In this document: in pieces, positions 1 to 57,495 of the stretch
Position numbering within the stretch: the first letter of the stretch is position 1
Layout: every line of letters begins with the position of its first letter
Virus record (IMG/VR): IMGVR_UViG_3300007344_000034
Span: 1-57,495 of that record
DNA: 57,495 bases
Reading direction: 5' to 3' (one strand)
Origin: a virus
Lineage: Duplodnaviria; Caudoviricetes
The notes under the pieces: generated by a model
Seen by the model: the letters and a program-made list of their open reading frames with translations, nothing else
Databases searched by the model: none
Told to the model about the DNA's origin: nothing
Translations under genes and position numbers: made by a program

Positions 1-168
1 AACCCACGCAGAAAAAGTCCAAGTATCTGAGTCATCACCCGCATCCACAGGAGTCCAACTCAGGTACGCAGAGTCATCATCGTTAAACCGTAGCGATCCT
101 TCAATGGTCTTAGGATAGAAGCCGCGAGTGGCGGCTTGCATGGCTGCTGGTACGGGTATAAGAGACAT
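1..168 (-). CDS. Tail fibre/spike protein with LamG/concanavalin A-like domain, N-terminal part only (runs off the window)
   Basis: Not in ORF track. ATG at 168 overlaps the TAA of 168..593. Reads MSLIPVPAAMQAATRGFYPKTIEGSLRFNDDDSAYLSWTP...TWTFSAWV; SLRFN...TFSAWV is the typical start of phage LamG-like domains. Confidence 0.75.
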   Translation of the reverse strand, partial: MSLIPVPAAMQAATRGFYPKTIEGSLRFNDDDSAYLSWTPVDAGDDSDTWTFSAWV

Positions 169-593
169 TACGACCCCTCAGTCAAAGCTGGTGTCGCGGA
201 CAAATAGACATTAGTACCGTCTGGGCAAAAATAACCAAGCATGTAAGTACCCGCCGCATTGATTGCAGTTAAGTCAGCATCCGCTAGGTGTACGTCAGCA
301 TCGACAGTCACTGTTTGTGGCGTCGTATTAACAAGAAGAATAACGCCTGACTGGCCCGCTGTTTCATTAGTGAAGGTCAGATCAATTGCGCCTGTTGGCG
401 TACAGGAGAAAAAATTTCCCGCAGACATATCAAACGAACCATCAGCATCTGTAACAACTGTACCTGTCGCTGCGCCGTTAACATCTACGTCCGCAGCAAA
501 AGTGATATCGCCTTCAATAGTATCGGCTGCAGTTAGTTCACCAAGCGCCGTTACGTCCGAACCTGTGTATATGGATTTGACTAACTTAGCCAT
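168..593 (-). CDS. Tail fibre-associated structural protein
   Basis: 141 aa, Thr/Ala/Gly-rich beta protein (DGSFDMSAGNFFSCTPTG); RBS GAGGTG; lies in the tail-fibre cluster. Confidence 0.6.
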   Translation of the reverse strand: MAKLVKSIYTGSDVTALGELTAADTIEGDITFAADVDVNGAATGTVVTDADGSFDMSAGNFFSCTPTGAIDLTFTNETAGQSGVILLVNTTPQTVTVDADVHLADADLTAINAAGTYMLGYFCPDGTNVYLSATPALTEGS

Positions 594-601
594 GTTTCAC
601 C

Positions 602-1021
602 TCAAGCCGTTAAGGGAATGTTATCTGCACTCCCGTCAGATTTAAAAAACGGAACCTGTTGAGTCGCCGTCAAAGAAATTGTATCAATAGTTGAGTCTGA
701 TTTATAAAATGGAATCTTCAAAGTGTTCGTGTAGCTAGACAGCCCAGCAACACTAAATATGTCGTACACCACGATCTCAACAACGTCAGATGCGGATAAA
801 GCGGCTAAGCCCGCAATTGTGTTAGCTGTGTTGACGTTGTAGTCAGTGTCTTTAACAAGCAGCACACCGTTCAAATAAACATCAACATAAGTGCCATCGG
901 TAAATACAAGTGCGTTGCCGTTGTCATCAGCACCAGACAAAGAAGTCTCGCTACCAGCCGCTGTGTAAAAGTACGTCTGCCGGACCGCTACATTGTTTGA
1001 GAATCTACCGATATAACTCAT
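602..1021 (-). CDS. Tail fibre/baseplate-type structural protein
   Basis: MSYIG start and the YVDVYLNGVLL...DY...ASDVVEIV module typical of phage tail appendage proteins. Confidence 0.65.
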   Translation of the reverse strand: MSYIGRFSNNVAVRQTYFYTAAGSETSLSGADDNGNALVFTDGTYVDVYLNGVLLVKDTDYNVNTANTIAGLAALSASDVVEIVVYDIFSVAGLSSYTNTLKIPFYKSDSTIDTISLTATQQVPFFKSDGSADNIPLTA

Positions 1022-2511
1022 GCTGTGTAGCTCCCGGAATCGTTAAATTGCAGAATTGTGTAATCTCCGACCGTAGTTTCAACAACGCTAGCGCCTGTAT
1101 AAGTCCCTGAGTAATACACAGTAGGTATCTTCAGGATACATACACCTGATCCACCAGAGCCGCCATTTTGCAGACTGTTACCGTAAGCGCCGCCGCCGCC
1201 GCCTCCGGTATTAGGATCTCCATCTTCACCGTTACCTGTAGAAGGCCCGGATGGAACTGGCCCTCCAGATCCTGCACCATCAGTACCAGTACCTGATGCA
1301 TCATTACTACGGCCACCACCGCCACCACCGCCTGCTCTACCTACAGGAGTACCAGTGATCGATGAGGTAACTCCAGATCCTCCATCTCCACCAACAAATG
1401 TGCCACTGTTATTGATGGCATCCTGACCTACACCGCCTGCGCCGCCTCCGCCTGCACCGTTATAAGTAACAGTAGTAAATACTAAATCTCCGCCATCATA
1501 GCCTTGGCCTGCGGTTCCTGATCCGCCTGATCTAGATGCGCTGTTATATGAAGTAGCTCCGCCACCTGATCCACCTGATCCACCTGCCGCTTCATCAAGA
1601 GTATCAGCGCCAGAGGAACCTCCGCCTCCGCCGCCAATAACAGTAATTGTAGATTGTCCTGTAACAGCTAGAGTTGAGTCAGTCCCTGCTCCTCCTCTAT
1701 TGTGAGTATCCGCAGTTTGACCTGCTCCACCGCCACCAACAACAATAGTCACAACATCTGATTGCTCTACTGTTATAGGTGATAAAGCAGAAGTGCCTCC
1801 ACCAGAACTCTCTCCGGACACAGACGACTTATAACCACCTCCGCCTCCGCCACCTGTGCCTGCGTCATAGTTTGATTGAGTAGCACCTGCTCCACCGCCA
1901 CCTGCAACAAGAACGTATTCAATATCGTAAGGGCCAAGAATATTCGTAGTACCTAAACCTACGTTAGCCCAGACGTTTGCGTCAGTCGTAGCATCAATAC
2001 ACACATATACTTCACCAGAAGTCTTGTTTAACCACAGGTGACCAGTAGCTGATGGGTTAGTGGTAATCGTTGGATCAGATGTCGATACAGTAGTGTCTGT
2101 TAACCCTTCAAATGTAGTTGACAGAGCCGCCCATGTGTTATCACCACGAAGGTATGAAGAACTAGAAGGCGTGCCAGTAGCACTTAATTCGGCTAGCCCT
2201 ATAGCGTCATCCTGCATCATCGCATTTGTTATTGAATTGGCAGGTGGTGTAGGGCTGGTTATAGCCGCGCCACGGTGAATGACATAGATATTTCCTGTGC
2301 CAGTTGGTGGTGGTGATGTAAATGTTATCGTAGTGCCTGAAATGGAATAGGCTGTAGTTGGTTGCTGTTGGACGTTTTCGACAAAAACTTCTACATCGTT
2401 TGTTGTAGCAGAGCGGGACAGCGTGAACTCAGTAGTGGAGTTATTACCGTTAAATGTATCTACGGTTGTCGTAGTAAAGTTGCTATCAGGCTGATTCCCA
2501 AGATACGGCAT
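1018..2511 (-). CDS. Glycine-rich tail fibre protein
   Basis: 497 aa; MPYLGNQP N-terminus, VFVENVQQQP module, C-terminal Gly-rich domain (VAGGGGAG...GGSGGSGVCILK). Confidence 0.8.
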   Translation of the reverse strand: MPYLGNQPDSNFTTTTVDTFNGNNSTTEFTLSRSATTNDVEVFVENVQQQPTTAYSISGTTITFTSPPPTGTGNIYVIHRGAAITSPTPPANSITNAMMQDDAIGLAELSATGTPSSSSYLRGDNTWAALSTTFEGLTDTTVSTSDPTITTNPSATGHLWLNKTSGEVYVCIDATTDANVWANVGLGTTNILGPYDIEYVLVAGGGGAGATQSNYDAGTGGGGGGGYKSSVSGESSGGGTSALSPITVEQSDVVTIVVGGGGAGQTADTHNRGGAGTDSTLAVTGQSTITVIGGGGGGSSGADTLDEAAGGSGGSGGGATSYNSASRSGGSGTAGQGYDGGDLVFTTVTYNGAGGGGAGGVGQDAINNSGTFVGGDGGSGVTSSITGTPVGRAGGGGGGGRSNDASGTGTDGAGSGGPVPSGPSTGNGEDGDPNTGGGGGGAYGNSLQNGGSGGSGVCILKIPTVYYSGTYTGASVVETTVGDYTILQFNDSGSYTA

Positions 2512-2849
2512 TACGCGATCTCCAAGATACTTAGGGTTGTGTCAGCGGAGTTAGCTGTGTCGCTCGTAACTTTAATTACGTCGCTAGCCTCCATAACAAC
2601 CTTTTGGTCCCCTCCAACAGGTACAAGCGATGATCCAACAGGAATTGGTGCCGCCTTAACTAAATACACATTATCGCCATCGTTGTTCTCAAGCGTGACA
2701 TCCACAAGAATCTGGCTTGTAGTGATGTTCGCTATCGCTAACCCAATAACCGTAGTCGCGGTTGCGGATGGGCATGTGTAAATAGTCATCGCGGTGCTTG
2801 CCCCAGTGGCGCTACCGTCGAACGTTTTGACTTTAAATGTGTTCGCCAT
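2511..2849 (-). CDS. Conserved virion structural protein
   Basis: 112 aa MANTFK...YTCPSATATTVIGL...SILEIA; coupled by TAATG to the next gene. Confidence 0.6.
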   Translation of the reverse strand: MANTFKVKTFDGSATGASTAMTIYTCPSATATTVIGLAIANITTSQILVDVTLENNDGDNVYLVKAAPIPVGSSLVPVGGDQKVVMEASDVIKVTSDTANSADTTLSILEIA

Positions 2850-2852
2850 GTT

Positions 2853-3230
2853 TTACCCCAATGCAATCGCCAGAGCTACGGCTGTCCCGGCTGGGTCAAA
2901 GAACGTGCTCGTACCATCGGCTTCTAAATACGCGGCTCTTTCAGCGGGTTGAGTTACAAACACCGTCTTAGTACCCGCAGAAAAATTAACCAAGCTGCCG
3001 CTGTTAGACGACTCTAAGACAGTGTCACGTGATAATGTCGTACCAGAAGCCGTATATGTACCAACACCAATCTCAAACTCAGTCTCTCCTGCAATAGCGT
3101 AGTAAGTCGTATTGCCATCGCCAATAACCGAGAACGATTGAAAGCCAGACGCCGCCCCAGCCAAGGTGATAGTTCCTGTACCAGTAGTAGTCGTGCTTTC
3201 TTTAACTCGATCTTTAACGACGATAGCCAT
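2853..3230 (-). CDS. Conserved tail-associated structural protein
   Basis: MAIVVKDRVKESTTTTGTGT...NFSAGTKTVFVT...ALAIALG; in the tail gene cluster. Confidence 0.6.
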   Translation of the reverse strand: MAIVVKDRVKESTTTTGTGTITLAGAASGFQSFSVIGDGNTTYYAIAGETEFEIGVGTYTASGTTLSRDTVLESSNSGSLVNFSAGTKTVFVTQPAERAAYLEADGTSTFFDPAGTAVALAIALG

Positions 3231-3679
3231 TACGCGATCCTAATAATTGCCGTGTTATAAGCCGCAGCAGGTATAACAACAGTGAAGTCACCATCAGTCG
3301 CCGTCTTAGTCTCACCAAAATCCAACAAAGCAACAGCCTTATTCGCTTGAGATGAGTTGTAGATAATCGCGCCACGTGCGTCTAGGTCTACATTGCTAAA
3401 CACAACGTCATCGAAATCTACATACGCCACATCGTTAGTGTTGTCTGTAGTAACGGAAACGTTAGCTAACGTTGCTCCACCAGTCGTGTAGTTAGTTCCT
3501 GAAGAAGAAACCTCATCACTATTGCCTGTCACATCAGAATAATTAGTTGTGTCAGCGTCATAAGTGCCCGCCATACTTGGAATGATTAACGCCATCTTTA
3601 AGGTGTCATTAACCACATCGTGCGTGCCGTTCAAGATTTCATTCTTAAACGAGTTGCATAAAGTCTGCGTAATTGCCAT
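3230..3679 (-). CDS. Conserved virion structural protein
   Basis: 149 aa MAITQTLCNSFKNEIL...ARGAIIYN...LDFG...AIIRIA; RBS AAGGAG. Confidence 0.6.
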   Translation of the reverse strand: MAITQTLCNSFKNEILNGTHDVVNDTLKMALIIPSMAGTYDADTTNYSDVTGNSDEVSSSGTNYTTGGATLANVSVTTDNTNDVAYVDFDDVVFSNVDLDARGAIIYNSSQANKAVALLDFGETKTATDGDFTVVIPAAAYNTAIIRIA

Positions 3680-3690
3680 TGTTTACTCCT

Positions 3691-4368
3691 TTACCTTACC
3701 GGGTATCTAGCTTGAGCAGTTCTGTACATATCCTGACGATTCTTACCTTCAGCCTGCATTTTAAGCTGTAGGAGCGCTTCGTCATACCGTTTTTGGTACT
3801 GTGCTATAACGTCTTGCTCACCTTTCATGAAAGTGTACGCCTCTAACAAAGCACCATAAAGCAATACAGAATCAAAGTTATCGCCAAGCCAAGTATTAGT
3901 GGCGGTAACGATTGTCTCTGGATAATAAAAATAGTGAAGCTCCACTGTATATGTGCTGTCAGGGGTGGGCCCAACAATCAGGGAGTTTTTATCGAAAGTC
4001 GCGTAATGAGAGGGCAACCCAGTATCTGTTGGCGTAGGAAACGCCTCACGGATAAAGTTCACATCCTTGTTCAACAGGTAGCTGTACGCCCCAGCGCCGT
4101 CTACGACAGCCAATGAATAAGTTGCCAACCAATCACTAGGCAGAGTGACATACTTATTGCTAGTAGTAACCGAACCAGTAACGTTCTTGCGAAGATCAAG
4201 AATCTGTACCCCGTTGTAAATCCGCTGTTCTGCTTGCTTGATAAATGTATCGAGCTGCTCTTTACCAGTGAAATCCGCAGAAGTACCCGTGGTAGTGGTC
4301 CACGTAGTGTTAGGGAAGTCGTTCTCAACGTACCCTTTGATTGTTTCAAACAGCGTAGTGTAGTTCAC
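3691..4368 (-). CDS. Head-tail adaptor / tail tubular protein A-like
   Basis: 225 aa, GTG start with AGGAG RBS; FIKQAEQRI, GPTPDSTYTVELHY and LLYGALLEA motifs. Confidence 0.7.
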   Translation of the reverse strand: MNYTTLFETIKGYVENDFPNTTWTTTTGTSADFTGKEQLDTFIKQAEQRIYNGVQILDLRKNVTGSVTTSNKYVTLPSDWLATYSLAVVDGAGAYSYLLNKDVNFIREAFPTPTDTGLPSHYATFDKNSLIVGPTPDSTYTVELHYFYYPETIVTATNTWLGDNFDSVLLYGALLEAYTFMKGEQDVIAQYQKRYDEALLQLKMQAEGKNRQDMYRTAQARYPVR

Positions 4369-4376
4369 AATATCTC

Positions 4377-4721
4377 CTACGAAGTCACTGTTACTGTACC
4401 TACTGCAGTAGTAGCTACAAGTTTATTCGGTAACCCACTGATATTATAGGGGTTTGATAGCCCAACAGGGTTCCAGCCCCATTGTATCTCCCTAGACTCA
4501 GCATAGCTATTGTCAGGTCTAGGATTCCGTAGCGCCTGTGGGTCTTCAATAACATACATACCCAACTGCAACTGCGGCTGATCTGGCTCCCAACACGTAG
4601 GACAAACCAGTATATTTACCTGCTTAGTCTTGATCGTCAGTGGCTTCAGCTTTTTCAGTTCGTACTGAAACCCACAACGGTCACATACTCCTAATGCTCT
4701 TTTACCGGCAGCAAATGCCAT
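4377..4721 (-). CDS. Conserved Zn-binding phage protein
   Basis: CDRCG...VCPTCWEPDQPQL...DPQALRNPRPD; AAGGAG RBS. Confidence 0.6.
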   Translation of the reverse strand: MAFAAGKRALGVCDRCGFQYELKKLKPLTIKTKQVNILVCPTCWEPDQPQLQLGMYVIEDPQALRNPRPDNSYAESREIQWGWNPVGLSNPYNISGLPNKLVATTAVGTVTVTS

Positions 4722-4730
4722 ATCTGCTCC

Positions 4731-5408
4731 TTAGTAGAAGAACTCACGTGGAGCCAACCTCAACGAGGCTTTCTCTCTATCCTCCGCAGAAGCCAAAGTC
4801 CACTGTTCTTCATATGATGCCTTGAGCATCTCGATACGGTTCATAGCCTCTGGGATCTTTAGAGACAAGTAATACGCCAATCCAGCGACCAAACATGGAA
4901 GCATACGGAACGGGATGTCTTGGTTGTTTACACCGTTACCCGCGTCCTGAATACGGCGCATACGCCAATAAGTAAATGTATAGCTGCCATCAGGGACTGG
5001 CCACACGTTGATTTGCGGCACATCCGCTTGGCGGTCAATCCATACTTGGATCGGACGCCCTTCTACATTCTTGTTAGGGATACTAGCGTAGGTAGATACA
5101 CTAATTCGCGTCATACTAAGGTCTGACTGAGATGTACCAGTTCCTGTACGTATCACATGGTCAAGTAAGTCAATCGTATCAGCGGGTAAATTGTAAGTTC
5201 CTGTACCGTCAGTTAAGGCAATGGAGCCTTCTTCAATAGTCCACAGGTTAATACCACGATTCGCCCATTCGATGGACAGAAGGTTAAGGCTACGGCGAGC
5301 CGTACGCATGTCATAGCCCGTGCGAAGTTCTACGCCGCAACGTTCAAACGCCTCTTCAACGAGGTTGTTCAGGTCTAGGTCAAAGGCTGCTGTTCCTGAC
5401 GTTGCCAT
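4731..5408 (-). CDS. Head-tail adaptor / tail tubular protein A-like (second paralog)
   Basis: 225 aa; EEAFERCG, ARRSLNLL, GRP...VWPVPD and LVAGLAYYL motifs. Confidence 0.7.
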   Translation of the reverse strand: MATSGTAAFDLDLNNLVEEAFERCGVELRTGYDMRTARRSLNLLSIEWANRGINLWTIEEGSIALTDGTGTYNLPADTIDLLDHVIRTGTGTSQSDLSMTRISVSTYASIPNKNVEGRPIQVWIDRQADVPQINVWPVPDGSYTFTYWRMRRIQDAGNGVNNQDIPFRMLPCLVAGLAYYLSLKIPEAMNRIEMLKASYEEQWTLASAEDREKASLRLAPREFFY

Positions 5409-5686
5409 TACTTCTTCTTCCTTTTAAGCGGGGCCACTCTACGCGGCTTACCTGCTGGTTGTCCTAGGCGCTTCTTCTGCGCTATACGCTTTTTCTTCTC
5501 CGCCGCCGTCATTTCACCAGACGTTTTCGGAGTTTTGCTAGAGACTCTTTTACTCGGTCTACAATACGGCGTACCGCGTTTTTCACCTTTGTCGCGTCCA
5601 CATGCTTTCCCAGTACGAACATCTTTCCAGTCCTCTTTGAACCAGCGTTTCAGTGCTGCACCTTTTGCAGTCTTGCGAACGGCCAT
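5408..5686 (-). CDS. Small basic protein, DUF5872-like (C-terminal half)
   Basis: LKRWFKEDWKDV...CGR...PYCRPSKRVSSKTPKT; family recognised from memory. Confidence 0.6.
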   Translation of the reverse strand: MAVRKTAKGAALKRWFKEDWKDVRTGKACGRDKGEKRGTPYCRPSKRVSSKTPKTSGEMTAAEKKKRIAQKKRLGQPAGKPRRVAPLKRKKK

Positions 5687-5826
5687 TACTTTTTACCAGC
5701 TCGCTTCTTTCTACATTTGGCGATAGCACCTGAAGCATAAGCAGAAGGGAAGACCTTATACTGCGCCTTTACCTTGTGGTAACAAGCGTCTTTAACAGAT
5801 CCACCCTTCTTATAGTAGCTACGCAT
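5686..5826 (-). CDS. Small basic protein, DUF5872-like (N-terminal PSAYASG half), 46 aa
   Basis: Not in ORF track. MRSYYKKGGSVKDACYHKVKAQYKVFPSAYASGAIAKCRKKRAGKK; TAATG overlaps on both sides fill the gap exactly. Confidence 0.75.
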   Translation of the reverse strand: MRSYYKKGGSVKDACYHKVKAQYKVFPSAYASGAIAKCRKKRAGKK

Positions 5827-6110
5827 TACCGCATTTGACCGCGAGTTTTGCCGCGCATAGCGCAACCGTCGATCCTACCGCCTCTAGCTTTTTTAGTAAC
5901 CGCTTTGCGGATTTTAGACAAATCTGGAGCTTCAGGTTTCTCACTAAATTTCTTTACAAACTCATCTCTAGTCATTTTATCGGTTATTTTACCGCCCGGT
6001 GCGTAGCCTTTCATCTTGCCGCCCATTTTGGCTTTCATAGTGTCTTTAGCTAAACACTTGCCAGCCGCTTTACATTTAGCTGGTGACTTACACCCTGCAC
6101 ACATTTTCAT
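5826..6110 (-). CDS. Small basic protein with YAPGG and C-terminal DG..RGKTRG motif
   Basis: 94 aa, Lys-rich, translationally coupled to both neighbours. Confidence 0.65.
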   Translation of the reverse strand: MKMCAGCKSPAKCKAAGKCLAKDTMKAKMGGKMKGYAPGGKITDKMTRDEFVKKFSEKPEAPDLSKIRKAVTKKARGGRIDGCAMRGKTRGQMR

Positions 6111-6415
6111 ATCATACGTCCTTTTGTTTTACCGCGCTGGGCGATACCATCAATCTTACGAACTTTGCCGCCTTTCTTAAAAGACCCCATTTTTTCTTGG
6201 GTCCTCTTTTCAAACTTTTTTCGATCTTGTTCAAGAAAACGAGCTTGAAGTTTTTCCTCATCTGTGGGGTTTTTGCCCCCCGCTCTTTCTTCTTTTGTTT
6301 TAGGTGTTCTATTTTCTTTAACCTTTCTACCCAGACTTGGAGAAGGTCTCGCCCGTTCTGTCATTGACAAAGGCAACCCGGCGTATCCACCTTCGTCTCT
6401 AGTTTTTCTAGCCAT
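6107..6415 (-). CDS. Small basic protein with FKKGG and C-terminal DGIAQRGKTKG motif
   Basis: Start moved to ATG 6415 (TAATG overlap with the upstream stop); 102 aa. Confidence 0.65.
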   Translation of the reverse strand: MARKTRDEGGYAGLPLSMTERARPSPSLGRKVKENRTPKTKEERAGGKNPTDEEKLQARFLEQDRKKFEKRTQEKMGSFKKGGKVRKIDGIAQRGKTKGRMI

Positions 6416-6651
6416 TACATAAACCTCTCTGCTACGGCAACGCCTACAATAAGTACGGCTAAGCCCCACATACGTAGATCCAATTTTTCAAGAAAAGCCT
6501 TCTGGTCGGTCAGCTTCTCTTCAATGCGCTCATACCTAGAACTACACTCTTTCTCGTGTGACTCTAATAAAAGAAGCACATCTTTAGCCTGTAGTTCTTT
6601 GTCCTCCAATGACACCGTAACTTCCTGTAACTTTCTAGCTCTAGTCGCCAT
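6415..6651 (-). CDS. Coiled-coil protein with C-terminal TM helix (XhlA-like)
   Basis: Start moved to ATG 6651 (TAATG); HEKECSSRYERIEEKL...MWGLAVLIVGVAVA. Confidence 0.6.
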   Translation of the reverse strand: MATRARKLQEVTVSLEDKELQAKDVLLLLESHEKECSSRYERIEEKLTDQKAFLEKLDLRMWGLAVLIVGVAVAERFM

Positions 6652-6953
6652 TAGCAATTCCACTTACGTAAACTTTTGTTAATACGGCTATTCGGATCGT
6701 TTGCTGTCTTTGCACTGGTAAGTCTTTTCTTCATACCAGACATACGCGCACAGAAAGAAGCGCGACGTTTCGCGGCCTTCGATCCTTTCTTGAGTTTGCT
6801 GGGCTTAGTAGTTACAGCCGTCTTTAACTTGCTACCGGGGTTCTGTTTCCGATAGCTAGCGACGCCTTTAGCGTTCAGCCCACCAGACTCACTTTTACCT
6901 TCTTTGCGCTGCCACGCGGCGGTCTTACCGCCTTTCTTGTAATACGCACGCAT
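6651..6953 (-). CDS. Small basic protein, DUF6321-like
   Basis: AWQRKEGKSESGGLNAKG...RRASFCARM...DPNSRINKSLRKWNC; family recognised from memory. Confidence 0.7.
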   Translation of the reverse strand: MRAYYKKGGKTAAWQRKEGKSESGGLNAKGVASYRKQNPGSKLKTAVTTKPSKLKKGSKAAKRRASFCARMSGMKKRLTSAKTANDPNSRINKSLRKWNC

Positions 6954-6961
6954 TACATAAC

Positions 6962-7240
6962 CTACGCATACAGCACTGTAACCGAAGTCACATTGGCAAT
7001 AGTGGCATAAGCACTGGTCTCACAACGGACTGGTGCGGCTGACAAATCTACGTAACTCGTAGCGGTGGCAGACGCAGGGGTAGCTACAGTAATAACAGCG
7101 GTGCCACTGGCTCCGCCGTCTTTAATAACTACGCTACCAGCGGTTCCGCTGGCGACATAGTAGATACCCATAATCCGAGCAGGACCACCAAATACCGCAC
7201 CAGAGGCGGTTACGGTAGTAGTCTTACCATCAGAGTGCAT
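6962..7240 (-). CDS. Small beta-sandwich virion protein
   Basis: 92 aa, all-beta composition, downstream of the capsid genes. Confidence 0.55.
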   Translation of the reverse strand: MHSDGKTTTVTASGAVFGGPARIMGIYYVASGTAGSVVIKDGGASGTAVITVATPASATATSYVDLSAAPVRCETSAYATIANVTSVTVLYA

Positions 7241-7374
7241 TACTTAGTTTCCTTCTTAGCCGCTGACTTTTTGGCTGCTGGCTTCTTAGGCTCTTCCTTT
7301 TTCATAGGAGTGCCGTCAGGGTTTAGCCCGCGAGCAGCTAGTTCTTCAGCAGAGGCTGGCTTAAAACGACTCAT
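7240..7374 (-). CDS. 44-aa protein with histone-H1-like KKPAAKK tail
   Basis: Not in ORF track. MSRFKPASAEELAARGLNPDGTPMKKEEPKKPAAKKSAAKKETK; GGGGGTG RBS; stop overlaps ATG 7240. Confidence 0.65.
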   Translation of the reverse strand: MSRFKPASAEELAARGLNPDGTPMKKEEPKKPAAKKSAAKKETK

Positions 7375-7387
7375 AAGTCACCCCCGC

Positions 7388-7612
7388 TTACGCTGCTGCG
7401 ATAGTTGCGCCAGTATCTGAACGCTTCCAGTTAGTACCGTCAGAGAAAGCGAGAATTGCTGAACCTGCCGCACCGTTAGAAACGTAGATAAGCGTGCCAG
7501 CACCAGCGTCAGAAGCTGATGGAGCAGAAGCTACGGTATAAGTTGGAACTTTAATATCACCGACGAAGCCGTTCGTAGAGGTGACTGGACCTGAAAAGGT
7601 AGTTGATGCCAT
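7388..7612 (-). CDS. Small capsid fibre/decoration-like protein
   Basis: MASTTFSGPVTSTNGF...LIYVSNGAAG...FSDGTNWKR; GAGGA RBS at the 3' end of the structured RNA. Confidence 0.6.
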   Translation of the reverse strand: MASTTFSGPVTSTNGFVGDIKVPTYTVASAPSASDAGAGTLIYVSNGAAGSAILAFSDGTNWKRSDTGATIAAA

Positions 7613-7618
7613 TGCGAT

Positions 7619-7692
7619 GTCCTCACATGCGAGTTTAGTGCGCCTGTCTGCATGTCGTCTGCTAGGTCAGTCCGACGCACCCATTTCCTAGT
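7619..7692 (-). ncRNA. Structured RNA element downstream of the capsid gene (probable Mu-gpT-DE motif), double pseudoknot
   Basis: Three interleaved helices: CUAGG/CCUAG (7691-7687 with 7666-7662), GUGCGUC/GGCGCAC (7680-7674 with 7644-7638), ACAUGC/GCAUGU (7655-7650 with 7630-7625). Position matches the described context of the Mu-gpT-DE motif. Confidence 0.7.
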
Positions 7693-7726
7693 TACGCTTA
7701 CTAAAGCACAGGTAAAAGATTGAGTC

Positions 7727-7754
7727 AAATAAAAAGGGGACCCGAAGGTCCCCT
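7727..7754 (-). terminator. Rho-independent terminator after major capsid gene
   Basis: Minus strand AGGGGACC-TTCG-GGTCCCCT followed by TTTTATTT. Confidence 0.9.
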
Positions 7755-7776
7755 CTAGCAGTAGCTTTTAAGCTAC

Positions 7777-8688
7777 TTATGCAGCACCCGGAGATCCGAA
7801 GATTCCCAGTGGATCTGACCAGCCGAAGCTGTAACGCTCACGAGCCTTGTAACGTACGTTACCAGTATCGAAATCGCCGTCCATGCCTGTAGTCATCGCA
7901 GCACGTGTGAAGTGCTTGAGACCGTTAGGTACGTCAGTAGTCAAGAACCATGCGTCATCATCAGTCAAGAAGTTGTTGACTGTGTAGCCTTCAGGAACAA
8001 CACCGTTGTTCATGATTGCGTTGATGTCGTTATCGGCAGTACCGACACGGCCTTCTGTTTCTAACAAACGAGTTGCTACGAACTGCAACGCAGGTGGAAT
8101 GATGAGCTTACGTGGCTTAGCTGCAATAAGCAGTCCACGCTCGTCAGTCCAAGCTGCAATCTGAATAACAGCCGCTTCCAAAGAAGTTTCGTTAAGGTCA
8201 GCCGCAGTTGAAGGCTCGTTAGAGTTAGTGCCACCAGAAACAAGTGGGTGCGCTGTAGAGAACAGCTCAACACCGTCGCCACCAGTGTAGCTAGAGTTGA
8301 AGCCGTTGTTCAGAACAGCAGCAGCCTTGGTTTGCTTCGTGTACGCCATCGCACGAGCCAATGCCTTGGTATAACGAGATGACAATGAGTCATACAGGTT
8401 ATCTTCAACCGCTTCTTCAGTGATTGAGAATCCAAGAGCAATAGTTTCGTGTGTGTAACGCGAAGTCCATGCTTCTTGTGCGTTGTCATAAGAGATTGAA
8501 GAACCTTCTTCCTTCACAGGAGCAGTTCCAAATCCTGACAACTTGGTTTCTTCTTCAAATGAGCGCTCAGAAGTCTCTGCTTCAAAGATTTCTTTATGCT
8601 GCTCACCATACTTTTGATATTCCAAGCCGAACAATGCGTTCAGGCCGGGAAGTAGCTCTTTAAGGAGCTGGGCGCGTGAAATTGCCAT
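7777..8688 (-). CDS. Major capsid protein (HK97 fold, Mu gpT-like)
   Basis: MAISRAQLLKELLPGLNALFG...DFDTGNVRYKARERYSFGWSDP; strong AAGGAG RBS; followed by a terminator. Confidence 0.92.
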   Translation of the reverse strand: MAISRAQLLKELLPGLNALFGLEYQKYGEQHKEIFEAETSERSFEEETKLSGFGTAPVKEEGSSISYDNAQEAWTSRYTHETIALGFSITEEAVEDNLYDSLSSRYTKALARAMAYTKQTKAAAVLNNGFNSSYTGGDGVELFSTAHPLVSGGTNSNEPSTAADLNETSLEAAVIQIAAWTDERGLLIAAKPRKLIIPPALQFVATRLLETEGRVGTADNDINAIMNNGVVPEGYTVNNFLTDDDAWFLTTDVPNGLKHFTRAAMTTGMDGDFDTGNVRYKARERYSFGWSDPLGIFGSPGAA

Positions 8689-8701
8689 GTTGTATTACTC
8701 C

Positions 8702-9304
8702 TTATACACCAGTGCTCATGGTCATCATGTGTGCATCAGTAACGATCTTAACCAGTACATCTGGGTAAGCGTCGCTAGGATCAGACACGTGAGCCACAAT
8801 TTTGAACGGCTTAGCAGTAGTAGCTACTGTAGCGTCCAACGCTGAAGTTGAGTTACCAGTTGTAGTAGAACCAGTAGACGTTGATTGAACTGCCGCGAAG
8901 GTAGTAGTAGCACCAATAATAGTTTGAGCGCCAGTACCATCCAACTGAGCTTGGAACAATACGTTTGGATCGTCAACAACGTAAGCCTTCACAGTACCAG
9001 TAGTTCCAGAAGGATAATACTGACTGTGAATAACTTGACCTTGAGCATTAACATACTCACAACCAACGAATACGCCGATAGCACCAATAGTGTTACCGCC
9101 TAGGTTGTTAGTAGTCAGGTCTGCACCTGAGCCAGTTGCTAATGCAATATACCCATCCGCCCCGATAGTAACTACTTGACCATTAAAAATGTTAGTAGCT
9201 TCACCAGCAGGATCAATCAGATAGGTAGAAGTCGCCCCTGCATAGGGCATACCGTCAGCGCGTTTTACCGGCTTCAGGCCATATGGAGCTGCTGTAGTAG
9301 CCAT
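8702..9304 (-). CDS. Capsid cement/decoration protein
   Basis: APYGLKPV...GVFVGCEY...YVVDDPNVLF; immediately upstream of the MCP. Confidence 0.65.
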   Translation of the reverse strand: MATTAAPYGLKPVKRADGMPYAGATSTYLIDPAGEATNIFNGQVVTIGADGYIALATGSGADLTTNNLGGNTIGAIGVFVGCEYVNAQGQVIHSQYYPSGTTGTVKAYVVDDPNVLFQAQLDGTGAQTIIGATTTFAAVQSTSTGSTTTGNSTSALDATVATTAKPFKIVAHVSDPSDAYPDVLVKIVTDAHMMTMSTGV

Positions 9305-9324
9305 TGCTCATTCTCCTAAAAAAT

Positions 9325-9795
9325 TTAATTGCCTTTCCCGAATGATGTCTTGGATTTCCTATCCGAAAATAAGGGCATCCGAGGATCATTCTCACGCATA
9401 AAGTTGTTATCTACTGATTCCATCTGAGCTTGGTTCTTACCTGCGTAATACTGTTCACGCTGTTCCACAAACTCATTTGGTATCTTGCAGAGTAAAAGTC
9501 CTTGGACTTCGATATTGTCTTTATAACGACTATCGGTATCCACGAACATTCTGAACTGGGGCTGCTCCTCAATCCGAACCGGCTCCCAACCCTGACGCAT
9601 TTTTGATGAAATATTGCGTGGATCGGCCTGATTCATCTGAGATACCCGAACCCAGCGGTACGCATAACCCGGCTGCTTATCTGGCTCTGGTAATACAGAG
9701 GCAGGTTGCCATGCCTTCGGACGTTCCGATGTAGCTCTTGTTTCCAGTTCGCGTGCAAGTCTGTTATCAGAAGTAGCTTTCTCTTGTGTAGCCAT
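9325..9795 (-). CDS. Conserved head-module protein
   Basis: GYAYRWVR...GWEPV...GLLLCKIP motifs; lies between scaffold and capsid genes. Confidence 0.6.
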   Translation of the reverse strand: MATQEKATSDNRLARELETRATSERPKAWQPASVLPEPDKQPGYAYRWVRVSQMNQADPRNISSKMRQGWEPVRIEEQPQFRMFVDTDSRYKDNIEVQGLLLCKIPNEFVEQREQYYAGKNQAQMESVDNNFMRENDPRMPLFSDRKSKTSFGKGN

Positions 9796-9797
9796 GA

Positions 9798-10778
9798 TTA
9801 GTTCCCCATCTTCTTCAGTTCCCGAGCGTACTGCTCAGGGGTCAATCCCAGTTTTCTCGCAATTTCAACTTGCGATCTTTTTAGCACGATCTTTTTTGGA
9901 GACCTGCTACGGGATGCCGGAGCAACTACCGTGGCTGGCTTCTTCTCTGCGCTCTTGGTGGGCCTGCCGCCCCCACCAGTCGTTTCTTCTCCGAAATACT
10001 CCGGAAACCGACGCTGCATTGTGTTGTCAATGCTTTGCCAGTATTCATCGGTGCCAATAAATTGAGCACCGTGCTCCCGCTCTAACTTTTGGTGTAAGCC
10101 TAGTGCGAGGGCTGTCATCTCTTGGTCTGTGCCGAACCATGTGTTTTGTTCTTGCCACGCAGCCGTTTTGGCGTCTGGGGCTGGCACGTTGACCTGCTCA
10201 GATTCAGTTTGTACCGCAACTTCATTCTCTTGTAAAGAACGAGGTTTAAATGTTTGAGCTTGTTGAAGTTTATATGTCGCTGAATTAAATTTCTTCTGCG
10301 CTTCAATAAGTGCATCAGAATCGCCACTCTCATGTGCTTCTTTATAAGCACGTTCTGCGGCAGCGACTTCAAGTTCTGCTTCCCGTTTGTAAGTCTCGGC
10401 CAGTGTCTGCTCGCCATGAGACAGATTAGCTTTCAACTTCTTGTTTTCTTCAAGCGCCTTCTGCGCCATGCGGATAGCTTCTTGCTGCTCACGCATTGCA
10501 CGTTCTTTTTCACGGCGCTCGTCATGCCACACCTTCTTCATCTGCTTCAGGCGTTGCTTAACCTTATCTGAGTAGTCTTCTAACTCATCAGCTTCCAGTT
10601 CTTCAACGATTTCCTTCGGCATGGGTGAATGGCCACGGTCTTCCTCCGGTGTGTCATCTTCAATCTCTAGTTCAGCATCGTTATCAGCCTCGACTTCTTC
10701 CGCCACGGCCTCCTCTTGCTGCTCTTCCTCTACTTCAAACTCAAAGTCGTCTTCAGCTTTTTGCGCTTCAGCGTTCAT
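9798..10778 (-). CDS. Capsid scaffolding protein
   Basis: Acidic N-terminus, long coiled coil, NTWFG, C-terminal IARKLGLTPEQYAR. Confidence 0.75.
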   Translation of the reverse strand: MNAEAQKAEDDFEFEVEEEQQEEAVAEEVEADNDAELEIEDDTPEEDRGHSPMPKEIVEELEADELEDYSDKVKQRLKQMKKVWHDERREKERAMREQQEAIRMAQKALEENKKLKANLSHGEQTLAETYKREAELEVAAAERAYKEAHESGDSDALIEAQKKFNSATYKLQQAQTFKPRSLQENEVAVQTESEQVNVPAPDAKTAAWQEQNTWFGTDQEMTALALGLHQKLEREHGAQFIGTDEYWQSIDNTMQRRFPEYFGEETTGGGGRPTKSAEKKPATVVAPASRSRSPKKIVLKRSQVEIARKLGLTPEQYARELKKMGN

Positions 10779-10789
10779 ATGTGCCTCCT

Positions 10790-11203
10790 TTAGGCTCTGG
10801 ATATTCCACGTGGGTCTTCAACAACCGCCTCAACCGCATCATCATTGATGATCCGGAACTCACGACCATGAATCTTCACCCGTGTACCGGCGTGTGGGCG
10901 AACTAGAATAAAGTCGCCTTCTTTACACCAAGGTCCGCTAGGGAACCGGGTTTCGTCCTTATAACAATCAGGACCGAGCTTTAATACAAATAATGTAGTA
11001 GTCAGTAGCTCTTCGTTATGCATAGTCTGAGCGGATTTAATTAAACCGCTATCGCCATACGTTTCTTCGATATCAGGCACACCACAAAGGATGCGATACC
11101 CTGAAGGATCAGGTAATTGTTTTGCTTTTTGCTCCGGTGTTTCCGGTAGTTCTGTTGCTTCATCCGGATTATCGGGGTTTGTGCCGATTAGGATTTCAGT
11201 CAT
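10790..11203 (-). CDS. groES: Co-chaperonin GroES-like protein
   Basis: PSGYRIL...SGLI...VLKLGP...CKEGDFIL...GREFRIINDDAVEAVV matches the Cpn10 pattern. Confidence 0.85.
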   Translation of the reverse strand: MTEILIGTNPDNPDEATELPETPEQKAKQLPDPSGYRILCGVPDIEETYGDSGLIKSAQTMHNEELLTTTLFVLKLGPDCYKDETRFPSGPWCKEGDFILVRPHAGTRVKIHGREFRIINDDAVEAVVEDPRGISRA

Positions 11204-11390
11204 CGTCGTTCTCCATGCGTTGTGCCGTCTCCAGCACGAGGTTGTTTGCGATCATAAGGCCGCGAATTACGCCAGTGGCGTGCTTATATTGGGCGTGATC
11301 GGGAGCCTTACCGGCTGCAAGATCCTCCACAATAATTTCTCTTTCCTCGTTGATTTTGTCCGCGAGGTACTTCAGTAGGTCTGTACTCAT
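11196..11390 (-). CDS. Small helical protein between portal and GroES
   Basis: 64 aa, overlaps both neighbours; YKHATGVIRGL. Confidence 0.65.
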   Translation of the reverse strand: MSTDLLKYLADKINEEREIIVEDLAAGKAPDHAQYKHATGVIRGLMIANNLVLETAQRMENDDD

Positions 11391-13879
11391 TCTTCACCTT
11401 GAGGCTGCTGAGTTTGTTGTTGCCGCATAGCGCGGTCCTCTTGAGCTGCTTCACGGGCGATATTGATGCCCATCTCCAGCCCATCTTTCTGCTGTTGAGC
11501 AGATAACTTGTCTTTCTCGGAAGCGATTTTTGCTCCGACTTGCATACCAGCGGTACGTTCTTGGGAGGCGATACGCTCTCTTTCCAGCTCCAGACGGTCG
11601 GCTTTCTCGGCTGCATCGATCTGCATCTTCTGAGCCTTGAGCTGAGCTTCCTGCTGCTTGATCTGCAGTTCTGCCTGTTGCATCTGGACAATTGGGTCTT
11701 GCTGAGCCTGTTGCGCTTGTTGAGCGGCTTGCTCCGCCTGATTCTTGCCAAGGACTTGTTGGGCTGCAGCGGCTGCGAGACGCGAAATCTCCAGCTCTGT
11801 GTTCTCGTCCATCTTGTCCTCTGGCGTTGGGTAAGGCACACCAGCAGCGTCTTCGATCTGTTTTCTGTACGCCATCGCCAAGTGTTGAGCCAAGTGCTCT
11901 TGGAAAGCTGCGCCGATAGTCTTAGCCATAGGGCTCTGCTGAAGCATACCCATCATCTTCGGATCTTGGGCTGCCGCCATATGCACAGCGATATGCGCCT
12001 CATGATCCTGATACAAGAACGCCTTGACCGGCTTGCCCTGCAACATATTCATGTTTTCTGTCACTGGGTCGGTTGGCTTCTGGTCGTCTTCCATTGGAAC
12101 GAGCTTTTCAGCGTTCTTTATTCCTAAAACTTCTAACATCTGCCGGTGTAAGAACGGCATGTCATAAAGCTGAGGTGCAGACTGCGCCATTTGCAAAACT
12201 GCTTGGTACTGAACGACTTTTTGCGCCATTGTGGCCGCATTTGGGTCAGAAACAGGGATAACTTCAACCTGATCGTAGTCAGCGCCACGGTCCATAGCCT
12301 CGCCTGTGCTTGGCTCGTACGTATACTCATCGTCGGCATAGTCACGAATGACGCCTTTCAGGAGTTTAAGTTCCTGCTTCATTGAGTAATGGATGCGTGC
12401 CTGTACCGCAGACATGATCTTGAGCGTGCGCTCAAGGATTGCCAGAGTAGTACCAACAGGAGCCTGACCAGACATGTCAGAGATCTTCATGTCAGCCGCA
12501 GAAGCGAAGCGACGGCCTTCTTCTACGATCTTGTCGAGCAACTGAGACAGAACCATTGACGGCTCTTTATATGGGAGCGTCATGATGTTGTCTTTGATTG
12601 TGCCCGAAGCTACGTCTACATCACGAAACTCCGCTGGGGAGATCGGGGTGTCATCTCCTTTAACTCGTAATCCTTTGGTTTTGAATCCTCCGGGGAGGTT
12701 GGAGAGGGTTCCCGCATCAACAAGTTGTCTAATGATTGCGGTGCCGGACTTAGCGAAAGCACCAACAAGATGAATAAGACCGAAAGCATAGAAGCCAAAA
12801 CCGGGTACATAACTATAATGAACAAAATGGTTCCGCTTCTGCTTGCTCTCATCCTCTTGATTCCAGTTACGACGGATCGCGAGAATAGTCTCCGAATGCT
12901 TCTCAATAGTAACCACGTACGGTAACGCAATACCTGTAGCCTTGCCGTCTTCATCCTCGTCCTCGTAACCGGGAAGATCCAAGTCAACGTGCATTTCGAG
13001 AATCTTATGGCGGTCATCAGATGTGGCACTGAAGCCCATCTTCTCTGCAATCGACTTCTCTATATCATCTAATGTATCGCCCGGTTCATCCAGCTCTATG
13101 TCACGATAGAAGCCAGCGCTCTGTAACTTTTTGATTTCATTAGCAGTTTTGCGCATAACGTGAGTTACACGCTCGGCTGTCTCGATATTAGACGCGCCGT
13201 ATGGCACCACAACGTCTTCCGCTGGCACGTAAGTCGAAGTCTGACGATTCAGGCTAGGGTCGAAGTACACCTTCTTGAAGGCATTACCAGAGAGGCCAAG
13301 ACCCCAGAGCATGCGCTCATGCTCGGGGCGATACTCTACCATCTTCTCTGTGAGCTGGTAGTTCATGTCATCCTTTACACGCTTGGCGACTTCCAGTTTT
13401 TCAGGAGTTTCTTTCCCGATAACCTTGGTCTTTACCGGCCCCTGCGCCGGGAATGTCTCCATCATCGTTTCAGACTGAAACTTAACAAGAGCTTCAGACA
13501 GGAGGGGGTGGTAGACACCACAAGCACCGGGCCAAGGCTCTGAGCGATCCTCAACCTTCATACCCAACAGCTCAAGGCCGTCTACATAAGTCTGCATCCA
13601 GTCGCGACGCGAACCAGTATCTTCTTCAAAGTCAGATAGTAGCTCCTCACTAAGAGCTGCAAGGGACTCTTCTTCCATCTCTTCTGCGAGATTGGCCCCG
13701 AACTCTTCGTCGTCCTGCATATTATCCGGGTCGAGAACAATCTCCATGTCCCCAACTCGGACGGTAACTTCTTCCGGATCTTCGATCTCGATCTCAATAT
13801 CTGGCTCCATATTGGCCGCTTGGGCCATCATTTCATCAATCCCCATAGGGGCTTGGTTTACGGCTTTCTCAATTGCCAT
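11387..13879 (-). CDS. Portal protein (P22-like)
   Basis: 830 aa following TerL; HPLLSEALVKFQ, GFYAFGLIHL, LVDAGTLSNLP; Gln-rich C-terminal coiled-coil barrel. Confidence 0.9.
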   Translation of the reverse strand: MAIEKAVNQAPMGIDEMMAQAANMEPDIEIEIEDPEEVTVRVGDMEIVLDPDNMQDDEEFGANLAEEMEEESLAALSEELLSDFEEDTGSRRDWMQTYVDGLELLGMKVEDRSEPWPGACGVYHPLLSEALVKFQSETMMETFPAQGPVKTKVIGKETPEKLEVAKRVKDDMNYQLTEKMVEYRPEHERMLWGLGLSGNAFKKVYFDPSLNRQTSTYVPAEDVVVPYGASNIETAERVTHVMRKTANEIKKLQSAGFYRDIELDEPGDTLDDIEKSIAEKMGFSATSDDRHKILEMHVDLDLPGYEDEDEDGKATGIALPYVVTIEKHSETILAIRRNWNQEDESKQKRNHFVHYSYVPGFGFYAFGLIHLVGAFAKSGTAIIRQLVDAGTLSNLPGGFKTKGLRVKGDDTPISPAEFRDVDVASGTIKDNIMTLPYKEPSMVLSQLLDKIVEEGRRFASAADMKISDMSGQAPVGTTLAILERTLKIMSAVQARIHYSMKQELKLLKGVIRDYADDEYTYEPSTGEAMDRGADYDQVEVIPVSDPNAATMAQKVVQYQAVLQMAQSAPQLYDMPFLHRQMLEVLGIKNAEKLVPMEDDQKPTDPVTENMNMLQGKPVKAFLYQDHEAHIAVHMAAAQDPKMMGMLQQSPMAKTIGAAFQEHLAQHLAMAYRKQIEDAAGVPYPTPEDKMDENTELEISRLAAAAAQQVLGKNQAEQAAQQAQQAQQDPIVQMQQAELQIKQQEAQLKAQKMQIDAAEKADRLELERERIASQERTAGMQVGAKIASEKDKLSAQQQKDGLEMGINIAREAAQEDRAMRQQQTQQPQGEE

Positions 13880-13889
13880 TGCTCAGTCC

Positions 13890-15428
13890 TCAGTAGTATC
13901 CAGCGTGCGGTCGTCTAAATGTTGGTGGGTCGTCTTCCTCGTCTAGCAATGTCCGTATGTATCCGCCACGGCGGAACCGCGCTAGAGCTAACGAAGTAGA
14001 GTCAACGTAGTCATCGTGCTCTCCCGAAGGAAAACTTGCAACTTCTTCAATGACTTCCTCGGCCCAATGGGTGTTGGGTGCCCACACTCTGCCACTGGCA
14101 AAAATGTCTGCGACCGCATTTAACCGGGTAATTTTGTCGTTCCCTTTCACTGGCGTGAACTCTTGGACCGGGATACCCATAGCCCGCATCTCGTATATCA
14201 GTGGCGCACCTGATGCTTTCTTCTCGATAATGACCCCGTCTGGCTCCCAGTCGCGGTAATACTCGATTGCCACCTGTTTCAACCTCGGAAACTCCATCCG
14301 CTCCCTGAAGGCATCTAATAATATGATATTAGCCTGTGGTACGCCGGTATCGTCGTCCTTGTAGAACACACCCCACGTAGTTAACGCCGAATAGTCAGCA
14401 CGTTGTGACTTCTCGAACGCCGTATCCCACGACATAAGGACAAAATCACAGTGTGGAGGGCTGTCTCCTTCCCAAATCTGCCACCATTCGCGTTTGATGA
14501 TGGCCGTAGCGTCCGATGTCGGGTTCTGTTGGTACTGAGCCATCCATTTTGAGTGTGGAAGTTCCTCTTGGAGGGCTTTTAGCTCTTCTTCTGCCCAAAA
14601 TTCAGGCCAAAGTGGCTTGTTTGACGGCAAAATCGCCGGAAATTCAATGACTTCCCACTCTGTACCGCCTCTTTCGGCCTCTGCCTTGAGCACACGAGCA
14701 GTAATGTCCTTCTTGGACCACCGAGTCATGACGATCACGATGGCTCCACCCGGCTGTAGACGCTGACGAGGGCCAGATGTGTACCACTCGTAGGTCTTAT
14801 CGTAGATTTCCGGGTTTATTTCGGCCAGTGCAGCCTCCTGCTCCGAGTGAGGATCGTCAATAATCAACAAATCCGCACCCTTACCAGTCACCGCACCGCC
14901 CACACCGATGGCGAAGTAGTCACCACCTTTGTTTGTAGCCCATCGTCCAGCCGCTTTGGAGTCTTGCTGCAGCCCTACGCCGGGAAATATTTTGGCGTAG
15001 ACTTCCTGATCGACCAAGTTCCGCACTTTACGACCGAACCCGACCGCGAGTTCTGCTGTGTGGGAGGTCTGAATGATCTTCTTATGGGGAAATTTCCCCA
15101 AGAACCACGCAGGTAGAAGATAGGAAGCGAACTCTGACTTTGTATGTCGAGGCGGCATATTGATGATGAGTCTTTTACACTCACCCTTAGCCACCCGTTC
15201 AAATGCTTCTGCCATTTTTGCATGGTGACGCCCTGCAATGAACGTCGGCCACGCCTCTTTCACGAACGCAAGAAACTTCTCTTGCGCCAGTTTTCTGGTT
15301 TTCAGGGACTGCAAGTGCTCCAGCTCAGCCAAGAGCTTCTCTTGCTCCCCCGGAGTTAAGGCCGGAAGGATGCTCGGTATATCCTTCAAGGATATATTTT
15401 CTAGGATGTCACTCGCTCTCGCTGCCAT
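13890..15428 (-). CDS. terL: Terminase large subunit
   Basis: Walker A INMPPRHTKS, Walker B LLIIDDP, MTRW coupling motif, nuclease motifs SWDTA and HDDYVDS. Confidence 0.95.
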   Translation of the reverse strand: MAARASDILENISLKDIPSILPALTPGEQEKLLAELEHLQSLKTRKLAQEKFLAFVKEAWPTFIAGRHHAKMAEAFERVAKGECKRLIINMPPRHTKSEFASYLLPAWFLGKFPHKKIIQTSHTAELAVGFGRKVRNLVDQEVYAKIFPGVGLQQDSKAAGRWATNKGGDYFAIGVGGAVTGKGADLLIIDDPHSEQEAALAEINPEIYDKTYEWYTSGPRQRLQPGGAIVIVMTRWSKKDITARVLKAEAERGGTEWEVIEFPAILPSNKPLWPEFWAEEELKALQEELPHSKWMAQYQQNPTSDATAIIKREWWQIWEGDSPPHCDFVLMSWDTAFEKSQRADYSALTTWGVFYKDDDTGVPQANIILLDAFRERMEFPRLKQVAIEYYRDWEPDGVIIEKKASGAPLIYEMRAMGIPVQEFTPVKGNDKITRLNAVADIFASGRVWAPNTHWAEEVIEEVASFPSGEHDDYVDSTSLALARFRRGGYIRTLLDEEDDPPTFRRPHAGYY

Positions 15429-16026
15429 TCTCTAGATCCGCTGCAATACCTACTAACTCTGAAGGCTCTTCATAAGCCCCCAACTCCTCATCCAAATCTA
15501 CGCCCAGTGGCGTCACATCAATCACATCTGCGTTCAACAGGCGTTTGACACGCTCCTTGATCGCATTTTCCAGATCCTCTGGATTCTTATAGTTGATGGT
15601 GACTTCGCTTCGTTCTGTAAATAACCCGATGTCACTATGCTTACCAAGGAGTTCCAGCGCCTTTAGCTCGTATCTGGTGTCCCCGCAGTTGGCAATCTCC
15701 ATCAACTTGTTAGTAATAGCAGACCGCGCTTCGCCGACATCTAGTGCAAGAGAGCTTCCATAAGTTCTTAGGAAGGCTGCGGCAGCAAATGCTGTGGTCT
15801 GGTTTGTCAGGTTCTTTGTGCTTTTGTCTTTTACGACAGCTTCAAGCAGCTTCTTTTCGCGCTCAGCGTCTGCCTCAGATATTTCGAGAGGAGCGCCAAG
15901 TTCAGCTTTTAGTTCAGCCGTGTTACCGGCAACCGCCAGTTCTTCTAACAGGGTAGGGACAGTGTCGTCCGAAGTGTCATACGGAACGGGCTTGTCTTTT
16001 GTAGGTTCGATCTTTGTCGTTGGCAT
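15409..16026 (-). CDS. Probable terminase small subunit
   Basis: Immediately upstream of and overlapping terL; ELKALELLGKHSDIGLFTER motif. Start ATG 16026 preferred over 16089. Confidence 0.6.
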   Translation of the reverse strand: MPTTKIEPTKDKPVPYDTSDDTVPTLLEELAVAGNTAELKAELGAPLEISEADAEREKKLLEAVVKDKSTKNLTNQTTAFAAAAFLRTYGSSLALDVGEARSAITNKLMEIANCGDTRYELKALELLGKHSDIGLFTERSEVTINYKNPEDLENAIKERVKRLLNADVIDVTPLGVDLDEELGAYEEPSELVGIAADLENGSESE

Positions 16027-16122
16027 TGTCTGTACGGCGGTTTGTGGCCTCAGTTGCGGTGATCCTAACAGAGTATTTGTAAGAAACAAAATATATCAAG
16101 GAAACGGGACTCTAACTTTTTA

Positions 16123-16348
16123 GGTAGGGGGGTACTTCTATATATGGAGTGCATGCCAACCGGGCGTAGAAAAGAAGGGGGGTGGGGGTATGTTTTAGAC
16201 AGTGTCTAAAGAAGGGGTAAGGCTTTGTCAAAATTGCTCATCTAATGTGCATATTATTATTACTACGTAGCTGCTATGTAACTAATGCTGCCAGCGGGGG
16301 GTAGGGGGGCGGCATATCGCGCCCAAATCAACTAAAAACCCCCACCCC
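16123..16348. repeat. G-tract boxes and palindrome between terS and early genes (candidate packaging/terminus region)
   Basis: GGTAGGGGGG at 16123 and 16300; GGGGTGGGGGT (16179-16189) is inverted at 16338-16348; perfect palindrome TTTAGACA-G-TGTCTAAA at 16194-16210. Confidence 0.5.
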
Positions 16349-16350
16349 AG

Positions 16351-16387
16351 AGCAGAATCGTACTTCTGTACCACAATTAGAGATAAT
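16351..16387 (+). promoter_or_regulatory. Early promoter, 37-bp repeat copy 1
   Basis: AGCAGAATCGTACTTCTGTACCACAATTAGAGATAAT; -10-like GATAAT; near-identical to 17073 and 17964. Confidence 0.7.
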
Positions 16388-16436
16388 GGAATCGTTCCAT
16401 AGGGGAACACAACTAAAAGAGGTAACCAAGAACGTT

Positions 16437-16673
16437 ATGCAATTATTTGTATTCGTTATTTCATGGGTGTCAGGCATCTGCCTGATGGGTTCAGGTCTAC
16501 TGGTGGCGTGGGCATCACACACCGTAACAGCTACGTCATTCACCGGTCCAGTGCTTGGTGGGTTACTAGCAATCATCGGGTTCGTACTTGTGATGCTAGG
16601 CATCAACGCATACGAGCAATGGCAAGCCAAACGAAAGCTACGCGATCTGCGTAGCTGGGGAGGTCGGTCATGA
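16437..16673 (+). CDS. Early two-TM membrane protein
   Basis: Start moved to ATG 16437 behind RBS AGAGGTAACC (16418); two hydrophobic helices and a basic tail. Confidence 0.7.
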   Translation: MQLFVFVISWVSGICLMGSGLLVAWASHTVTATSFTGPVLGGLLAIIGFVLVMLGINAYEQWQAKRKLRDLRSWGGRS

Positions 16674-16969
16674 AGACGCTCAAGACACAGATCGATCTAT
16701 TCGACGATGGCATCATCAAGTTGGCATCACAAATGGCTGTCCGATACTTCCATGTGTTCATGGAGTTAAAGACAATGTGGGATCAAGCACCGCAGGTATG
16801 TGACGACGATCACAAGAAGCAAATGCATCGTGCAGACATTCAGTTCCAAGAATACTCACGGATGTCTGGATGTGATCCCTTCCAACTACTGAAGCACGCG
16901 GCGAAGAACAACTTGCTACCAAGCGATGATGTATTCGCCTACTTGTACATGTACAAGTATTCAGACTGA
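16670..16969 (+). CDS. Hypothetical early protein
   Basis: 99 aa, GGAGGT RBS, ATGA overlap, followed by a hairpin. Confidence 0.7.
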   Translation: MKTLKTQIDLFDDGIIKLASQMAVRYFHVFMELKTMWDQAPQVCDDDHKKQMHRADIQFQEYSRMSGCDPFQLLKHAAKNNLLPSDDVFAYLYMYKYSD

Positions 16970-16976
16970 GTCAATC

Positions 16977-16996
16977 GGCTCCCCTTCGGGGGAGCC
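16977..16996 (+). terminator. Stable hairpin ending cassette 1 (no U-tract)
   Basis: GGCTCCCC-TTCG-GGGGAGCC, 8 nt after the stop codon. Confidence 0.6.
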
Positions 16997-17001
16997 ATTG
17001 A

Positions 17002-17028
17002 TGATAGTTATACGTACTGCGCCGAGCC
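17002..17028. repeat. Bipartite box TGAYAGTTA-N6-CTGCGYYGAGCY, copy 1
   Basis: TGATAGTTA-TACGTA-CTGCGCCGAGCC. Confidence 0.85.
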
Positions 17029-17048
17029 GCCGCCGCGTCTAGGGGTCG

Positions 17049-17066
17049 GACTAACATTTGTTAGTC
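17049..17066. repeat. 18-bp palindrome copy 1
   Basis: GACTAACATTTGTTAGTC, 6 bp upstream of the promoter repeat. Confidence 0.9.
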
Positions 17067-17072
17067 TGATGG

Positions 17073-17109
17073 AGCGGAATCGTATTTATGTATCACAATT
17101 AGAGACAAT
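17073..17109 (+). promoter_or_regulatory. Early promoter, 37-bp repeat copy 2
   Basis: AGCGGAATCGTATTTATGTATCACAATTAGAGACAAT. Confidence 0.7.
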
Positions 17110-17161
17110 ACACACATCGAAGCAATCCCGCTTCGGTGTTCCATAAAAGAGGTAATCACTC

Positions 17162-17812
17162 ATGGAAAATCAAACTAAAGTCGTTGCCGACTCAAAGGCT
17201 ACTAGCGTCCCTTCAATGAACACTGTTATTGCGGAGCTTGAAGGCTTCGCTTCCAAAGCGGTAGATTTTGACACCGCCGCCGAATCAGTGTCGGTAACCT
17301 TGCTCGAATACTTTGGTTATCAGTTCAACACTGAAAAGACGAAGGTTCTGGAAGCGTCAAAGAAAGATGCTTACCCATGGTTCAATCAAGTAGGGGACGC
17401 TATCCAGAAAGCGACCGACGACAATGGCAAAGATCTTCGTAAGTTCCGCGACACTTTATATCTAGCGTTGCATGTGCAAGCGAAGGCGAAGGCTAAAGCG
17501 ATCAACCCGTCCATCACTGATGAAGCCTTGAAGAAGGTTAAATACACGAACCCTTCAAACCGGTTCGACCAAATCAAAAGTGTGGCCAAAGGGATTGTCG
17601 AAGGTTCCCGCCGACTAGGTAAGCGCGGTGCTGACCGCACTGTAACTGAACTTGCATTGCGGGATTGTCACCCTGCATGGGCGCGGCTTGCAAAGCTCGA
17701 AGAACTCACTGACCGCGAAATGAAGATCATGAAAGCACTTGACGCTGTTATCCGCGCATGTGGACACGATCCTCAGAAGGTTGATCTGAAAGCTCTAGGC
17801 TTGAAGAAGTAA
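17162..17812 (+). CDS. Early protein of unknown function (paralog A)
   Basis: 216 aa, RBS AGAGGTAAT; shares NPS...KG.VEG.R.LGK...GHDPQKVDL..LGLKK with 18044..18610. Confidence 0.85.
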   Translation: MENQTKVVADSKATSVPSMNTVIAELEGFASKAVDFDTAAESVSVTLLEYFGYQFNTEKTKVLEASKKDAYPWFNQVGDAIQKATDDNGKDLRKFRDTLYLALHVQAKAKAKAINPSITDEALKKVKYTNPSNRFDQIKSVAKGIVEGSRRLGKRGADRTVTELALRDCHPAWARLAKLEELTDREMKIMKALDAVIRACGHDPQKVDLKALGLKK

Positions 17813-17819
17813 CCACAAG

Positions 17820-17845
17820 GCGACCCTTCGGGGTCGCTTTTTTTT
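17820..17845 (+). terminator. Rho-independent terminator
   Basis: GCGACCC-TTCG-GGGTCGC followed by T8. Confidence 0.92.
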
Positions 17846-17860
17846 GGCCAAAAATTTTGA

Positions 17861-17919
17861 TGATAGTTATCTCCTCTGCGTTGAGCTGTTGATGATAGTT
17901 AGACGTTCTGCGCCGAGCC
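17861..17919. repeat. Bipartite box copies 2 and 3
   Basis: TGATAGTTA-TCTCCT-CTGCGTTGAGCT (17861) and TGATAGTTA-GACGTT-CTGCGCCGAGCC (17893). Confidence 0.85.
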
Positions 17920-17940
17920 CCCTGCGCCCGCCATCGGTCA

Positions 17941-17958
17941 GACTAACTTTTGTTAGTC
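17941..17958. repeat. 18-bp palindrome copy 2
   Basis: GACTAACTTTTGTTAGTC, 5 bp upstream of the promoter repeat. Confidence 0.9.
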
Positions 17959-17963
17959 CGATG

Positions 17964-18000
17964 AGCAGAATCGTATTTATGTACCACAAATAGAGATAAT
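17964..18000 (+). promoter_or_regulatory. Early promoter, 37-bp repeat copy 3
   Basis: AGCAGAATCGTATTTATGTACCACAAATAGAGATAAT. Confidence 0.7.
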
Positions 18001-18043
18001 GGACTCGTCCAATCAAGGACATAACTAAACAGGAGTTTCCAAA

Positions 18044-18610
18044 GTGGAAAACTTAAATGATGTTGTGGCTAACACAAAAAAGCCAACTGCCAAGGCAGTA
18101 CAGGATGCACTCGTTGCTAACGCAGAGATTGCAGTTTCATCAACTCTTTCAGATGAGGACACCGCGAAAATCCTTAATCTGTTCTACGGTTGCAAGGACA
18201 AGGCATCTGGCTTCAAGTGGTATGAAGTCAAAAATGCCAAGGACTCAACCAAGGAAAAGGAAAAGGAATTGTGGGTTAAATTCCAGAATCCTTACTACAA
18301 GGCATTGCGGACTGCGTTCAAAACCAAGACCGGCAAGGACTTGTCTAATCCTTCCACTTACTGGCTTAGGATTAAGAACGCAGGCAAGGGGCTCGTTGAG
18401 GGCACTCGCAAACTTGGCAAGGGCGCGGACAAGACGCCAGAGGATAGGCTGTTAATTGCAACGTATCCGCGTTGGGCAGAGTATGCTCGTCTTGAGGAGC
18501 CTACCCACCGTCAGGCAGAGATCCAGGATCTCTTGTCTCAACTGATCTTCAAGATCGGACACGATCCACAAAAAGTGGATCTGGTTAAACTGGGGCTCAA
18601 GAAGTCCTAA
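18044..18610 (+). CDS. Early protein of unknown function (paralog B)
   Basis: 188 aa, GTG start, AGGAG RBS; paralog of 17162..17812. Confidence 0.85.
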   Translation: MENLNDVVANTKKPTAKAVQDALVANAEIAVSSTLSDEDTAKILNLFYGCKDKASGFKWYEVKNAKDSTKEKEKELWVKFQNPYYKALRTAFKTKTGKDLSNPSTYWLRIKNAGKGLVEGTRKLGKGADKTPEDRLLIATYPRWAEYARLEEPTHRQAEIQDLLSQLIFKIGHDPQKVDLVKLGLKKS

Positions 18611-18617
18611 CCACACG

Positions 18618-18644
18618 GGCAGACCTTCAGGTCTGCCTTTTTTT
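18618..18644 (+). terminator. Rho-independent terminator
   Basis: GGCAGACC-TTCA-GGTCTGCC followed by T7. Confidence 0.92.
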
Positions 18645-18660
18645 CGCCCGTCATCTACGA

Positions 18661-18726
18661 TGACAGTTACATCCTCTGCGTTGAGCCATGCACCTAGTGT
18701 GATAGTTACACGACCTGCGTTGAGCC
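18661..18726. repeat. Bipartite box copies 4 and 5
   Basis: TGACAGTTA-CATCCT-CTGCGTTGAGCC (18661) and TGATAGTTA-CACGAC-CTGCGTTGAGCC (18700). Confidence 0.85.
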
Positions 18727-18749
18727 ACTGAAGCTGCGGTGACCCATCG

Positions 18750-18767
18750 GACTAACATTTGTTAGGC
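18750..18767. repeat. 18-bp palindrome copy 3
   Basis: GACTAACATTTGTTAGGC, just left of the origin candidate. Confidence 0.9.
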
Positions 18768-18787
18768 TAACCCTAAAAATACAACTT

Positions 18788-19110
18788 TGTACCACATTGT
18801 AGTATTGTTGTAAAACCACTTTTGTATTGTTATACGCTAAGTTATTGATTTTTAAGTAAAGTATGCTTTGTTGTATTGTTGCGTTTTAAAAACGCTATTT
18901 ATAGAGATTCCAAAGAGTGCCCTCATGCAGATGCAAATCGCAAGAATCTGTCTAGAGGAAACTTATTTATTTAAAAATAAAACAATACAACAATACACCC
19001 ATTTTCACCCCTCAACACCGCGTCGTTACTCGGTTTTGCATTGTTGTATTTTTTTACAACATTAAGACCGTTTTTACAACTTTACAACAATACCCATTAT
19101 TTTGTAATAC
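18788..19110. other. Candidate replication origin (AT-rich, inverted iterons, IHF site)
   Basis: GTATTGTT at 18802, 18824, 18873; inverted AACAATAC at 18981, 18989, 19086; TTTACAAC three times; exact IHF consensus WATCAANNNNTTR on the minus strand at 18838-18850. Confidence 0.6.
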
Positions 19111-19118
19111 ATAAAAAC

Positions 19119-19147
19119 TTGACTTTTATGTAACTTTGTGGTACAAT
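19119..19147 (+). promoter_or_regulatory. Sigma70 promoter with extended -10
   Basis: TTGACT-17 bp-TACAAT, with TGn before the -10. Confidence 0.85.
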
Positions 19148-19189
19148 ATAAAAATGGGGCGAGATGTGTATGTACTCAGCACCCCATCT

Positions 19190-19207
19190 GCCTAACAAAT
19201 GTTAGTC
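19190..19207. repeat. 18-bp palindrome copy 4
   Basis: GCCTAACAAATGTTAGTC in the 5'UTR of 19236. Confidence 0.9.
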
Positions 19208-19235
19208 AGACCATTAACAATACGAGGTAACTAAT

Positions 19236-19514
19236 ATGTCTATGTCACGTGACGCGCAACGCCTGTTGCGTCAGAAAGCATGGTTCGATAAGAACGGCAA
19301 CGAACACTCACGCCTAATGGCGCAGTACATCTTCATGCAAATGCAGTTGTTGACTGAACACCCACCACAGCGTGGCTCTTACCGCTTCTATGCAAACAAC
19401 AACCCGATGCATCGTGCTATCAAAGCGCATCTTGGTTTCGATGTTGTTGATCCCGCGTGGATGAACAGAGTCACTGATGAAATCGCAGACTCTAGTGCAA
19501 AGCACATTAACTGA
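19236..19514 (+). CDS. Hypothetical early protein
   Basis: 92 aa; RBS GAGGTAACT. Confidence 0.75.
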   Translation: MSMSRDAQRLLRQKAWFDKNGNEHSRLMAQYIFMQMQLLTEHPPQRGSYRFYANNNPMHRAIKAHLGFDVVDPAWMNRVTDEIADSSAKHIN

Positions 19515-19517
19515 GGA

Positions 19518-19535
19518 GCCTAACAAATGTTAGTC
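19518..19535. repeat. 18-bp palindrome copy 5 (contains ATG 19527)
   Basis: GCCTAACAAATGTTAGTC. Confidence 0.9.
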
Positions 19536-19736
19536 AGATGTGTTGAGTGTGACGAACCGATCACACCAGTTAAGCGTGCAGAGCTTGGCTACACCATGTG
19601 TTTATCATGCGGCGATAAGCAGGCTCGGGCTACCGTTCGTACAGTAGCTCCAATGCACAAGAGCAACTACATGTTGTTCACCAATCTCGATGACCTGAAA
19701 GGCATCAACAATAAAGGAGGCTTTCACCGTGAGTGA
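19527..19736 (+). CDS. C4 zinc-finger protein (DksA/TraR-like finger)
   Basis: CVECDEPI...R...G...CLSC; GAGGAG RBS. Confidence 0.65.
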   Translation: MLVRCVECDEPITPVKRAELGYTMCLSCGDKQARATVRTVAPMHKSNYMLFTNLDDLKGINNKGGFHRE

Positions 19737-19977
19737 AATAAAGAAAATGAAGATATTAAAGAATGAAAAAGTTCCAACTCGCGGTTGGAGCAAGATTGAA
19801 AAGATAATTGATGGTATGGATTTCGATGATTGTGCGGAGTTTGATACCGAGCAAGAGGCGCAAGCCTTTTACTCAGCGGCCAAGCGATTGGTTTACCGCA
19901 AAAACAGCGAGTTTGACGTAGTGAAGAGACGCAAACGTGTATGGAAAGTAGCGAAGGAGTCAAACGATGAGGCATAA
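19729..19977 (+). CDS. Small hypothetical protein, possibly DNA-binding
   Basis: 82 aa, AGGAGG RBS, basic C-terminal KRRKRVWKV; loosely resembles 37485..37679. Confidence 0.65.
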   Translation: MSEIKKMKILKNEKVPTRGWSKIEKIIDGMDFDDCAEFDTEQEAQAFYSAAKRLVYRKNSEFDVVKRRKRVWKVAKESNDEA

Positions 19978-20152
19978 ATTGGAGAACATGGGACAGCTTG
20001 TCTACAACAAAGAGACAGCAGAGGGCGAGATCAACATACCTGAGATTCAATATGACCAAGTGGGGTTAGACATACTCCACGATTGGATCTCTGACTTGCA
20101 AGCGTTATACGACGAGATCAATGAGGAGGTTCGTGGTGAACTACGAAGATGA
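19967..20152 (+). CDS. Small acidic hypothetical protein
   Basis: 61 aa; RBS AAGGAGTCAA. Confidence 0.65.
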   Translation: MRHKLENMGQLVYNKETAEGEINIPEIQYDQVGLDILHDWISDLQALYDEINEEVRGELRR

Positions 20153-20393
20153 GTACGACGAGTACGACGAGACTAGCGGGGGTATTGATTTACGCACGCA
20201 GTTAGATTGCGCCTTGCGGATAATGACGAAAGCACAAGTGGATAACTGGCATACGCAGTTAGAAGTGATTCAACTGCAATGTGAGTTGACCGATGCGAGG
20301 CGGGCTATCCAAAGTCGTGAGTATGCGATAGAGCAACTGCAACAGCAGTTAGACACAGCGCAGACATTGTTGCGAGGAGAAACAAGTGAGTGA
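20136..20393 (+). CDS. Hypothetical coiled-coil protein
   Basis: Start moved to GTG 20136 behind GAGGAGG. Confidence 0.6.
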   Translation: MNYEDEYDEYDETSGGIDLRTQLDCALRIMTKAQVDNWHTQLEVIQLQCELTDARRAIQSREYAIEQLQQQLDTAQTLLRGETSE

Positions 20394-20589
20394 TCTAAAC
20401 GAGCAAGCGGAAGCAGTCCGCAGACTGAACGATGAGCAACTTGGCGATTTGTTTGAGGTGCTTCATTGGGTGGCGTATTGCCCTGATATTGAGTACATGG
20501 TTCCGCCATATATCGGGCGCAAAGCGCTGAATTTACTTAGAGACAAACAACAGGAGATAGAGAGTAATGCACAAGTCAAAACCAAGTAA
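20386..20589 (+). CDS. Hypothetical protein
   Basis: 67 aa, GAGGAG RBS, GTG start. Confidence 0.6.
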   Translation: MSDLNEQAEAVRRLNDEQLGDLFEVLHWVAYCPDIEYMVPPYIGRKALNLLRDKQQEIESNAQVKTK

Positions 20590-20728
20590 GCACAACCTAG
20601 TGCTTGATCGCCAGAAGGCGAAGGAGTTCATGCGTAAGCGTGAAGAATTGAAACAGAAGCGACTAACAAATGTTAGGGAGACCGACAATGGCAAAAATGT
20701 GGATAGCACCAGACGGGAGATGGAGTAG
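20567..20728 (+). CDS. Small basic hypothetical protein, 53 aa
   Basis: Not in ORF track. MHKSKPSKHNLVLDRQKAKEFMRKREELKQKRLTNVRETD...; AGGAG upstream; fills the gap between neighbours. Confidence 0.45.
   Translation: MHKSKPSKHNLVLDRQKAKEFMRKREELKQKRLTNVRETDNGKNVDSTRREME
20661..20678. repeat. 18-bp palindrome copy 6 (overlaps RBS/start of next gene)
   Basis: GACTAACAAATGTTAGGG. Confidence 0.85.
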
Positions 20729-21659
20729 AGCTATGTTCAAGTGTAATGCGTTTCCTCTGTTAGATACCTATATGAAGGCTCTAACACACGAGGAGCAAGT
20801 CGTGCCTATCCGAGGCACAAACCAGAAGCCAATACATATGCGCTCGCGCAAGTATATGCAGATCGCGGTGTTGCCCAACGAAGACGTTGTGTATTTCGAT
20901 GGTTGGGGCACGAAAGGTGAGCCAGTCAATGACAATGACTACATTGTTAAGTGGAAGCCGAATGGTGAGATCCACATCAACGCGCCCATGTACAACTGCG
21001 TGTACGAGCAACTGACTAGCCTGTTAGGTGTAAAGTTCTTCCGAGCTACGAACCTGTTGTGGGTATATATGGATGACGCACTACCGCTACGTCGCTATAC
21101 GGGAGGCACGCCTACGATACTGAAGTGGAAGGATGACCGCCTTGTGTATACGAACCCGCCAGAGGTAACGCAAAAAGCGATTAACCGAGGTGTCGCCAAG
21201 GCGGTGCGTGCAAAGTACAAGAGCATCTATGACTACTTGCGTGGCATGACCAAGGTGCGCGATAGCGTGTACGAGTACAGCGAGTTTATTGATGCGTTCG
21301 ATTTTAAAGCTGATGAACAGTATAGGCAGTTTAATAACAATGCGTATTTCACACTGCACCGCCTGATGCCGAAGATCTCGCTATATGTATCGTTGCCAAA
21401 GCAAGACGACATCGTGGAGTTGATCGGTATGGCTAACGAAGGAGACCTAACTGCATCGCATAAGCTGTGGCTGATATGTGCGTGGAGTAATGGTGGCCAT
21501 AGAAGTTGGCACAGCGAGAATGTGGTGTGTGCGCCTAACCAAGTAATCAAAGCGTTCGATGACTTTATCTTACGCATACATAGAGAGGAGGTTTTCTACG
21601 ATAAAGAAGTGCCTATGGGCAAATTACCAAGCACAGCGAATGAAAAGTTCTTCCGCTGA
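20688..21659 (+). CDS. Hypothetical early protein
   Basis: ~323 aa; ATG 20688 behind AGGGAG (alternative start 20670). Confidence 0.75.
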   Translation: MAKMWIAPDGRWSRAMFKCNAFPLLDTYMKALTHEEQVVPIRGTNQKPIHMRSRKYMQIAVLPNEDVVYFDGWGTKGEPVNDNDYIVKWKPNGEIHINAPMYNCVYEQLTSLLGVKFFRATNLLWVYMDDALPLRRYTGGTPTILKWKDDRLVYTNPPEVTQKAINRGVAKAVRAKYKSIYDYLRGMTKVRDSVYEYSEFIDAFDFKADEQYRQFNNNAYFTLHRLMPKISLYVSLPKQDDIVELIGMANEGDLTASHKLWLICAWSNGGHRSWHSENVVCAPNQVIKAFDDFILRIHREEVFYDKEVPMGKLPSTANEKFFR

Positions 21660-21663
21660 AAAC

Positions 21664-21692
21664 TTGACACAAGACTATAATTGTGGTACAAT
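21664..21692 (+). promoter_or_regulatory. Sigma70 promoter with extended -10
   Basis: TTGACA-17 bp-TACAAT with TGn; shares TTGTGGTACAATATA with the 19119 promoter. Confidence 0.88.
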
Positions 21693-21734
21693 ATACACAC
21701 TGGCGCGGAATGAAGCATTTAGCCAGTGGGGTCG

Positions 21735-21752
21735 CACTAACATTTGTTAGTC
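21735..21752. repeat. 18-bp palindrome copy 7
   Basis: CACTAACATTTGTTAGTC in the 5'UTR of the AAA ATPase. Confidence 0.9.
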
Positions 21753-21789
21753 AGACCATTAACAACTATTACATTAGAGGTAACTAAAA

Positions 21790-22854
21790 ATGTCTATTAA
21801 CTTTGGAACTACCGTTTCTTTGAAGCAAGCGGCTAACCTTATCACTAACTCACCAGAGCTAAGATACTTCTTGCAGGGTGAACCTGGGATCGGTAAGTCG
21901 TCCATCATGAAGCTGATCGGTAACAGCAAGCCCGATCACATCAAGTCCTACATGGACTGCTCACAGCTTGACCTTGGTGACATTGCGATGCCATACGTGG
22001 ACAAGGAGCAGGGCATTACGACTTACTACCCTAACGGTAGATTTGGTATGCACACACAAGAGCCAGTGCTGATGATGCTTGACGAGTTCACCAAAGCGGC
22101 TGAGCCAGTTAAGAATATGTTGCATCCGCTGCTAGAGTCGTCTAACCCGCGCCTTGGAGATATTCCAGTACACCCAGAGTCGATCATATTCCTCACGGGT
22201 AACCTGAGTACGGACGGTGTTGGCGATGTTCTCAAAGCGCATACCCGCAATCGTATTATTCCGCTAAACGTAAGGAAGCCTAGCTCCGATGAGTGGCTAG
22301 AGTGGGCGGTGAACAACGACATTGAACCAATCGTCATGTCGTGGGTGCATCAGTTCCCCCATGCGCTAGCGTCATACACTGAGGAAGGACAAGCCGAGAA
22401 CCCGTACATCTTCAACCCGAAGAAAGTACAGACCGCGTTTGTATCGCCTCGATCCTTGGAGCGAGCCTCGCACATACTGAAGCAACGCGAACATCTGGAC
22501 GCTGAGTCGCTTATAGCTGCTCTAACAGGTGCTATTGGCGAAGCCGGTGCGCGTGATATGCAAGCCTATGTCGAGTATCAGGATCAGCTACCAACGTGGG
22601 ACTCGATCATCAAGTCGCCTGAGTCGGCCACTGTACCTGACAGCGTAGGTGCTTGTGCCGTGCTTGTGTTTGGTGCGATCACCAAGGTGGATAAAAACAA
22701 TATGCCTATGTTCATGAAGTACCTAGAGCGTTTCGCTTCTGAGTGGCAAGCGTGCTTTGCAATCAACATTGCGAAGAATCCACAGAAACAATCGGTTGCA
22801 TTTAGTTCATCAGCGTTTGCTGACTGGGTGCAGAAGAACGAGGACTTACTATGA
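21790..22854 (+). CDS. MoxR-like AAA+ ATPase
   Basis: Walker A GEPGIGKS, Walker B MLDEF, TGN sensor, SPRS. Confidence 0.9.
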   Translation: MSINFGTTVSLKQAANLITNSPELRYFLQGEPGIGKSSIMKLIGNSKPDHIKSYMDCSQLDLGDIAMPYVDKEQGITTYYPNGRFGMHTQEPVLMMLDEFTKAAEPVKNMLHPLLESSNPRLGDIPVHPESIIFLTGNLSTDGVGDVLKAHTRNRIIPLNVRKPSSDEWLEWAVNNDIEPIVMSWVHQFPHALASYTEEGQAENPYIFNPKKVQTAFVSPRSLERASHILKQREHLDAESLIAALTGAIGEAGARDMQAYVEYQDQLPTWDSIIKSPESATVPDSVGACAVLVFGAITKVDKNNMPMFMKYLERFASEWQACFAINIAKNPQKQSVAFSSSAFADWVQKNEDLL

Positions 22855-22994
22855 GAGACGAAGAAGTAGTTGAGTTGGCGTTCGACATACTAGAGGACGC
22901 AGAACTAATGCAGGAGTTTGACGACACTGTGTGGATCAGTGTTGACAAGACTCTGTGGGAACAATTCACAACAGGTGGGACTAACAAATGTTAG
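22851..22994 (+). CDS. 47-aa highly acidic protein
   Basis: Not in ORF track. MRDEEVVELAFDILEDAELMQEFDDTVWISVDKTLWEQFTTGGTNKC; GAGGA RBS; ATGA overlap. Confidence 0.7.
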   Translation: MRDEEVVELAFDILEDAELMQEFDDTVWISVDKTLWEQFTTGGTNKC

Positions 22995-22996
22995 AC
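22979..22996. repeat. 18-bp palindrome copy 8 (contains ATG 22988 and TAG 22992)
   Basis: GACTAACAAATGTTAGAC. Confidence 0.9.
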
Positions 22997-24199
22997 AGAT
23001 CTAAGATTGAACGACGGGTGAAGAAAGCCAAGATCACCCTTATGCGTAAGCCAGAATTTGCAATGTGGTCTGGCATCATGATGGTAGGCAAGACCGAAGT
23101 GCGTGATGACTTCCCAACTGCCGCGACCAACGGGCGTGACGAGATATACGGCACAGAGTTTGTGGACTCTCTCAATGACAAGGAACTTATGTTCGTTGTG
23201 CTACACGAGAACCTACACAAAGCGTTCCGTCATCTCTACATCTGGCGCAAGTTGCACGAAGAAAATTCACGGCTGGCAAATATGGCTTGTGACTACGTGA
23301 TTAACCTGATCCTGCATGACGCTGATCCATCGGAGCAGACGATTGCTATGCCTCGCAAGGACGGTGAGATATACGGGTTGTTGGATACACGGTTCCGGCA
23401 CATGAACACTAAACAAGTGTTCGACCTACTGAAGCAGGAGCAAGAAGAAGGTAAGGGACAGTCCGGAGACAGCGAAGGCGAGTCCGGTGGCTTTGACGAG
23501 CATGACTGGGACGGAGCGCAGGAACTCGATGCTGAACAGCAGGAGCAACTAGCGAAGGAAGTCGATCAGGCATTACGTCAGGGTCAGATGGCCGCCCAAA
23601 AGATAGCGGGCAAGGGCGCGGGCAATATGCCACGCGAGCTAGGAGACTTACTTGCACCCAAAGTCGATTGGCGCGAAGTGCTACGGGAGTTTGTGAACTC
23701 TGTGTGTAGTGCGAAAGACGCAAGCAGTTGGCGACGAGTCAACCGTAGGTTCGTTGGTCAGCACATCTATCTACCCTCACTGATCGGTGAGAAGGTGGGT
23801 CACGTTGTGGTTGGCATCGACACATCGGGTTCGATACAGCAAGACGAGATCACGCGGTTCTTATCCGAGGTTAAGTCTATTGTAGAAGATGTACACCCCG
23901 ACAAGCTCGACCTGATCTACTGGGATCACGAGGTTGCGAGCCATGAGGTGTATGACTCAGCCACTATGGGTACGTTGCTAGACTCAACCAAGCCTAGAGG
24001 CGGGGGAGGAACATCGCCTACCTGTGTGATGGAGTATCTCAAGCAGGAGAACATCAAGCCCGAGTGCATCATCATGCTAACTGATGGCTACATCTACGAC
24101 TGGGGTAACGAGTGGGACTCGCCTACATTGTGGGTGATTACGTCCGATCATACATCGCCTGTGGGTAAGTCAGTACAGATAACGGAGGAAGCGGCATGA
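22988..24199 (+). CDS. DUF2201-type metallopeptidase + vWA domain protein
   Basis: TAATNG, HENLH (HExxH), N.A.D..IN, MIDAS DTSGS, GGGGT, LTDG. Confidence 0.9.
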   Translation: MLDRSKIERRVKKAKITLMRKPEFAMWSGIMMVGKTEVRDDFPTAATNGRDEIYGTEFVDSLNDKELMFVVLHENLHKAFRHLYIWRKLHEENSRLANMACDYVINLILHDADPSEQTIAMPRKDGEIYGLLDTRFRHMNTKQVFDLLKQEQEEGKGQSGDSEGESGGFDEHDWDGAQELDAEQQEQLAKEVDQALRQGQMAAQKIAGKGAGNMPRELGDLLAPKVDWREVLREFVNSVCSAKDASSWRRVNRRFVGQHIYLPSLIGEKVGHVVVGIDTSGSIQQDEITRFLSEVKSIVEDVHPDKLDLIYWDHEVASHEVYDSATMGTLLDSTKPRGGGGTSPTCVMEYLKQENIKPECIIMLTDGYIYDWGNEWDSPTLWVITSDHTSPVGKSVQITEEAA

Positions 24200-24438
24200 G
24201 GTTTCTATTCGAGATTGGCTACAAGTCATATGTACTTGATGCCGACCAAGCGCAGATTATCTGGGACACGATACGTGACGCGGAGATACATGAGGAGAAG
24301 CACGATGGATACGGAGATGATCGTACAACTACGTACCACGTGTACTCTCAAGATCTGTTGGGCGAACCTGTTCATATGAAGATGCTGACGGATCGTCAGT
24401 ACAACATGGCTAAGTTAGCCGGTAAACCAAAGAAGTAG
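24196..24438 (+). CDS. Hypothetical protein
   Basis: 80 aa, GGAGGA RBS, ATGA overlap. Confidence 0.7.
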   Translation: MRFLFEIGYKSYVLDADQAQIIWDTIRDAEIHEEKHDGYGDDRTTTYHVYSQDLLGEPVHMKMLTDRQYNMAKLAGKPKK

Positions 24439-24456
24439 GACTAACATTTGTTAGTC
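24439..24456. repeat. 18-bp palindrome copy 9
   Basis: GACTAACATTTGTTAGTC directly after the stop codon at 24438. Confidence 0.9.
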
Positions 24457-24484
24457 CGACCTACAACAATAGAGGTAACTAAAG

Positions 24485-25336
24485 ATGAGTATTACAGCAA
24501 GAGCATTACTTGTAGAGCATAGCATTTCAGTTTGGACTGCTAACAAACTGGACAAACACGCTACTGACGTAGTGATAACGCAGAATTGTGCGGCAGACAA
24601 AGCCGCCCAAGTTCGCAAGAACCTGATGGCAGGGTCAAGCCAACGGAAAGACATAGCCGATTTCGCGGCAGGTTGTCGCTTGTGGCACAACGTTAAAACG
24701 TTGCCGTGGGCAAACAGTGGCGCACGTATGCTACCGACCTCGATGTTCCTAGACTACAAGCAGGAGCTTAACGACCGTAAAGCGAAGTTCGACAGTATGG
24801 TGTCGCAGTTCCTAATTGACTACCCACAACTGGTGCAGATCAGTCAGAACTACTTGGGTTCGCTGTTCAACGCAGATGACTACCCGAGCGTGGAGGAGGT
24901 AGCTGATAAGTTCGCTTACAGATACGTCATTAGCCCTGTGCCTGACTCCGGTCACTTTGTGCTTGACGTAGCAAGTGAGGAGATGAACGAGCTACGCGAG
25001 CAATACGAGAAGGACTTCAACACACGGGTGAACGATGCGATGAAGGACGCATGGACACGGCTACACAAGACGCTCACGGGTATGAGCGAGAAGCTGACCG
25101 ATGCACCGGACGAGAAGAAACGCAGGTTCCACGATACGTTTATCACCAACGCGCAGGAGATGTGCGGTCTGCTCAGTCACTTGAACGTGAACAACGACCC
25201 AGACTTGGAGTCAGCTAGACGCCAACTGGAAGTGGCTCTAATGGCTACTGACGTAGATGTAATCAAGGCTTCCGAGTACGCCCGGGGTGAGCTTAAATCG
25301 AAGGTAGATAACGTACTAGGACAATTTGAGTGGTGA
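24485..25336 (+). CDS. DUF3150-like helical protein
   Basis: 283 aa; TLPW...G.RMLP, F...YP...LG.LF...DYP motifs; usual neighbour of AAA/vWA genes. Confidence 0.65.
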   Translation: MSITARALLVEHSISVWTANKLDKHATDVVITQNCAADKAAQVRKNLMAGSSQRKDIADFAAGCRLWHNVKTLPWANSGARMLPTSMFLDYKQELNDRKAKFDSMVSQFLIDYPQLVQISQNYLGSLFNADDYPSVEEVADKFAYRYVISPVPDSGHFVLDVASEEMNELREQYEKDFNTRVNDAMKDAWTRLHKTLTGMSEKLTDAPDEKKRRFHDTFITNAQEMCGLLSHLNVNNDPDLESARRQLEVALMATDVDVIKASEYARGELKSKVDNVLGQFEW

Positions 25337-26214
25337 GTAATATGTCAGATATGCAAGATACACAATTCATGCGCCCGAATATGTTCGTACGAACGGGTAG
25401 CATAGACATAGATAAAGTAGAGATGCCTACGTTCTGGGAGCCAGTAATCGTCTGGCTTGCAGACAAGTTTCCAAAGTGGAAGTTTGTGGGTTCTCACTTA
25501 ACCCAATCGGAAGCATCGCGCGTGAAGGAGCGAGAGGAGTGGAAGTGGTATCCGCGTAGGTGGACTGTGTACCTAGACGGTGAGGAGCTAGGCACAATCG
25601 GCATGGACTACTACGGCCACAAGAAGTGTTACGCGATCAGCAATGACCGCATCGGAAACAAACGTGAGCGTGGTTGGGCTGATAAGACTACCAAGATCGA
25701 GCAAGCCAAGAAGATCATTATGAAGAACTTCAGGCCGAAGGATCTGAAAGAGCTAACGACTGAGTGCGTAAACACAGTGCGTCGCAACGTAACATCCAAT
25801 GTGTATGCGTCAGCTAGCACTTACTCAAGGCTACTACAACGACTAGCGCAGTACCTTGCTGCTGACTTGGAAAGTAACTTGGATACATATATGCAAATAG
25901 CCAGAAGAGCCGGTTATACCGAGGAGCAAGAGTTCAAAGAGGCTATTGAAACAAGCAAGATTCACAGGAGCATGGACAAATGCACGCAAGAAAACAAAGG
26001 GGCGGTTGTTCTGATTCATGGGGACACGTATGCCGTACAAACCGACGACGGCCAGTTCTACACGTACGAAAATGCTACACTACCCGACTTGCTAAAACGC
26101 AGGGTCGGTATGTTGAAGCTATTGGACAACGAGCAAACGCTAATTAACGTCGGCTACCGTGAGAACGAAAACCAATACTATGTCAGCTTGGAGGAAGATA
26201 ATGGAGCAACCTAA
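25330..26214 (+). CDS. Hypothetical protein
   Basis: ~290 aa long ORF; true start may be 25342. Confidence 0.75.
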   Translation: MVSNMSDMQDTQFMRPNMFVRTGSIDIDKVEMPTFWEPVIVWLADKFPKWKFVGSHLTQSEASRVKEREEWKWYPRRWTVYLDGEELGTIGMDYYGHKKCYAISNDRIGNKRERGWADKTTKIEQAKKIIMKNFRPKDLKELTTECVNTVRRNVTSNVYASASTYSRLLQRLAQYLAADLESNLDTYMQIARRAGYTEEQEFKEAIETSKIHRSMDKCTQENKGAVVLIHGDTYAVQTDDGQFYTYENATLPDLLKRRVGMLKLLDNEQTLINVGYRENENQYYVSLEEDNGAT

Positions 26215-26362
26215 ACGCACAAGGGGGAAGCAGAAAGCGCCTACGCTTGTACACGTAAATCTGCGAGTCCCTCAAGAAGTTTTGGACTACTATAAACAGT
26301 GGCCGAGCTATACCAAAATGATGCGAACCGTACTTACGAATTACGCTGAATCGCAAAAGTAA
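26201..26362 (+). CDS. BrnA-antitoxin-like ribbon-helix-helix protein
   Basis: Start ATG 26201 behind GGAGGA; RGKQKAPTLVHVNLRVPQEVLDYYKQWPSYTKMMRTVL matches the BrnA pattern. Confidence 0.7.
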   Translation: MEQPKRTRGKQKAPTLVHVNLRVPQEVLDYYKQWPSYTKMMRTVLTNYAESQK

Positions 26363-26366
26363 TATG

Positions 26367-26391
26367 AAGCCCCGCTAGTCGGGGCTTTTTT
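26367..26391 (+). terminator. Rho-independent terminator ending the early operon
   Basis: AAGCCCCG-CTAGT-CGGGGCTT followed by TTTT. Confidence 0.88.
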
Positions 26392-26414
26392 ACGCCTGTA
26401 CGACAAAGGGGTAG

Positions 26415-26432
26415 GACTAACAAATGTTAGTC
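26415..26432. repeat. 18-bp palindrome copy 10
   Basis: GACTAACAAATGTTAGTC, 20 bp upstream of a TTGACA. Confidence 0.9.
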
Positions 26433-26452
26433 TGATCCCCCAGAAAAAATGT

Positions 26453-26481
26453 TTGACATTGCCAAAAATGACAGTTACCGT
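26453..26481 (+). promoter_or_regulatory. Sigma70 promoter of replication operon
   Basis: TTGACA-17 bp-TACCGT; ATG 26488 falls at the predicted +1. Confidence 0.65.
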
Positions 26482-26487
26482 TGGCCT

Positions 26488-26817
26488 ATGGCTACACCTG
26501 AGAAGAAAGTAAAAGATAAGATCGTTAAGGTTCTCAAAGACCAAGGCGTGTACTACTTCTTCCCCGCTACGCACGGGTACGGACGTAGTGGTGTGCCTGA
26601 TATAATATGCTGTTGCAACGGTGTCTTTATTGGCATCGAGTGCAAGGCAGGAGTCAACAAGCCAACTGCGCTACAAGAAAAAGAGATGCGAGATATACGC
26701 AACGCGGGCGGCATAACAAAAGTCATCAACGAAGATAATATCGTTGAGGTATTAGAGGTAATAACTTATGCACAAGAGTATGGAAATTCTCATGGCTCGT
26801 ATGGAGAGCCATCCTGA
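26488..26817 (+). CDS. VRR-NUC nuclease / Holliday junction resolvase
   Basis: TPEKKVK...GVPDII...FIGIECK...PTALQ; start moved to 26488. Confidence 0.88.
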   Translation: MATPEKKVKDKIVKVLKDQGVYYFFPATHGYGRSGVPDIICCCNGVFIGIECKAGVNKPTALQEKEMRDIRNAGGITKVINEDNIVEVLEVITYAQEYGNSHGSYGEPS

Positions 26818-27091
26818 AGAGTTTGATCTGACGTTTAGAGCTACTCAGCTTAATCCAGAGAAACGTTGGGATTTCGTTGTCAAGCCTTTGATGGAACGCG
26901 CTGAAGCAATGGTGCGTGGCGAGCCATCATTCATGCTTGGCTTCCTGTCCGACGACGAATTGTCCCAAGTATTCCAAAAGCTAATGCTAGTTCAAGGTGA
27001 TGTAACCACACAGCGTATCATGAACGAGCTACTGCGTGATGAAGACCGTCCGGTTGCTAAGGGTGGGTTGAAGTTTGGCGGTAATCGATGA
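26768..27091 (+). CDS. Hypothetical protein
   Basis: 107 aa; RBS TTAGAGGTAAT; LARMESHPEEF-like motif. Confidence 0.7.
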   Translation: MHKSMEILMARMESHPEEFDLTFRATQLNPEKRWDFVVKPLMERAEAMVRGEPSFMLGFLSDDELSQVFQKLMLVQGDVTTQRIMNELLRDEDRPVAKGGLKFGGNR

Positions 27092-27145
27092 CAGTTCCGA
27101 CCCCTCGCTTTTTACCTCAAATTCACATCGGGTCGCACTGAGCTT

Positions 27146-28972
27146 ATGGACATTTACACAATAGATTTTGAGACGTATTACGCAAAAGACTACGGACTCA
27201 ACAAATTTACAACAGAAGAGTACATACGTGACCCTCGCTTTGAGGTTATCGGTGTAGCTGTAAAGAAGAACGACGAAGAAACCCAGTGGTTCAGTGGAAC
27301 CAAAGTGCAAACACAGCGGTGGCTAGATCAGTTCCCGTGGGAAGATAACATCGCTCTTGCACACAATGGGATGTTCGACTTTGCGATTATGGCGTGGCAT
27401 TTCGACATTCACCCAAAGAAGTTAGCGGATACGCTGTGCATGGCACGTGCGCTCCACACTATCGAGGTAGGTGGAAGTCTGGCCGCATTGACCCAGTATT
27501 ATGGGTTAGGCAAGAAAGGTACCGAAGTAGTTAACGCGCTTGGACTCAAACGTTTGGACTTTCCGAAGGCACAGTTAGAAGCGTATTCTGGTTACTGTAT
27601 TAACGATGTGGACTTAACATATGCGCTTTTTGAAATCCTTATTACAAGGTTTCCTGTTAGCGAGCTTAATCTTGTTGATCTTACTTTACGTATGTTTACT
27701 AAGCCTTGCATTGAGCTAAACAAATACATACTCGGTGAACACTTACAACACGTAAAGGAAAACAAAGAACGGCTGATGAGCCTGATTACTCAAAGCCGTG
27801 AGGAGTTGATGAGCAATGAGAAGTTCGCTAATGCACTACGGATTGCAGGAGTTGAACCTCCGACAAAGATTAGCCCTACGACGGGAAAAGAAACGTACGC
27901 ATTTGCAAAGGCCGACGAAGACTTTAAGGCGTTGTTGGAGCATGAGAACGAAGCCGTCCAAGCCCTCGTTAGTGCTAGACTTGGCGTCAAATCCACGATT
28001 GAAGAAACACGTACTCAGCGCTTTATTGAGATTGCGAGTCGCGGCACGCTACCCATCCCGCTACGCTATTATGCGGCACACACTGGAAGGTGGGGCGGGG
28101 ATGATAAAGTTAACCTCCAAAATCTGCCACGCACATCCGCAATCAAACAGGCAATGGAAGCTCCGGTCGGTTACAAGATTATCGACTCGGACTCTTCTCA
28201 AATCGAAGCGAGGACACTCGCATGGCTAGCAGAGCAAGACGATCTCGTAGACGCTTTCGACAAGGGCGAAGACGTATACAAGATTATGGCTTCCGCTATC
28301 TACGGCAAACATATAGACGAGATCACGAAGGACGAGCGTTTTGTCGGCAAGACAACAATCCTTGGTGCAGGGTATGGCATGGGTGCGTTCAAGTTCAGGA
28401 CGCAATTAAAAACCTTTGGCGTAGATTTACCACAAGAAGAATGTGATCGGATTATTAGAGTATATCGAGAGACATACCCGCAGATTCCTTTGCTCTGGCG
28501 TGCCGCAGGCGATGCGCTAAAGGCTATTGAGCAAGGTGCAACGTCCCCGCTAGGGAGGGGGTTAGCTTTAACCGTGGAGGGAAAACACGGTATCCGCCTC
28601 CCTAACGGGTTCTATATCAAGTATCCAAATTTACGACGCCAAGTCAACGAAGAAGGCCGCGATGAGTTGGTCTACGACACTAAGAAAGGACGAACCACTG
28701 TACCCAACCGTATATACGGTGGAAAAGTTGTGGAAAACGTTTGCCAAGCACTAGCAAGAATCGTGATCGGTGAGCAGATGTTGCGTATAGCTAAGAAGTA
28801 CCAAGTCGTCATGACGGTACATGACGCTGTTTGCTGTGTAGTACCCGAAGATGAAGCAGATACGGCTCGTGAATACGTAGAGCTGTGTATGCGGTTACGG
28901 CCTGAGTGGGCACCAGAACTCCCGTTGGACTGCGAGTCAGGTGTCGGTGATTCATATGGAGACTGTAAATGA
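27146..28972 (+). CDS. polA: Family A DNA polymerase with 3'-5' exonuclease (Leu762 type)
   Basis: ExoI IDFET, ExoII HNGMFD, ExoIII YCINDV; TGRW; motif A DSSQIEAR; motif B RFVGKTTILGAGYG; motif C VHDA. Confidence 0.95.
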   Translation: MDIYTIDFETYYAKDYGLNKFTTEEYIRDPRFEVIGVAVKKNDEETQWFSGTKVQTQRWLDQFPWEDNIALAHNGMFDFAIMAWHFDIHPKKLADTLCMARALHTIEVGGSLAALTQYYGLGKKGTEVVNALGLKRLDFPKAQLEAYSGYCINDVDLTYALFEILITRFPVSELNLVDLTLRMFTKPCIELNKYILGEHLQHVKENKERLMSLITQSREELMSNEKFANALRIAGVEPPTKISPTTGKETYAFAKADEDFKALLEHENEAVQALVSARLGVKSTIEETRTQRFIEIASRGTLPIPLRYYAAHTGRWGGDDKVNLQNLPRTSAIKQAMEAPVGYKIIDSDSSQIEARTLAWLAEQDDLVDAFDKGEDVYKIMASAIYGKHIDEITKDERFVGKTTILGAGYGMGAFKFRTQLKTFGVDLPQEECDRIIRVYRETYPQIPLLWRAAGDALKAIEQGATSPLGRGLALTVEGKHGIRLPNGFYIKYPNLRRQVNEEGRDELVYDTKKGRTTVPNRIYGGKVVENVCQALARIVIGEQMLRIAKKYQVVMTVHDAVCCVVPEDEADTAREYVELCMRLRPEWAPELPLDCESGVGDSYGDCK

Positions 28973-29163
28973 ACCTAAATAACCCGTACTGGAGGAACCA
29001 CAATACGCGAAAGATCGACCCTGAAGATGTGCTGTTGATACAAGAACTGTACAGAGAAGGACTAGGATCGCAAGAGATCGCGGACAAATTTGAAGTTTCC
29101 AGAACTCATGTCTGGAGAATCGTAAATAAAAAAGCATGGGGGCACCTAAATGTCACTGACTGA
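28969..29163 (+). CDS. Small HTH protein
   Basis: GLGSQEIADKFEVSRTHVWRIV. Confidence 0.8.
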   Translation: MNLNNPYWRNHNTRKIDPEDVLLIQELYREGLGSQEIADKFEVSRTHVWRIVNKKAWGHLNVTD

Positions 29164-29332
29164 AGAAGACAAAGAACTAATAAGAGCTTTATGCCAAGAA
29201 AAAGCTGAAGGCAAAACAGATCTTACATATAGAGAAATAGGTATTAAGTTTGAACTGAAACCCCACGAAGTGCTCGAAATATGGACGGGCATGAAGTGGG
29301 ATACAAGTCAGAGGCATATTTATTATGGGTAA
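29150..29332 (+). CDS. Small HTH protein
   Basis: LTYREIGIKFELKPHEVLEI. Confidence 0.65.
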   Translation: MSLTEEDKELIRALCQEKAEGKTDLTYREIGIKFELKPHEVLEIWTGMKWDTSQRHIYYG

Positions 29333-29579
29333 ATTACCACCAGTTGAGCGTGATCCAATCATGCCGAACGGAATAACTATAGAGTGCGCGGCTAAGTGGC
29401 ACCTTTTTCTAGCGGAAGAATACGAGATGCTAGACGAAAGCGACAAAGCCAAAGCGCACCGTCAAAGGGGCGAAAGCCTAAACGCAATGCCGATGAAGGG
29501 ATCTGTATCTGATGCAGAACTGGAGACGGAAATAGCAATATGGACTGCAAAAAGAGGTAAGTCTAATGAAAGCAAATAA
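29325..29579 (+). CDS. Hypothetical protein
   Basis: 84 aa, GAGG RBS, overlaps both neighbours. Confidence 0.6.
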   Translation: MGKLPPVERDPIMPNGITIECAAKWHLFLAEEYEMLDESDKAKAHRQRGESLNAMPMKGSVSDAELETEIAIWTAKRGKSNESK

Positions 29580-30009
29580 GCGAAACAAAGTAATCAAGTA
29601 CATAAGCAAACACCCAAACGCTAAGCCAGCTAGTGTAGCTAATGCCGTAGGTACTACCTACGGGTATGCATACAAAGTTATGCGCTCAGTTTTGGACGCG
29701 GTAGAGGATTCTGTTGCTACTAAACCTAATACTTTAGTAGTAGAGAAATCGCTTACCTCATACAAAGGTACTCAAAGCTCATCAGATGGTAGTTCGGCTG
29801 ACTATTATGTATTGCCAAATGGCGCAAAAGAATTGCAAGATCTGATTTCGCACAAGAATATGAACGCACAAATTGGCGAGATATTCCGGTCGTGCTATCG
29901 CTACGGTGAAGTGGCGCACAGCAAGATGCTACGAGATGCGAAGAAAATTAAGTTCTATGCGGAAGCTGAGATTAAGCGTCTGGAGAGACTGAATGAAGGT
30001 AAAGATTGA
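29566..30009 (+). CDS. HTH + DUF3310-like domain protein
   Basis: N-terminal PASVANAVGTTYGYAY HTH; C-terminal SADYY...ELQDLI...GEIFRSCYRYG...DAKKIKFY. Confidence 0.6.
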   Translation: MKANKRNKVIKYISKHPNAKPASVANAVGTTYGYAYKVMRSVLDAVEDSVATKPNTLVVEKSLTSYKGTQSSSDGSSADYYVLPNGAKELQDLISHKNMNAQIGEIFRSCYRYGEVAHSKMLRDAKKIKFYAEAEIKRLERLNEGKD

Positions 30010-30172
30010 GATCGACTGCACTCCGCATGAGTTCCAAGAGCTGTTTGTCCCCGGTGATAGACAGCAGGAGTTCGTAGAGACCACGTACAATGCGTACGTG
30101 GATGCTCTGCAAAAGATGATGTGGAATCAGATCGACCCGCATAATTTTATAAAGACAAAGGATGACAAATGA
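29993..30172 (+). CDS. 59-aa protein, DUF6489-like N-terminus
   Basis: Not in ORF track. MKVKIEIDCTPHEFQELFVPGDRQQEFV...; GGAGAG RBS; ATGA overlap with 30169. Confidence 0.65.
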   Translation: MKVKIEIDCTPHEFQELFVPGDRQQEFVETTYNAYVDALQKMMWNQIDPHNFIKTKDDK

Positions 30173-30834
30173 CAACGTGGTCTTACAGCAGTCTCAAGAC
30201 ATTTGAGCAGTGCCCAAAGAAGTATTTCCATCTGAAGGTGGTGAAAGATGTCAAAGACTCAGGCAGTGAGGCTACGATATACGGTCAAGAAGTGCATAAA
30301 GTGGCGGAAGAATACATCAGAGATGGTGTAGAAATACCGAACAAATTCAAGTTCTTACAAGGAACTCTTGAGGCTCTTAACAAGATCGAAGGTGAACGTC
30401 ATTGCGAAATGAAGCTAGGACTGGCTTTGACCGATGACGATTACCGCCCTTGCGGGTTCTTTGATAAGGAAGTTTGGTGGCGGGGTATCGCTGACCTTGT
30501 GATTATTAAAGGAGATATAGCGTACTCTGTTGACTACAAGACCAGTAAAAATGCGAAGTACGCGGATACTAAACAGTTGGATATTGTAGCCGCCGCGCTT
30601 TTTGTGCATTTCCCACAGGTGCAGAAGATTAAATCAGGTCTAGCGTTTGTGGTTAGTAATGAATTTATTAAGAAGGATCATCACCGAGAAAAACGTGACG
30701 AATATTTTGCATCGTTTAATCCGCTTCTGGGTAGGTTAGAAGGTGCAATGGATAACGACGTTTGGAACGCGGTAACTGGTCCTTTGTGTAGGTTCTGTCC
30801 GGTTGTAACGTGTGAGCACAATAGCAAGAGGTAA
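30169..30834 (+). CDS. Cas4-like PD-(D/E)xK exonuclease with Fe-S cluster
   Basis: SYSSLKTFEQCP, G..VH, RGIADL, VDYKT, QL, C-terminal CRFC....C. Confidence 0.88.
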   Translation: MTTWSYSSLKTFEQCPKKYFHLKVVKDVKDSGSEATIYGQEVHKVAEEYIRDGVEIPNKFKFLQGTLEALNKIEGERHCEMKLGLALTDDDYRPCGFFDKEVWWRGIADLVIIKGDIAYSVDYKTSKNAKYADTKQLDIVAAALFVHFPQVQKIKSGLAFVVSNEFIKKDHHREKRDEYFASFNPLLGRLEGAMDNDVWNAVTGPLCRFCPVVTCEHNSKR

Positions 30835-30840
30835 CGAGAA

Positions 30841-31209
30841 ATGAATGGACACACTTTAATAGCTGAAGAACTAGAAGTTAAAGATGCTACGTTTGAGTAT
30901 TCTAACGACGACGTGATGGCTCTAGAGTTAGCCGTACAGTTTGGACCGGATAAGGATAAAAGTACCAAATCCACAGTATCTTTTTGCACTGGTAATATCA
31001 GCGGCTACCCCATGAAGATAGTAGTACAGCCAACGTGGGGAGGAGACTACGCGCCCACAAGACCAATAGAGGTAGATGCGGTATCCATACAGTTTACAGG
31101 TTCATACGAAAGGGACATTTTAATTGCCGCTTTGCAAAAAATAGGTTTGATGACTATCCCAACCTACGGCAAAATACAGAATGGACCTTTTGAACCCCAC
31201 GAGGAGTAA
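30841..31209 (+). CDS. Hypothetical protein
   Basis: 122 aa; RBS AGAGGTAAC. Confidence 0.7.
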   Translation: MNGHTLIAEELEVKDATFEYSNDDVMALELAVQFGPDKDKSTKSTVSFCTGNISGYPMKIVVQPTWGGDYAPTRPIEVDAVSIQFTGSYERDILIAALQKIGLMTIPTYGKIQNGPFEPHEE

Positions 31210-31215
31210 GTCCCC

Positions 31216-31503
31216 ATGCCGTACGTAAACAAGAAGCGCCCATACAAGAAAGAGTATGAGCAGTATCAAGGGTCAGAAGAACAGAAGAAAAACCGCGCCA
31301 AGCGCAATGCCGCTAGACGCGAGTTAGAAAAACAAGGTCGCGTCAAAAAGGGCGACGGTAAAGATGTAGACCACAAGAAACCTATTTCAAAGGGCGGGTC
31401 TAACACTAAAGGTAACCTGCGAGTAAAGAGCGCATCGGCAAACCGTTCGTTCTCTCGCAACAGCGATAGGTCAGTTAAAAAGAATGGAAGTCGTAGAAAA
31501 TAA
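31216..31503 (+). CDS. HNH endonuclease-like protein
   Basis: DVDHKKPISKGGSN...NLRV.....NR. Confidence 0.85.
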   Translation: MPYVNKKRPYKKEYEQYQGSEEQKKNRAKRNAARRELEKQGRVKKGDGKDVDHKKPISKGGSNTKGNLRVKSASANRSFSRNSDRSVKKNGSRRK

Positions 31504-33040
31504 AGTCTTAACCCTGCTAACACGTAATCCGCAGGCAATTACAGACGCAATTACAAAGAGCGCGATCCTAGAGGAACAAGAAGACGGTATATACAAAGTA
31601 GCAGTGAACTGGGGGCTGGATGAAATGCAGACTCTTGCTTCTCTGCCTTTTAAAACACCGCCGTCTACTATTAAACGCGACTACCAGTGGACAGGCAAGT
31701 TCACGCCGTTCGACCATCAAAAAGAAACAGCTTCATTCTTATCACTACATAAGAAGGCTTTCTGCTTCAACGAGCAGGGTACAGGTAAGACAGCATCAGT
31801 AATCTGGGCGGCTGACTACCTAATGAAGCAAGGGCGCATAAAGCGCGTGCTAGTGCTATGCCCGTTATCTATTATGAAGTCAGCATGGCAACAAGATCTG
31901 TTTAAATTTGCCATGCACCGTAGCTGTTCTGTTGCTTATGGTGACAAACGTGCCCGCAAGAAAATTATTGAAGCTGGCGCTGAGTTCGTAGTGATTAACT
32001 TTGATGGCCTCGGAGTAGTAAAAGAAACCATTATGGCTGGCGGCTTTGACATGGTTGTGGTTGATGAAGCTAGCGCCTATAAGAACCCGCAAACTAATCG
32101 TTGGAAGGTATTACGCGATGTGATGCTTAAAACTGAATGGCTGTGGATGCTCACAGGCACACCAGCCGCGCAGTCACCTTTAGACGCATATGGTCTAGCT
32201 AAGCTAATAAATCCTGTCCATTGCCCTAAGTTTTACGGGCAGTTCCGGGACGCTGTGATGTTTAAAGTGACTCAATTTAAGTGGGTGCCAAAGCCAAAGT
32301 CTCAAGACTATATACACAGACTGCTACAGCCCGCTATCCGGTTTGAGAAGGATCAATGTTTAGACCTACCTGAAGTTACGCACGTAGAGCGAGAAGCCCC
32401 GTTAACCACTCAACAGAAGAAGTATTACTTAGACCTCAAGAAAGAAATGATGATGGAGGCCGACGGGGAACAAGTAACCGCGTTCAATGCGGCGACTAAA
32501 ATAAACAAACTACTGCAAATATCTGGCGGCTGTGTGTATACCGATACCCGTGAAGTTATTGAGTTTGATGTGTCTAATAGGCTAAATGTAATCGAGGAAG
32601 TTATCAATGAGTCGTCACACAAGGTGCTTGTCTTCGTTCCCTTTACGCACACAATTGAGTTACTACGCGCTCATCTTGAGAATAAAAATCATTCATGCGC
32701 TGTTATTAACGGCAAAGTTTCTGTCAACAAACGGAGCGATATTGTTAAAGATTTTCAAGAACAGCCCACGCCTCGTGTTCTTATTATCCAACCGCAAGCC
32801 GCGTCGCATGGACTCACTCTGACTGCGGCAAACACAATCATCTGGTATGCACCAGTGACCAGTGTTGAGACTTATTTGCAAGCCAATGCGCGTATCAACC
32901 GTCCCGGACAGAAGAACGCGATGACAATCGTGCACATACAGGGCAGTGAAGTAGAAGACAAACTGTACAACATGCTTAGAAACAACATCAGCAACCACGA
33001 GAAGATCATTGATTTATACCGTCAAGAATTAAGTTCTTGA
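31484..33040 (+). CDS. SNF2-family helicase
   Basis: EQGTGKT, VVDEAS, LTGTP, HGLTLT, QANARINRPGQ. Confidence 0.93.
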   Translation: MEVVENKVLTLLTRNPQAITDAITKSAILEEQEDGIYKVAVNWGLDEMQTLASLPFKTPPSTIKRDYQWTGKFTPFDHQKETASFLSLHKKAFCFNEQGTGKTASVIWAADYLMKQGRIKRVLVLCPLSIMKSAWQQDLFKFAMHRSCSVAYGDKRARKKIIEAGAEFVVINFDGLGVVKETIMAGGFDMVVVDEASAYKNPQTNRWKVLRDVMLKTEWLWMLTGTPAAQSPLDAYGLAKLINPVHCPKFYGQFRDAVMFKVTQFKWVPKPKSQDYIHRLLQPAIRFEKDQCLDLPEVTHVEREAPLTTQQKKYYLDLKKEMMMEADGEQVTAFNAATKINKLLQISGGCVYTDTREVIEFDVSNRLNVIEEVINESSHKVLVFVPFTHTIELLRAHLENKNHSCAVINGKVSVNKRSDIVKDFQEQPTPRVLIIQPQAASHGLTLTAANTIIWYAPVTSVETYLQANARINRPGQKNAMTIVHIQGSEVEDKLYNMLRNNISNHEKIIDLYRQELSS

Positions 33041-33064
33041 CAAAGTCAAAAACAACACTATAGT
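33037..33064 (+). promoter_or_regulatory. Sigma70 promoter for the SSB/primase block
   Basis: TTGACA-16 bp-TATAGT. Confidence 0.7.
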
Positions 33065-33096
33065 TGTTAATGGAGTCAACCAAAGAGGTAATAACT

Positions 33097-33495
33097 ATGG
33101 CAACACCAGCCGATAAATTAGTGCCTGTGTACATTAAGATCCGCGATTCTATTCGTGAGAAAGAAGACAAGCACAAGCTAGAGATAGCTACGCTCAAAGA
33201 GCAATTGGAAGCTGTGGCTCAAGCCTTACTAGAAATATGTGAGGAGAATGGGCAGGATGGCTTCCGCACACCCGAAGGCACAGTCACTCGTAGAGTTACG
33301 TCACGGTATTGGACGAGTGACTGGGAGGCTATGTACAAGACAATTAAGGAACACGATGCTCCTTTTTTGCTTGAACAAAGAATCCACAACGGCAACATGA
33401 AGCAATTTCTCGAAGAACACCCAGATGTTCACCCAACGGGGTTGCAAGCTGACCGCAAATATACCGTGCAAGTACGTAAACCAACTTCTAAGTGA
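33097..33495 (+). CDS. Conserved coiled-coil replication-module protein
   Basis: Start ATG 33097 behind AGAGGTAAT; YIKIRD...RTPEGTV...DW...LLEQRI. Confidence 0.75.
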   Translation: MATPADKLVPVYIKIRDSIREKEDKHKLEIATLKEQLEAVAQALLEICEENGQDGFRTPEGTVTRRVTSRYWTSDWEAMYKTIKEHDAPFLLEQRIHNGNMKQFLEEHPDVHPTGLQADRKYTVQVRKPTSK

Positions 33496-33503
33496 GGTAC
33501 ACA

Positions 33504-34409
33504 ATGAGCAATCAAGTCTCAATTTTTGAAAACAATACTGGCGTAACAGTATCAACTCCACGTAAGGGTGCATTGGGCGATGTGTTCGCTCCAGCCCCTA
33601 CAGTCCCTAATACTCGTCGTATACAGGCGCGTAACAATGGTGACTTTGTTCGGTATATTAACGGGCAACAAGCTGGGGATTCTGTGCGCGACGCGCTAAA
33701 TGTAATCATCGTAGGGGCGCTTAAAGAAATATCCCGTGAATACTACAGCTCAGCTTTCGATCCGGATAGTCCATCACTACCAGATTGTTGGGCTAATCAA
33801 GGTGATTCCCCAGAAGATGGCTGTAGTAACCCGCAAGCAAGCTCCTGCGCCTCCTGCCCTCAAAATATAAAAGGCTCAGGCGGCGGTGAGCGTCGTGCAT
33901 GTAAGTTCCAACGCCGGATTGCTGTGATGGTTGAGGGTGACCCCAAAGGCACTGTGTATCAACTAAAAATCCCCGGTGGTTCTTTGTTCGGCAAGGGCAC
34001 TGGTAACACACACCCGTTTGAGAGCTACACTAAGTTTCTTGCTGGTAACGGAGAATCTCCAGACACAGTTGTAACGCAGATACTGCACGACCCTAACAAT
34101 ACGGGGCAGACCTACGTGCTAAAGTTTAAGCCGATCCGTCAGGTATCGGATGAAGAGTACGAGCTAGTCCTTGCGGCACAGAAGAACCCCGATACAGAAA
34201 TGTATACGAAAATCACTACAGCGCAGACAGATCAAGTCACTGCTTTGCCGCCTAGTGCTCCGGAACAGTCCGCATTTGTTGAAGAGCCAGAGGAAGAGCC
34301 AGTAGTAGAAGAAGCGAAGCCAGCTAAGCGTCAGGCTAAAAAAGCTGAACCTAAACCAGAAAACAGCAAACTCGCTGATGTATTGAGTACATGGGGCGAT
34401 GAAGGCTAA
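33504..34409 (+). CDS. Putative ssDNA-binding/annealing protein with Zn site
   Basis: Start ATG 33504; PDCW, CASCPQNIKGSG, RACKF; acidic/Lys tail ending in W-acidic residues. Confidence 0.7.
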   Translation: MSNQVSIFENNTGVTVSTPRKGALGDVFAPAPTVPNTRRIQARNNGDFVRYINGQQAGDSVRDALNVIIVGALKEISREYYSSAFDPDSPSLPDCWANQGDSPEDGCSNPQASSCASCPQNIKGSGGGERRACKFQRRIAVMVEGDPKGTVYQLKIPGGSLFGKGTGNTHPFESYTKFLAGNGESPDTVVTQILHDPNNTGQTYVLKFKPIRQVSDEEYELVLAAQKNPDTEMYTKITTAQTDQVTALPPSAPEQSAFVEEPEEEPVVEEAKPAKRQAKKAEPKPENSKLADVLSTWGDEG

Positions 34410-34645
34410 TGAGCTATGGCTACAGCAATAGGCTTATCGAGCTGAATAAAAAAGCTGATGGCAACTCGCTGGGCGTACAACTGGGGCGGCTCTGCATCGA
34501 ACGCGATGTACCCGTCTCGGACGTAGCAGTCCATCTAGGTGTAACACGGCAAACTGTATACAACTGGTTCTGTGGGGCTAACGCTCCACGTGCCAAGTTA
34601 CTACAGATAAAAGAAATAATAAGCTCACTAGCCGCTGACAAATAA
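34409..34645 (+). CDS. XRE/Cro-like HTH regulator
   Basis: VSDVAVHLGVTRQTVYNWFCG. Confidence 0.85.
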   Translation: MSYGYSNRLIELNKKADGNSLGVQLGRLCIERDVPVSDVAVHLGVTRQTVYNWFCGANAPRAKLLQIKEIISSLAADK

Positions 34646-34669
34646 AATTACACAGCAAGGGATTTAGGG

Positions 34670-37504
34670 ATGACATTCGACCTACTACGCTCAGTGCAGC
34701 CTGAAGAAGGCTGGTTCTGCGCTTTCGGTATAAAGGGGAGTAGCATTGTACAAAAACTTGTACAAACCCGCGAAGAGCTAGACGAAATATCAGAACAGTT
34801 TGTGGCTGATAAATATAATGCTTTCTTTGCGGTAGCTAAGTTTCAAACAGACGTAGACCGGAAAAAAGATAATGTACGGGCTTTAAAAGCCTTCTGGTTG
34901 GACATTGATTGTGGTCCTACCAAGGCAGAGGTTAACAAGAAAACAGGCCGCCCTGACGGCTATATAGATCAAGATGCTGGGCTAGCGGCGTTAGAAGAGT
35001 TTCGTGAGTTAGTTGGACTTCCTGAACCTATACTCGTTAACTCTGGCCGTGGTATCCACGTTTATTGGGCACTGACTGAAGAAGTAACCAGAGAGCAGTG
35101 GGAGCCAGTCGCACACCGCCTACGTGAGCTGTGCTTTACGCATGAGCTATATGTAGACTCTGCGGTGTTTGAAGTTGCGCGTGTACTTAGGGTGCCCGGT
35201 ACGTATAACTTTAAAGATGATCCAGCTAAGCCAGTATCTGTAATTCAAGAAGCTAATGCTATAGATTTCAATGAGTTACGAGACATACTTGGTGTAGAAG
35301 ATAAAGTTGAGACCGCACCAAAACGTGAGTTAACTGCGCTAGGCCAGCAGTTTGCGGATTCAGCAACTAACAGCTTCAAAAAGATTTTAGAGCGTAGCGC
35401 TAAAGGCAACGGGTGCCCGCAGATACTAGCCTGTTACGAAGAACAGCAAACGCTAGCGGAACCTAGATGGTTCAATGCGTTATCAATAGCTAAGTTCTGC
35501 AAGGACTCGTCCAAAGCGATACACGTACTGTCTTCTGAATACCCCGGTTACAACTATAATGAAGTAGAACACAAGATACAGCACATAGTTGGGCCACATA
35601 CTTGCGAAAAGTTTGAAGCGAATAACCCCGGTGGGTGCGACGATTGTCCGTTCAAAGGCCAGATTAAAAGTCCTATCGTGCTTGGCCGTGAGATAGAACG
35701 TGCCTCCGAAGCGGACAGTATAATTTCTTATGAAGAAGACGGTGTAGCGGAAGTATACAAAATACCAGAATACCCGTTTCCATTTTTCCGTGGTAAAGGC
35801 GGCGGTATATGGCATCAGTCTGATAGCGATGAAGTCGAGCCTACTCTGGTGTACGAGCACGACTTGTATCTGCTCAAACGTATGAAAGACCCTGTTAAGA
35901 AAGATGTCGCCGTGTTTAAACTGCACACTCCGCATGACGGTATCATTGAATTTATTATTCCAAATTACCAACTAACAGAACCTAGAGAAGTCAGAAAGCT
36001 ATTGGCGGAACAAGGCGTACTGTGCGGGAACACTAAAAAAAGTGAGTTACTGAGTTGGTACATCATTGCATCTGTACGCGAGATGCAAACACGAGAGAAG
36101 GCGGAGAAGATGAGATTACAGTTTGGATGGGCTGATAATGACAGCAAATTTATTATTGGGGATAGGGAGATAACTCCAGACGGTGTGTTTCACACGCCTC
36201 CGTCTCCGTCAATGGAATCGTTTGTGGAGAATATGCAGAAGGCCGGTTCATTTGACAAATGGAAAGAGATCTTTGCGATATACAGTCGAAAAGGACTAGA
36301 GCCGCAAGCGTTCGCCACACTTAGTGCTTTCGGTGCGCCGATTTTCAAATACACAGGCCAGCAAGGGGCTTTGATTAGCTTAGTAGCAGAAGGCTCTGGC
36401 GATGGTAAATCTACAGTGTTGTACATGCAGAACAGCGTATGGGGGCACCCAAGGGCTTTAACTGCGCTCAAAGAAGACACAATGAACGCCAAGTTTATGC
36501 GCTTAGGTATCCATAACAATCTACCTGTAACGATGGACGAAATGACTGAGTGTGCTCCGCAAGAAGTGTCGCACCTAGCTTATGGTGTATCACAAGGTAA
36601 AGGTAAGGAGCGTATGAAGCAGTCAGGTAACGAGCTACGTAAGAACCTGACCAGTTGGTGTACTTTGGTAACGACTTCTGCAAATAGCTCTTTCTACGAA
36701 TCTCTTGCGTCTGTTAAGAACCGCCCGGAAGCGGAAATGATGCGGATCATAGAATATAAGATACCGACCGACGAAGAGATCAAGAACGACGTAGCTTTGA
36801 AGTTTATGTTTGATACAGATCTACTAGAAAACTACGGTCACGCTGGCGACATATACGCCGAATACCTTGTGAATAACTTAGAAGAAGTAAAAGAAGCTGT
36901 TCGGTCAATCCAAATGCGTGCGGATAGGCAGTTTAAAATTACACAGAAGGAACGTTTTTGGTCCGCGATCATCGCAGCAAACATAACAGGCGGCATAATT
37001 GCTAGGCGGTTAGGGCTTATCAACTGGGATATACAACGTATATATCAGTGGTGCGGTTCAGTAATGCTTCCAGAACTACGTGAGGATGTACGCACACCAG
37101 TTGACGACAGCGTAGCGACCGTTGGTGATTTTATTAACCGGCATATGCAAAACATTTTGGTAGTGAATGATGAGGTGGATTCTCGTTCCAACATGCCGAC
37201 CCTGCCTCTCATGGAGCCTAGAGGCAATCTTCTTATACGGTACGAGCCTGACACCAAATTGATGTACATATCTGCTAAGGCGTTCAAAGAGGACTGTGTT
37301 AAGTACCGCTTGAACTACAAAGGCGTCCTTAAAGACCTTACTAAAAAGGGCATACTGAAAGATACGATATACAAGCGTATGTCTAAAGGCATGAAAGTAT
37401 CTTCTCCGGCTACGCGAGCAATGCTACTAGATTGCGATAATAGCGAGTTCTTAGATGTAGAGAGCATGTTTGAGGAGTCGGTAAATGCTGGTGGAGAAAG
37501 TTAG
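34670..37504 (+). CDS. Primase-helicase (AEP-like primase, Cys-cluster domain, DUF927 helicase)
   Basis: WLDID, NSGRGIHVYW, RVLRVPGT; GPHTC...CDDCP; Walker A GSGDGKST; Walker B MDEM. Confidence 0.88.
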   Translation: MTFDLLRSVQPEEGWFCAFGIKGSSIVQKLVQTREELDEISEQFVADKYNAFFAVAKFQTDVDRKKDNVRALKAFWLDIDCGPTKAEVNKKTGRPDGYIDQDAGLAALEEFRELVGLPEPILVNSGRGIHVYWALTEEVTREQWEPVAHRLRELCFTHELYVDSAVFEVARVLRVPGTYNFKDDPAKPVSVIQEANAIDFNELRDILGVEDKVETAPKRELTALGQQFADSATNSFKKILERSAKGNGCPQILACYEEQQTLAEPRWFNALSIAKFCKDSSKAIHVLSSEYPGYNYNEVEHKIQHIVGPHTCEKFEANNPGGCDDCPFKGQIKSPIVLGREIERASEADSIISYEEDGVAEVYKIPEYPFPFFRGKGGGIWHQSDSDEVEPTLVYEHDLYLLKRMKDPVKKDVAVFKLHTPHDGIIEFIIPNYQLTEPREVRKLLAEQGVLCGNTKKSELLSWYIIASVREMQTREKAEKMRLQFGWADNDSKFIIGDREITPDGVFHTPPSPSMESFVENMQKAGSFDKWKEIFAIYSRKGLEPQAFATLSAFGAPIFKYTGQQGALISLVAEGSGDGKSTVLYMQNSVWGHPRALTALKEDTMNAKFMRLGIHNNLPVTMDEMTECAPQEVSHLAYGVSQGKGKERMKQSGNELRKNLTSWCTLVTTSANSSFYESLASVKNRPEAEMMRIIEYKIPTDEEIKNDVALKFMFDTDLLENYGHAGDIYAEYLVNNLEEVKEAVRSIQMRADRQFKITQKERFWSAIIAANITGGIIARRLGLINWDIQRIYQWCGSVMLPELREDVRTPVDDSVATVGDFINRHMQNILVVNDEVDSRSNMPTLPLMEPRGNLLIRYEPDTKLMYISAKAFKEDCVKYRLNYKGVLKDLTKKGILKDTIYKRMSKGMKVSSPATRAMLLDCDNSEFLDVESMFEESVNAGGES

Positions 37505-37679
37505 CTACGATGTTAACTGGCGTAATTTTAAACGAGGGTATTCGTTTTTTATACCCTGTTTAGACCCAAAGTCGGCACGAGATGAAATAAAAGCGGTCAC
37601 TAACCGCTTTAAATACAAGATTTTAACAAAAGTCGTTATCGAAGAAGGAGTTAGGGGTTTACGTGTGTGGCGGCTTTAG
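37485..37679 (+). CDS. Small conserved protein, possibly DNA-binding
   Basis: VNWRNFKRGYSFFIPC...GVRGLRVWRL; GAGGAG RBS. Confidence 0.75.
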   Translation: MLVEKVSYDVNWRNFKRGYSFFIPCLDPKSARDEIKAVTNRFKYKILTKVVIEEGVRGLRVWRL

Positions 37680-37692
37680 TATACAGTTTACT

Positions 37693-37787
37693 CACGAAAC
37701 TTGAGGCAGTGTTCACTGTTGCTTTTTCGTGGTTACCTCTAAGGGTTGACTCCCTAAGCTGTGCCCCGCCTTGTGCGGGGTTTTTTT
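37693..37787 (+). ncRNA. Candidate trans-acting anti-RBS small RNA (~95 nt)
   Basis: Promoter-like TTTACG-18-TACAGT (37658-37687); 5' stem CACGAAA/TTTCGTG; unpaired GTTACCTCT; hairpin AGGG-TTGACT-CCCT; terminator. Seed is complementary to the RBS of plus-strand genes. Confidence 0.65.
37764..37787 (+). terminator. Rho-independent terminator at the convergence point
   Basis: CCCCGC-CTTGT-GCGGGG followed by T7, overlapping the stop codon of 37786..45021. Confidence 0.88.
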
Positions 37788-40700
37788 AATAGAACGAATA
37801 GTCCATACGACTCATGTTAATGGCGTCCCGCATTATTGGACTAATAGATACCCCATCAAACATTTCTGCAGAAGCCTTAATATGCTGCTTCATTGATTTA
37901 TCTAAGGTCTCCCCATCTATCGCTGCGTATGGATGCCGGTCGTTGTAGTCTAGTATTTCGTCTATAGCATCTGACATAGCGTCTAGATCCCCCGCACGAG
38001 CCGCGATGTAATACTTACGTAACAGCTTAGTACGTGTTGTGGTAACGGCTTTTTCTATGCGCTTATCCCGCAAATTACGTTCTTGCCGCGCTGTGTATTC
38101 AGCAGGTGGGAAGCCAAGAAGCTGAGCAGCTAGTTCACCGTGCGTCATGTCAGCATAAATGGGGTCGCCCCGACGAGTATATATACCGTCATCTTTTTGG
38201 TAACGCCCTATGGGCATAGCTTTGTAAGCATTTGATATAGCAGCGGGTAGCATATTTTCTATACCGCGTTCGATATTGCCCTCTTGGAGATCAGCCACCC
38301 CACGTGCGAACCGCTTACCCACACTTAGAGCAGGGCCACCCAGATAGAACAATAAATTTTCTTCTGGAGACGCATTAGTGTTGTATCTATTCTCTTGGAT
38401 AACAAGTCCTGTTAGCCGTACGCGACTAGCTACATCAAGCCCAGTAAGTTCGTTTAGTGGGCCTTTGAAATAAAATTCACCTATAGCTTTACGCACTACG
38501 GTGTCAAAATCATCTTCGTCTTCGTCAGCAAATGTGTTGTACGCAAGTGCTATGGCTCCGTATATAGGGATACCGTATACCCCTGCAAACAAAGCTGCCG
38601 ATCCATGCAAACCTACCAATTGCTTAAACGCCACGTTACGTTTTCGTTTAGTTTCCGCATCGGAACCCGGATACATGCCTTTCAGTAGGTCGCGTAAGGC
38701 CATAAACATCGTGGTATACATACGCACGCCGAAGCCTTTGTACATACCCGCTACACGCCCCACGTTTTGATTTGTATAACGCATGCCGGTTTCGATGACA
38801 GTTCCACCGTTAACCATTTGAGTTTTTTCGATAGCTTCTTCAATAGCTCGTTTTTTCACTACAGAGTCAGCCAGTTTACGATCTGCGGGACGAGCGTCGT
38901 TTAATTTCTTCTGGCGTTCAATAGCCATTTGATAAATAGCCATCAGCGTAACTTGACGGTTAAATCTTTCGCCGTGGTTGAACATAAACGCACTGAGTCC
39001 GGTAATCGTATCCAGTAGGTTCTTCTGCTCCCCCAGTGCTATAACGTCTGCTATGTAAGTCTGGTTTAACAAACCACGCCCGGAGGCTTCTTGAACTACA
39101 GGCGCTAGTTCCTCTAACAGCGCTCTCTGCCTAGCATCGGTTACAGTATCCATTACTGCAAAGTTACCTTGCTCATCTAGGGTGTAGTAGCTTTCTATAT
39201 TGTTTTTGAACACCCCTACTTGGTTCATAGCCTTACGTATAGCACCATATGCATTAGTGTATCCGTAGTCTGCCCCCAGATAAGGGAATGCAAACAACGG
39301 CACTTGTGACATATTCACCAAATAAGAAGACACGTTAAACCCGATAGTGAATAAGAAAGCGGACTGGTTAAGAGTCTTAGCTATTTCTTCTGCGCCCTTA
39401 AATCTTGCGCCTTCTCTAGCAAAGTTAATACGATCATTAAGCTCTCGGGTTACAACCCGTATAGAATCGTGATACTTTCTTTGCGCTCTTCTAGGGTTAC
39501 GTGACCCCGCTATTTCGATCATGCGCTGCATATACTCTACGGTAAGATTATTAGCCCGAGCTATGTCGTACAACGTAGAATTAGGGTTTCTTTCTATTAA
39601 GGCTTGCACTTGTTGATAAGTAGGTAGCGCAAAATTGTTTATAGTATTTTGATAAGCATTTAGCTCTTTAACCGCTTGCATACGCACGACTTGGCGCCCG
39701 AACTCAAAGGCGCGATTTTTAAGCGCTAGCAGTGAATTTGCTTCATAACCTAGTGTTCCCTTACGTTTTTGTAAGGACCGCGCAATAGCTGTTTGCGGTA
39801 GAGCATTTACAAATGTACGCAATACCTGTTCGCGCAAAGCTCTACCAGCCTCACCGCTGGTCTCTGGGTTGTTATTTAACGCTGTAAGCAAGGCGTTAAC
39901 AAAAGAAGATGGTGGGGACTCTTTAGCTACTTGCTCCATAGACCCAGAATCATCGGTACTAAAGGACTCGTTAATCACCGTTGGGTCGTTTGAAAGCTCT
40001 AATATAGCTCGTTCACGTTGTTTGTCAGTTTCAAAAAACCTTACAACATAGGGTTCCACACCTCTTTCGACTGAATTAGGGTCTAGATTGTAGGAAAGCA
40101 TGAACTTACCTACACGTTCTAATGGAAAGTAAACTTCTAACGTGTCTTGCTCGGCTAGTAACCTACTTATGAGCGTCTGCCGTACGCTAGCATCTTGGTC
40201 ACCGGGCATTATGTCTTTGAAAGTGGCTTGTATTATTTCCAACATTGATTTGCGTTGGTCAGAATAAAACTTGCGTAACCGGTTAAACATCTGTTGTCCG
40301 TTTACACCGCCTTTACCTACATCTCTGCCTATTTGATTCCATACTCGTTGCAAGTCATCCCATACATCGCCTAAATCTGTTACGTCATCCTTTGCCAGTT
40401 TCCCAGCATATTCAGACCTAGGTTTATTGGGGTCTATTTGGAAGATAGTTGCGCCAAATTCGCTGCTGTAAACAACAGCGTTAAATCTAGCTTCCGCCTG
40501 TGGGCCTACAGAATCAAACCACTCAGCAAGATTATCTACTTCGTCCTGAACTGCTTGATCTGATTTAACAAGCCTAGCGCGTTGAGTTTCAATGGAGCGC
40601 TGTACTTTAAACCCGGTCCTACCCATACCAAGCGCTTCGTATATTTGACTAACTGTAAGTAAATCAGCGGCACCAAGTAGTGTGCGTTGAGCAAACAGTC

Positions 40701-43700
40701 TAAAAGGCGAGCCCAAGAAACTAAGTATTTTATCAAGTAAGGACGCACGGTCTTTCTCAGATGCTTTCCTGCGCTGGTTAATCGCCATGTGTTTAAAGAT
40801 TTTTTTAACGCCACCACGATCACTGTTTAAGTACGCTGGAGCACCGCTTGCAGAATACGGAGCGGGGTCAATTATTGAGTCAATTAAGGTGTCTATTTCC
40901 GCTACTGTGGCTTCTGATCCTTTAGGTTCCAGCCCCATAACTCTACGTAATAGATTACGTATAGCTCGTATTATTTCTCTAGCCGCAGAAACCCGCTGTC
41001 CTTTAGCTGTAAGTCGCGCTACTTCTTTTCTAAACTCAACGTTGGATTTGAACTCAGCCACAAACTCTTCTAAAGATTGTGCGCCATAAGCGGTGCTTAG
41101 ACGGTTTTTCAAGCTGTCATATATAGTCCGTAGCCGCTTAACATGAATACTACCGGGCTTATTACGTATGGTGTCTAAGGTAATAGCATGGCCCATCTCA
41201 TGCATGATTGCATGAGCGGTAACACCCTCATCTGGGTTAATGCTAATAGTATTGGTGGTAGGATCAAATTTACCCGGTACAGGCTTGCCTTTAGCGTCAA
41301 CTAGCCCCGGAGTTAATTGTATTTTTGTAGTCCCTACATTCTCCATAAATTTACGGATTGTGCGGGCAAGCATTTTATTTGGTGTGCTTTGTTGCAACAA
41401 ATCTAACGTAAGCCTTAGATCTCCAGCTTTCAATGCTTGATACACGCTTGGGGGCACAAGCGCCTCAGATGCCATCAAAGCGTTGTATTCCAAATACACT
41501 TCAATTCCGTTGTCTGCTAATACGTCTTCAATAGCTTCAAAGTCATCATCAATAGGGCCAAACGTATCTCTAGCCTCTTTAATTAGCTGGTCCGTTTGTT
41601 CATCGGAAAACGCAGCTACGTCAATTTCGCCATCTCTCTTCTGTTGCTCTAGCTCTTTTATGACATCTTCTTCTTTTATTAAATCAATCTCTGAGGCTTC
41701 TACACGCTCGGCTCGGCTTAGAGGTTGGCCGTCTTTAGCCTCTACTTTTTTATACCGCCCCAGTGCACGTTGCTCTCTTATTACGTCTCGTATTTCATCA
41801 GTCTCAAAAGCGCGGGTAATAGCTAAGTCGCCGCCGTATATAGTAACCACATCAGCAAAAGAAGGCTCCCCTGCTAGCTTAACGGTGTCGTTAAGCACGA
41901 TAGCTACAGCCAAATCATTGAGTCCTTCCAAGAAGCCACCACGAGCTAGCTGGCTAGTAAGCAAGTTTTTACGTTCGTTCTTGCTAGCTACTGGAGTTTT
42001 AGCGCCTAGTTGCTTACGTAAGTTTTCAGTTTCTTTATTAAGCTCAACTACTCCTTCTGCTGCTAGCCTAGCGTCTTCTATACGACGCTGTTCCACATGA
42101 TCTACAGCTTCTGCTGCTGCGTTAGGCTTAATAAACGCATCAGGGTCCATATTCATGTTGTTGTAAGCAGCGAGAATAGTTAGGCGGCTGCGACGCCATG
42201 CCGCTAAACGCTCAGAAAGTAGGTTCCTAACTTCTTTACTTCCGTATTGGCGTAAATACTTAGCAGCGGCGAGTGCTGTGGGCCGATGGTATAGCCCTCT
42301 GTTAATTTCTCGCGCTTCAAAATACTGTTCACTTTCGCCTAATTCTCTACGCGCTTGATCCTGTAATTTTTGAGATATTTTACCTTCAGGTTTTCCAAGG
42401 TGCTCCCTTACCTGCGCTAAGCTAATTGTTGGTTGGGCTACCTGATCGGTGTATACGGGAGCAGGAGCTTTACCTTCTTCATATTTTACTTTCTTACTTA
42501 ACGGATAAACTATGTCGTATGCGATGTAGTTAATTACATCTTCAGGACGATCTGACTTAGACGCATAGATACGCAGAGCATTGTAAGGATTTAACTTAGC
42601 ATCGTTAGCGTCTGGGTAACCGCCGTTTCTTGCGTTGTCTATTACTTCTGTGTCTGCTTCTGATAGGGCATCGGGGACTACATTTGCGTTTTCTAGCTGT
42701 TCAGATTTATCTTTGCCTAACGCTTTTTGTTCGGCGCGTAGCCGATTCGCTATTTCGTTAGTACGTTTTAAGCTAGCGCCGCTTTGAGAAAGCCTTTCTT
42801 GTTGCCCTTCTCTAGCTTCAGTTTGTAAAACATCTAAATCTTGCGTAGCGTTATCAAGCGCAACTTTTTCTGCGGACTCTTGTAAATAGCTAGCCGCTTC
42901 ACTATCTAGTTGTTCAGGAGTAAGGCTGGGTTGTAGTCTTTGTATTAAACGTCTGGCTTCTCTGGCAGCGGTGTTGTATTTACTCGCCGCCACTTGTTTT
43001 TTCTGACGAGCGTAGCTAACAAGCCCCTCAATGTTGGCTATACGTTGATTTTCCGGAGTAGTCTCTTCTTCCGGCGCTAGACCTAATGCGGCTTTTTCCG
43101 CGTTTGGGTCAGTAGTGTCTTTAAACTTAATTTTAGACGCTTTAGCTTTTTCTTCTGCTTGCAGTTCTTTAAACTCAGGACTGTTAACAACGTCATCCAG
43201 CTCGCCTTCCCGCGCTAGATTATCAACCACATTCTGTTCTAGCAGTGCCTGCGCTTCTTCAACAGTTTGGCCAGTTTCTTCTGCATATTCAGCAAGTTTT
43301 TTAGGATCGTTTAGCAGTTCGCGGCGTTTGTCTTGCTCTTCTTTTACACTCTGCTGCTCAGCTAACACTCCACGAGCAGTTTGAGTACGAGTCGTTTCTA
43401 CCGTAGTCTCACCTTCTGGCGTAGTCCGCTCAATTGTAGTTTCAGTAGTTTTTGGTTGCTCTCGCTGTGCTTCAGCGTCTTGTTCCTGTTGTGAACGCTC
43501 TTGCTCAAGCAACGCTTCTAAATCGGAAACCCTCGCTGCTTCTTCCGCTGTCTTTTCTGCTGTTATTTTTTTCTCAGCTTCTTTTGTTCGCACTCTCGCT
43601 TCTTCTACGCCCGCGATAGCGTTGTCAAGTTTTGCCTTTAACTCAGGCTGCGCTTCAGCTACCTGTAGCTCCGCTTCTTCAGGAGACAAATTTTGGTCAA

Positions 43701-45021
43701 CAACTAACTCACTTATGCGAGCGTTATACTCTGCTTGGGTAGCATCTAGTAAAGCATCCGCACTATCCGCGTCTTGTTTAGCGGCTCCCACTTCTGCATC
43801 GGCCACGGTGGACTCAGGGCGGAGTTTTGCAAGCATTTCTTCTGCTGTCGTTTGCCCCGCTGGCGGTGCCTCTGGTTCAGCTTCAGTTGTGGTAGCTCCT
43901 TCAGGGCGAAGTCTAGCTAGTAGCTCTTCTGCCGCAACCTCTCCGGGGCCACGATCATCAACTACAGGAGCTGGTTCTGCAGGTGGTGTGGATGGCGGGG
44001 GTGTAGTAGGAGTTTCGGGGCCACGAGGTATACCGGCTATACCACCAAGCGGCGCGGCAGCGAAACCTTCCATAGAGGCTTGAGCCGCTACACCTGCACC
44101 TAAATCAACATCAAACCCTTCACGTTGCAATGCAAGATTCTGTGCAAATTTTTCTTGCCCAGCCTGAATAGATTCAGGAATTGCTTCTGCGACCGTGCCT
44201 TTTGCTAGGCGTGCTGCTATGTTACCGGACAGTTTTTTTACTAAAATTCTTTCGAGCGGCCCTACTGCGGCACCTGCGCCAAGGAGCGTACCCAAAAGAA
44301 TTTGGTCTATGTTTTCGCCACCATAAGCCTGTGCTTGTTCTGCTGCGGCGGCAGCGCGTTCAGGGTCCACCCCTTCTTTTAATAACTCACTTTCTACAGC
44401 GTCATACACGCCACCTTTTACAATACCTGCTCCAGTTACAGCACCGAGCCCAACAAGCGCGGGTGTCCCTAGTAAGCTAGTTGCAATAAAAGGTATGGCG
44501 CTACCGCCAGCTTGCGAAATAATTCCACTAGGATCTGCGGCTACCGCTTGTAAACCCGCGATAAGCTCTTCTTTAATCCCTTTACCTTCTGCATCCGCGA
44601 TGATCTGTGCGGCGCGTTCGGCGTCAGCTTGCCCTTCGGCGGATAGTAAAGCGGCTAAATGCTTATCCGCTCGCTTCATAAATTTAGATGCGTCGCTACT
44701 AGCACCACCAAATGCGTCAATAGCTGCGTCAACTATGGTTAAAGTTCCCCGCTGAACTCCTATACCAATATCCGCTAATGATTCACCAAAAGAAGCATCG
44801 GACTCTTGTACCCGTCTAAATTCATCCTGCGCGGCTTTAGTTCTTGCTTCAGCAGCGGCTAGGTTTTCCTGCATCTGCTGATCTATGGGATCTACAGAAT
44901 CAGTTGCGGGCGCAGACAATTGTTGATTAAGTAAAGCAGCTAACTGAGCATCAGTAGCACCTTCGGGGCCTTCTACATCAAACTTACGTCCGTCTTTTAA
45001 CGCTAATTCGTAGATTGGCAT
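37786..45021 (-). CDS. Large polyvalent ejection/internal virion protein (zincin HEMGH, PLxRFG-like region)
   Basis: 2411 aa, last late gene; hydrophobic Gly/Ala N-region; GKFDP...HEMGH...EEFVAE zincin; YFPLERVGKF. Confidence 0.8.
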   Translation of the reverse strand: MPIYELALKDGRKFDVEGPEGATDAQLAALLNQQLSAPATDSVDPIDQQMQENLAAAEARTKAAQDEFRRVQESDASFGESLADIGIGVQRGTLTIVDAAIDAFGGASSDASKFMKRADKHLAALLSAEGQADAERAAQIIADAEGKGIKEELIAGLQAVAADPSGIISQAGGSAIPFIATSLLGTPALVGLGAVTGAGIVKGGVYDAVESELLKEGVDPERAAAAAEQAQAYGGENIDQILLGTLLGAGAAVGPLERILVKKLSGNIAARLAKGTVAEAIPESIQAGQEKFAQNLALQREGFDVDLGAGVAAQASMEGFAAAPLGGIAGIPRGPETPTTPPPSTPPAEPAPVVDDRGPGEVAAEELLARLRPEGATTTEAEPEAPPAGQTTAEEMLAKLRPESTVADAEVGAAKQDADSADALLDATQAEYNARISELVVDQNLSPEEAELQVAEAQPELKAKLDNAIAGVEEARVRTKEAEKKITAEKTAEEAARVSDLEALLEQERSQQEQDAEAQREQPKTTETTIERTTPEGETTVETTRTQTARGVLAEQQSVKEEQDKRRELLNDPKKLAEYAEETGQTVEEAQALLEQNVVDNLAREGELDDVVNSPEFKELQAEEKAKASKIKFKDTTDPNAEKAALGLAPEEETTPENQRIANIEGLVSYARQKKQVAASKYNTAAREARRLIQRLQPSLTPEQLDSEAASYLQESAEKVALDNATQDLDVLQTEAREGQQERLSQSGASLKRTNEIANRLRAEQKALGKDKSEQLENANVVPDALSEADTEVIDNARNGGYPDANDAKLNPYNALRIYASKSDRPEDVINYIAYDIVYPLSKKVKYEEGKAPAPVYTDQVAQPTISLAQVREHLGKPEGKISQKLQDQARRELGESEQYFEAREINRGLYHRPTALAAAKYLRQYGSKEVRNLLSERLAAWRRSRLTILAAYNNMNMDPDAFIKPNAAAEAVDHVEQRRIEDARLAAEGVVELNKETENLRKQLGAKTPVASKNERKNLLTSQLARGGFLEGLNDLAVAIVLNDTVKLAGEPSFADVVTIYGGDLAITRAFETDEIRDVIREQRALGRYKKVEAKDGQPLSRAERVEASEIDLIKEEDVIKELEQQKRDGEIDVAAFSDEQTDQLIKEARDTFGPIDDDFEAIEDVLADNGIEVYLEYNALMASEALVPPSVYQALKAGDLRLTLDLLQQSTPNKMLARTIRKFMENVGTTKIQLTPGLVDAKGKPVPGKFDPTTNTISINPDEGVTAHAIMHEMGHAITLDTIRNKPGSIHVKRLRTIYDSLKNRLSTAYGAQSLEEFVAEFKSNVEFRKEVARLTAKGQRVSAAREIIRAIRNLLRRVMGLEPKGSEATVAEIDTLIDSIIDPAPYSASGAPAYLNSDRGGVKKIFKHMAINQRRKASEKDRASLLDKILSFLGSPFRLFAQRTLLGAADLLTVSQIYEALGMGRTGFKVQRSIETQRARLVKSDQAVQDEVDNLAEWFDSVGPQAEARFNAVVYSSEFGATIFQIDPNKPRSEYAGKLAKDDVTDLGDVWDDLQRVWNQIGRDVGKGGVNGQQMFNRLRKFYSDQRKSMLEIIQATFKDIMPGDQDASVRQTLISRLLAEQDTLEVYFPLERVGKFMLSYNLDPNSVERGVEPYVVRFFETDKQRERAILELSNDPTVINESFSTDDSGSMEQVAKESPPSSFVNALLTALNNNPETSGEAGRALREQVLRTFVNALPQTAIARSLQKRKGTLGYEANSLLALKNRAFEFGRQVVRMQAVKELNAYQNTINNFALPTYQQVQALIERNPNSTLYDIARANNLTVEYMQRMIEIAGSRNPRRAQRKYHDSIRVVTRELNDRINFAREGARFKGAEEIAKTLNQSAFLFTIGFNVSSYLVNMSQVPLFAFPYLGADYGYTNAYGAIRKAMNQVGVFKNNIESYYTLDEQGNFAVMDTVTDARQRALLEELAPVVQEASGRGLLNQTYIADVIALGEQKNLLDTITGLSAFMFNHGERFNRQVTLMAIYQMAIERQKKLNDARPADRKLADSVVKKRAIEEAIEKTQMVNGGTVIETGMRYTNQNVGRVAGMYKGFGVRMYTTMFMALRDLLKGMYPGSDAETKRKRNVAFKQLVGLHGSAALFAGVYGIPIYGAIALAYNTFADEDEDDFDTVVRKAIGEFYFKGPLNELTGLDVASRVRLTGLVIQENRYNTNASPEENLLFYLGGPALSVGKRFARGVADLQEGNIERGIENMLPAAISNAYKAMPIGRYQKDDGIYTRRGDPIYADMTHGELAAQLLGFPPAEYTARQERNLRDKRIEKAVTTTRTKLLRKYYIAARAGDLDAMSDAIDEILDYNDRHPYAAIDGETLDKSMKQHIKASAEMFDGVSISPIMRDAINMSRMDYSFY

Positions 45022-45036
45022 ACGTTCTCCCTATGC

Positions 45037-47385
45037 CTACTTAACTCGTGAGCTTGCTATGTCGCCCGGAGCAACAGTATTTGGTAATAACTGCCTCTGT
45101 ATTCCAGCGAGTTCATTTTCTCGTTGTCTCAATAATCTATTTAGCCCCGACGTTCTTCTCTCAATTTCTTCATCTAGTTTTGCTTTCAGCGCTTGGTACT
45201 CCGCAACTACTTTGTCACTCGCGTCAGGAGCACTGGCTTGCATTTCTAATTTTGGTAGTTTCAAAAATTGTTGTGAATTTCTTACGTCATCGGCAACGTC
45301 GTTAATATCAGTTTGTATTTTTCTTATACCCTCTAGACTGCTTGATCGCGTAGAGCTGAGTCTAGTAAGTAGATTAGCTTCAGCCTGTCCTTCCGCAATG
45401 GCTTGAGTAGCAGCGGCCTTTTTCATACCAACACGTTCTGTAACATCAGCGCTATACAAACTCGCTGCAACTGAATTGGCATTAGTAGCCAACTGAGTCG
45501 CGGTTTGACGTATAGAGTTAGCACGTTGCCCGTACACTTGAGCAAGAAGCCTATCTGTAGCTGCCTTCTCTTTAGCATCCATTTGCTCAAGGCTAAGACC
45601 GAGCTGTAAGAGTTCACGATCTTCTTTCTTAGCGGCTGTAATTGAATCTGCGTATTGCTTAGTAGCTGGAAGTGCGGCTTTACCAAGCGCTTGCAACGCT
45701 GTTTGTCCGCCACCTTGGCCGAGCATGCCAAGCCCCGCTTGCAATAACGCCATGCTAAACGCTTCTTTCTTAGCTGACTTGAAGCGTGCGTCACGGTCCT
45801 TAACCAATGCTTCCATTTCTTTACGGAACTCGCCCTTGGCCGCGGGCTTCATAATTTCTTCAATCTTCTTATTAAAGTCGCCGTCAGCCTCTGTAAGTAA
45901 AGAATCAAATTTGTCGGTAATTGCTTTGCTTTGTTCTTGAATAGCGGTAAGCGCCGCAGACGCTGCTGTAGGATCAGTGGCTTCAACCTTCGGAGCATTA
46001 ACTTTCTCAACCACCTCCTGAACATTATTTATTTGATCTGAAACTGATTCTGATCCTGATTCAGTCTGTGCAGCGGCTCTCAATTCCGCTTCTTTCTTCT
46101 CTAGTTCCGCTACTTTTGCTAGAGCCTCATCGCCTTTAAGCATTGTGCCTTCTTTAGGTACAAACGTGCTTTCCGCTTCCGCTGCTTTAGCTGCTTGTTC
46201 AGCTTCAAATTTAGCTCTAACGTCGTCACGGGTAGGCATCCGATCAGTATCTTGGTCTTGGAATCTACGACCTTTTAACCAATCTGGTATAAGACCTACA
46301 TTAGCTCGTCTTTCAGACATCCGCATTACGTTGTCTTGCATTTCTTGTTGAGCAGCAGTTAGCGGTACAGCATCCACCCCAAAATCTCTAGCCTCTTGCG
46401 TGCTTGCTAGCCCCGCTGGAGCCTCTGTTTGTTTAGGAGTCATTGCACGAGTTTTTCCTAGGATAGCTTCTGCACGAGCGATGGTGCCCTCATCCCCTAA
46501 CCCAAATGAACCTATACCTGCAGGTACATTAGAAGCTATCTTTTTGCCCTGTTCCACCGCGCCTAGAAGCCCAGCATCGTCCGTGCTAGAAACTTGACGC
46601 TGTAGCCTTTTAGCGTCCTGTGTGTCCGCCCGCATGTTATTAAGGTATGCATCGAATCCGGGAAGGGTAAATCCAGAAGATTCTTCGACTGGAGCAGTAT
46701 CCACAGGATTAGCGGCAGCGATACGTGCTTGCCTTGCTGCCTCTCCGGGAACTGCCGCTGGCTCAGCGTTTTTGAGTTGGTCAAACAGGTTCGTTTCAGT
46801 AAGAGGCGCTGCGCCGGTGAAGCTAGCGTCTTGGTTTAGACGAGAGTCAGTTACAGCCTGTCCGCCGGGGCTAGTCACGGCGCCCATTTTTTTAATGTTT
46901 TCTATCTGAGCGTTAATCTCAGCCCGTTCTTGAGCACTGCCAGCAGCCATATATGCTTGCCCAAGCTGAGCTAGTAGCTGTTCTTTACTTAGTACGGCTC
47001 CTTTGCTAAAGCTAACAATACCACCCGGTGCATAATTACCTTCAACGTAGTCAATAGAATTAACACCGCCGCCCATAGCCATACGAGGCATCTGTTGTGG
47101 CATGCCCATCTGAGGTGGACGCTGAGCCATCTGCTGCGCCTGTGGCGTAGCCGCCATACCCTGTGGTGGCATCTGTGGCTGTGGGTTCATAACCTGTTCA
47201 GCGACGGTAGGCTGTTGAGCTTGCTCTTGCGCCGCTGCGTTACGCATGCGGTCGATAAACATACCTGCCATAACTGCTTCAGTAGGAGCAATTAACCCCT
47301 GTGCTGCAGCTTGTTGAATTTTCTTCTTGTTACCACCGTACTTCTTGGCGATTTCTTCAGGAGCTGTGATGCTATATGCGTTCAT
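45037..47385 (-). CDS. Internal virion/ejection protein
   Basis: 782 aa, Ala/Gln-rich and helical; QQPTVAEQ, YAPGGIVSF, ALLQAGLGML. Confidence 0.7.
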   Translation of the reverse strand: MNAYSITAPEEIAKKYGGNKKKIQQAAAQGLIAPTEAVMAGMFIDRMRNAAAQEQAQQPTVAEQVMNPQPQMPPQGMAATPQAQQMAQRPPQMGMPQQMPRMAMGGGVNSIDYVEGNYAPGGIVSFSKGAVLSKEQLLAQLGQAYMAAGSAQERAEINAQIENIKKMGAVTSPGGQAVTDSRLNQDASFTGAAPLTETNLFDQLKNAEPAAVPGEAARQARIAAANPVDTAPVEESSGFTLPGFDAYLNNMRADTQDAKRLQRQVSSTDDAGLLGAVEQGKKIASNVPAGIGSFGLGDEGTIARAEAILGKTRAMTPKQTEAPAGLASTQEARDFGVDAVPLTAAQQEMQDNVMRMSERRANVGLIPDWLKGRRFQDQDTDRMPTRDDVRAKFEAEQAAKAAEAESTFVPKEGTMLKGDEALAKVAELEKKEAELRAAAQTESGSESVSDQINNVQEVVEKVNAPKVEATDPTAASAALTAIQEQSKAITDKFDSLLTEADGDFNKKIEEIMKPAAKGEFRKEMEALVKDRDARFKSAKKEAFSMALLQAGLGMLGQGGGQTALQALGKAALPATKQYADSITAAKKEDRELLQLGLSLEQMDAKEKAATDRLLAQVYGQRANSIRQTATQLATNANSVAASLYSADVTERVGMKKAAATQAIAEGQAEANLLTRLSSTRSSSLEGIRKIQTDINDVADDVRNSQQFLKLPKLEMQASAPDASDKVVAEYQALKAKLDEEIERRTSGLNRLLRQRENELAGIQRQLLPNTVAPGDIASSRVK

Positions 47386-47388
47386 CTC

Positions 47389-48339
47389 TTATCGTCCCAA
47401 GTTATACAGACCAAGAGCAGACAGTCCGAGACCACCTACCTGCTGTAGCATTGATGGAGGCTGGGCATACGCAGTCTGCGTAGAACCCATTTGTACTGGC
47501 AAGCCACGAAGAATCGAGCTGTAGAAGCCAAGCTGTTCTTGCGGATAATCACGCTGGCGTAAGAAGTCAGAATACGACATATCCATACGCTGTTGGTCAA
47601 GCGCACGTTGCTCACCGGCAGACGCAGCCTGTGCCTGCAACCGTTGTAGGTTTGCGGCCTGTTCTTGTGTACCTAATTGACCAAGCTGGGCGCCCATTTG
47701 GCCGACTTGCCCTAAACCCTGCAGTCCAGTCTGGATGCCCTGTAATCCCAGTTGCGAACCAAACTGTTGTGCCTGTTGGGCTGCTTCAAAACCTTTTTGA
47801 GAGCCAGCCGCTTGGATATTAGCAAGTTGTGACCCTAGATTACGTTCTCTTTCGGTCTGTGCCAAGAGTTGTCTTGCACCGCCGTACGTTCCTTGTCTAG
47901 CCGCCCCTAGGCTCGCACCTAGTTGTTGCTTCTGTGCATCACGAATAGCAGATTGCTTTTGTACGTCTACAACATTCTGCATATAAGGAGACATATAAGA
48001 CTGGATCTGACTTGGATCGGTAGCCATCTGAGCGTACTGCTGACCAGCGCCCATAGCCTGTGCGCCCGCGCCTAACGAACCTAGCCCTGCGGCTGTCGTC
48101 ATCTGATTAGCGCCTTGGAACTGCCCCGGAGTCTGCATACCAGCAACTTCGCCCTGTACGGCTTGCTGTTCTGGTGTGAACCCAGCAATACGCTGACCTT
48201 GGTATGGCGTGTAATCCCTGTAGGATTCAGCCTGAGTCCGTTGCAAAAGATTCTCAAAATACGGACGAGCGTATTCCGGCAGGTTAGTCTGCGTTACTGT
48301 TTGGCTGCTTGGTTGTGAAGGTCCGCTACCCTTACCCAT
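47389..48339 (-). CDS. Internal virion/ejection (pilot-like) protein
   Basis: Gln/Gly/Ala-rich; YMSPYMQNVVD, GTYGGARQ; C-terminal GGLGLSALG. Confidence 0.75.
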   Translation of the reverse strand: MGKGSGPSQPSSQTVTQTNLPEYARPYFENLLQRTQAESYRDYTPYQGQRIAGFTPEQQAVQGEVAGMQTPGQFQGANQMTTAAGLGSLGAGAQAMGAGQQYAQMATDPSQIQSYMSPYMQNVVDVQKQSAIRDAQKQQLGASLGAARQGTYGGARQLLAQTERERNLGSQLANIQAAGSQKGFEAAQQAQQFGSQLGLQGIQTGLQGLGQVGQMGAQLGQLGTQEQAANLQRLQAQAASAGEQRALDQQRMDMSYSDFLRQRDYPQEQLGFYSSILRGLPVQMGSTQTAYAQPPSMLQQVGGLGLSALGLYNLGR

Positions 48340-48772
48340 ATTTCCGCTCCTCGACCTGTACGTCTACAGGTAGTTCGTAAGTCTGCCATAGCGGTTTGTA
48401 GCCATCAGACTTGAATACTTTACTCCATCCTACCCTTCCGGTGGATTCTATTCCGTCACAGTCGTTGTCTTTTGACCAACGCTGCAATAATTCTAACATT
48501 GGTCCTTGCCAAGTATTAACTTCAACGCCACCGCAAAACTGCATACATAACATACGCTTACGAGGGTAATCGCTAAAATTTGTAACAACTGCACCTTTTA
48601 TACCTTCTTCAGTAAACGCAATCCACAATGTGTAATCATAGTCGGTGATTAAGTCCAAAATGTCGCTAACTTCGTAGCGTCCATAAGTGTAATCAGCCGC
48701 ACCCTGCATATACTCTGTAACGTCCGGCCAAACCTGTTTGACGTATTCAGCCGGTACAGCAGATACTTGCAT
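48332..48772 (-). CDS. GNAT-like virion assembly protein (P22 gp14/T7 gp13 position)
   Basis: 146 aa; YPRKRML...GG...CDGIESTGRVGW; lies within the ejection gene cluster. Confidence 0.55.
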   Translation of the reverse strand: MQVSAVPAEYVKQVWPDVTEYMQGAADYTYGRYEVSDILDLITDYDYTLWIAFTEEGIKGAVVTNFSDYPRKRMLCMQFCGGVEVNTWQGPMLELLQRWSKDNDCDGIESTGRVGWSKVFKSDGYKPLWQTYELPVDVQVEERKYG

Positions 48773-50535
48773 TAAGCCACCAGTTGTTTCAGCCCTGTGC
48801 TCTGCCCGCGTCCATTCTTCTTACGCGACTTTCGAGCTTGTTCCATAAGTGCATATAGTTTTTTCTCGCCAACCTTGAGCGATCCACCACCGTACATTGC
48901 TACAGCATCTGGCGGCATATAAACCTCATCACGGGCAACCATTGCTGGCTGCATACCGTCAATATTCGCTGGGATAGAGTCGCTAGTGCCGTCACCCGGT
49001 CCCATAATAGGCTGTCCACCGATCCGTGCAAACCGCTCCATGCCCGCATTTGAGCTACCGTTACCGACTTCAGACACAGTGTGTGCATCGACAACAAAGC
49101 CGTTATTGTGCATGTCTACTTCGCCACCTTCTGCATAATAACCATCAGCGCGTAGTTGTGGGCCGATCTGTGGGTGGTTTAAAAAGTGATTTATTATAGA
49201 ACTTTGATGTTGTTGCCCTGTTAAATTAGTACCGGCAAACCCTGTACCACGCCCAATCTTACCTTGCGCTTGTAGATCAGCGAGGCTTTGTGTTTTATAC
49301 CCCGGTAACCCACTTACACCTTGCGTTTGCATTTGCCCTTGTACTGGCTGGGTAGACGGTACGTTAGCCATAGGCTGGAAGCCATAATCAAACTCGGCGT
49401 CTCGCCCTGCTACATAACTCGTTGGCGCTATCTTAGCCCCACCACCTTCTGCAAAACTATATAGGTCTGGATTCTGCTGGTAGTCCCGCATGCGCTCTGG
49501 ATCAGTCGCTATTTCTACTGGGATACCTGCAAAGCGCGGTGCATCTGGGCCGTACGTATTCTCTGGGAGTGGCGTACTAGAAGCCATAGGCTCAAAACCC
49601 GGTGATGGGTTTACAACGTCAAAATACTGGAACTCAGAAGAATCAGTAGGATCACGTTCAGGGCCGGGGTAACGCACCTTGCGCTCTGTAGGCTTATACG
49701 GACCGTCGTAGTTGTATTCATATTCTTCTACTTCAGGCATTGGTGCTGGTTGACTTAGTGGTCCCGCCAATGCGGCTCCGGCTGTTGTAGCCAAACCTGT
49801 ACCACCACCAAGTTGGGCCATTGCTGCGTTACGCGCCGCTTCTTGTGTAGCTGCCGTACCCGAAGTGCCAAGGATATTACTTATACCAGATCCTGCTTGA
49901 GCTAAATTACCCATAGCTGTTGTTGGAGCAGCGTAAGTAGCTGCGCTAATCGGAGTAGCTAAACCACTAGCTGCTGAACTAGACCCCGCTTGCATTGCGG
50001 TTTGAAGCGCGGAAGGGGCCGCTTGAGTTGCTACTGGACTAAACGCTGAACTAGCCCCTGTTGTTAAACTGCTTTGAAGTGGTGTTGTAGCCAAGCTAGG
50101 AGTTTGAGTAGCTGCAGATTGTAATGCGGTCTGCCTACCCGCTTCTGATGCGGCCATCGTACCCGCTTGATTACCTGCGGCATACGCTGCTGAACCTAGT
50201 CCTGCGCCACCGTATGCACCAAGACCAGCCATTAGACCTTTACCAAGATCACCAGTACGCACACCTTCTACGCCGCCAACAATCAGGCCAGCAGTCAGTG
50301 GATTGATCGCGCCACCTGAGAATATAGTGAGACCAGCACCAATCAACGTAGGTAATAAGGATTTGAGGAAGCCAGCTTCAGGTAGACCCGTTTCTGGGTT
50401 TGTGGATAAGCTACCGCCGTAGGCCATCGCCAACTGCTGTAGTCCTTTGACCTCACCGGGGGTCATGTGGACAAGCATTGTGTCGTCGCCGCGTCCCTTA
50501 CTTCGGACTGCTTCTGCTGCGTATTCTAGGCTCAT
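48772..50535 (-). CDS. Internal virion protein with GRGDDTMLVH and GPGDGTSDSIPA modules
   Basis: 587 aa; Gly/Ala hydrophobic segments; FAEGG and YAEGG motifs. Confidence 0.7.
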   Translation of the reverse strand: MSLEYAAEAVRSKGRGDDTMLVHMTPGEVKGLQQLAMAYGGSLSTNPETGLPEAGFLKSLLPTLIGAGLTIFSGGAINPLTAGLIVGGVEGVRTGDLGKGLMAGLGAYGGAGLGSAAYAAGNQAGTMAASEAGRQTALQSAATQTPSLATTPLQSSLTTGASSAFSPVATQAAPSALQTAMQAGSSSAASGLATPISAATYAAPTTAMGNLAQAGSGISNILGTSGTAATQEAARNAAMAQLGGGTGLATTAGAALAGPLSQPAPMPEVEEYEYNYDGPYKPTERKVRYPGPERDPTDSSEFQYFDVVNPSPGFEPMASSTPLPENTYGPDAPRFAGIPVEIATDPERMRDYQQNPDLYSFAEGGGAKIAPTSYVAGRDAEFDYGFQPMANVPSTQPVQGQMQTQGVSGLPGYKTQSLADLQAQGKIGRGTGFAGTNLTGQQHQSSIINHFLNHPQIGPQLRADGYYAEGGEVDMHNNGFVVDAHTVSEVGNGSSNAGMERFARIGGQPIMGPGDGTSDSIPANIDGMQPAMVARDEVYMPPDAVAMYGGGSLKVGEKKLYALMEQARKSRKKNGRGQSTGLKQLVA

Positions 50536-50552
50536 AGCTTAATTATCCTCAT

Positions 50553-51197
50553 TTACGGCGGTGTTGCAATGGTAAACCCACGTGTGCTAGAGACGAAGTT
50601 TACCGCCATTACGGCTGATGCAATACCCGGATAGGGCGCAGATGCTGCTGTAGAGTCAAATTTTAAGTCTAAATTATCAGCGGCATAACGTATTTTTATG
50701 TAACTACCAGCAGCTAAGTCGATGTTAAAGTTCCAGTTTACTTCCTCATACGCGCTGTTTGAGCTGATTGTGTAGGCATGCGCTGAGAACCCAATATCTG
50801 TACCATCACGGTTAATCCATATCTGCATAGTCTTAGCGTTAGAACTTGCACTAAATAGCTGTGCGGACAACTGGAAGTTGTAGATGCCAGTACGAGTCGC
50901 ATAGATTTCTTTACTGTTAGTCAGCGTTAGCTCGTTCTCAAAATACACATTGTTGTAAGTCAGGTCATACGCTGTGTCTACGACAACAGGGGCTTGGTCT
51001 TGAGTGCTGTAATACAAAGCGGATGGGACAGTCAGCTCATCACCACGGCCTTTGAAATATTCAGCCTGTAACGGGGTCTGTGAGTCTAGCTGGTTGAAGT
51101 AGACCTCAAGCACACGGATCAACTGGCGTTGTGTTTCCGCATCGTACTCTATGGTAGGGTTCGGCAGTGGTGCCGCCCTAAACTTCTCCATCGCCAT
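50553..51197 (-). CDS. Tail needle/knob-like protein (C1q/TNF-like beta domain)
   Basis: Start moved to ATG 51197 (TAATG); short coiled coil, then TGIYNFQLSAQ jelly-roll. Confidence 0.6.
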   Translation of the reverse strand: MAMEKFRAAPLPNPTIEYDAETQRQLIRVLEVYFNQLDSQTPLQAEYFKGRGDELTVPSALYYSTQDQAPVVVDTAYDLTYNNVYFENELTLTNSKEIYATRTGIYNFQLSAQLFSASSNAKTMQIWINRDGTDIGFSAHAYTISSNSAYEEVNWNFNIDLAAGSYIKIRYAADNLDLKFDSTAASAPYPGIASAVMAVNFVSSTRGFTIATPP

Positions 51198-53110
51198 TAG
51201 CGTTTGCCATCCGTTCTTGCATCTAAGCGTGGAGAGCCAAGCTGCCACTGAACTCCGGCTGTGTCTGACTCCACCCTTAGCGCCATCTGCCTAGCACGGG
51301 CGCGAATAAATACTTGGTCGGTGTATGTGCCTACAGAAGTTCTAACAATACGGCGTCTATCTGCGCTATCTGAAGACAGTGCGCCGCCCGGGAAGTTACG
51401 AGTCTTGATCTCCATGTCAATCTCAGGAGTCAGGGAAGTGGACTCAATAAACTCTATGTCAGGAATAATACGGCGTGTAAGCGCGAAAGACTCGCCATCG
51501 CCAAGATCAAAGTCGGAAGACTCAATAAACGATGTCATTGGCCCAGTATCATCCTCGATGCCATTCTCATGGTCGTAGAGGTAACCAACAGAATCAGTGC
51601 GGCTAGAACCAGCAGCGATTGGGAACTCACGGTTAGGTGCATCCAGCCAAGCGGTACGCTCAATAGTGCCGAAATACCAGATCCTATCGAGGTAGTTATA
51701 AATGACGTAGCGGTCATTCCAGTTATTACCACTACTTTCGCTTGGGTAGAACCACCAGACTTCGCTCCATTCCTCGTTAGTACCACACACAATCTGGTCA
51801 GCTTGAGTAAAGTCGATGTCAGAAAATACGTAATTACGTACGGAACAAGGCAGGGTGTCTACACGACCGGTGTATACATAGAACTTATCTCGGCCCATCC
51901 AGAACGTTGCGTTTGCCGCAGTAGCCACAGCACGTGGACTAGCGATGGAAATACCGTCAGCGTATTCCTGCAAACCAAACACATCAGTTGTTCCTAAGAA
52001 CTGCAATGCATACAGGTGTGTGTCAGTCCAAACCAAGACTTCCTGACGAGTTGGTAACGCCCGTACAATCTTCGACCCACGTGATACACGGATAAAGCCA
52101 GCAGAATTAGTAACTTGTGGCTCCCACTGCCCCGGTGCATCCTGACTAGCCCAGCGGATAAGTAGCGGATCAAAGTCAGCCGCAGATGTAGAGCCATAAG
52201 GAACAGCGCCAAACGCTAGTAAATGCTTGTCCTGCTGAGACACAAGCAACTGTCCGACCTTAACCGGCACATCGTTAGCGTCATATCCATCCGCAGTAGC
52301 TACAGACTGTAGTGTTACAGCCCGCGCACTTAACGCAGTGTCAGGCACAGAAATAGTGCCCCGCGCCCAGTAATAGGGTTTGCCGTTACGGATATTCAGA
52401 ATGAGGTCATTATCAAAGTTGTCAAAGAACCAATCACGTTGCGGTAAGTTTACAGGTTCAAACGTAGCGGGGGCACCAAGGCCCCAACTGCCCGTTCCCC
52501 ACGTGACCACTCCCCAGCCATAGCCTAGAGTAGTGTCAGGGTTACCGACTTCTACTTGGAACTCTGCGGTGATACCTGTTCCGCCCCCGGCGGCTACAGT
52601 AGATGTAGCTGCTGTAGTAACACTAATAATAAAGCTATTAGCATCAACATATTGCACCACATGCTCTGCATTGAGTTCGTCAGCAGGTACACCTCCGACA
52701 GCAGTAGAACCAGAAAAAGTAACGTAGTCGCCATCGCTAGCCCCATGACCAGTGATAGTTACCGTTACATCTGTAGAAGTATTTGTAGTCGCAAAACAGT
52801 TATCGGTGTCCGTAGATGTAAACGTAGCCCGTAAAGGAGTGATGTCGTACAAGTTACCACCAGCTTCAATATAGACTTTTTTATGCGTACCTATAGCTAG
52901 TAAGTTATCCGAGTACGAAGTAATCCAGTTGAGCAGACTACGTGCTACTCCTAAGTAAGACTCAGATGTTGCCTTGATCCAGCCACCAATTTTCTCTGGA
53001 AAGCCCGCTCGAAAGCGTATCTTGTCACAGTCATACCACCCACCTTCGTTCGTGTAGTTAGCCTGATCGCGGTTAATACCCGGTTTGAACTGTAACTTGA
53101 TAAGAGGCAT
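51197..53110 (-). CDS. Tail tubular protein B / nozzle (P22 gp10-like)
   Basis: 637 aa beta-propeller-like; IRWASQD, EVWWFYPS, RTAW, ARARQ, C-terminal DGKR. Confidence 0.85.
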   Translation of the reverse strand: MPLIKLQFKPGINRDQANYTNEGGWYDCDKIRFRAGFPEKIGGWIKATSESYLGVARSLLNWITSYSDNLLAIGTHKKVYIEAGGNLYDITPLRATFTSTDTDNCFATTNTSTDVTVTITGHGASDGDYVTFSGSTAVGGVPADELNAEHVVQYVDANSFIISVTTAATSTVAAGGGTGITAEFQVEVGNPDTTLGYGWGVVTWGTGSWGLGAPATFEPVNLPQRDWFFDNFDNDLILNIRNGKPYYWARGTISVPDTALSARAVTLQSVATADGYDANDVPVKVGQLLVSQQDKHLLAFGAVPYGSTSAADFDPLLIRWASQDAPGQWEPQVTNSAGFIRVSRGSKIVRALPTRQEVLVWTDTHLYALQFLGTTDVFGLQEYADGISIASPRAVATAANATFWMGRDKFYVYTGRVDTLPCSVRNYVFSDIDFTQADQIVCGTNEEWSEVWWFYPSESSGNNWNDRYVIYNYLDRIWYFGTIERTAWLDAPNREFPIAAGSSRTDSVGYLYDHENGIEDDTGPMTSFIESSDFDLGDGESFALTRRIIPDIEFIESTSLTPEIDMEIKTRNFPGGALSSDSADRRRIVRTSVGTYTDQVFIRARARQMALRVESDTAGVQWQLGSPRLDARTDGKR

Positions 53111-53121
53111 CTGAGTATTCC

Positions 53122-53568
53122 TTATGCAACGTTCTTCATGCGCTCACACAGGCGGCCCGCTCGGTTAGGTACTTGATTGTACCACTTGCTATCCGCCATC
53201 TGGATAGCAGCTTCTGCCCAATCGCGTGCGTCTACCGCTGTCTTCATCATCTTAAACTGACTCAAACGTGGACGGCCCATGTTAAACATCATGTTGGCGA
53301 TAATTAGCTGTACTTCTTCTGGTAGGTCATCCCAGTCATCATAGAGCTTCTTGCACTCACCGATAGTGATCTGCACATCCTGCTCAAACACTTCTACTAC
53401 ACGGGCCTCGTCTACAGGAGTACCGACTTCTTGCCCGTTCTCTGGATCATCTTCAGTAACTAAATGCCCAATACCAAACGTAGGCAGTCCAAGGTGATCT
53501 AGGTAAATTTCATACTTGCAGCCTTCGTCGTACTCCAGCTCCATGCGTAGTTGGTCGATATTCATCAT
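53122..53568 (-). CDS. Endolysin, T4-lysozyme-like (GH24)
   Basis: DEG......YLDHLGLPTFGIGH catalytic E/D/T spacing; NMMFNMG; SKWYNQVPNRA. Confidence 0.92.
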   Translation of the reverse strand: MMNIDQLRMELEYDEGCKYEIYLDHLGLPTFGIGHLVTEDDPENGQEVGTPVDEARVVEVFEQDVQITIGECKKLYDDWDDLPEEVQLIIANMMFNMGRPRLSQFKMMKTAVDARDWAEAAIQMADSKWYNQVPNRAGRLCERMKNVA

Positions 53569-53945
53569 TGCTTACCCTTCTTCATAGCCATGAGTTTGTC
53601 TGCGCCCTTAACGCCAAATGACGCGCTGACCGCAATAAATAGTAAGTATTGATACCATTCCGGCAAGGAATTGAGTGCGCTAAACGCCTCGTCCATACGA
53701 GCAATAATGGCTTGGTCGTCCATCGCCACGCTGTAGGCAACAGCGATCAGGGGCGCACTGAGGATCAAGCTGAACCATTCATCCTTCCAAGATGACTTGG
53801 TTGCATCAGCCATAGATGCTTCCCAGTTAGCATCATTGTTTATCTTATGGATCTTGGCTTGCTGAATTGCTTTCTTCTCTTCAGCCTTCCCTTTGATAAA
53901 GTCTTTGCCTAGCTCAAGTGCTGGGCCTAGTAGCATGTTAAGCAT
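53565..53945 (-). CDS. Holin-like membrane protein
   Basis: SWKDEW, two TM helices, LPEWY, SFG; overlaps the endolysin start. Confidence 0.7.
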   Translation of the reverse strand: MLNMLLGPALELGKDFIKGKAEEKKAIQQAKIHKINNDANWEASMADATKSSWKDEWFSLILSAPLIAVAYSVAMDDQAIIARMDEAFSALNSLPEWYQYLLFIAVSASFGVKGADKLMAMKKGKQ

Positions 53946-53949
53946 AACG

Positions 53950-54027
53950 TTACCCCGCTATTAAAGCCGTTAAAAAAGAAATTGAAGAAATAACTGCGAC
54001 GAATTGGACATCGCTTAGACTAAGCAT
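53950..54027 (-). CDS. 25-aa hydrophobic micro-ORF
   Basis: MLSLSDVQFVAVISSISFLTALIAG; GGGTG upstream; ends 4 nt before the holin ATG. Confidence 0.4.
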   Translation of the reverse strand: MLSLSDVQFVAVISSISFLTALIAG

Positions 54028-54091
54028 TTTTATCACCCACTAATAGCCAAATGGCAAATAGACAAACAATTAATCCAGATACAAACTCCAT
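54020..54091 (-). CDS. 23-aa hydrophobic micro-ORF
   Basis: MEFVSGLIVCLFAIWLLVGDKNA; AAGGA upstream; starts 1 nt after the upstream stop. Confidence 0.45.
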   Translation of the reverse strand: MEFVSGLIVCLFAIWLLVGDKNA

Positions 54092-54092
54092 A

Positions 54093-54413
54093 TTAACTGT
54101 CCTTTTTCTTCCCTGCGATTGCTGACGCCCCAAAGAATGCGCTTACTAATACGGCAATAGACGCAAAGTAAGTAGGAGCGATGTCAGCGATTAGTTGCGC
54201 GGCAGTACCCATAGCGAAGGCATCAGCAAGAAAAATCCCAAATGGATACAGTAGAAGACCAATAAGAGCAAACCAAGCCATCTTACGGATCGAGTCACGC
54301 TGGGCGTCCTCGTCTTCCATCTTGCGGCGCATGTCTTCCAACATGATTCTGCGTTCTTGTTCATCCAGCACACCGTCGCCATTGAGGTCGTACTTTTGCA
54401 TTTCTTCTGTCAT
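54093..54413 (-). CDS. EF-hand two-TM membrane protein (holin/antiholin-like)
   Basis: Start moved to ATG 54413 (GGAG RBS, ATGA overlap); DLNGDGVLDEQE EF-hand loop plus two TM helices. Confidence 0.75.
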   Translation of the reverse strand: MTEEMQKYDLNGDGVLDEQERRIMLEDMRRKMEDEDAQRDSIRKMAWFALIGLLLYPFGIFLADAFAMGTAAQLIADIAPTYFASIAVLVSAFFGASAIAGKKKDS

Positions 54414-54619
54414 ATCAATATCTCCAACACATTGTTCTTCGTTTCTATGACTTGGGCATTCTTTCCGTATGTTATTGATTCTATTGTGTATTGATTCGAG
54501 AGCCTCTGCCAGTTTATATATGGAAGTTCCTTTGACTTCTGCTGGTACTCCGTAACCGGACACCATGCGTCGGGCTTCCTGTAAACGGGATGAAAAGGAC
54601 TTATGAATAAGTCGCTCAT
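54410..54619 (-). CDS. Hypothetical protein
   Basis: 69 aa, tightly packed between neighbours. Confidence 0.55.
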   Translation of the reverse strand: MSDLFISPFHPVYRKPDAWCPVTEYQQKSKELPYINWQRLSNQYTIESITYGKNAQVIETKNNVLEILI

Positions 54620-54622
54620 CCA

Positions 54623-55072
54623 CTACTTACCTTTAAGACTAATAACCCACAGTAGTAAGGCCACGGCCCCGCCCACAGCACCGAGAACAGCAATGCCAAC
54701 AGCACCATACAAAAATCCATTCTGTATGGCTTTTTTTCTAGCCAGTTTTTTAGCTTCTGCACGCTTACGCTCGTTCTCCCGCATTTGCTTACGGTTGGCT
54801 ATGAACTTTTGGTAGTCATCCCACAGTCCCGCCCGACCGTTGTAGATAAACATTTGCTTGACTTCAGCCTCATGACGCTTGATGTCCTCTAGAGCCCAAA
54901 AAGCCTGCATGTCACCATCTTTAGCATCTTTCTCTAACTGGTCTTTTGCGTCGGCTAGCTTAGTTAGATCCTTGCCCATTTCACCGACGGACTGAACATG
55001 CCCTGCAAACTCTTTAATTGCGCCAATAGCCTCGTTCGCTATCTTGATCGCTGCTATGGCTTCAAAAATCAT
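54623..55072 (-). CDS. Coiled-coil protein with C-terminal TM helix
   Basis: 149 aa; amphipathic N-terminus, GLWDDY, C-terminal hydrophobic helix; in the lysis cluster. Confidence 0.7.
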   Translation of the reverse strand: MIFEAIAAIKIANEAIGAIKEFAGHVQSVGEMGKDLTKLADAKDQLEKDAKDGDMQAFWALEDIKRHEAEVKQMFIYNGRAGLWDDYQKFIANRKQMRENERKRAEAKKLARKKAIQNGFLYGAVGIAVLGAVGGAVALLLWVISLKGK

Positions 55073-55074
55073 AT

Positions 55075-55521
55075 CTAGGCTCCATCGTCGCGGCGCACAG
55101 TGAAACTTGTACCGCCATTGTGAGATGTGTTGATCCCTGTCACTGTTCGACCCGAATAAAATCTAACCTGAGTCCCCGGAGATGCTGTGCCAGTGAAAGT
55201 GCCATCGGATGACACCACCCTGTAACCTTCTTTAACGTAGACAGTATAGGTTGTGTCTGTACCCGGCCCTTGCGTATATCCTTGAGAATGAAATGCGTCT
55301 AAGGATTGAAACGTAGATAGCATGTTTTCAATATCAGCAGAGTCAGGGGCTAGTCCACCAGTCATTATTGTTGTTTCAGAGCTAAACCCAGTCAGGCCAT
55401 GTATTTTTGTACCATTAACGTTTATGGTGCCCGGAGAGTTCGGGCTAGATATAGTAGTGCCGTTGACATTTATAGTGTCCTCGTACCAGCGCTTAGTATC
55501 TCCGTCGATAACTAAAGCCAT
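55075..55521 (-). CDS. Tail fibre tip / receptor-binding candidate
   Basis: 148 aa; repeated INVNGT; directly downstream of the short fibre gene. Confidence 0.5.
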   Translation of the reverse strand: MALVIDGDTKRWYEDTINVNGTTISSPNSPGTINVNGTKIHGLTGFSSETTIMTGGLAPDSADIENMLSTFQSLDAFHSQGYTQGPGTDTTYTVYVKEGYRVVSSDGTFTGTASPGTQVRFYSGRTVTGINTSHNGGTSFTVRRDDGA

Positions 55522-55523
55522 AA

Positions 55524-56363
55524 TTAGTCGCTCGTATAGATGTTGACGGTGCTACCACTCACTTCTACACGTATTGCACCGCGTACACTTGATGTAGCAT
55601 ACGGAAGCCGCGCACCTGCTACAGTGCCCTGTGAGATGTTTGAACCGCTAAGTTGGGTGATGTTATCGCCTGTGCCCGCAAGAGTTACACCGCTTATCGC
55701 GCCACCTGTGATACTAACGTTGTTCGCGTCTTGAGTAGCAATAGTGCCTAAAGAACCTGTGGCCGCATCGACATAAGCAGTTGTAGCGACTTTAGTTGAG
55801 TTATCAGAAGCAGACTGTGTCGTTGCGGTTACTGAACTAGCTAAGCTACCTGTAAGCCCTGTGACCGCTGGTGATGTCAAAGTCTTGTTAGTCAGCGTCT
55901 GGGTCGCAGCTTCCGTTACAACCGGATCTACTGTTGCACCTATTGTAAGAGACGTAAGGTGTGTAGTTACATCTACTACGTTAGACCCAGTCGAATAGAC
56001 CCACATAGTCTTACCAGCAGGGACAGATACCGTAGAGCCAGTCGAGTTAGAGATAGCAACGGCATCAGCACAGCCGTTGTTAACAATGTAGGTTTTCTCG
56101 ATGTCAGGCACGGTCAGCGTACGCGCTGTTCCGCCAGTAGTACCCGTCAAGTTGAGACGTACGTTACGTGCGGCCTGTGTCGCATTGGAGTTGGTAAGAG
56201 TTATAGAGAGATCTGAGCTAGAAAACGTCACATCAGCAGACCCAACAATTGCTTCTTCTAGCGTCGTACCTAGGTTTGTGTTCGTGATCGAACCCCAAGT
56301 GGTTGCTTTCTCACCTGTGGTAATCAGCTCAAGTTTCAGATTGTTACTATATGTACTCGCCAT
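55524..56363 (-). CDS. Tail fibre protein
   Basis: MASTYSNNLKLELITTGE, TQTLTNKTL, DNSTKVATTAYV and LGTIATQDANNVSITGG fibre motifs. Confidence 0.8.
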   Translation of the reverse strand: MASTYSNNLKLELITTGEKATTWGSITNTNLGTTLEEAIVGSADVTFSSSDLSITLTNSNATQAARNVRLNLTGTTGGTARTLTVPDIEKTYIVNNGCADAVAISNSTGSTVSVPAGKTMWVYSTGSNVVDVTTHLTSLTIGATVDPVVTEAATQTLTNKTLTSPAVTGLTGSLASSVTATTQSASDNSTKVATTAYVDAATGSLGTIATQDANNVSITGGAISGVTLAGTGDNITQLSGSNISQGTVAGARLPYATSSVRGAIRVEVSGSTVNIYTSD

Positions 56364-56370
56364 ACTTCAC

Positions 56371-57327
56371 CTACGTTTCTATCTCAACCCACGTTACCGT
56401 GTTGCCATCATCCACGAGCGTCCACGTGGTGCTTTGTGAATCATCTACGTCTACCCAGCTCGGAGTCTGGGCGTCATCGATTTCGCCCCAAACAAACGCT
56501 ACGCCGAGTTCGCCTGCGGCCACCACACCAGTTGGGGTTATCGTAGCATCTGCAGTAACTGTAATGCTACCAATTGCTGTAGTAGCTCCAAGCCCAGTCT
56601 CAGTAACTATGGCTTCCGCATCGACGCCTTCGTCCCCTACAGCGGTATTAGCAGCTACACCTGTGACATCTAGTGACGCATCCGCAGTAATAGTTACATC
56701 AGCAACCGTGGCCGAGCCCTGAACACCCGTAATGTCTATAATCGCGTCTGCTTCAATAGTTACGCTGGCTGTGGTGGTAGTAGCAGAAACACCCGTAGGA
56801 CGTACATTGATACCAATACCAACGGTTTCGTCGCCTATCGCTGTGCTGGCCTCTACGCCAGTTACTTCAACCCGTCTACCAGTGGTAATTTCTACAGAGC
56901 CAACCGAACCTGTAGCATCGACTCCAGTTACGTCTGCGTTTGCATCAGCATCAGTGTCTTCTATACCAACAGCGGTGGTAGCGGATACTCCGGTAACATT
57001 TAATACAGAGTTGGCGGAAACGGTTACGACATCGACAGTAGAAGTTAATTGAAGCCCCGTTTCATCTACACTGGCTTGCCCATCAATAGTTACACTAGCA
57101 GCGCTAACAGTAGCTGAGACACCCGTGCCTGTTATGTTAGCTTGTGCATCAATGCCTTCGTCGCCAGTATTAGCATTAACAAAAATACCAGTTACGTTAA
57201 CAGATGCTTTTGCGACTACAGATACTGTTCCTACAGTGGAAACAGCACTTAACCCCGTTACTTCTACCTCAACGCCTATAGGAGCATGCGAAAACGCACT
57301 TGAAGCAAACGGGGTATTACCGAACAT
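56371..57327 (-). CDS. Repetitive beta-rich fibre protein (VTGVSAT repeats)
   Basis: About ten imperfect [VI]TG[VL]xA repeats at ~27-29 aa spacing; MFGNTPFAS start; Trp-repeat C-terminus. Confidence 0.75.
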   Translation of the reverse strand: MFGNTPFASSAFSHAPIGVEVEVTGLSAVSTVGTVSVVAKASVNVTGIFVNANTGDEGIDAQANITGTGVSATVSAASVTIDGQASVDETGLQLTSTVDVVTVSANSVLNVTGVSATTAVGIEDTDADANADVTGVDATGSVGSVEITTGRRVEVTGVEASTAIGDETVGIGINVRPTGVSATTTTASVTIEADAIIDITGVQGSATVADVTITADASLDVTGVAANTAVGDEGVDAEAIVTETGLGATTAIGSITVTADATITPTGVVAAGELGVAFVWGEIDDAQTPSWVDVDDSQSTTWTLVDDGNTVTWVEIET

Positions 57328-57495
57328 CAGTCATCCGCATCCTGTATGGTTAGCTCACCCGCCTCAACCTGACGCATGATTTCTGCGTAGTGGCGGTTTG
57401 CGGGGTCGAGTGGGACTGACAAGGTGATGCCGTCAATGGTTGCTTGGACTAATGTATTAACACCATCTATGTCTTGAATGTACTGCGCTGAAGTA
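57327..57495 (-). CDS. Tail fibre assembly chaperone-like protein, C-terminal part only
   Basis: Not in ORF track. ...ATIDGITLSVPLDPANRHYAEIMRQVEAGELTIQDADD*; TGA overlaps ATG 57327. Confidence 0.7.
   Translation of the reverse strand, partial: TSAQYIQDIDGVNTLVQATIDGITLSVPLDPANRHYAEIMRQVEAGELTIQDADD

Follow-up and report, generated by a model that had tools for sequence, protein, structure and literature searches.

Repeated regulatory sites in described systems

Cluster A mycobacteriophages such as L5, Bxb1 and TipsytheTRex carry operators and stoperators, short sites present in many copies per genome (PMC6550527, PMC9283540). In the accounts cited, some of these sites lie at promoters and most lie elsewhere, mostly at gene boundaries, where they are thought to stop elongation; the consensus is group-specific and correlates with repressor distance (PMC6550527). 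The stoperators are asymmetric 13-bp sequences, most of which face the same way with respect to transcription (PMC6550527), and they occur genome-wide, where they are read by the monomeric two-domain repressor of temperate phages (PMC6550527, PMC9283540). The array described here comes from an uncultured freshwater phage, and the window analyzed is its entire record (57,495 bp, CheckV completeness 92%). It resembles the stoperators, as those accounts describe them, in its many copies (ten in the window) and in a consensus that differs between related phages. Unlike them, its sites are palindromic and show no orientation (central A 145 vs T 139 among one-base-spacer sites in relatives), and in the window and six near-complete relatives they are limited to 9-11 kb. 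Among the 67 ORFs of this 92% complete record that were searched against Pfam, PHROGs or both, we found no integrase and no Cluster A-type repressor.

On the IncP plasmid RK2, the global repressors KorB and KorA act at palindromic operators in the co-ordinated silencing of many operons (PMC11790492, PMC4889941, PMC2665229). The likeness to the system so described lies in identical palindromes that recur across a single replicon, some at promoters, some upstream of promoters and some at a distance. The differences are that KorB is a ParB-family clamp and KorA a helix-turn-helix dimer, whereas no ParB-like domain was detected among the phage ORFs scanned, that the order of half-sites is not the same, and that RK2 is a plasmid whereas the window's array occupies a phage early region.

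In archaeal rudiviruses, one virus-specific regulatory sequence stands before most early and anti-defence genes, and the flanking regulatory sequences vary between viruses (PMC11065993). Aca8, a small virus-encoded DNA-binding protein whose own gene bears the sequence, is the proposed agent of shut-off (PMC11065993). The phage array shares with the Aca8 system, in that account of it, a virus-specific repeated sequence over early genes. However, the repeat of these archaeal viruses includes the promoter and precedes single genes, whereas the phage repeat is separate from promoters and is found also within operons and genes.

Ribbon-helix-helix (RHH) repressors, which include Arc and Mnt of P22, MetJ, CopG, and omega of pSM19035, are small proteins, about 50-60 aa long, in which two helices follow an N-terminal strand. 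They work on short repeats as dimers or as pairs of dimers, with an arrangement and spacing of sub-sites that vary among members of the family, and P22 Arc shuts off an early function during lytic growth. The protein encoded at 26201 in the window is likewise small (53 aa), with an RHH membership that derives from its relatives' Pfam matches, not from its own score; PDB sequence searches with the phage protein recovered none of the five repressors just named. RHH repressors have one or few operators, whereas the phage array has 10-23 sites, some of them in coding sequence.

Judged from its sequence, the array appears to be a known kind of system, stoperator-like, in a new form. We consider it probable that the ten palindromes are duplex-DNA operators for a phage-encoded, sequence-specific regulator with twofold symmetry.

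Ten palindromes confined to the early region

A preliminary description of this DNA listed ten copies of an 18-bp palindrome in the early region and noticed none elsewhere. Our scan of the whole window found three exact matches to GACTAACAWWTGTTAGTC, at 17049, 24439 and 26415, and exactly ten matches when up to three mismatches were allowed, with starts identical to all ten listed before; 100 shuffles gave a mean of 0.05 matches and a largest value of 1. From site 1 to site 10 the mismatches number 0, 1, 1, 1, 1, 2, 1, 1, 0 and 0 (three exact sites, seven with one or two). Nine of the ten keep the 14-bp core CTAACAWWTGTTAG unchanged, the exception being site 2, in which T replaces A at core position 6. 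A single extra core match appears at two mismatches, at 22522, where 3.09 are expected by chance, and it is likely a chance match. In most copies dyad symmetry reaches about 28 bp, as G-N-TC-N-GACTAACA-WW-TGTTAGTC-N-GA-N-C. All ten copies fall among early genes, within 9.4 kb of the 57.5 kb. The rest of the record has no copy, and the reversed-pattern control gave 0 matches; because the window is the whole record, this absence is valid for all of its sequence. Coordinates are collected in Table 1.

Table 1. Palindromic sites, promoters and genes for candidate reader proteins in the window.
Feature	Coordinates	Strand	Description
Site 1	17049..17066	.	GACTAACATTTGTTAGTC, exact; after hairpin behind gene 16670-16969
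Site 2	17941..17958	.	1 mismatch, central
Site 3	18750..18767	.	1 mismatch; downstream of terminator 18617-18638
Site 4	19190..19207	.	1 mismatch; 30 nt upstream of ATG 19236
Site 5	19518..19535	.	1 mismatch; central ATG 19527 starts zinc-finger gene
Site 6	20661..20678	.	2 mismatches; central ATG 20670 is first ATG of ORF 20670-21659
Site 7	21735..21752	.	1 mismatch; in leader of ATPase gene 21790
Site 8	22979..22996	.	1 mismatch; central ATG 22988 starts DUF2201/VWA gene
Site 9	24439..24456	.	exact; directly behind stop of 24196-24438
Site 10	26415..26432	.	exact; last site
Sigma-70-type promoter	19119..19147	+	TTGACT-17-TACAAT with TG; site 4 in transcript leader
Sigma-70-type promoter	21664..21692	+	TTGACA-17-TACAAT with TG; site 7 in transcript leader
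First-early-protein paralog A, 216 aa	17162..17812	+	all-helical, no known fold; second candidate reader
First-early-protein paralog B, 188 aa	18044..18610	+	paralog of 17162 protein
Small ribbon-helix-helix-type protein, 53 aa	26201..26362	+	last gene of site-bearing region

The sites had also been described as lying in differing contexts, at promoters, beside a candidate origin, in 5'UTRs and at start codons, and this holds for the set of ten. Sites 1, 2, 3 and 10 (four of ten) are each preceded by a terminator-like hairpin with a T-run. The hairpin before site 1 was identified by eye, those at 17817 and 18617 are listed by the terminator scan on the plus strand, and the one before site 10 (26367-26387) is listed on the minus strand only. 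Site 1 adjoins a promoter-like repeat preceding gene 17162; site 2 is flanked by the terminator at 17817-17840 and by a promoter-like repeat of the same family (D2) preceding gene 18044. Site 3 stands at the border of an AT-rich iteron stretch (repeat families D5, D7 and D8), an origin-like region. Site 10, which lies 53 nt past the stop codon of the RHH gene and past its terminator hairpin, is 20 nt upstream of a TTGACA.

Sites 4 and 7 each follow one of the two promoters in Table 1 at a distance of about 40-45 nt, about 43 nt when counted from the -10 element; these promoters are the two strongest of sigma-70 type in our promoter scan, and site 9 is 29 nt upstream of ATG 24485. Three sites are centered on an ATG. 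At site 5, GAGGAG is found 8 nt upstream of that codon. At site 6, a second ATG in the same frame, at 20688, has a better ribosome-binding site and may be the true start of the ORF. Site 8 also holds TAG 22992-22994, the stop of ORF 22851.

The array in relatives and replacement of its motif

The preliminary description looked to relatives as a check on the array, and the array recurs in them: 77 of 81 loci around the DUF2201/VWA gene, window included, have a palindrome family of at least three copies in the same region, with 3-23 copies per relative. Five near-complete relatives have 12-15 copies each, clustered in one 9-11 kb stretch except for two outliers, both in one genome, and reversed-pattern controls in these five gave 0 matches. 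In a sixth near-complete relative, L143, 12 of 12 copies are within 10 kb.

L143 is a close relative, with most shared proteins 79-94% identical to the window's, and it carries a different palindrome, GTTACAWTGTAAC, at positions that we aligned by eye, with the neighboring genes as guides, to all ten window sites. We did not find GTTACAWTGTAAC in the genomes of three other relatives. A single phage has one uniform motif, close relatives may hold different motifs at the same places, and the motif class changes about 11 times among 40 relatives. The in-place swap of the whole motif between L143 and the window is more readily explained by a reader that the phage encodes and that co-evolves with its sites than by a host factor. 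Half-site spacing is 0, 1 or 2 bases among relatives and is mixed within one genome, L119 (11 two-base and 6 one-base sites).

Of 478 sites in relatives, 166 fall inside genes, some of them at the same ATPase and VWA codons in several relatives, a placement that suits roadblocks and not translation signals. In 90 the start codon is exactly central, and another 112 lie upstream of a start codon, at a median of 22 nt. In 23 of the 27 loci that contain the first early gene, the first site is found on the upstream side of that gene and within about 160 bp of it, in a divergent intergenic region.

Duplex DNA or RNA hairpins

Several features favor a reading in which the sites would be recognized as half-sites on double-stranded DNA over one in which they would be RNA hairpins in early transcripts, with a CUAAC/GUUAG stem and a loop of 3-4 nt. 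Such hairpins could be processing sites, or could dock a translational repressor over ribosome-binding sites and start codons, which RNA-phage coat proteins and T4 RegA are known to cover on their own targets. The spacer variation of 0-2 bases, between and within genomes, would be tolerable for a loop and is unusual for a rigid dimer. Every site is on the sense side of one transcribed arm, and the placement of 90 sites on a start codon and of 112 shortly before one also suits a translational role. In the window, six of the ten sites fold as stable hairpins, with energies from -8.6 to -18.1 kcal/mol and z no higher than -3.4; the three start-codon sites are among the four weak folders.

However, the one-mismatch copies (n = 126, from 60 loci) have no G:U signature, with G:T or T:G in 4 and A:C or C:A in 8, and the common variants form a mirror pair, A..G (30) and C..T (37), both of which break the outer pair. 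One position past the 6-bp arms, the 478 sites have 135 Watson-Crick pairs where 134.5 are expected, so that in many relatives a stem would consist of only 4-5 A/U-rich pairs. Among sites with a one-base spacer that do not fall on a start codon, the center base is A in 145, T in 139, and G or C in 11. A.T is thus strongly preferred with neither strand favored, as fits a base pair rather than a loop read by a protein; two-base centers are AA in 49, TT in 34, AT in 16 and TA in 1. In most relatives the first site is upstream of the first early promoter, terminator-like hairpins precede four of the ten window sites, and one third of the relatives' sites are intragenic, all of which tells against a role in RNA. 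Strand symmetry, the lack of a wobble signature, sites upstream of the first early promoter and the swap of the array together favor reading on DNA. The RNA alternative, already raised in the preliminary description, is thereby weakened, chiefly by the lack of G:U excess and of extended pairing, although the window's long palindromes still fold in six of ten cases; we regard it as unlikely. What is established here is that the sites exist, that they are confined and strand-symmetric, that their positions are conserved and that relatives have replaced them in concert. Another alternative in the preliminary description, marks on the DNA injected first, would depend on the physical ends of the genome, which terminal repeats of assembled contigs do not reveal.

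Candidate reader proteins

The RHH-type protein is our best candidate for a regulator that would read the sites. Its gene ends the array in nearly all relatives, with 0-2 sites beyond its stop codon (50 loci), and a homolog is present in 40 of the 49 loci whose sequence continues for 6 kb or more past VWA. Arrays lacking an RHH homolog, at eight loci, all have unrelated palindromes. Nine of 32 aligned family members match the Pfam model BrnA_antitoxin, which we take to be an RHH family (best E 3.3e-7), and two match RHH_1; the window's own protein has no Pfam RHH match at E up to 1 and nothing significant in sequence and profile searches of PDB. Its monomer model (pLDDT 82.7) has helices at 25-31 and 37-52; its N-terminal part is extended, with no strand called, and Foldseek gave no match to the model.

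Differences between the window and L143 versions of this protein, counted by hand on the sequences, affect 9 of the first 23 residues (N-terminal arm and strand) and 6 of the last 30. The putative DNA-facing strand residues vary widely with the one half-site CTAACA (H/N, N/S, C/S, Y/P, I/S). Residues C/S go with CTGACA in L122 and CTAACA in L130, residues H/N with a spacer of 2 in the window and 1 in L160, and L155 has the window's H/N/R residues yet carries CGTGGGAATTCCCACG at two regulatory positions. The predicted contact residues, then, do not follow the motif cleanly.

Gene trees do not single out a protein either. Over 40 taxa, the RHH tree requires 11 motif-class changes vs 11-12 on four other gene trees (shuffles, 14.5); over 26 taxa, the first-early-protein tree requires 6 vs 6 on the VWA and ATPase trees. 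The counts being equal, no gene follows the motif better than the others. Of five candidates named in the preliminary description, the RHH protein and the paralogs 17162/18044 stand as the sole ones that change along with the motif. Those at 34409 and 37485 show the same conservation (85-89%) in one relative that shares the window's motif and in one that has another, and that at 19729 is missing from the relative that shares the motif.

A model for control of the early block

The array begins at the promoters that serve the first early genes and runs as far as the terminator following the last one, and a regulator bound to it would control the whole early block at once. It would act beside promoters at sites 1, 2 and 10, beside the origin-like region at site 3, and as a roadblock in leaders, between genes or within them at sites 4-9. 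The most likely direction is that early transcription would be shut off once the regulator has accumulated. If the regulator is the RHH-type protein, product of the last gene of the block, delayed negative feedback would result. The earlier proposal of operator or stoperator-like sites for a dimeric phage protein is favored by the comparative evidence, with its reader at the level of a candidate; binding, the identity of the binder, and repression rather than activation are what we infer from the arrangement.

Other explanations

Early promoters of coliphage N4 are directional, with stems of 5-7 bp and 3-nt loops, and are used by a virion-carried RNA polymerase. The sites could be extruded DNA hairpins or similar structures that serve as promoters of this type, or else replication or partition (parS-like) signals clustered near the origin-like region. 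Their stem and loop sizes are similar to those in N4, distant homologs of the ATPase are annotated 'N4 gp24-like', the phage encodes a 2411-aa virion-type protein, many relatives' sites lie 10-22 nt upstream of start codons, and site 3 adjoins the iteron region. However, neither an RNA polymerase nor a ParB-like domain was detected among the 67 ORFs scanned and the giant protein. The latter has no Pfam match, PHROG matches to unknown and DarB-like families, and weak PDB matches (E 0.04-0.05, cyanoglobin), none of them a polymerase. Moreover, strong sigma-70-type promoters already serve the region, start-codon-centered or intragenic sites (90 and 166 of 478) cannot promote those genes, and the sites lack the strand orientation of directional N4 promoters. 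We judge this explanation improbable. A parS/ParB or KorB-type system finds no support, as no ParB-like domain was found in 37 ORFs (Pfam) or 67 (PHROGs), searches that distant homologs could escape.

A host protein might read the sites instead, either as an exploited transcription factor or nucleoid protein or as a target titrated by a decoy, with motif differences reflecting host differences. CTAACA is common to phages whose candidate regulators differ strongly, and the motif classes fit no phage gene tree better than another, as such a reader would allow. However, the window and L143 differ at all ten syntenic sites despite mostly 79-94% identical shared proteins, which would require a host switch together with a complete rewrite, and about 11 motif-class changes in 40 relatives fit co-evolution within the phage better. 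A host reader therefore appears very improbable.

That the repeats are recombination substrates which shuffle early-gene cassettes between phages with no trans-acting reader, a role suggested for promoter/stem-loop cassettes in T4-type phages, is hardly credible: sites at gene boundaries and the very variable gene content of the region suit it, but the motif is uniform per phage and different in close relatives at the same places, which would block exchange rather than promote it and implies selection by a reader, and sites are retained within conserved genes too. Mobile palindromes (REP/RAYT or MITE-like) were rejected on the syntenic positions of sites between relatives and the lack of a transposase in the ORFs scanned (Pfam/PHROGs).

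Implications

Beyond duplex-DNA operators for a phage regulator, we suggest tentatively a more specific picture, itself rather doubtful. In a large, apparently lytic freshwater and estuarine family, one small Arc-like protein encoded by the last early gene would close the early region through 10-23 spacing-tolerant palindromes, including those on start codons and in conserved coding sequence. Protein and site would have been rewritten together repeatedly (about 11 switches in 40 relatives), as a lytic counterpart of immunity groups in which co-infecting relatives silence each other or do not.

If the operator reading is true, the early genes of an abundant family of uncultured phages are under a single switch, and that switch is legible in the sequence by itself. 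The array would delimit the early transcription block, and genes ahead of it would be flagged as immediate-early, with probable functions in host takeover or anti-defence. The relatives would also provide a natural series of protein-site pairs, with changed half-sites and spacing, for the evolution of DNA recognition. The frequent rewriting suggests competition among related phages, a subject studied mainly in temperate phages.

The palindrome array and its setting

The preliminary description listed ten copies of an 18-bp palindrome, all in the early region, and a search of the window bears this out. The degenerate 18-mer has three exact matches; with up to three mismatches allowed there are exactly ten (see table), against a mean of 0.05 and a maximum of 1 in shuffled sequence. 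Because the window is the entire virus record (57,495 bp, linear, CheckV 92%), the record sequence holds no further copy outside the ten sites; a reversed-pattern control gave 0. A 14-bp core, CTAACAWWTGTTAG, is exact in nine of the ten sites, and site 2 has one central change. Dyad symmetry reaches about 28 bp in most copies. On the plus strand, the centre reads ATTT or TTTT in five sites and AAAT in five.

Genes of the early and replication arm lie on the plus strand, from about 16.4 to 37.7 kb, and encode a zinc-finger protein, a MoxR-type ATPase, a DUF2201/VWA protein (hereafter VWA), a family-A DNA polymerase, an SNF2 helicase, and a DUF927 primase-helicase. All sites fall in the first 9.4 kb of this arm, so the confinement described earlier holds as well. 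The remaining genes, on the minus strand, are structural (terminase, portal, capsid, tail, and a 2411-aa protein). Pfam shows no domain in the 2411-aa protein (37786-45021, minus strand); PHROG giant-virion-protein families, one annotated as DarB-like antirestriction, match the last third of its sequence, at the C-terminus, and comparison to PDB sequences returned weak rows only (E 0.04-0.05, cyanoglobin) and no polymerase.

Near-consensus sigma-70-type promoters precede sites 4 and 7, and a 51-nt promoter-like repeat (consensus ..GAATCGTAYTT.TGTAYCACAA.TAGAGAYAAT.., without a recognisable -35 box) occurs three times. No palindrome precedes its copy at 16350, whereas one does precede the first promoter in most relatives. 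Terminator-like hairpins stand before sites 1, 2, 3, and 10; a terminator scan found two of these on the plus strand and one on the minus strand only, and the hairpin at site 1 was recognized by eye. ORFs 19527 (zinc-finger), 20670, and 22988 (VWA) each have their first ATG in the centre of a palindrome, at sites 5, 6, and 8, respectively.

In the gaps that separate sites 1-3 from the terminators before them, a second repeat, TGATGAYAGTTA-N7-CTGCGYYGAGCC, is present in one or two copies. Its equivalent, GATGACAGTTCC...AGCGGAAGC, occupies the same places in L143, a close relative (L-numbers designate related IMG/VR loci). It may be a further protein-binding element of the immediate-early units. 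The stretch 18780-19100, AT-rich and without a convincing ORF, has several TTGTATTGTT-like iterons in both orientations, with an equivalent region in L143, and may be an origin of replication. The divergent late/early region is filled with G-rich runs (GGGGTAGGGGGG and the like) in the window (16150-16345) and in L143 (3440-3670); similar runs lie upstream of the first site in L117, L119, and L190.

Palindrome types in related phages

Among cultured phages, megablast of the region against 50,697 records found no match, and the relatives found by tblastn with the ATPase were all below 60% identity, at about 24-27% among the matches listed. A 16-mer search of IMG/VR returned 106 stretches, mostly single matches, and pointed to the contig of L190. 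Relatives of the VWA protein are encoded in 554 IMG/VR stretches, and 80 of these loci (plus or minus 10 kb) entered the analysis. Counting the window, 77 of 81 sequences contain a palindrome family with three or more copies. CTAACA-N-TGTTAG is the commonest type. The window's own type, CTAACA-NN-TGTTAG, is found also in L190, L111, L119, L124, and others, while further relatives have CTAACATGTTAG, CTGACA-NN-TGTCAG, GTTACA-W-TGTAAC, TTAACA-NN-TGTTAA, ATAATGTC-N-GACATTAT, TAGTGAC-NN-GTCACTA, CGACA-N4-TGTCG, or still others. Five near-complete relatives (52-66 kb) carry 12-15 copies each in a single 9-11 kb stretch, with two outlying copies in one of the five and 0 in controls. The palindrome feature is real, strongly non-random, and family-wide. 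The motif contains stop (TAA, TGA, TAG) and start (ATG) codons, but a mere stop-start junction cassette is rejected because relatives conserve the dyad symmetry and not the codons.

Two loci stand apart. L155 has a 16-bp palindrome, CGTGGGAATTCCCACG, at 90-105 (ATPase leader) and 1201-1216 (upstream of the VWA gene), together with two CTAACA-type sites (811, 2712), and two palindrome systems may coexist in this one phage. L189 (21.2 kb around the VWA gene) is the only well-covered relative without a palindrome array, and it also has no homolog of the ribbon-helix-helix-type (RHH) protein discussed below; it may have lost the entire system naturally or exchanged it for an asymmetric motif. In metagenomes, window positions 16500-26480 are nearly complete in many freshwater and estuary runs from several studies.

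Concerted replacement in L143

Most proteins shared by L143 and the window are 79-94% identical, whereas the L143 motif is GTTACAWTGTAAC, present in 12 copies (eight exact, four differing at a single base) that all fall in one 10-kb part of a complete 61.7-kb genome, and absent from the genomes of three other relatives. By their flanking genes, L143 sites could be paired with all ten window positions. Site position is conserved and site sequence is rewritten, which implies that some trans-acting reader co-evolves with the sites.

Positions of palindromes and associated elements in the window and in relatives
Feature	Window position	Mismatches to 18-mer	Position in relatives	Context (for sites 1-10, in L143)
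Site 1	17049	0	L143 3693	upstream of first-early gene, copy A
Site 2	17941	1	L143 4772	upstream of first-early gene, copy B
Site 3	18750	1	L143 5584, 5711	origin-like region
Site 4	19190	1	L143 6146	leader after strong promoter
Site 5	19518	1	L143 6513	5' end of zinc-finger gene; palindrome built into codons 5-9
Site 6	20661	2	L143 7751	upstream of 20670 homolog
Site 7	21735	1	L143 8882	ATPase leader
Site 8	22979	1	L143 9991	5' end of VWA gene; palindrome built into codons 3-7
Site 9	24439	0	L143 11641	upstream of 24485 homolog
Site 10	26415	0	L143 13571, 13638	behind RHH gene
Near-consensus sigma-70-type promoter	19119			about 40-45 nt upstream of site 4
Near-consensus sigma-70-type promoter	21664			about 40-45 nt upstream of site 7
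51-nt promoter-like repeat, copy 1	16350-16400			in front of gene 16386
51-nt promoter-like repeat, copy 2	17072-17122			directly after site 1
51-nt promoter-like repeat, copy 3	17963-18013			directly after site 2
Second repeat	16992-17036, 17851-17895, 17883-17927, 18690-18734; another near 18659-18686
In-gene sites, first set			L119:9024, L118:4769, L164:7990, L129:8654	same codons
In-gene sites, second set			L164:7590, L118:4369	same codons
In-gene sites, third set			L164:9377, L118:6257, L129:10942, L113:10962	same codons

DNA sites or RNA hairpins

Operator- or stoperator-like DNA sites and RNA hairpins had both been proposed. Predictions for an RNA stem were checked in 126 single-mismatch copies (60 loci) and in 478 distinct TAACA-N(0-2)-TGTTA sites. 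Six of the ten window sites are predicted to fold stably as RNA, with the three start-codon sites among the four weak folders, spacer length varies both between relatives and within genomes (11 and 6 in L119, 9 and 4 in L118), and start codons are close at hand, central in 90 sites and a median of 22 nt downstream of 112 others, all of which would suit a hairpin. The expected G:U signature, however, is wanting: G:T or T:G pairs number 4 among the single-mismatch copies, against 8 A:C or C:A pairs, and the dominant variants are a mirror pair at the outermost position, A..G (30) and C..T (37), both of which destroy pairing. At the outer arm position of the 478 sites, mismatched A..G plus C..T (69) likewise outnumber A-T (20). 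Nor is there an excess of pairing immediately beyond the 6-bp arms, where Watson-Crick combinations number 135 against 134.5 expected. Start-codon copies may simply sit where a palindrome with an ATG inside it costs least to build in.

The centre of the site also bears on the question. One-base centres outside start codons are A in 145 cases, T in 139, and G or C in 11; such parity of A and T is what a base pair lying on the dyad should show, unlike a loop nucleotide that is read on a single strand. Centres of two bases are AA (49), TT (34), AT (16), and TA (1), and this avoidance of G/C and of the TA step would fit read-out of DNA shape. Sites lie inside genes in 166 of 478 cases, some at identical codons of the ATPase and VWA genes across several relatives. 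The relatives sharing these in-gene palindromes are only about 60% identical, with the sites built into conserved peptide motifs; the window lacks these particular copies. In 23 of 27 loci the first site falls in divergent intergenic DNA, upstream of the first early gene. We conclude that the sites probably act as double-stranded DNA elements, a reading favoured by the mirror-image variants that break pairing, by a centre base without strand preference, by the in-gene sites, and by first sites upstream of the early genes. Function as RNA hairpins now appears quite unlikely.

Four metatranscriptome runs contained about 5% of the words sampled from the region, representing small parts of it or of close relatives, and gave only short contigs over it, at depth 2-5 and with no starts, ends, or joints listed. 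Marking of first-injected DNA had also been suggested; the terminal contig repeats of four relatives were rejected as a test of it, because assembly repeats usually mean circular assembly rather than physical ends.

Candidate proteins reading the sites

Of the binders named in the preliminary description, two change with the motif, namely the 53-aa RHH protein (26201-26362, plus strand) and the first early protein (17162-17812, with its paralog 18044-18610), and the other three were dropped. For the helix-turn-helix protein 34409, identity is 87% in the L190 genome, which has the same motif, and 85% in L143, which has a different one; protein 37485 is 89% and 88% identical in these genomes; and protein 19729 is absent from the genome of L190 and four others searched.

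RHH homologs occur in 50 of 81 sequences. An alignment of 32 members shows no variation at Arg8, Gly9, Arg22, Arg42, or Leu45, and nine of the 32 match Pfam BrnA_antitoxin (best E 3.3e-7) and two RHH_1; the window's own copy matches neither, and its structure model found no match in the PDB by Foldseek. The array ends at the RHH gene, with 0-2 sites beyond its stop in up to 7.8 kb of downstream sequence, and in 13 loci the next site follows within 15 nt of that stop. Where 6 kb or more of sequence follows VWA (49 loci), RHH and array occur together in 39, eight have an array without RHH, L155 has RHH without a called array, and L189 has neither. All eight arrays without RHH consist of unrelated palindromes. 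Next to the last site, the TTAACA group has a helix-turn-helix protein (HTH_28, E 1.2e-5) in place of RHH, and L145/L150 and L156 have small ORFs beside the last site that look strand-helix-helix-like by eye, with no Pfam hit. The window's RHH protein is 89% identical to that of L190 and differs from that of L143 at nine of the first 23 residues and six of the last 30, counted by hand. The presumed contact residues show no one-to-one mapping on half-sites, and L155 has the window's contact residues yet another palindrome. The RHH protein is offered tentatively as the leading candidate for the reader of the sites.

The first early protein family is found in 27 loci, its gene immediately following the first site in every case. 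Between the window's copies and their counterparts, identity is 34-50% for L190 and L111 and 15-17% for L143. The model is confident and all-helical (pLDDT 86.4). Foldseek against the PDB and BFVD gave no meaningful match, VIA-align against 48,161 representative chains gave a best Z of 6.3, below the noise level for helical proteins, and a PDB profile search gave nothing useful. The family evolves fast, has motifs HSNPS..W.RV and LG(V/I)DL, and is often duplicated, each copy forming its own promoter-gene-terminator unit; it may serve in host takeover or anti-defence. Motif-class changes on trees of the same taxa number 11 for RHH against 11-12 for other genes, and 6 for the first early protein against 6 for other genes; such equal counts on all gene trees are evidence against both. 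A crude comparison of same-class and different-class identity across all gene families produced no clear winner. Proteins 24485 and 25330 have no PDB sequence match; of the two, only 24485 drew a lead from the Atlas, a weak one to DUF3150 (12-17% of cluster members). That a phage protein other than RHH reads the sites seems unlikely, and reading by a host factor is highly improbable.

Comparison to known systems and a proposed mechanism

The closest known system is the operator/stoperator array of Cluster A mycobacteriophages. In published descriptions (PMC6550527, PMC9283540), those stoperators resemble the window's array in their many sites, in promoter and non-promoter positions, and in a phage-specific consensus; they differ from it in being asymmetric, oriented, and genome-wide, and they are tied to lysogeny. 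On three tested features the array falls outside the Cluster A system. Functional analogues are the KorA/KorB operators of IncP plasmids (PMC11790492, PMC4889941, PMC2665229) and, in rudiviruses with Aca8, a regulatory sequence common to early genes (PMC11065993). N4 hairpin promoters and parS/ParB were weighed and found wanting; no ParB-like domain turned up among 37 ORFs searched against Pfam and 67 against PHROGs.

If RHH is the reader, the invariant arginine of its strand and the invariant Arg-Gly of its N-terminal basic arm could read the ACA-W(1-2)-TGT centre, which is nearly universal, and recognition of the outer triplets could fall to the variable residues. An additional central base could be tolerated if the arms are flexible.

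The array is best read as a lineage-specific set of putative palindromic DNA operators controlling the early region. Host RNA polymerase would initiate transcription at the early promoters, and the regulator would be produced from the early block itself, as its last product if it is RHH. Once accumulated, it would fill all sites, hindering initiation where these adjoin promoters and blocking elongation at leader, intergenic, and in-gene positions, so that the whole early block would be silenced as replication and late functions take over.

Follow-up and report, generated by a model that had tools for sequence, protein, structure and literature searches.

A putative RNA element at the 3' end of the DNA-primase operon of an uncultured phage, complementary to ribosome-binding sites of early genes

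Described regulators of this kind and the phage locus

The 3' UTR-derived small RNAs OppZ and CarZ of Vibrio cholerae pair with the transcripts of their own operons, and translation is inhibited as a result (PMC7398697). Few phage-encoded regulatory RNAs have known targets, and in the account given in PMC12197685 most of these act either on host genes or on a single immunity gene. The same source describes the c4 antisense RNA of phages P1 and P7, a structured RNA whose loops pair around a ribosome-binding site (RBS) and block translation of a single immunity target, ant. Down-regulation of early genes as a class, exerted after transcription through their initiation regions, is described for the T4 proteins RegB and RegA (PMC3014915). 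The strong sites of RegB consist of the Shine-Dalgarno (SD) sequence and a 3' extension (GG*AGRAYARAA), and RegB acts on its own mRNA also (PMC3014915). Small RNAs originating from the 3' UTR of the gene upstream of them, ncRNA1 and ncRNA2, have been detected experimentally in the virulent Pseudomonas phage PAK_P3 (PMC10914365).

The window analyzed here is a viral record of 57,495 nucleotides (IMGVR_UViG_3300007344_000034; Caudoviricetes). At the tail of the DNA-primase operon of this uncultured phage we identified what appears to be a small structured RNA element. The gap that contains it (37680-37785, 106 nt) is flanked by the stop codons of two converging ORFs: a conserved basic ORF of 64 amino acids on the plus strand (37485-37679), which is the last in the operon and would hold a candidate promoter, and a giant late gene of 2411 amino acids on the minus strand (37786-45021). 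The element begins 1-14 nt past the stop codon of the last operon ORF and ends at the only plus-strand terminator before the converging gene.

Like OppZ and CarZ as described in PMC7398697, the element lies in the 3' UTR at the end of an operon, uses the terminator of that operon, and is complementary to the operon's own translation-initiation region, the likeness to their pairing with the operon transcript being one of complementarity only. The expected outcome, post-transcriptional negative feedback, is also shared, although here it is predicted from sequence. Unlike these RNAs, the gap element is phage-encoded, may have a separate promoter, and is complementary to about ten more RBSs, in early operons other than its own, through a shared private word made of the SD sequence and its spacer. 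It resembles c4 in being a phage-encoded, putatively structured RNA with unpaired bases directed at RBSs. However, where PMC12197685 gives c4 one immunity target, the candidate targets here are many genes of the replication module, in a genome that is apparently of the lytic type. The likeness to RegB and RegA lies in the predicted class-wide action on early genes and is a functional analogy only, as those regulators are proteins and the reader of the word here is a candidate RNA that co-evolves with it. The gap RNA and its targets, unlike ncRNA1 and ncRNA2 of PAK_P3, are predicted, and the position behind an upstream gene is common to both. Our literature search, which covered sources other than the supplementary ncRNA tables of PMC10914365 (these may hold similar elements), returned no published description of the element.

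The Rfam 15 covariance models, including that of c4, gave no match in the window at the gathering score and sub-threshold matches only. The best of these is to the MmgR / suhB family (RF00519), at 37728-37795 on the plus strand, with 21.8 bits against a gathering score of 41; the related sequence L002 scores 24.7 bits. The alignment consists of GUU..CUCCCUA followed by the terminator. However, the first hairpin of the model is unmatched and clade B and C members L011, L015 and L019 are without a match, and we treat the result as a resemblance in layout and not as membership. A tRNA/tmRNA search found none, and blastn of 37300-38100 against the phage collection gave no match. The nearest named phage by protein is Pseudomonas phage Rollin (primase 29% identical), in which the converging genes overlap and the gap element is absent.

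Structure and conservation of the element

The element comprises a 5' stem-loop, a short hairpin and an intrinsic terminator, all on the plus strand. The 5' stem-loop (37693-37731) is formed in the minimum free energy fold by CACGAAA (37693-37699) and TTTCGTG (37725-37731); it is found in clade A only and its apical part is variable. Directly 3' of this stem is GTTACCTCT (37732-37740), part of a first putative seed, TGGTTACCTCTAA (seed 1, 37730-37742), in which TTACCTCT is invariant in all five clade-A sequences. Seed 1 is antisense to the ribosome-binding word AGAGGTAA(C). Hairpin 2 (37742-37757), formed by AGGG (37742-37745) and CCCT (37752-37755) around the loop TTGACT, carries seeds 2 and 3 (GGTTGACTCC and CTCCCTAA), is nearly invariant in alignment A1, and is the counterpart of a hairpin found throughout the family. 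An earlier note on this sequence had singled out the unpaired GTTACCTCT as the seed. It is present as described, but it is a clade-specific addition, and the family-wide element is the hairpin that follows it together with the terminator. The terminator (GCCCCGC-CTTGT-GCGGGGT and then U7; 37763-37787) has a stem of seven pairs at 37763-37781, six of them G-C, and a T7 run at 37781-37787 that extends into the stop codon of the late gene converging on it; a hairpin with a 3' U-tail of this kind is characteristic of base-pairing small RNAs.

The context of the element is conserved among related IMG/VR contigs. In all 26 that reach past the primase gene, primase is followed by an ORF of 64-71 amino acids, a gap of 72-118 nt and the converging giant gene. 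Among 80 further pattern matches that were fetched, the small ORF ends at most 260 nt upstream in 72 and a terminator lies downstream in 75. Of the 26 gaps, 24 contain, ahead of the plus-strand terminator, a hairpin bearing the reverse complement of the SD-plus-spacer word of that clade's own early genes. Two covariance-model matches, L050 6841-6903 and L055 13487-13560, were set aside as other hairpin-plus-terminator sites from which the seed is absent.

Within clade A the seed, hairpin 2 and the terminator are nearly invariant, and the loop of the first stem diverges. The 5' stem is nonetheless retained in alignment A1 despite this divergent loop, with a compensatory change in L004 (CACGAAT/ATTCGTG), a U-G pair in L003 and a G-U pair in L005. 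Across 17 sequences, 97.8% of the cells are paired, compensatory changes are found in 7 of 16 pairs, and the covariation score is reached by none of 500 shuffles; sliding the partner by 1-3 columns as a control leaves 46-60% paired. This structure was set by hand on alignment A3 with a model-based realignment, which, being fitted to the model, leans towards it. It was used in place of the raw MAFFT alignment A2, on which RNAalifold recovered the terminator alone because the 5' arm of the hairpin is misaligned there. The clade-C covariance model aligns weakly to 37735-37789 (16.1 bits, E 0.2).

Several observations assign the structure to the plus strand. The 17-sequence structure contains 16 wobble cells that would be mismatches if read on the opposite strand, and the equivalent terminators of the relatives show 14 U-G or G-U cells of this kind alongside four compensatory pairs. 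The U-run follows the stem on the plus strand only. Against the proposed element stands the fold z-score, which is modest and alike on both strands (-2.6 on plus, -2.9 on minus). On the minus strand the gap holds an RBS-like copy of the word, and we rejected a small ORF behind it, as neither the window nor the relatives have a suitably spaced start codon there.

The adjoining 64-aa ORF is itself conserved, with 18 invariant columns among 13 sequences, and its AF2 model is confident (pLDDT 87.7). The protein has no match in Pfam, PHROG or PDB, and a Foldseek search of the model against PDB gave nothing below E 0.27. Several RNA-binding proteins stand among the weak top rows of that search, which is not evidence of function.

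Complementarity to early ribosome-binding sites and its co-variation

The word AGAGGTAA occurs ten times on the plus strand, at 16418, 17148, 21161, 21776, 24471, 26754, 29553, 30827, 33084 and 51577, the copies at 21161 and 51577 being intragenic. Its only occurrence on the minus strand is the copy inside the gap, seed 1 being the sole reverse-complement copy on the plus strand of the record. The coordinates and motif copies given in the earlier note were all found, including GAGGTAAC at 19224 and the late-arm exception AAGGTAAG ahead of the ATG at 54619.

The strongest candidate target lies in the leader of the operon to which the element belongs. The plus-strand region 33037-33099 holds a promoter (TTGACA-16-TATAGT) and the leader and RBS of the 132-aa gene that opens the operon (start 33097), and the leader contains a two-site target, GGAGTCAACC-aa-AGAGGTAA. 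Its predicted duplex energy is -32.2 kcal/mol, whereas the other ten sites range from -13.7 to -23.9. The description of this first gene as "SSB-like" is unsupported, as it has only a sub-cutoff DUF7307 match and a match to PHROG 13900 ("minor head protein").

The remaining target words are likewise on the plus strand ahead of start codons. AGAGGTAACCA (16418-16428) lies 13 nt ahead of the ATG at 16437, which begins a small membrane-like ORF. AGAGGTAA precedes the starts at 17162 (17148-17155; 216 aa) and 29566 (29553-29560; 147 aa), and GAGGTAAC that at 19236 (19224-19231; 92 aa). Longer or variant words are found ahead of 21790 (TTAGAGGTAAC, 21774-21784), where a 354-aa ATPase of PHROG 1297 begins, of 24485 (TAGAGGTAAC, 24470-24479; 283 aa), of 26768 (TTAGAGGTAA, 26752-26761; 107 aa, directly upstream of the DNA polymerase gene) and of 30841 (AGAGGTAAC, 30827-30835; 122 aa). 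The seeds in hairpin 2 are complementary to GGAGTCAA at 19956 (seed 2; 19956-19963, start 19967, 61 aa), GGAGTCAACC at 33072 and TTAGGGAG at 20673 (seed 3; 20673-20680, start 20688, 323 aa).

The word is restricted to the early arm. With gene calls made by a crude ORF-plus-SD heuristic, GAGGTAA precedes 8 of 30 early-arm starts and none of 40 late-arm starts, a count that the earlier note had suggested and that came out in its favor. Of the 30 early starts, 10 have a contiguous complement of at least 8 nt to 37693-37762, compared with 2 of the 40 late starts (one-sided Fisher test, p = 0.0024), and none of 2000 shuffled RNAs attains a count of 10. This complementarity is partly trivial, however, since any CU-rich RNA matches GGAG/GAGG cores and only the extension of 3-5 nt is specific. 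At the ten early starts the complements, of 8-13 nt, cover the SD and the spacer. In all six records examined the Fisher p is 0.0016-0.024, with the observed count reached by 0-8 of 2000 shuffled RNAs. Contiguous complementarity was adopted as the measure after a swap matrix of duplex energies (RNA.duplexfold) proved uninformative, showing no discrimination between clades or arms; loose duplex energies for the seed segment alone have medians of -14.6 kcal/mol for early and -12.9 for late starts (Mann-Whitney p = 0.09).

The private RBS variant that had been proposed is confined to early and middle genes, but it is no general tag: it precedes about a quarter to a third of the plus-arm starts (8-10 of 30-37), and the others use ordinary AGGAG/GGAGG. 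Among the plus-arm starts checked, those of polymerase, helicase and primase do not carry it.

The test set beforehand, whether seed and RBS co-vary in relatives, was positive in four sequence variants. In the relatives, UUACCUCU in the gap occurs with AGAGGUAA at early starts, UUGCUCC with GGAGCAAC, UUUGCUCC with GGAGCAAA, and, in L006, the loop UUCGCUCC with the RBS GGAGCGAA. The commonest 8-mer at early starts is AGAGGTAA in G000-G002, GGAGCAAC in G003 and GGAGCAAA(C) in G004 and G005, and the late arms carry TAAGGAG-type words. The reverse complement of each word has one or two copies per record on the early strand, one of which is always in the gap.

When RNAs and genomes are exchanged, the clade-A RNAs match 6-10 of 30-36 early starts within their own clade and 0-2 of 40-63 late starts, and they match none of the 31 early starts of G003 and none of the 29 of G004. 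The clade B and C RNAs match 9-14 of 29 early starts in G004 and none of 30 in G000. In 21 of 23 genomes, the leader ahead of the operon's first gene and the gap of the same genome are complementary over at least 8 nt; clade means are 9.2-10.7 on the diagonal and 5.4-6.6 between clade A and clades B/C. The exceptions are L016, in which the target leader keeps a C-type RBS and the gap is without the matching seed (7 nt), and L012, with 7 nt in Watson-Crick pairs only and 10 when one G-U is allowed. The 3' arm of the hairpin makes up half of the seed in clades B and C, where the stem would have to open before the RNA could pair. If the pairing is real, the clade-C RNA (the L028 form) should act on AGGAGCAAAC leaders and not on AGAGGTAA leaders, and conversely.

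Since the element and the early RBSs have changed together in the relatives, the element most likely serves as an RNA brake on the translation of early genes. We propose that it is a 3'-end antisense RNA that occludes these RBSs, combining feedback in the manner of OppZ and CarZ with a wider regulon, and assign this reading a probability of about 60%. The complementarity, the invariance of the seed in clade A and the co-variation are those of small RNAs that occlude RBSs. The RNA would accumulate as a plus-strand species of approximately 60-95 nt ending at the intrinsic terminator (37787), and would constitute the 3' end of the operon spanning the 132-aa gene, primase and the 64-aa ORF. It may arise by processing of the operon 3' UTR, from a weak promoter within the 64-aa ORF, or by both routes. 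Exposed between the 5' stem and the terminator would be GGUUACCUCUAA and, in the loop and arm of the hairpin, UUGACUCCCUAA; these are the reverse complement of an SD-plus-spacer word carried by about a quarter to a third of early and middle genes and absent from late genes. Pairing in vivo would extend over about -14 to -3 of the target mRNAs, block 30S binding and perhaps lead to decay, with the leader of the RNA's own operon as the strongest target. The predicted outcome is negative feedback, or a delayed brake, on translation of the replication module.

Alternative explanations and significance

The earlier note had proposed that a stand-alone small RNA, transcribed from TTTACG-18-TACAGT, silences early and middle genes as a class and drives a global switch from early to late expression. 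The complementarity and co-variation apply equally to this proposal. The promoter-like letters are present, with a -35-like TTTACG at 37658-37663 (+) in the final codons of the 64-aa ORF (4 of 6 consensus positions), an 18-nt spacer and TACAGT at 37682-37687, within a putative -10 region, TATACA / TACAGT (37680-37687, +), directly past the stop codon. However, the pair matches only 8 of 12 consensus positions, below the cut-off of 9 of 12 in the promoter scan, which did not list it, and it is at most a candidate stand-alone promoter. The sequence over the -35-like hexamer, AGGGGTTTA, is constrained at synonymous sites among 77 distinct relatives: the third-position entropy of its codons is 0.49, 0.75 and 0.62 bits, compared with 1.19-1.99 for the other sense codons, the invariant TGG left aside. 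A TAnnnN hexamer is found at the same place 3' of the stop codon in most relatives, most of them without the final T of the sigma-70 consensus. Given the weak match and the synonymous-site constraint together, the RNA may arise either from an own promoter or by RNase E processing. The one metatranscriptome run found (X24, contigs) covers a small share of the window, with eight contigs at 33368-36435 and 38606-38824; these do not cover the gap and so are silent on its transcription, and contigs cannot show transcript ends.

A switch acting on the whole class fits poorly with a word that most early-arm starts lack (a quarter to a third have it) and that is missing from those of polymerase, helicase and primase. 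Furthermore, the element would be a product of the early arm and not of the late arm, which leaves nothing to connect it with late times. A global early-to-late switch is thus an overstatement and we consider it improbable. With the element at the tail of the primase operon, and the leader of this operon as by far its best predicted target, feedback accounts for the data at least as well.

Slightly less probable still is a genuine hairpin-plus-terminator RNA whose role is something other than repression by pairing. It might protect the 3' end, bind a protein such as the 64-aa basic protein, or activate or stabilize its targets by pairing; alternatively, a late minus-strand transcript reading through the gap could serve as a sense RBS decoy. 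The conserved structure and the small basic ORF that always adjoins it are consistent with such roles, and late transcripts may read through the gap, since on the minus strand no U-run follows the terminator stem. However, neither a stabilizer nor a protein site predicts that the loop should follow the early RBS word, as it does in four variants. Pairing over the SD is usually inhibitory. The G-U pairs favor a plus-strand RNA, no start codon follows the minus-strand copy, and the fold of the small protein has no significant match (best E-value 0.27).

The shared word could instead be a double-stranded DNA site for a phage regulator, lying in opposite orientations at early genes and in the gap. 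Although each record has 5-10 copies of it, on the early arm only, it keeps a fixed SD distance (2-8 nt) to start codons, even inside the operons of G004, where genes are spaced 0.3-1.2 kb apart. In addition, the copy in the gap belongs to a hairpin whose stem shows compensatory changes, and it directly adjoins a terminator. We consider a DNA site very unlikely. An ordinary 3' UTR and terminator with a chance match to the RBS word is already disfavored and equally improbable. In its favor, chance alone predicts about 0.9 copies of an 8-mer on each strand of 57 kb, and the minus strand has one; the z-score of the fold is modest, and no Rfam family reaches the gathering score. However, the single copy lies in the gap in six of six complete records with three different words, the gap word is invariant amid diverging flanks, and so few shuffled RNAs reach the observed number of targets.

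Our preferred reading, a 3'-end antisense RNA that would restrain early-gene translation, leads to a more tentative proposal, which we consider possible but somewhat less likely than its converse. Widespread uncultured phages of freshwater and estuarine habitats may run a private translational regulon, in which an SD-plus-spacer tag is read by a single co-evolving phage RNA. The tag would mark about a third of early and middle genes and would not be required by the host ribosome. The RNA at the end of the primase operon would be the RNA equivalent of T4 RegA and RegB, setting the level and the duration of expression of the replication module. As tag and reader drift together between clades, related phages would become mutually orthogonal.

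Comparative sequence analysis alone yields here a defined RNA, a multi-gene target set within the phage, and natural compensatory "experiments" across clades. If the proposal is correct, phages of the lytic type would coordinate a block of early genes after transcription through one RNA and a private extension of the ribosome-binding site, and the clades would offer several naturally orthogonal pairs of seed and RBS that may be usable as parts for translational control.

The gap element and its strand

In the window, a 57.5-kb IMG/VR virus record with a CheckV completeness estimate of 92%, the replication genes (among them a family-A DNA polymerase, a SNF2 helicase and a DUF927 primase at 34670-37504) occupy ~16.1-37.7 kb on the plus strand. 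The remainder is the minus-strand late arm, which encodes terminase, portal and a DarB-like giant protein of 2411 aa (37786-45021). The arms converge on a 106-nt gap that separates the stop codons of a 64-aa plus-strand ORF (37485-37679) and of the minus-strand giant gene. Runs labelled as freshwater, estuary and marine metagenomes carry DNA near-identical to 33000-39000, so waters of these kinds repeatedly contain the phage or its close kin; among the 24 matches listed (16 studies), 20 include half or more of the words sampled and six are possible sources of the record itself.

An earlier note proposed that this gap encodes an sRNA with its own promoter, antisense to a ribosome-binding site shared by early genes and acting as a global early-to-late switch. 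Each element of the sRNA layout it listed is in place, and the terminator (37763-37787, plus strand) is called by scan. The 98-nt RNA folds as described there (-33.1 kcal/mol, z -2.6 on the plus strand); the opposite strand folds about equally (z -2.9), so energy alone cannot choose between strands. A variant DNA contig from an estuary metagenome run spans 37609-37787, and the only insertions listed for it in that interval (+A behind 37713, +TG behind 37723) fall where the 5' stem has its variable loop; no listed difference lies in the seed, in a listing that omits 144 others.

Searching IMG/VR with the primase gave 30 loci whose amino-acid identity is 46-85%. In all 26 that reach beyond the primase, this gene is followed by a 64-71 aa ORF that overlaps its end, a gap of 72-118 nt and the converging giant gene. 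In the four closest relatives (L002-L005, which with the window form clade A), TTACCTCT, the AGGG-TTGACT-CCCT hairpin and the terminator are nearly unaltered, whereas the apex of the 5' stem varies freely. This stem shows a compensatory change in L004 (CACGAAT/ATTCGTG), a U-G pair in L003 and a G-U pair in L005. The more distant relatives, clades B and C included, have neither the 5' stem nor the GGUUACCUCU segment. Except for L012 and L016, which carry other forms, they contain a hairpin G(A/G)(G/A)AG-UU(U)GCUC-CU(C/U)(U/C)C followed by the terminator.

A covariance model built on 11 clade-C sequences finds clade B (E 1.6e-8 to 2e-4) and L016 (E 2.8e-6), and matches clade A weakly (window 37735-37789, 16.1 bits, E 0.2). 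When 17 sequences were realigned to the model, which biases the alignment towards it, 97.8% of cells were paired, compared with 46-60% in slid controls. Both sides change in 7 of the 16 pairs, and the covariation score was reached by 0 of 500 shuffles. Sixteen wobble cells in this alignment are mismatches if read on the other strand, and the U-run is present on the plus strand only, in the window and in relatives; the conserved structure is thus one of early-strand RNA. The family is large: a pattern comprising the clade-C hairpin and the terminator start matches 100 IMG/VR stretches, and among 80 that were fetched a small ORF ends at most 260 nt upstream in 72 and a terminator is present in 75.

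A search of the window against Rfam gave no family for the gap element. The stretch 37728-37795 resembles MmgR/suhB (RF00519) below threshold (21.8 bits, gathering score 41; 24.7 bits in L002) through GUU..CUCCCUA and the terminator, a likeness limited to clade A, with no such match in the clade B and C members searched (L011, L015 and L019). Another hairpin and terminator lie 3' of an early-strand gene at L055 13487-13560 (~53487-53560 of the whole record G005), with a CU-rich run CCUCCGCCUCCGCCUC ahead of the terminator (covariance model E 0.01) and without the family seed.

Co-variation of the loop and the early ribosome-binding sites

We compared the commonest words, that is SD plus spacer, in the 22 nt ahead of early-arm starts in the window (G000) and the whole records of five relatives (G001-G005). 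The commonest word is AGAGGTAA in G000, G001 and G002 (7/30, 5/32 and 4/36 starts). In G003 it is AGGAGCAA or GGAGCAAC (3/31 each), in G004 AGGAGCAA (9/29, with GGAGCAAA in 7/29), and in G005 AGGAGCAA, GGAGCAAA or GAGCAAAC (3/17 each). TAAGGAG-type words are commonest in the late arms. The gap hairpin of each record holds the exact reverse complement of its early word (UUACCUCU, UUGCUCC or UUUGCUCC), which has only one or two copies per record on the early strand, one of them always in the gap. L006 provides a fourth variant, with loop UUCGCUCC and GGAGCGAA/GGAGCGA ahead of two primase-operon genes. In G003 (L045-L048), two GGAGCAAC copies near the early-arm start have no following start codon, and the ribosome-binding site and first codons are tandemly duplicated 27 nt apart (copies noted at 27109, 27135, 34034 and 34061).

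When RNAs were swapped between records, clade-A RNAs found matches at 6-10 of 30-36 early starts within clade A, at 0/31 in G003 and at 0/29 in G004; clade B and C RNAs matched 9-14 of 29 in G004 and 0/30 in the window. The contrast between early and late starts is significant in all six records (p 0.0016-0.024), and in 2000 trials shuffled RNAs attained the observed number of targets 0-8 times. Any CU-rich RNA would trivially match the GGAG/GAGG core; what is informative is the spacer extension of 3-5 nt (GUAAC, CAAC, CAAAC or CGAA), which 16S pairing does not explain and which changes in step with the hairpin loop. This co-variation of seed and ribosome-binding site strongly supports the antisense idea. 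We put at about 0.85 the probability that selection keeps a conserved RNA element of the gap, on the plus strand, complementary to early ribosome-binding sites.

Predicted target genes and the leader of the primase operon

In the window, AGAGGTAA has ten plus-strand copies and a single minus-strand copy, in the gap. Eight plus copies lie 4-8 nt ahead of plus-arm start codons and two are intragenic; the copy at 16418 is 13 nt ahead of an ATG at 16437. Genes were called with a crude in-house method that combines ORFs and a generic SD score; by these calls, GAGGTAA stands ahead of 8/30 early-arm and 0/40 late-arm starts. Contiguous complements of at least 8 nt to the three exposed segments of the RNA occur at 10/30 early versus 2/40 late starts (Fisher p = 0.0024; 0/2000 shuffled RNAs reach 10). 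Loose duplex energies did not separate early from late starts. The remaining early starts have ordinary AGGAG/GGAGG sites. The word is thus the mark of a minority of the early genes and not, as had been claimed, a tag of the whole class.

Three AGAGGTAAC ribosome sites follow a shared block (ACTAACAwwTGTTAGT, then CAGACC-ttAACAA; 19185-19222, 21730-21772 and 24435-24468), so their similarity may partly stem from a repeated leader cassette; the palindrome-containing block looks like an operator. A ~37-bp promoter-like repeat (GCAGAATCGTAyTTmTGTAyCACAAwTAGAGAyAAT; 16351-16390, 17073-17112 and 17964-18003) ends in a GATAAT/GACAAT -10-like box without a TTGACA-like -35, in contrast to the consensus sigma-70 promoter at 21664 (TTGACA-17-TACAAT).

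Orthologous genes keep complementarity across clades while the word changes, for example those for a 354-360 aa ATPase and a 283-285 aa protein and the gene that opens the primase operon. The longest match is to the leader of this opening gene (132 aa, start 33097, plus strand; consensus sigma-70 promoter TTGACA-16-TATAGT at 33037), where GGAGTCAACC-aa-AGAGGTAA faces GGUUACCUCU-aag-GGUUGACUCC with a duplex energy of -32.2 kcal/mol, compared with -13.7 to -23.9 at ten other sites. The leader complements its own gap over at least 8 nt in 21 of 23 genomes, and L012 and L016 reach 7. Mean complements within clades A, B and C (9.2, 9.5 and 10.7) exceed those between A and B/C (5.4-6.6). The 132-aa protein hits PHROG 13900 and, below cutoff, DUF7307; an "SSB-like" label is not supported.

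Counting against the antisense reading, together with the loose duplex energies and the minority share of marked early genes, are two features of relatives. In clades B and C half of the seed is the 3' arm of the hairpin, and L016 retains a C-type ribosome-binding site on the target leader while its gap has diverged and has no seed. There (8030-8147 and 3400-3445) the leader AAGGAGCAAGCC stands behind a consensus promoter, the gap hairpin is GAGAG-TTTAGGCTTGGATT-CTC and complementarity is broken to ~6+4 nt; judging from these sequences, the L016 element may be decaying or retargeted.

Origin of the RNA and possible function

Both hexamers of the promoter proposed for the RNA, TTTACG-18-TACAGT, are present, but their match (8/12) is below the scan threshold. 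The -35-like TTTACG falls within R-G-L-R codons of the 64-aa ORF. In a set of 77 distinct sequences, third-position entropy is 0.49 bits at AGG, 0.75 at GGT and 0.62 at TTA, compared with 1.19-1.99 at the other sense codons of the last 24, the invariant TGG excepted, so some nucleotide-level element overlaps these codons. Most relatives have a TAnnnN hexamer 3' of the stop codon, in which the final T of the consensus is usually missing. The pattern would suit a promoter that is weak or specialised but does not prove one; the RNA could equally well be processed out of the operon 3' UTR. Contigs of the one RNA run found lie at 33368-36435 and 38606-38824, outside the gap. The 64-aa basic protein is kept in all relatives (18 invariant columns in 13 sequences) and its AF2 model is a confident beta-alpha-beta-beta fold (pLDDT 87.7); searches gave no family match and no PDB match with E below 0.27. 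Since it always adjoins the RNA element, it could be a partner protein.

In its proposed action, the gap element is most like OppZ and CarZ, 3' UTR-derived sRNAs that pair with transcripts of their own operons and inhibit translation (PMC7398697); unlike them, it has about ten extra predicted targets. It also resembles the c4 RNA of phages P1 and P7, whose loop sequences pair around a ribosome-binding site; c4 differs in that its one target is an immunity gene (PMC12197685). The logic of the gap element would parallel that of T4 RegB and RegA, through which early mRNAs are shut down via their initiation regions; strong RegB sites also combine an SD with a 3' extension (PMC3014915). Searches of full text outside subscription journals and supplements yielded no description of a phage RNA antisense to a ribosome-binding site that early genes of the same phage share.

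The operon whose first-gene leader the RNA best complements is the one that it terminates, and the simplest circuit is therefore feedback. A global early-to-late switch goes beyond what these comparisons show, as does a stand-alone promoter. On these sequence comparisons, we lean towards a feedback or brake RNA that occludes ribosome-binding sites: made from the 3' end of the primase operon, it would pair with the leader of the operon's own first gene and, by covering other early ribosome-binding sites, may act as a brake on them.
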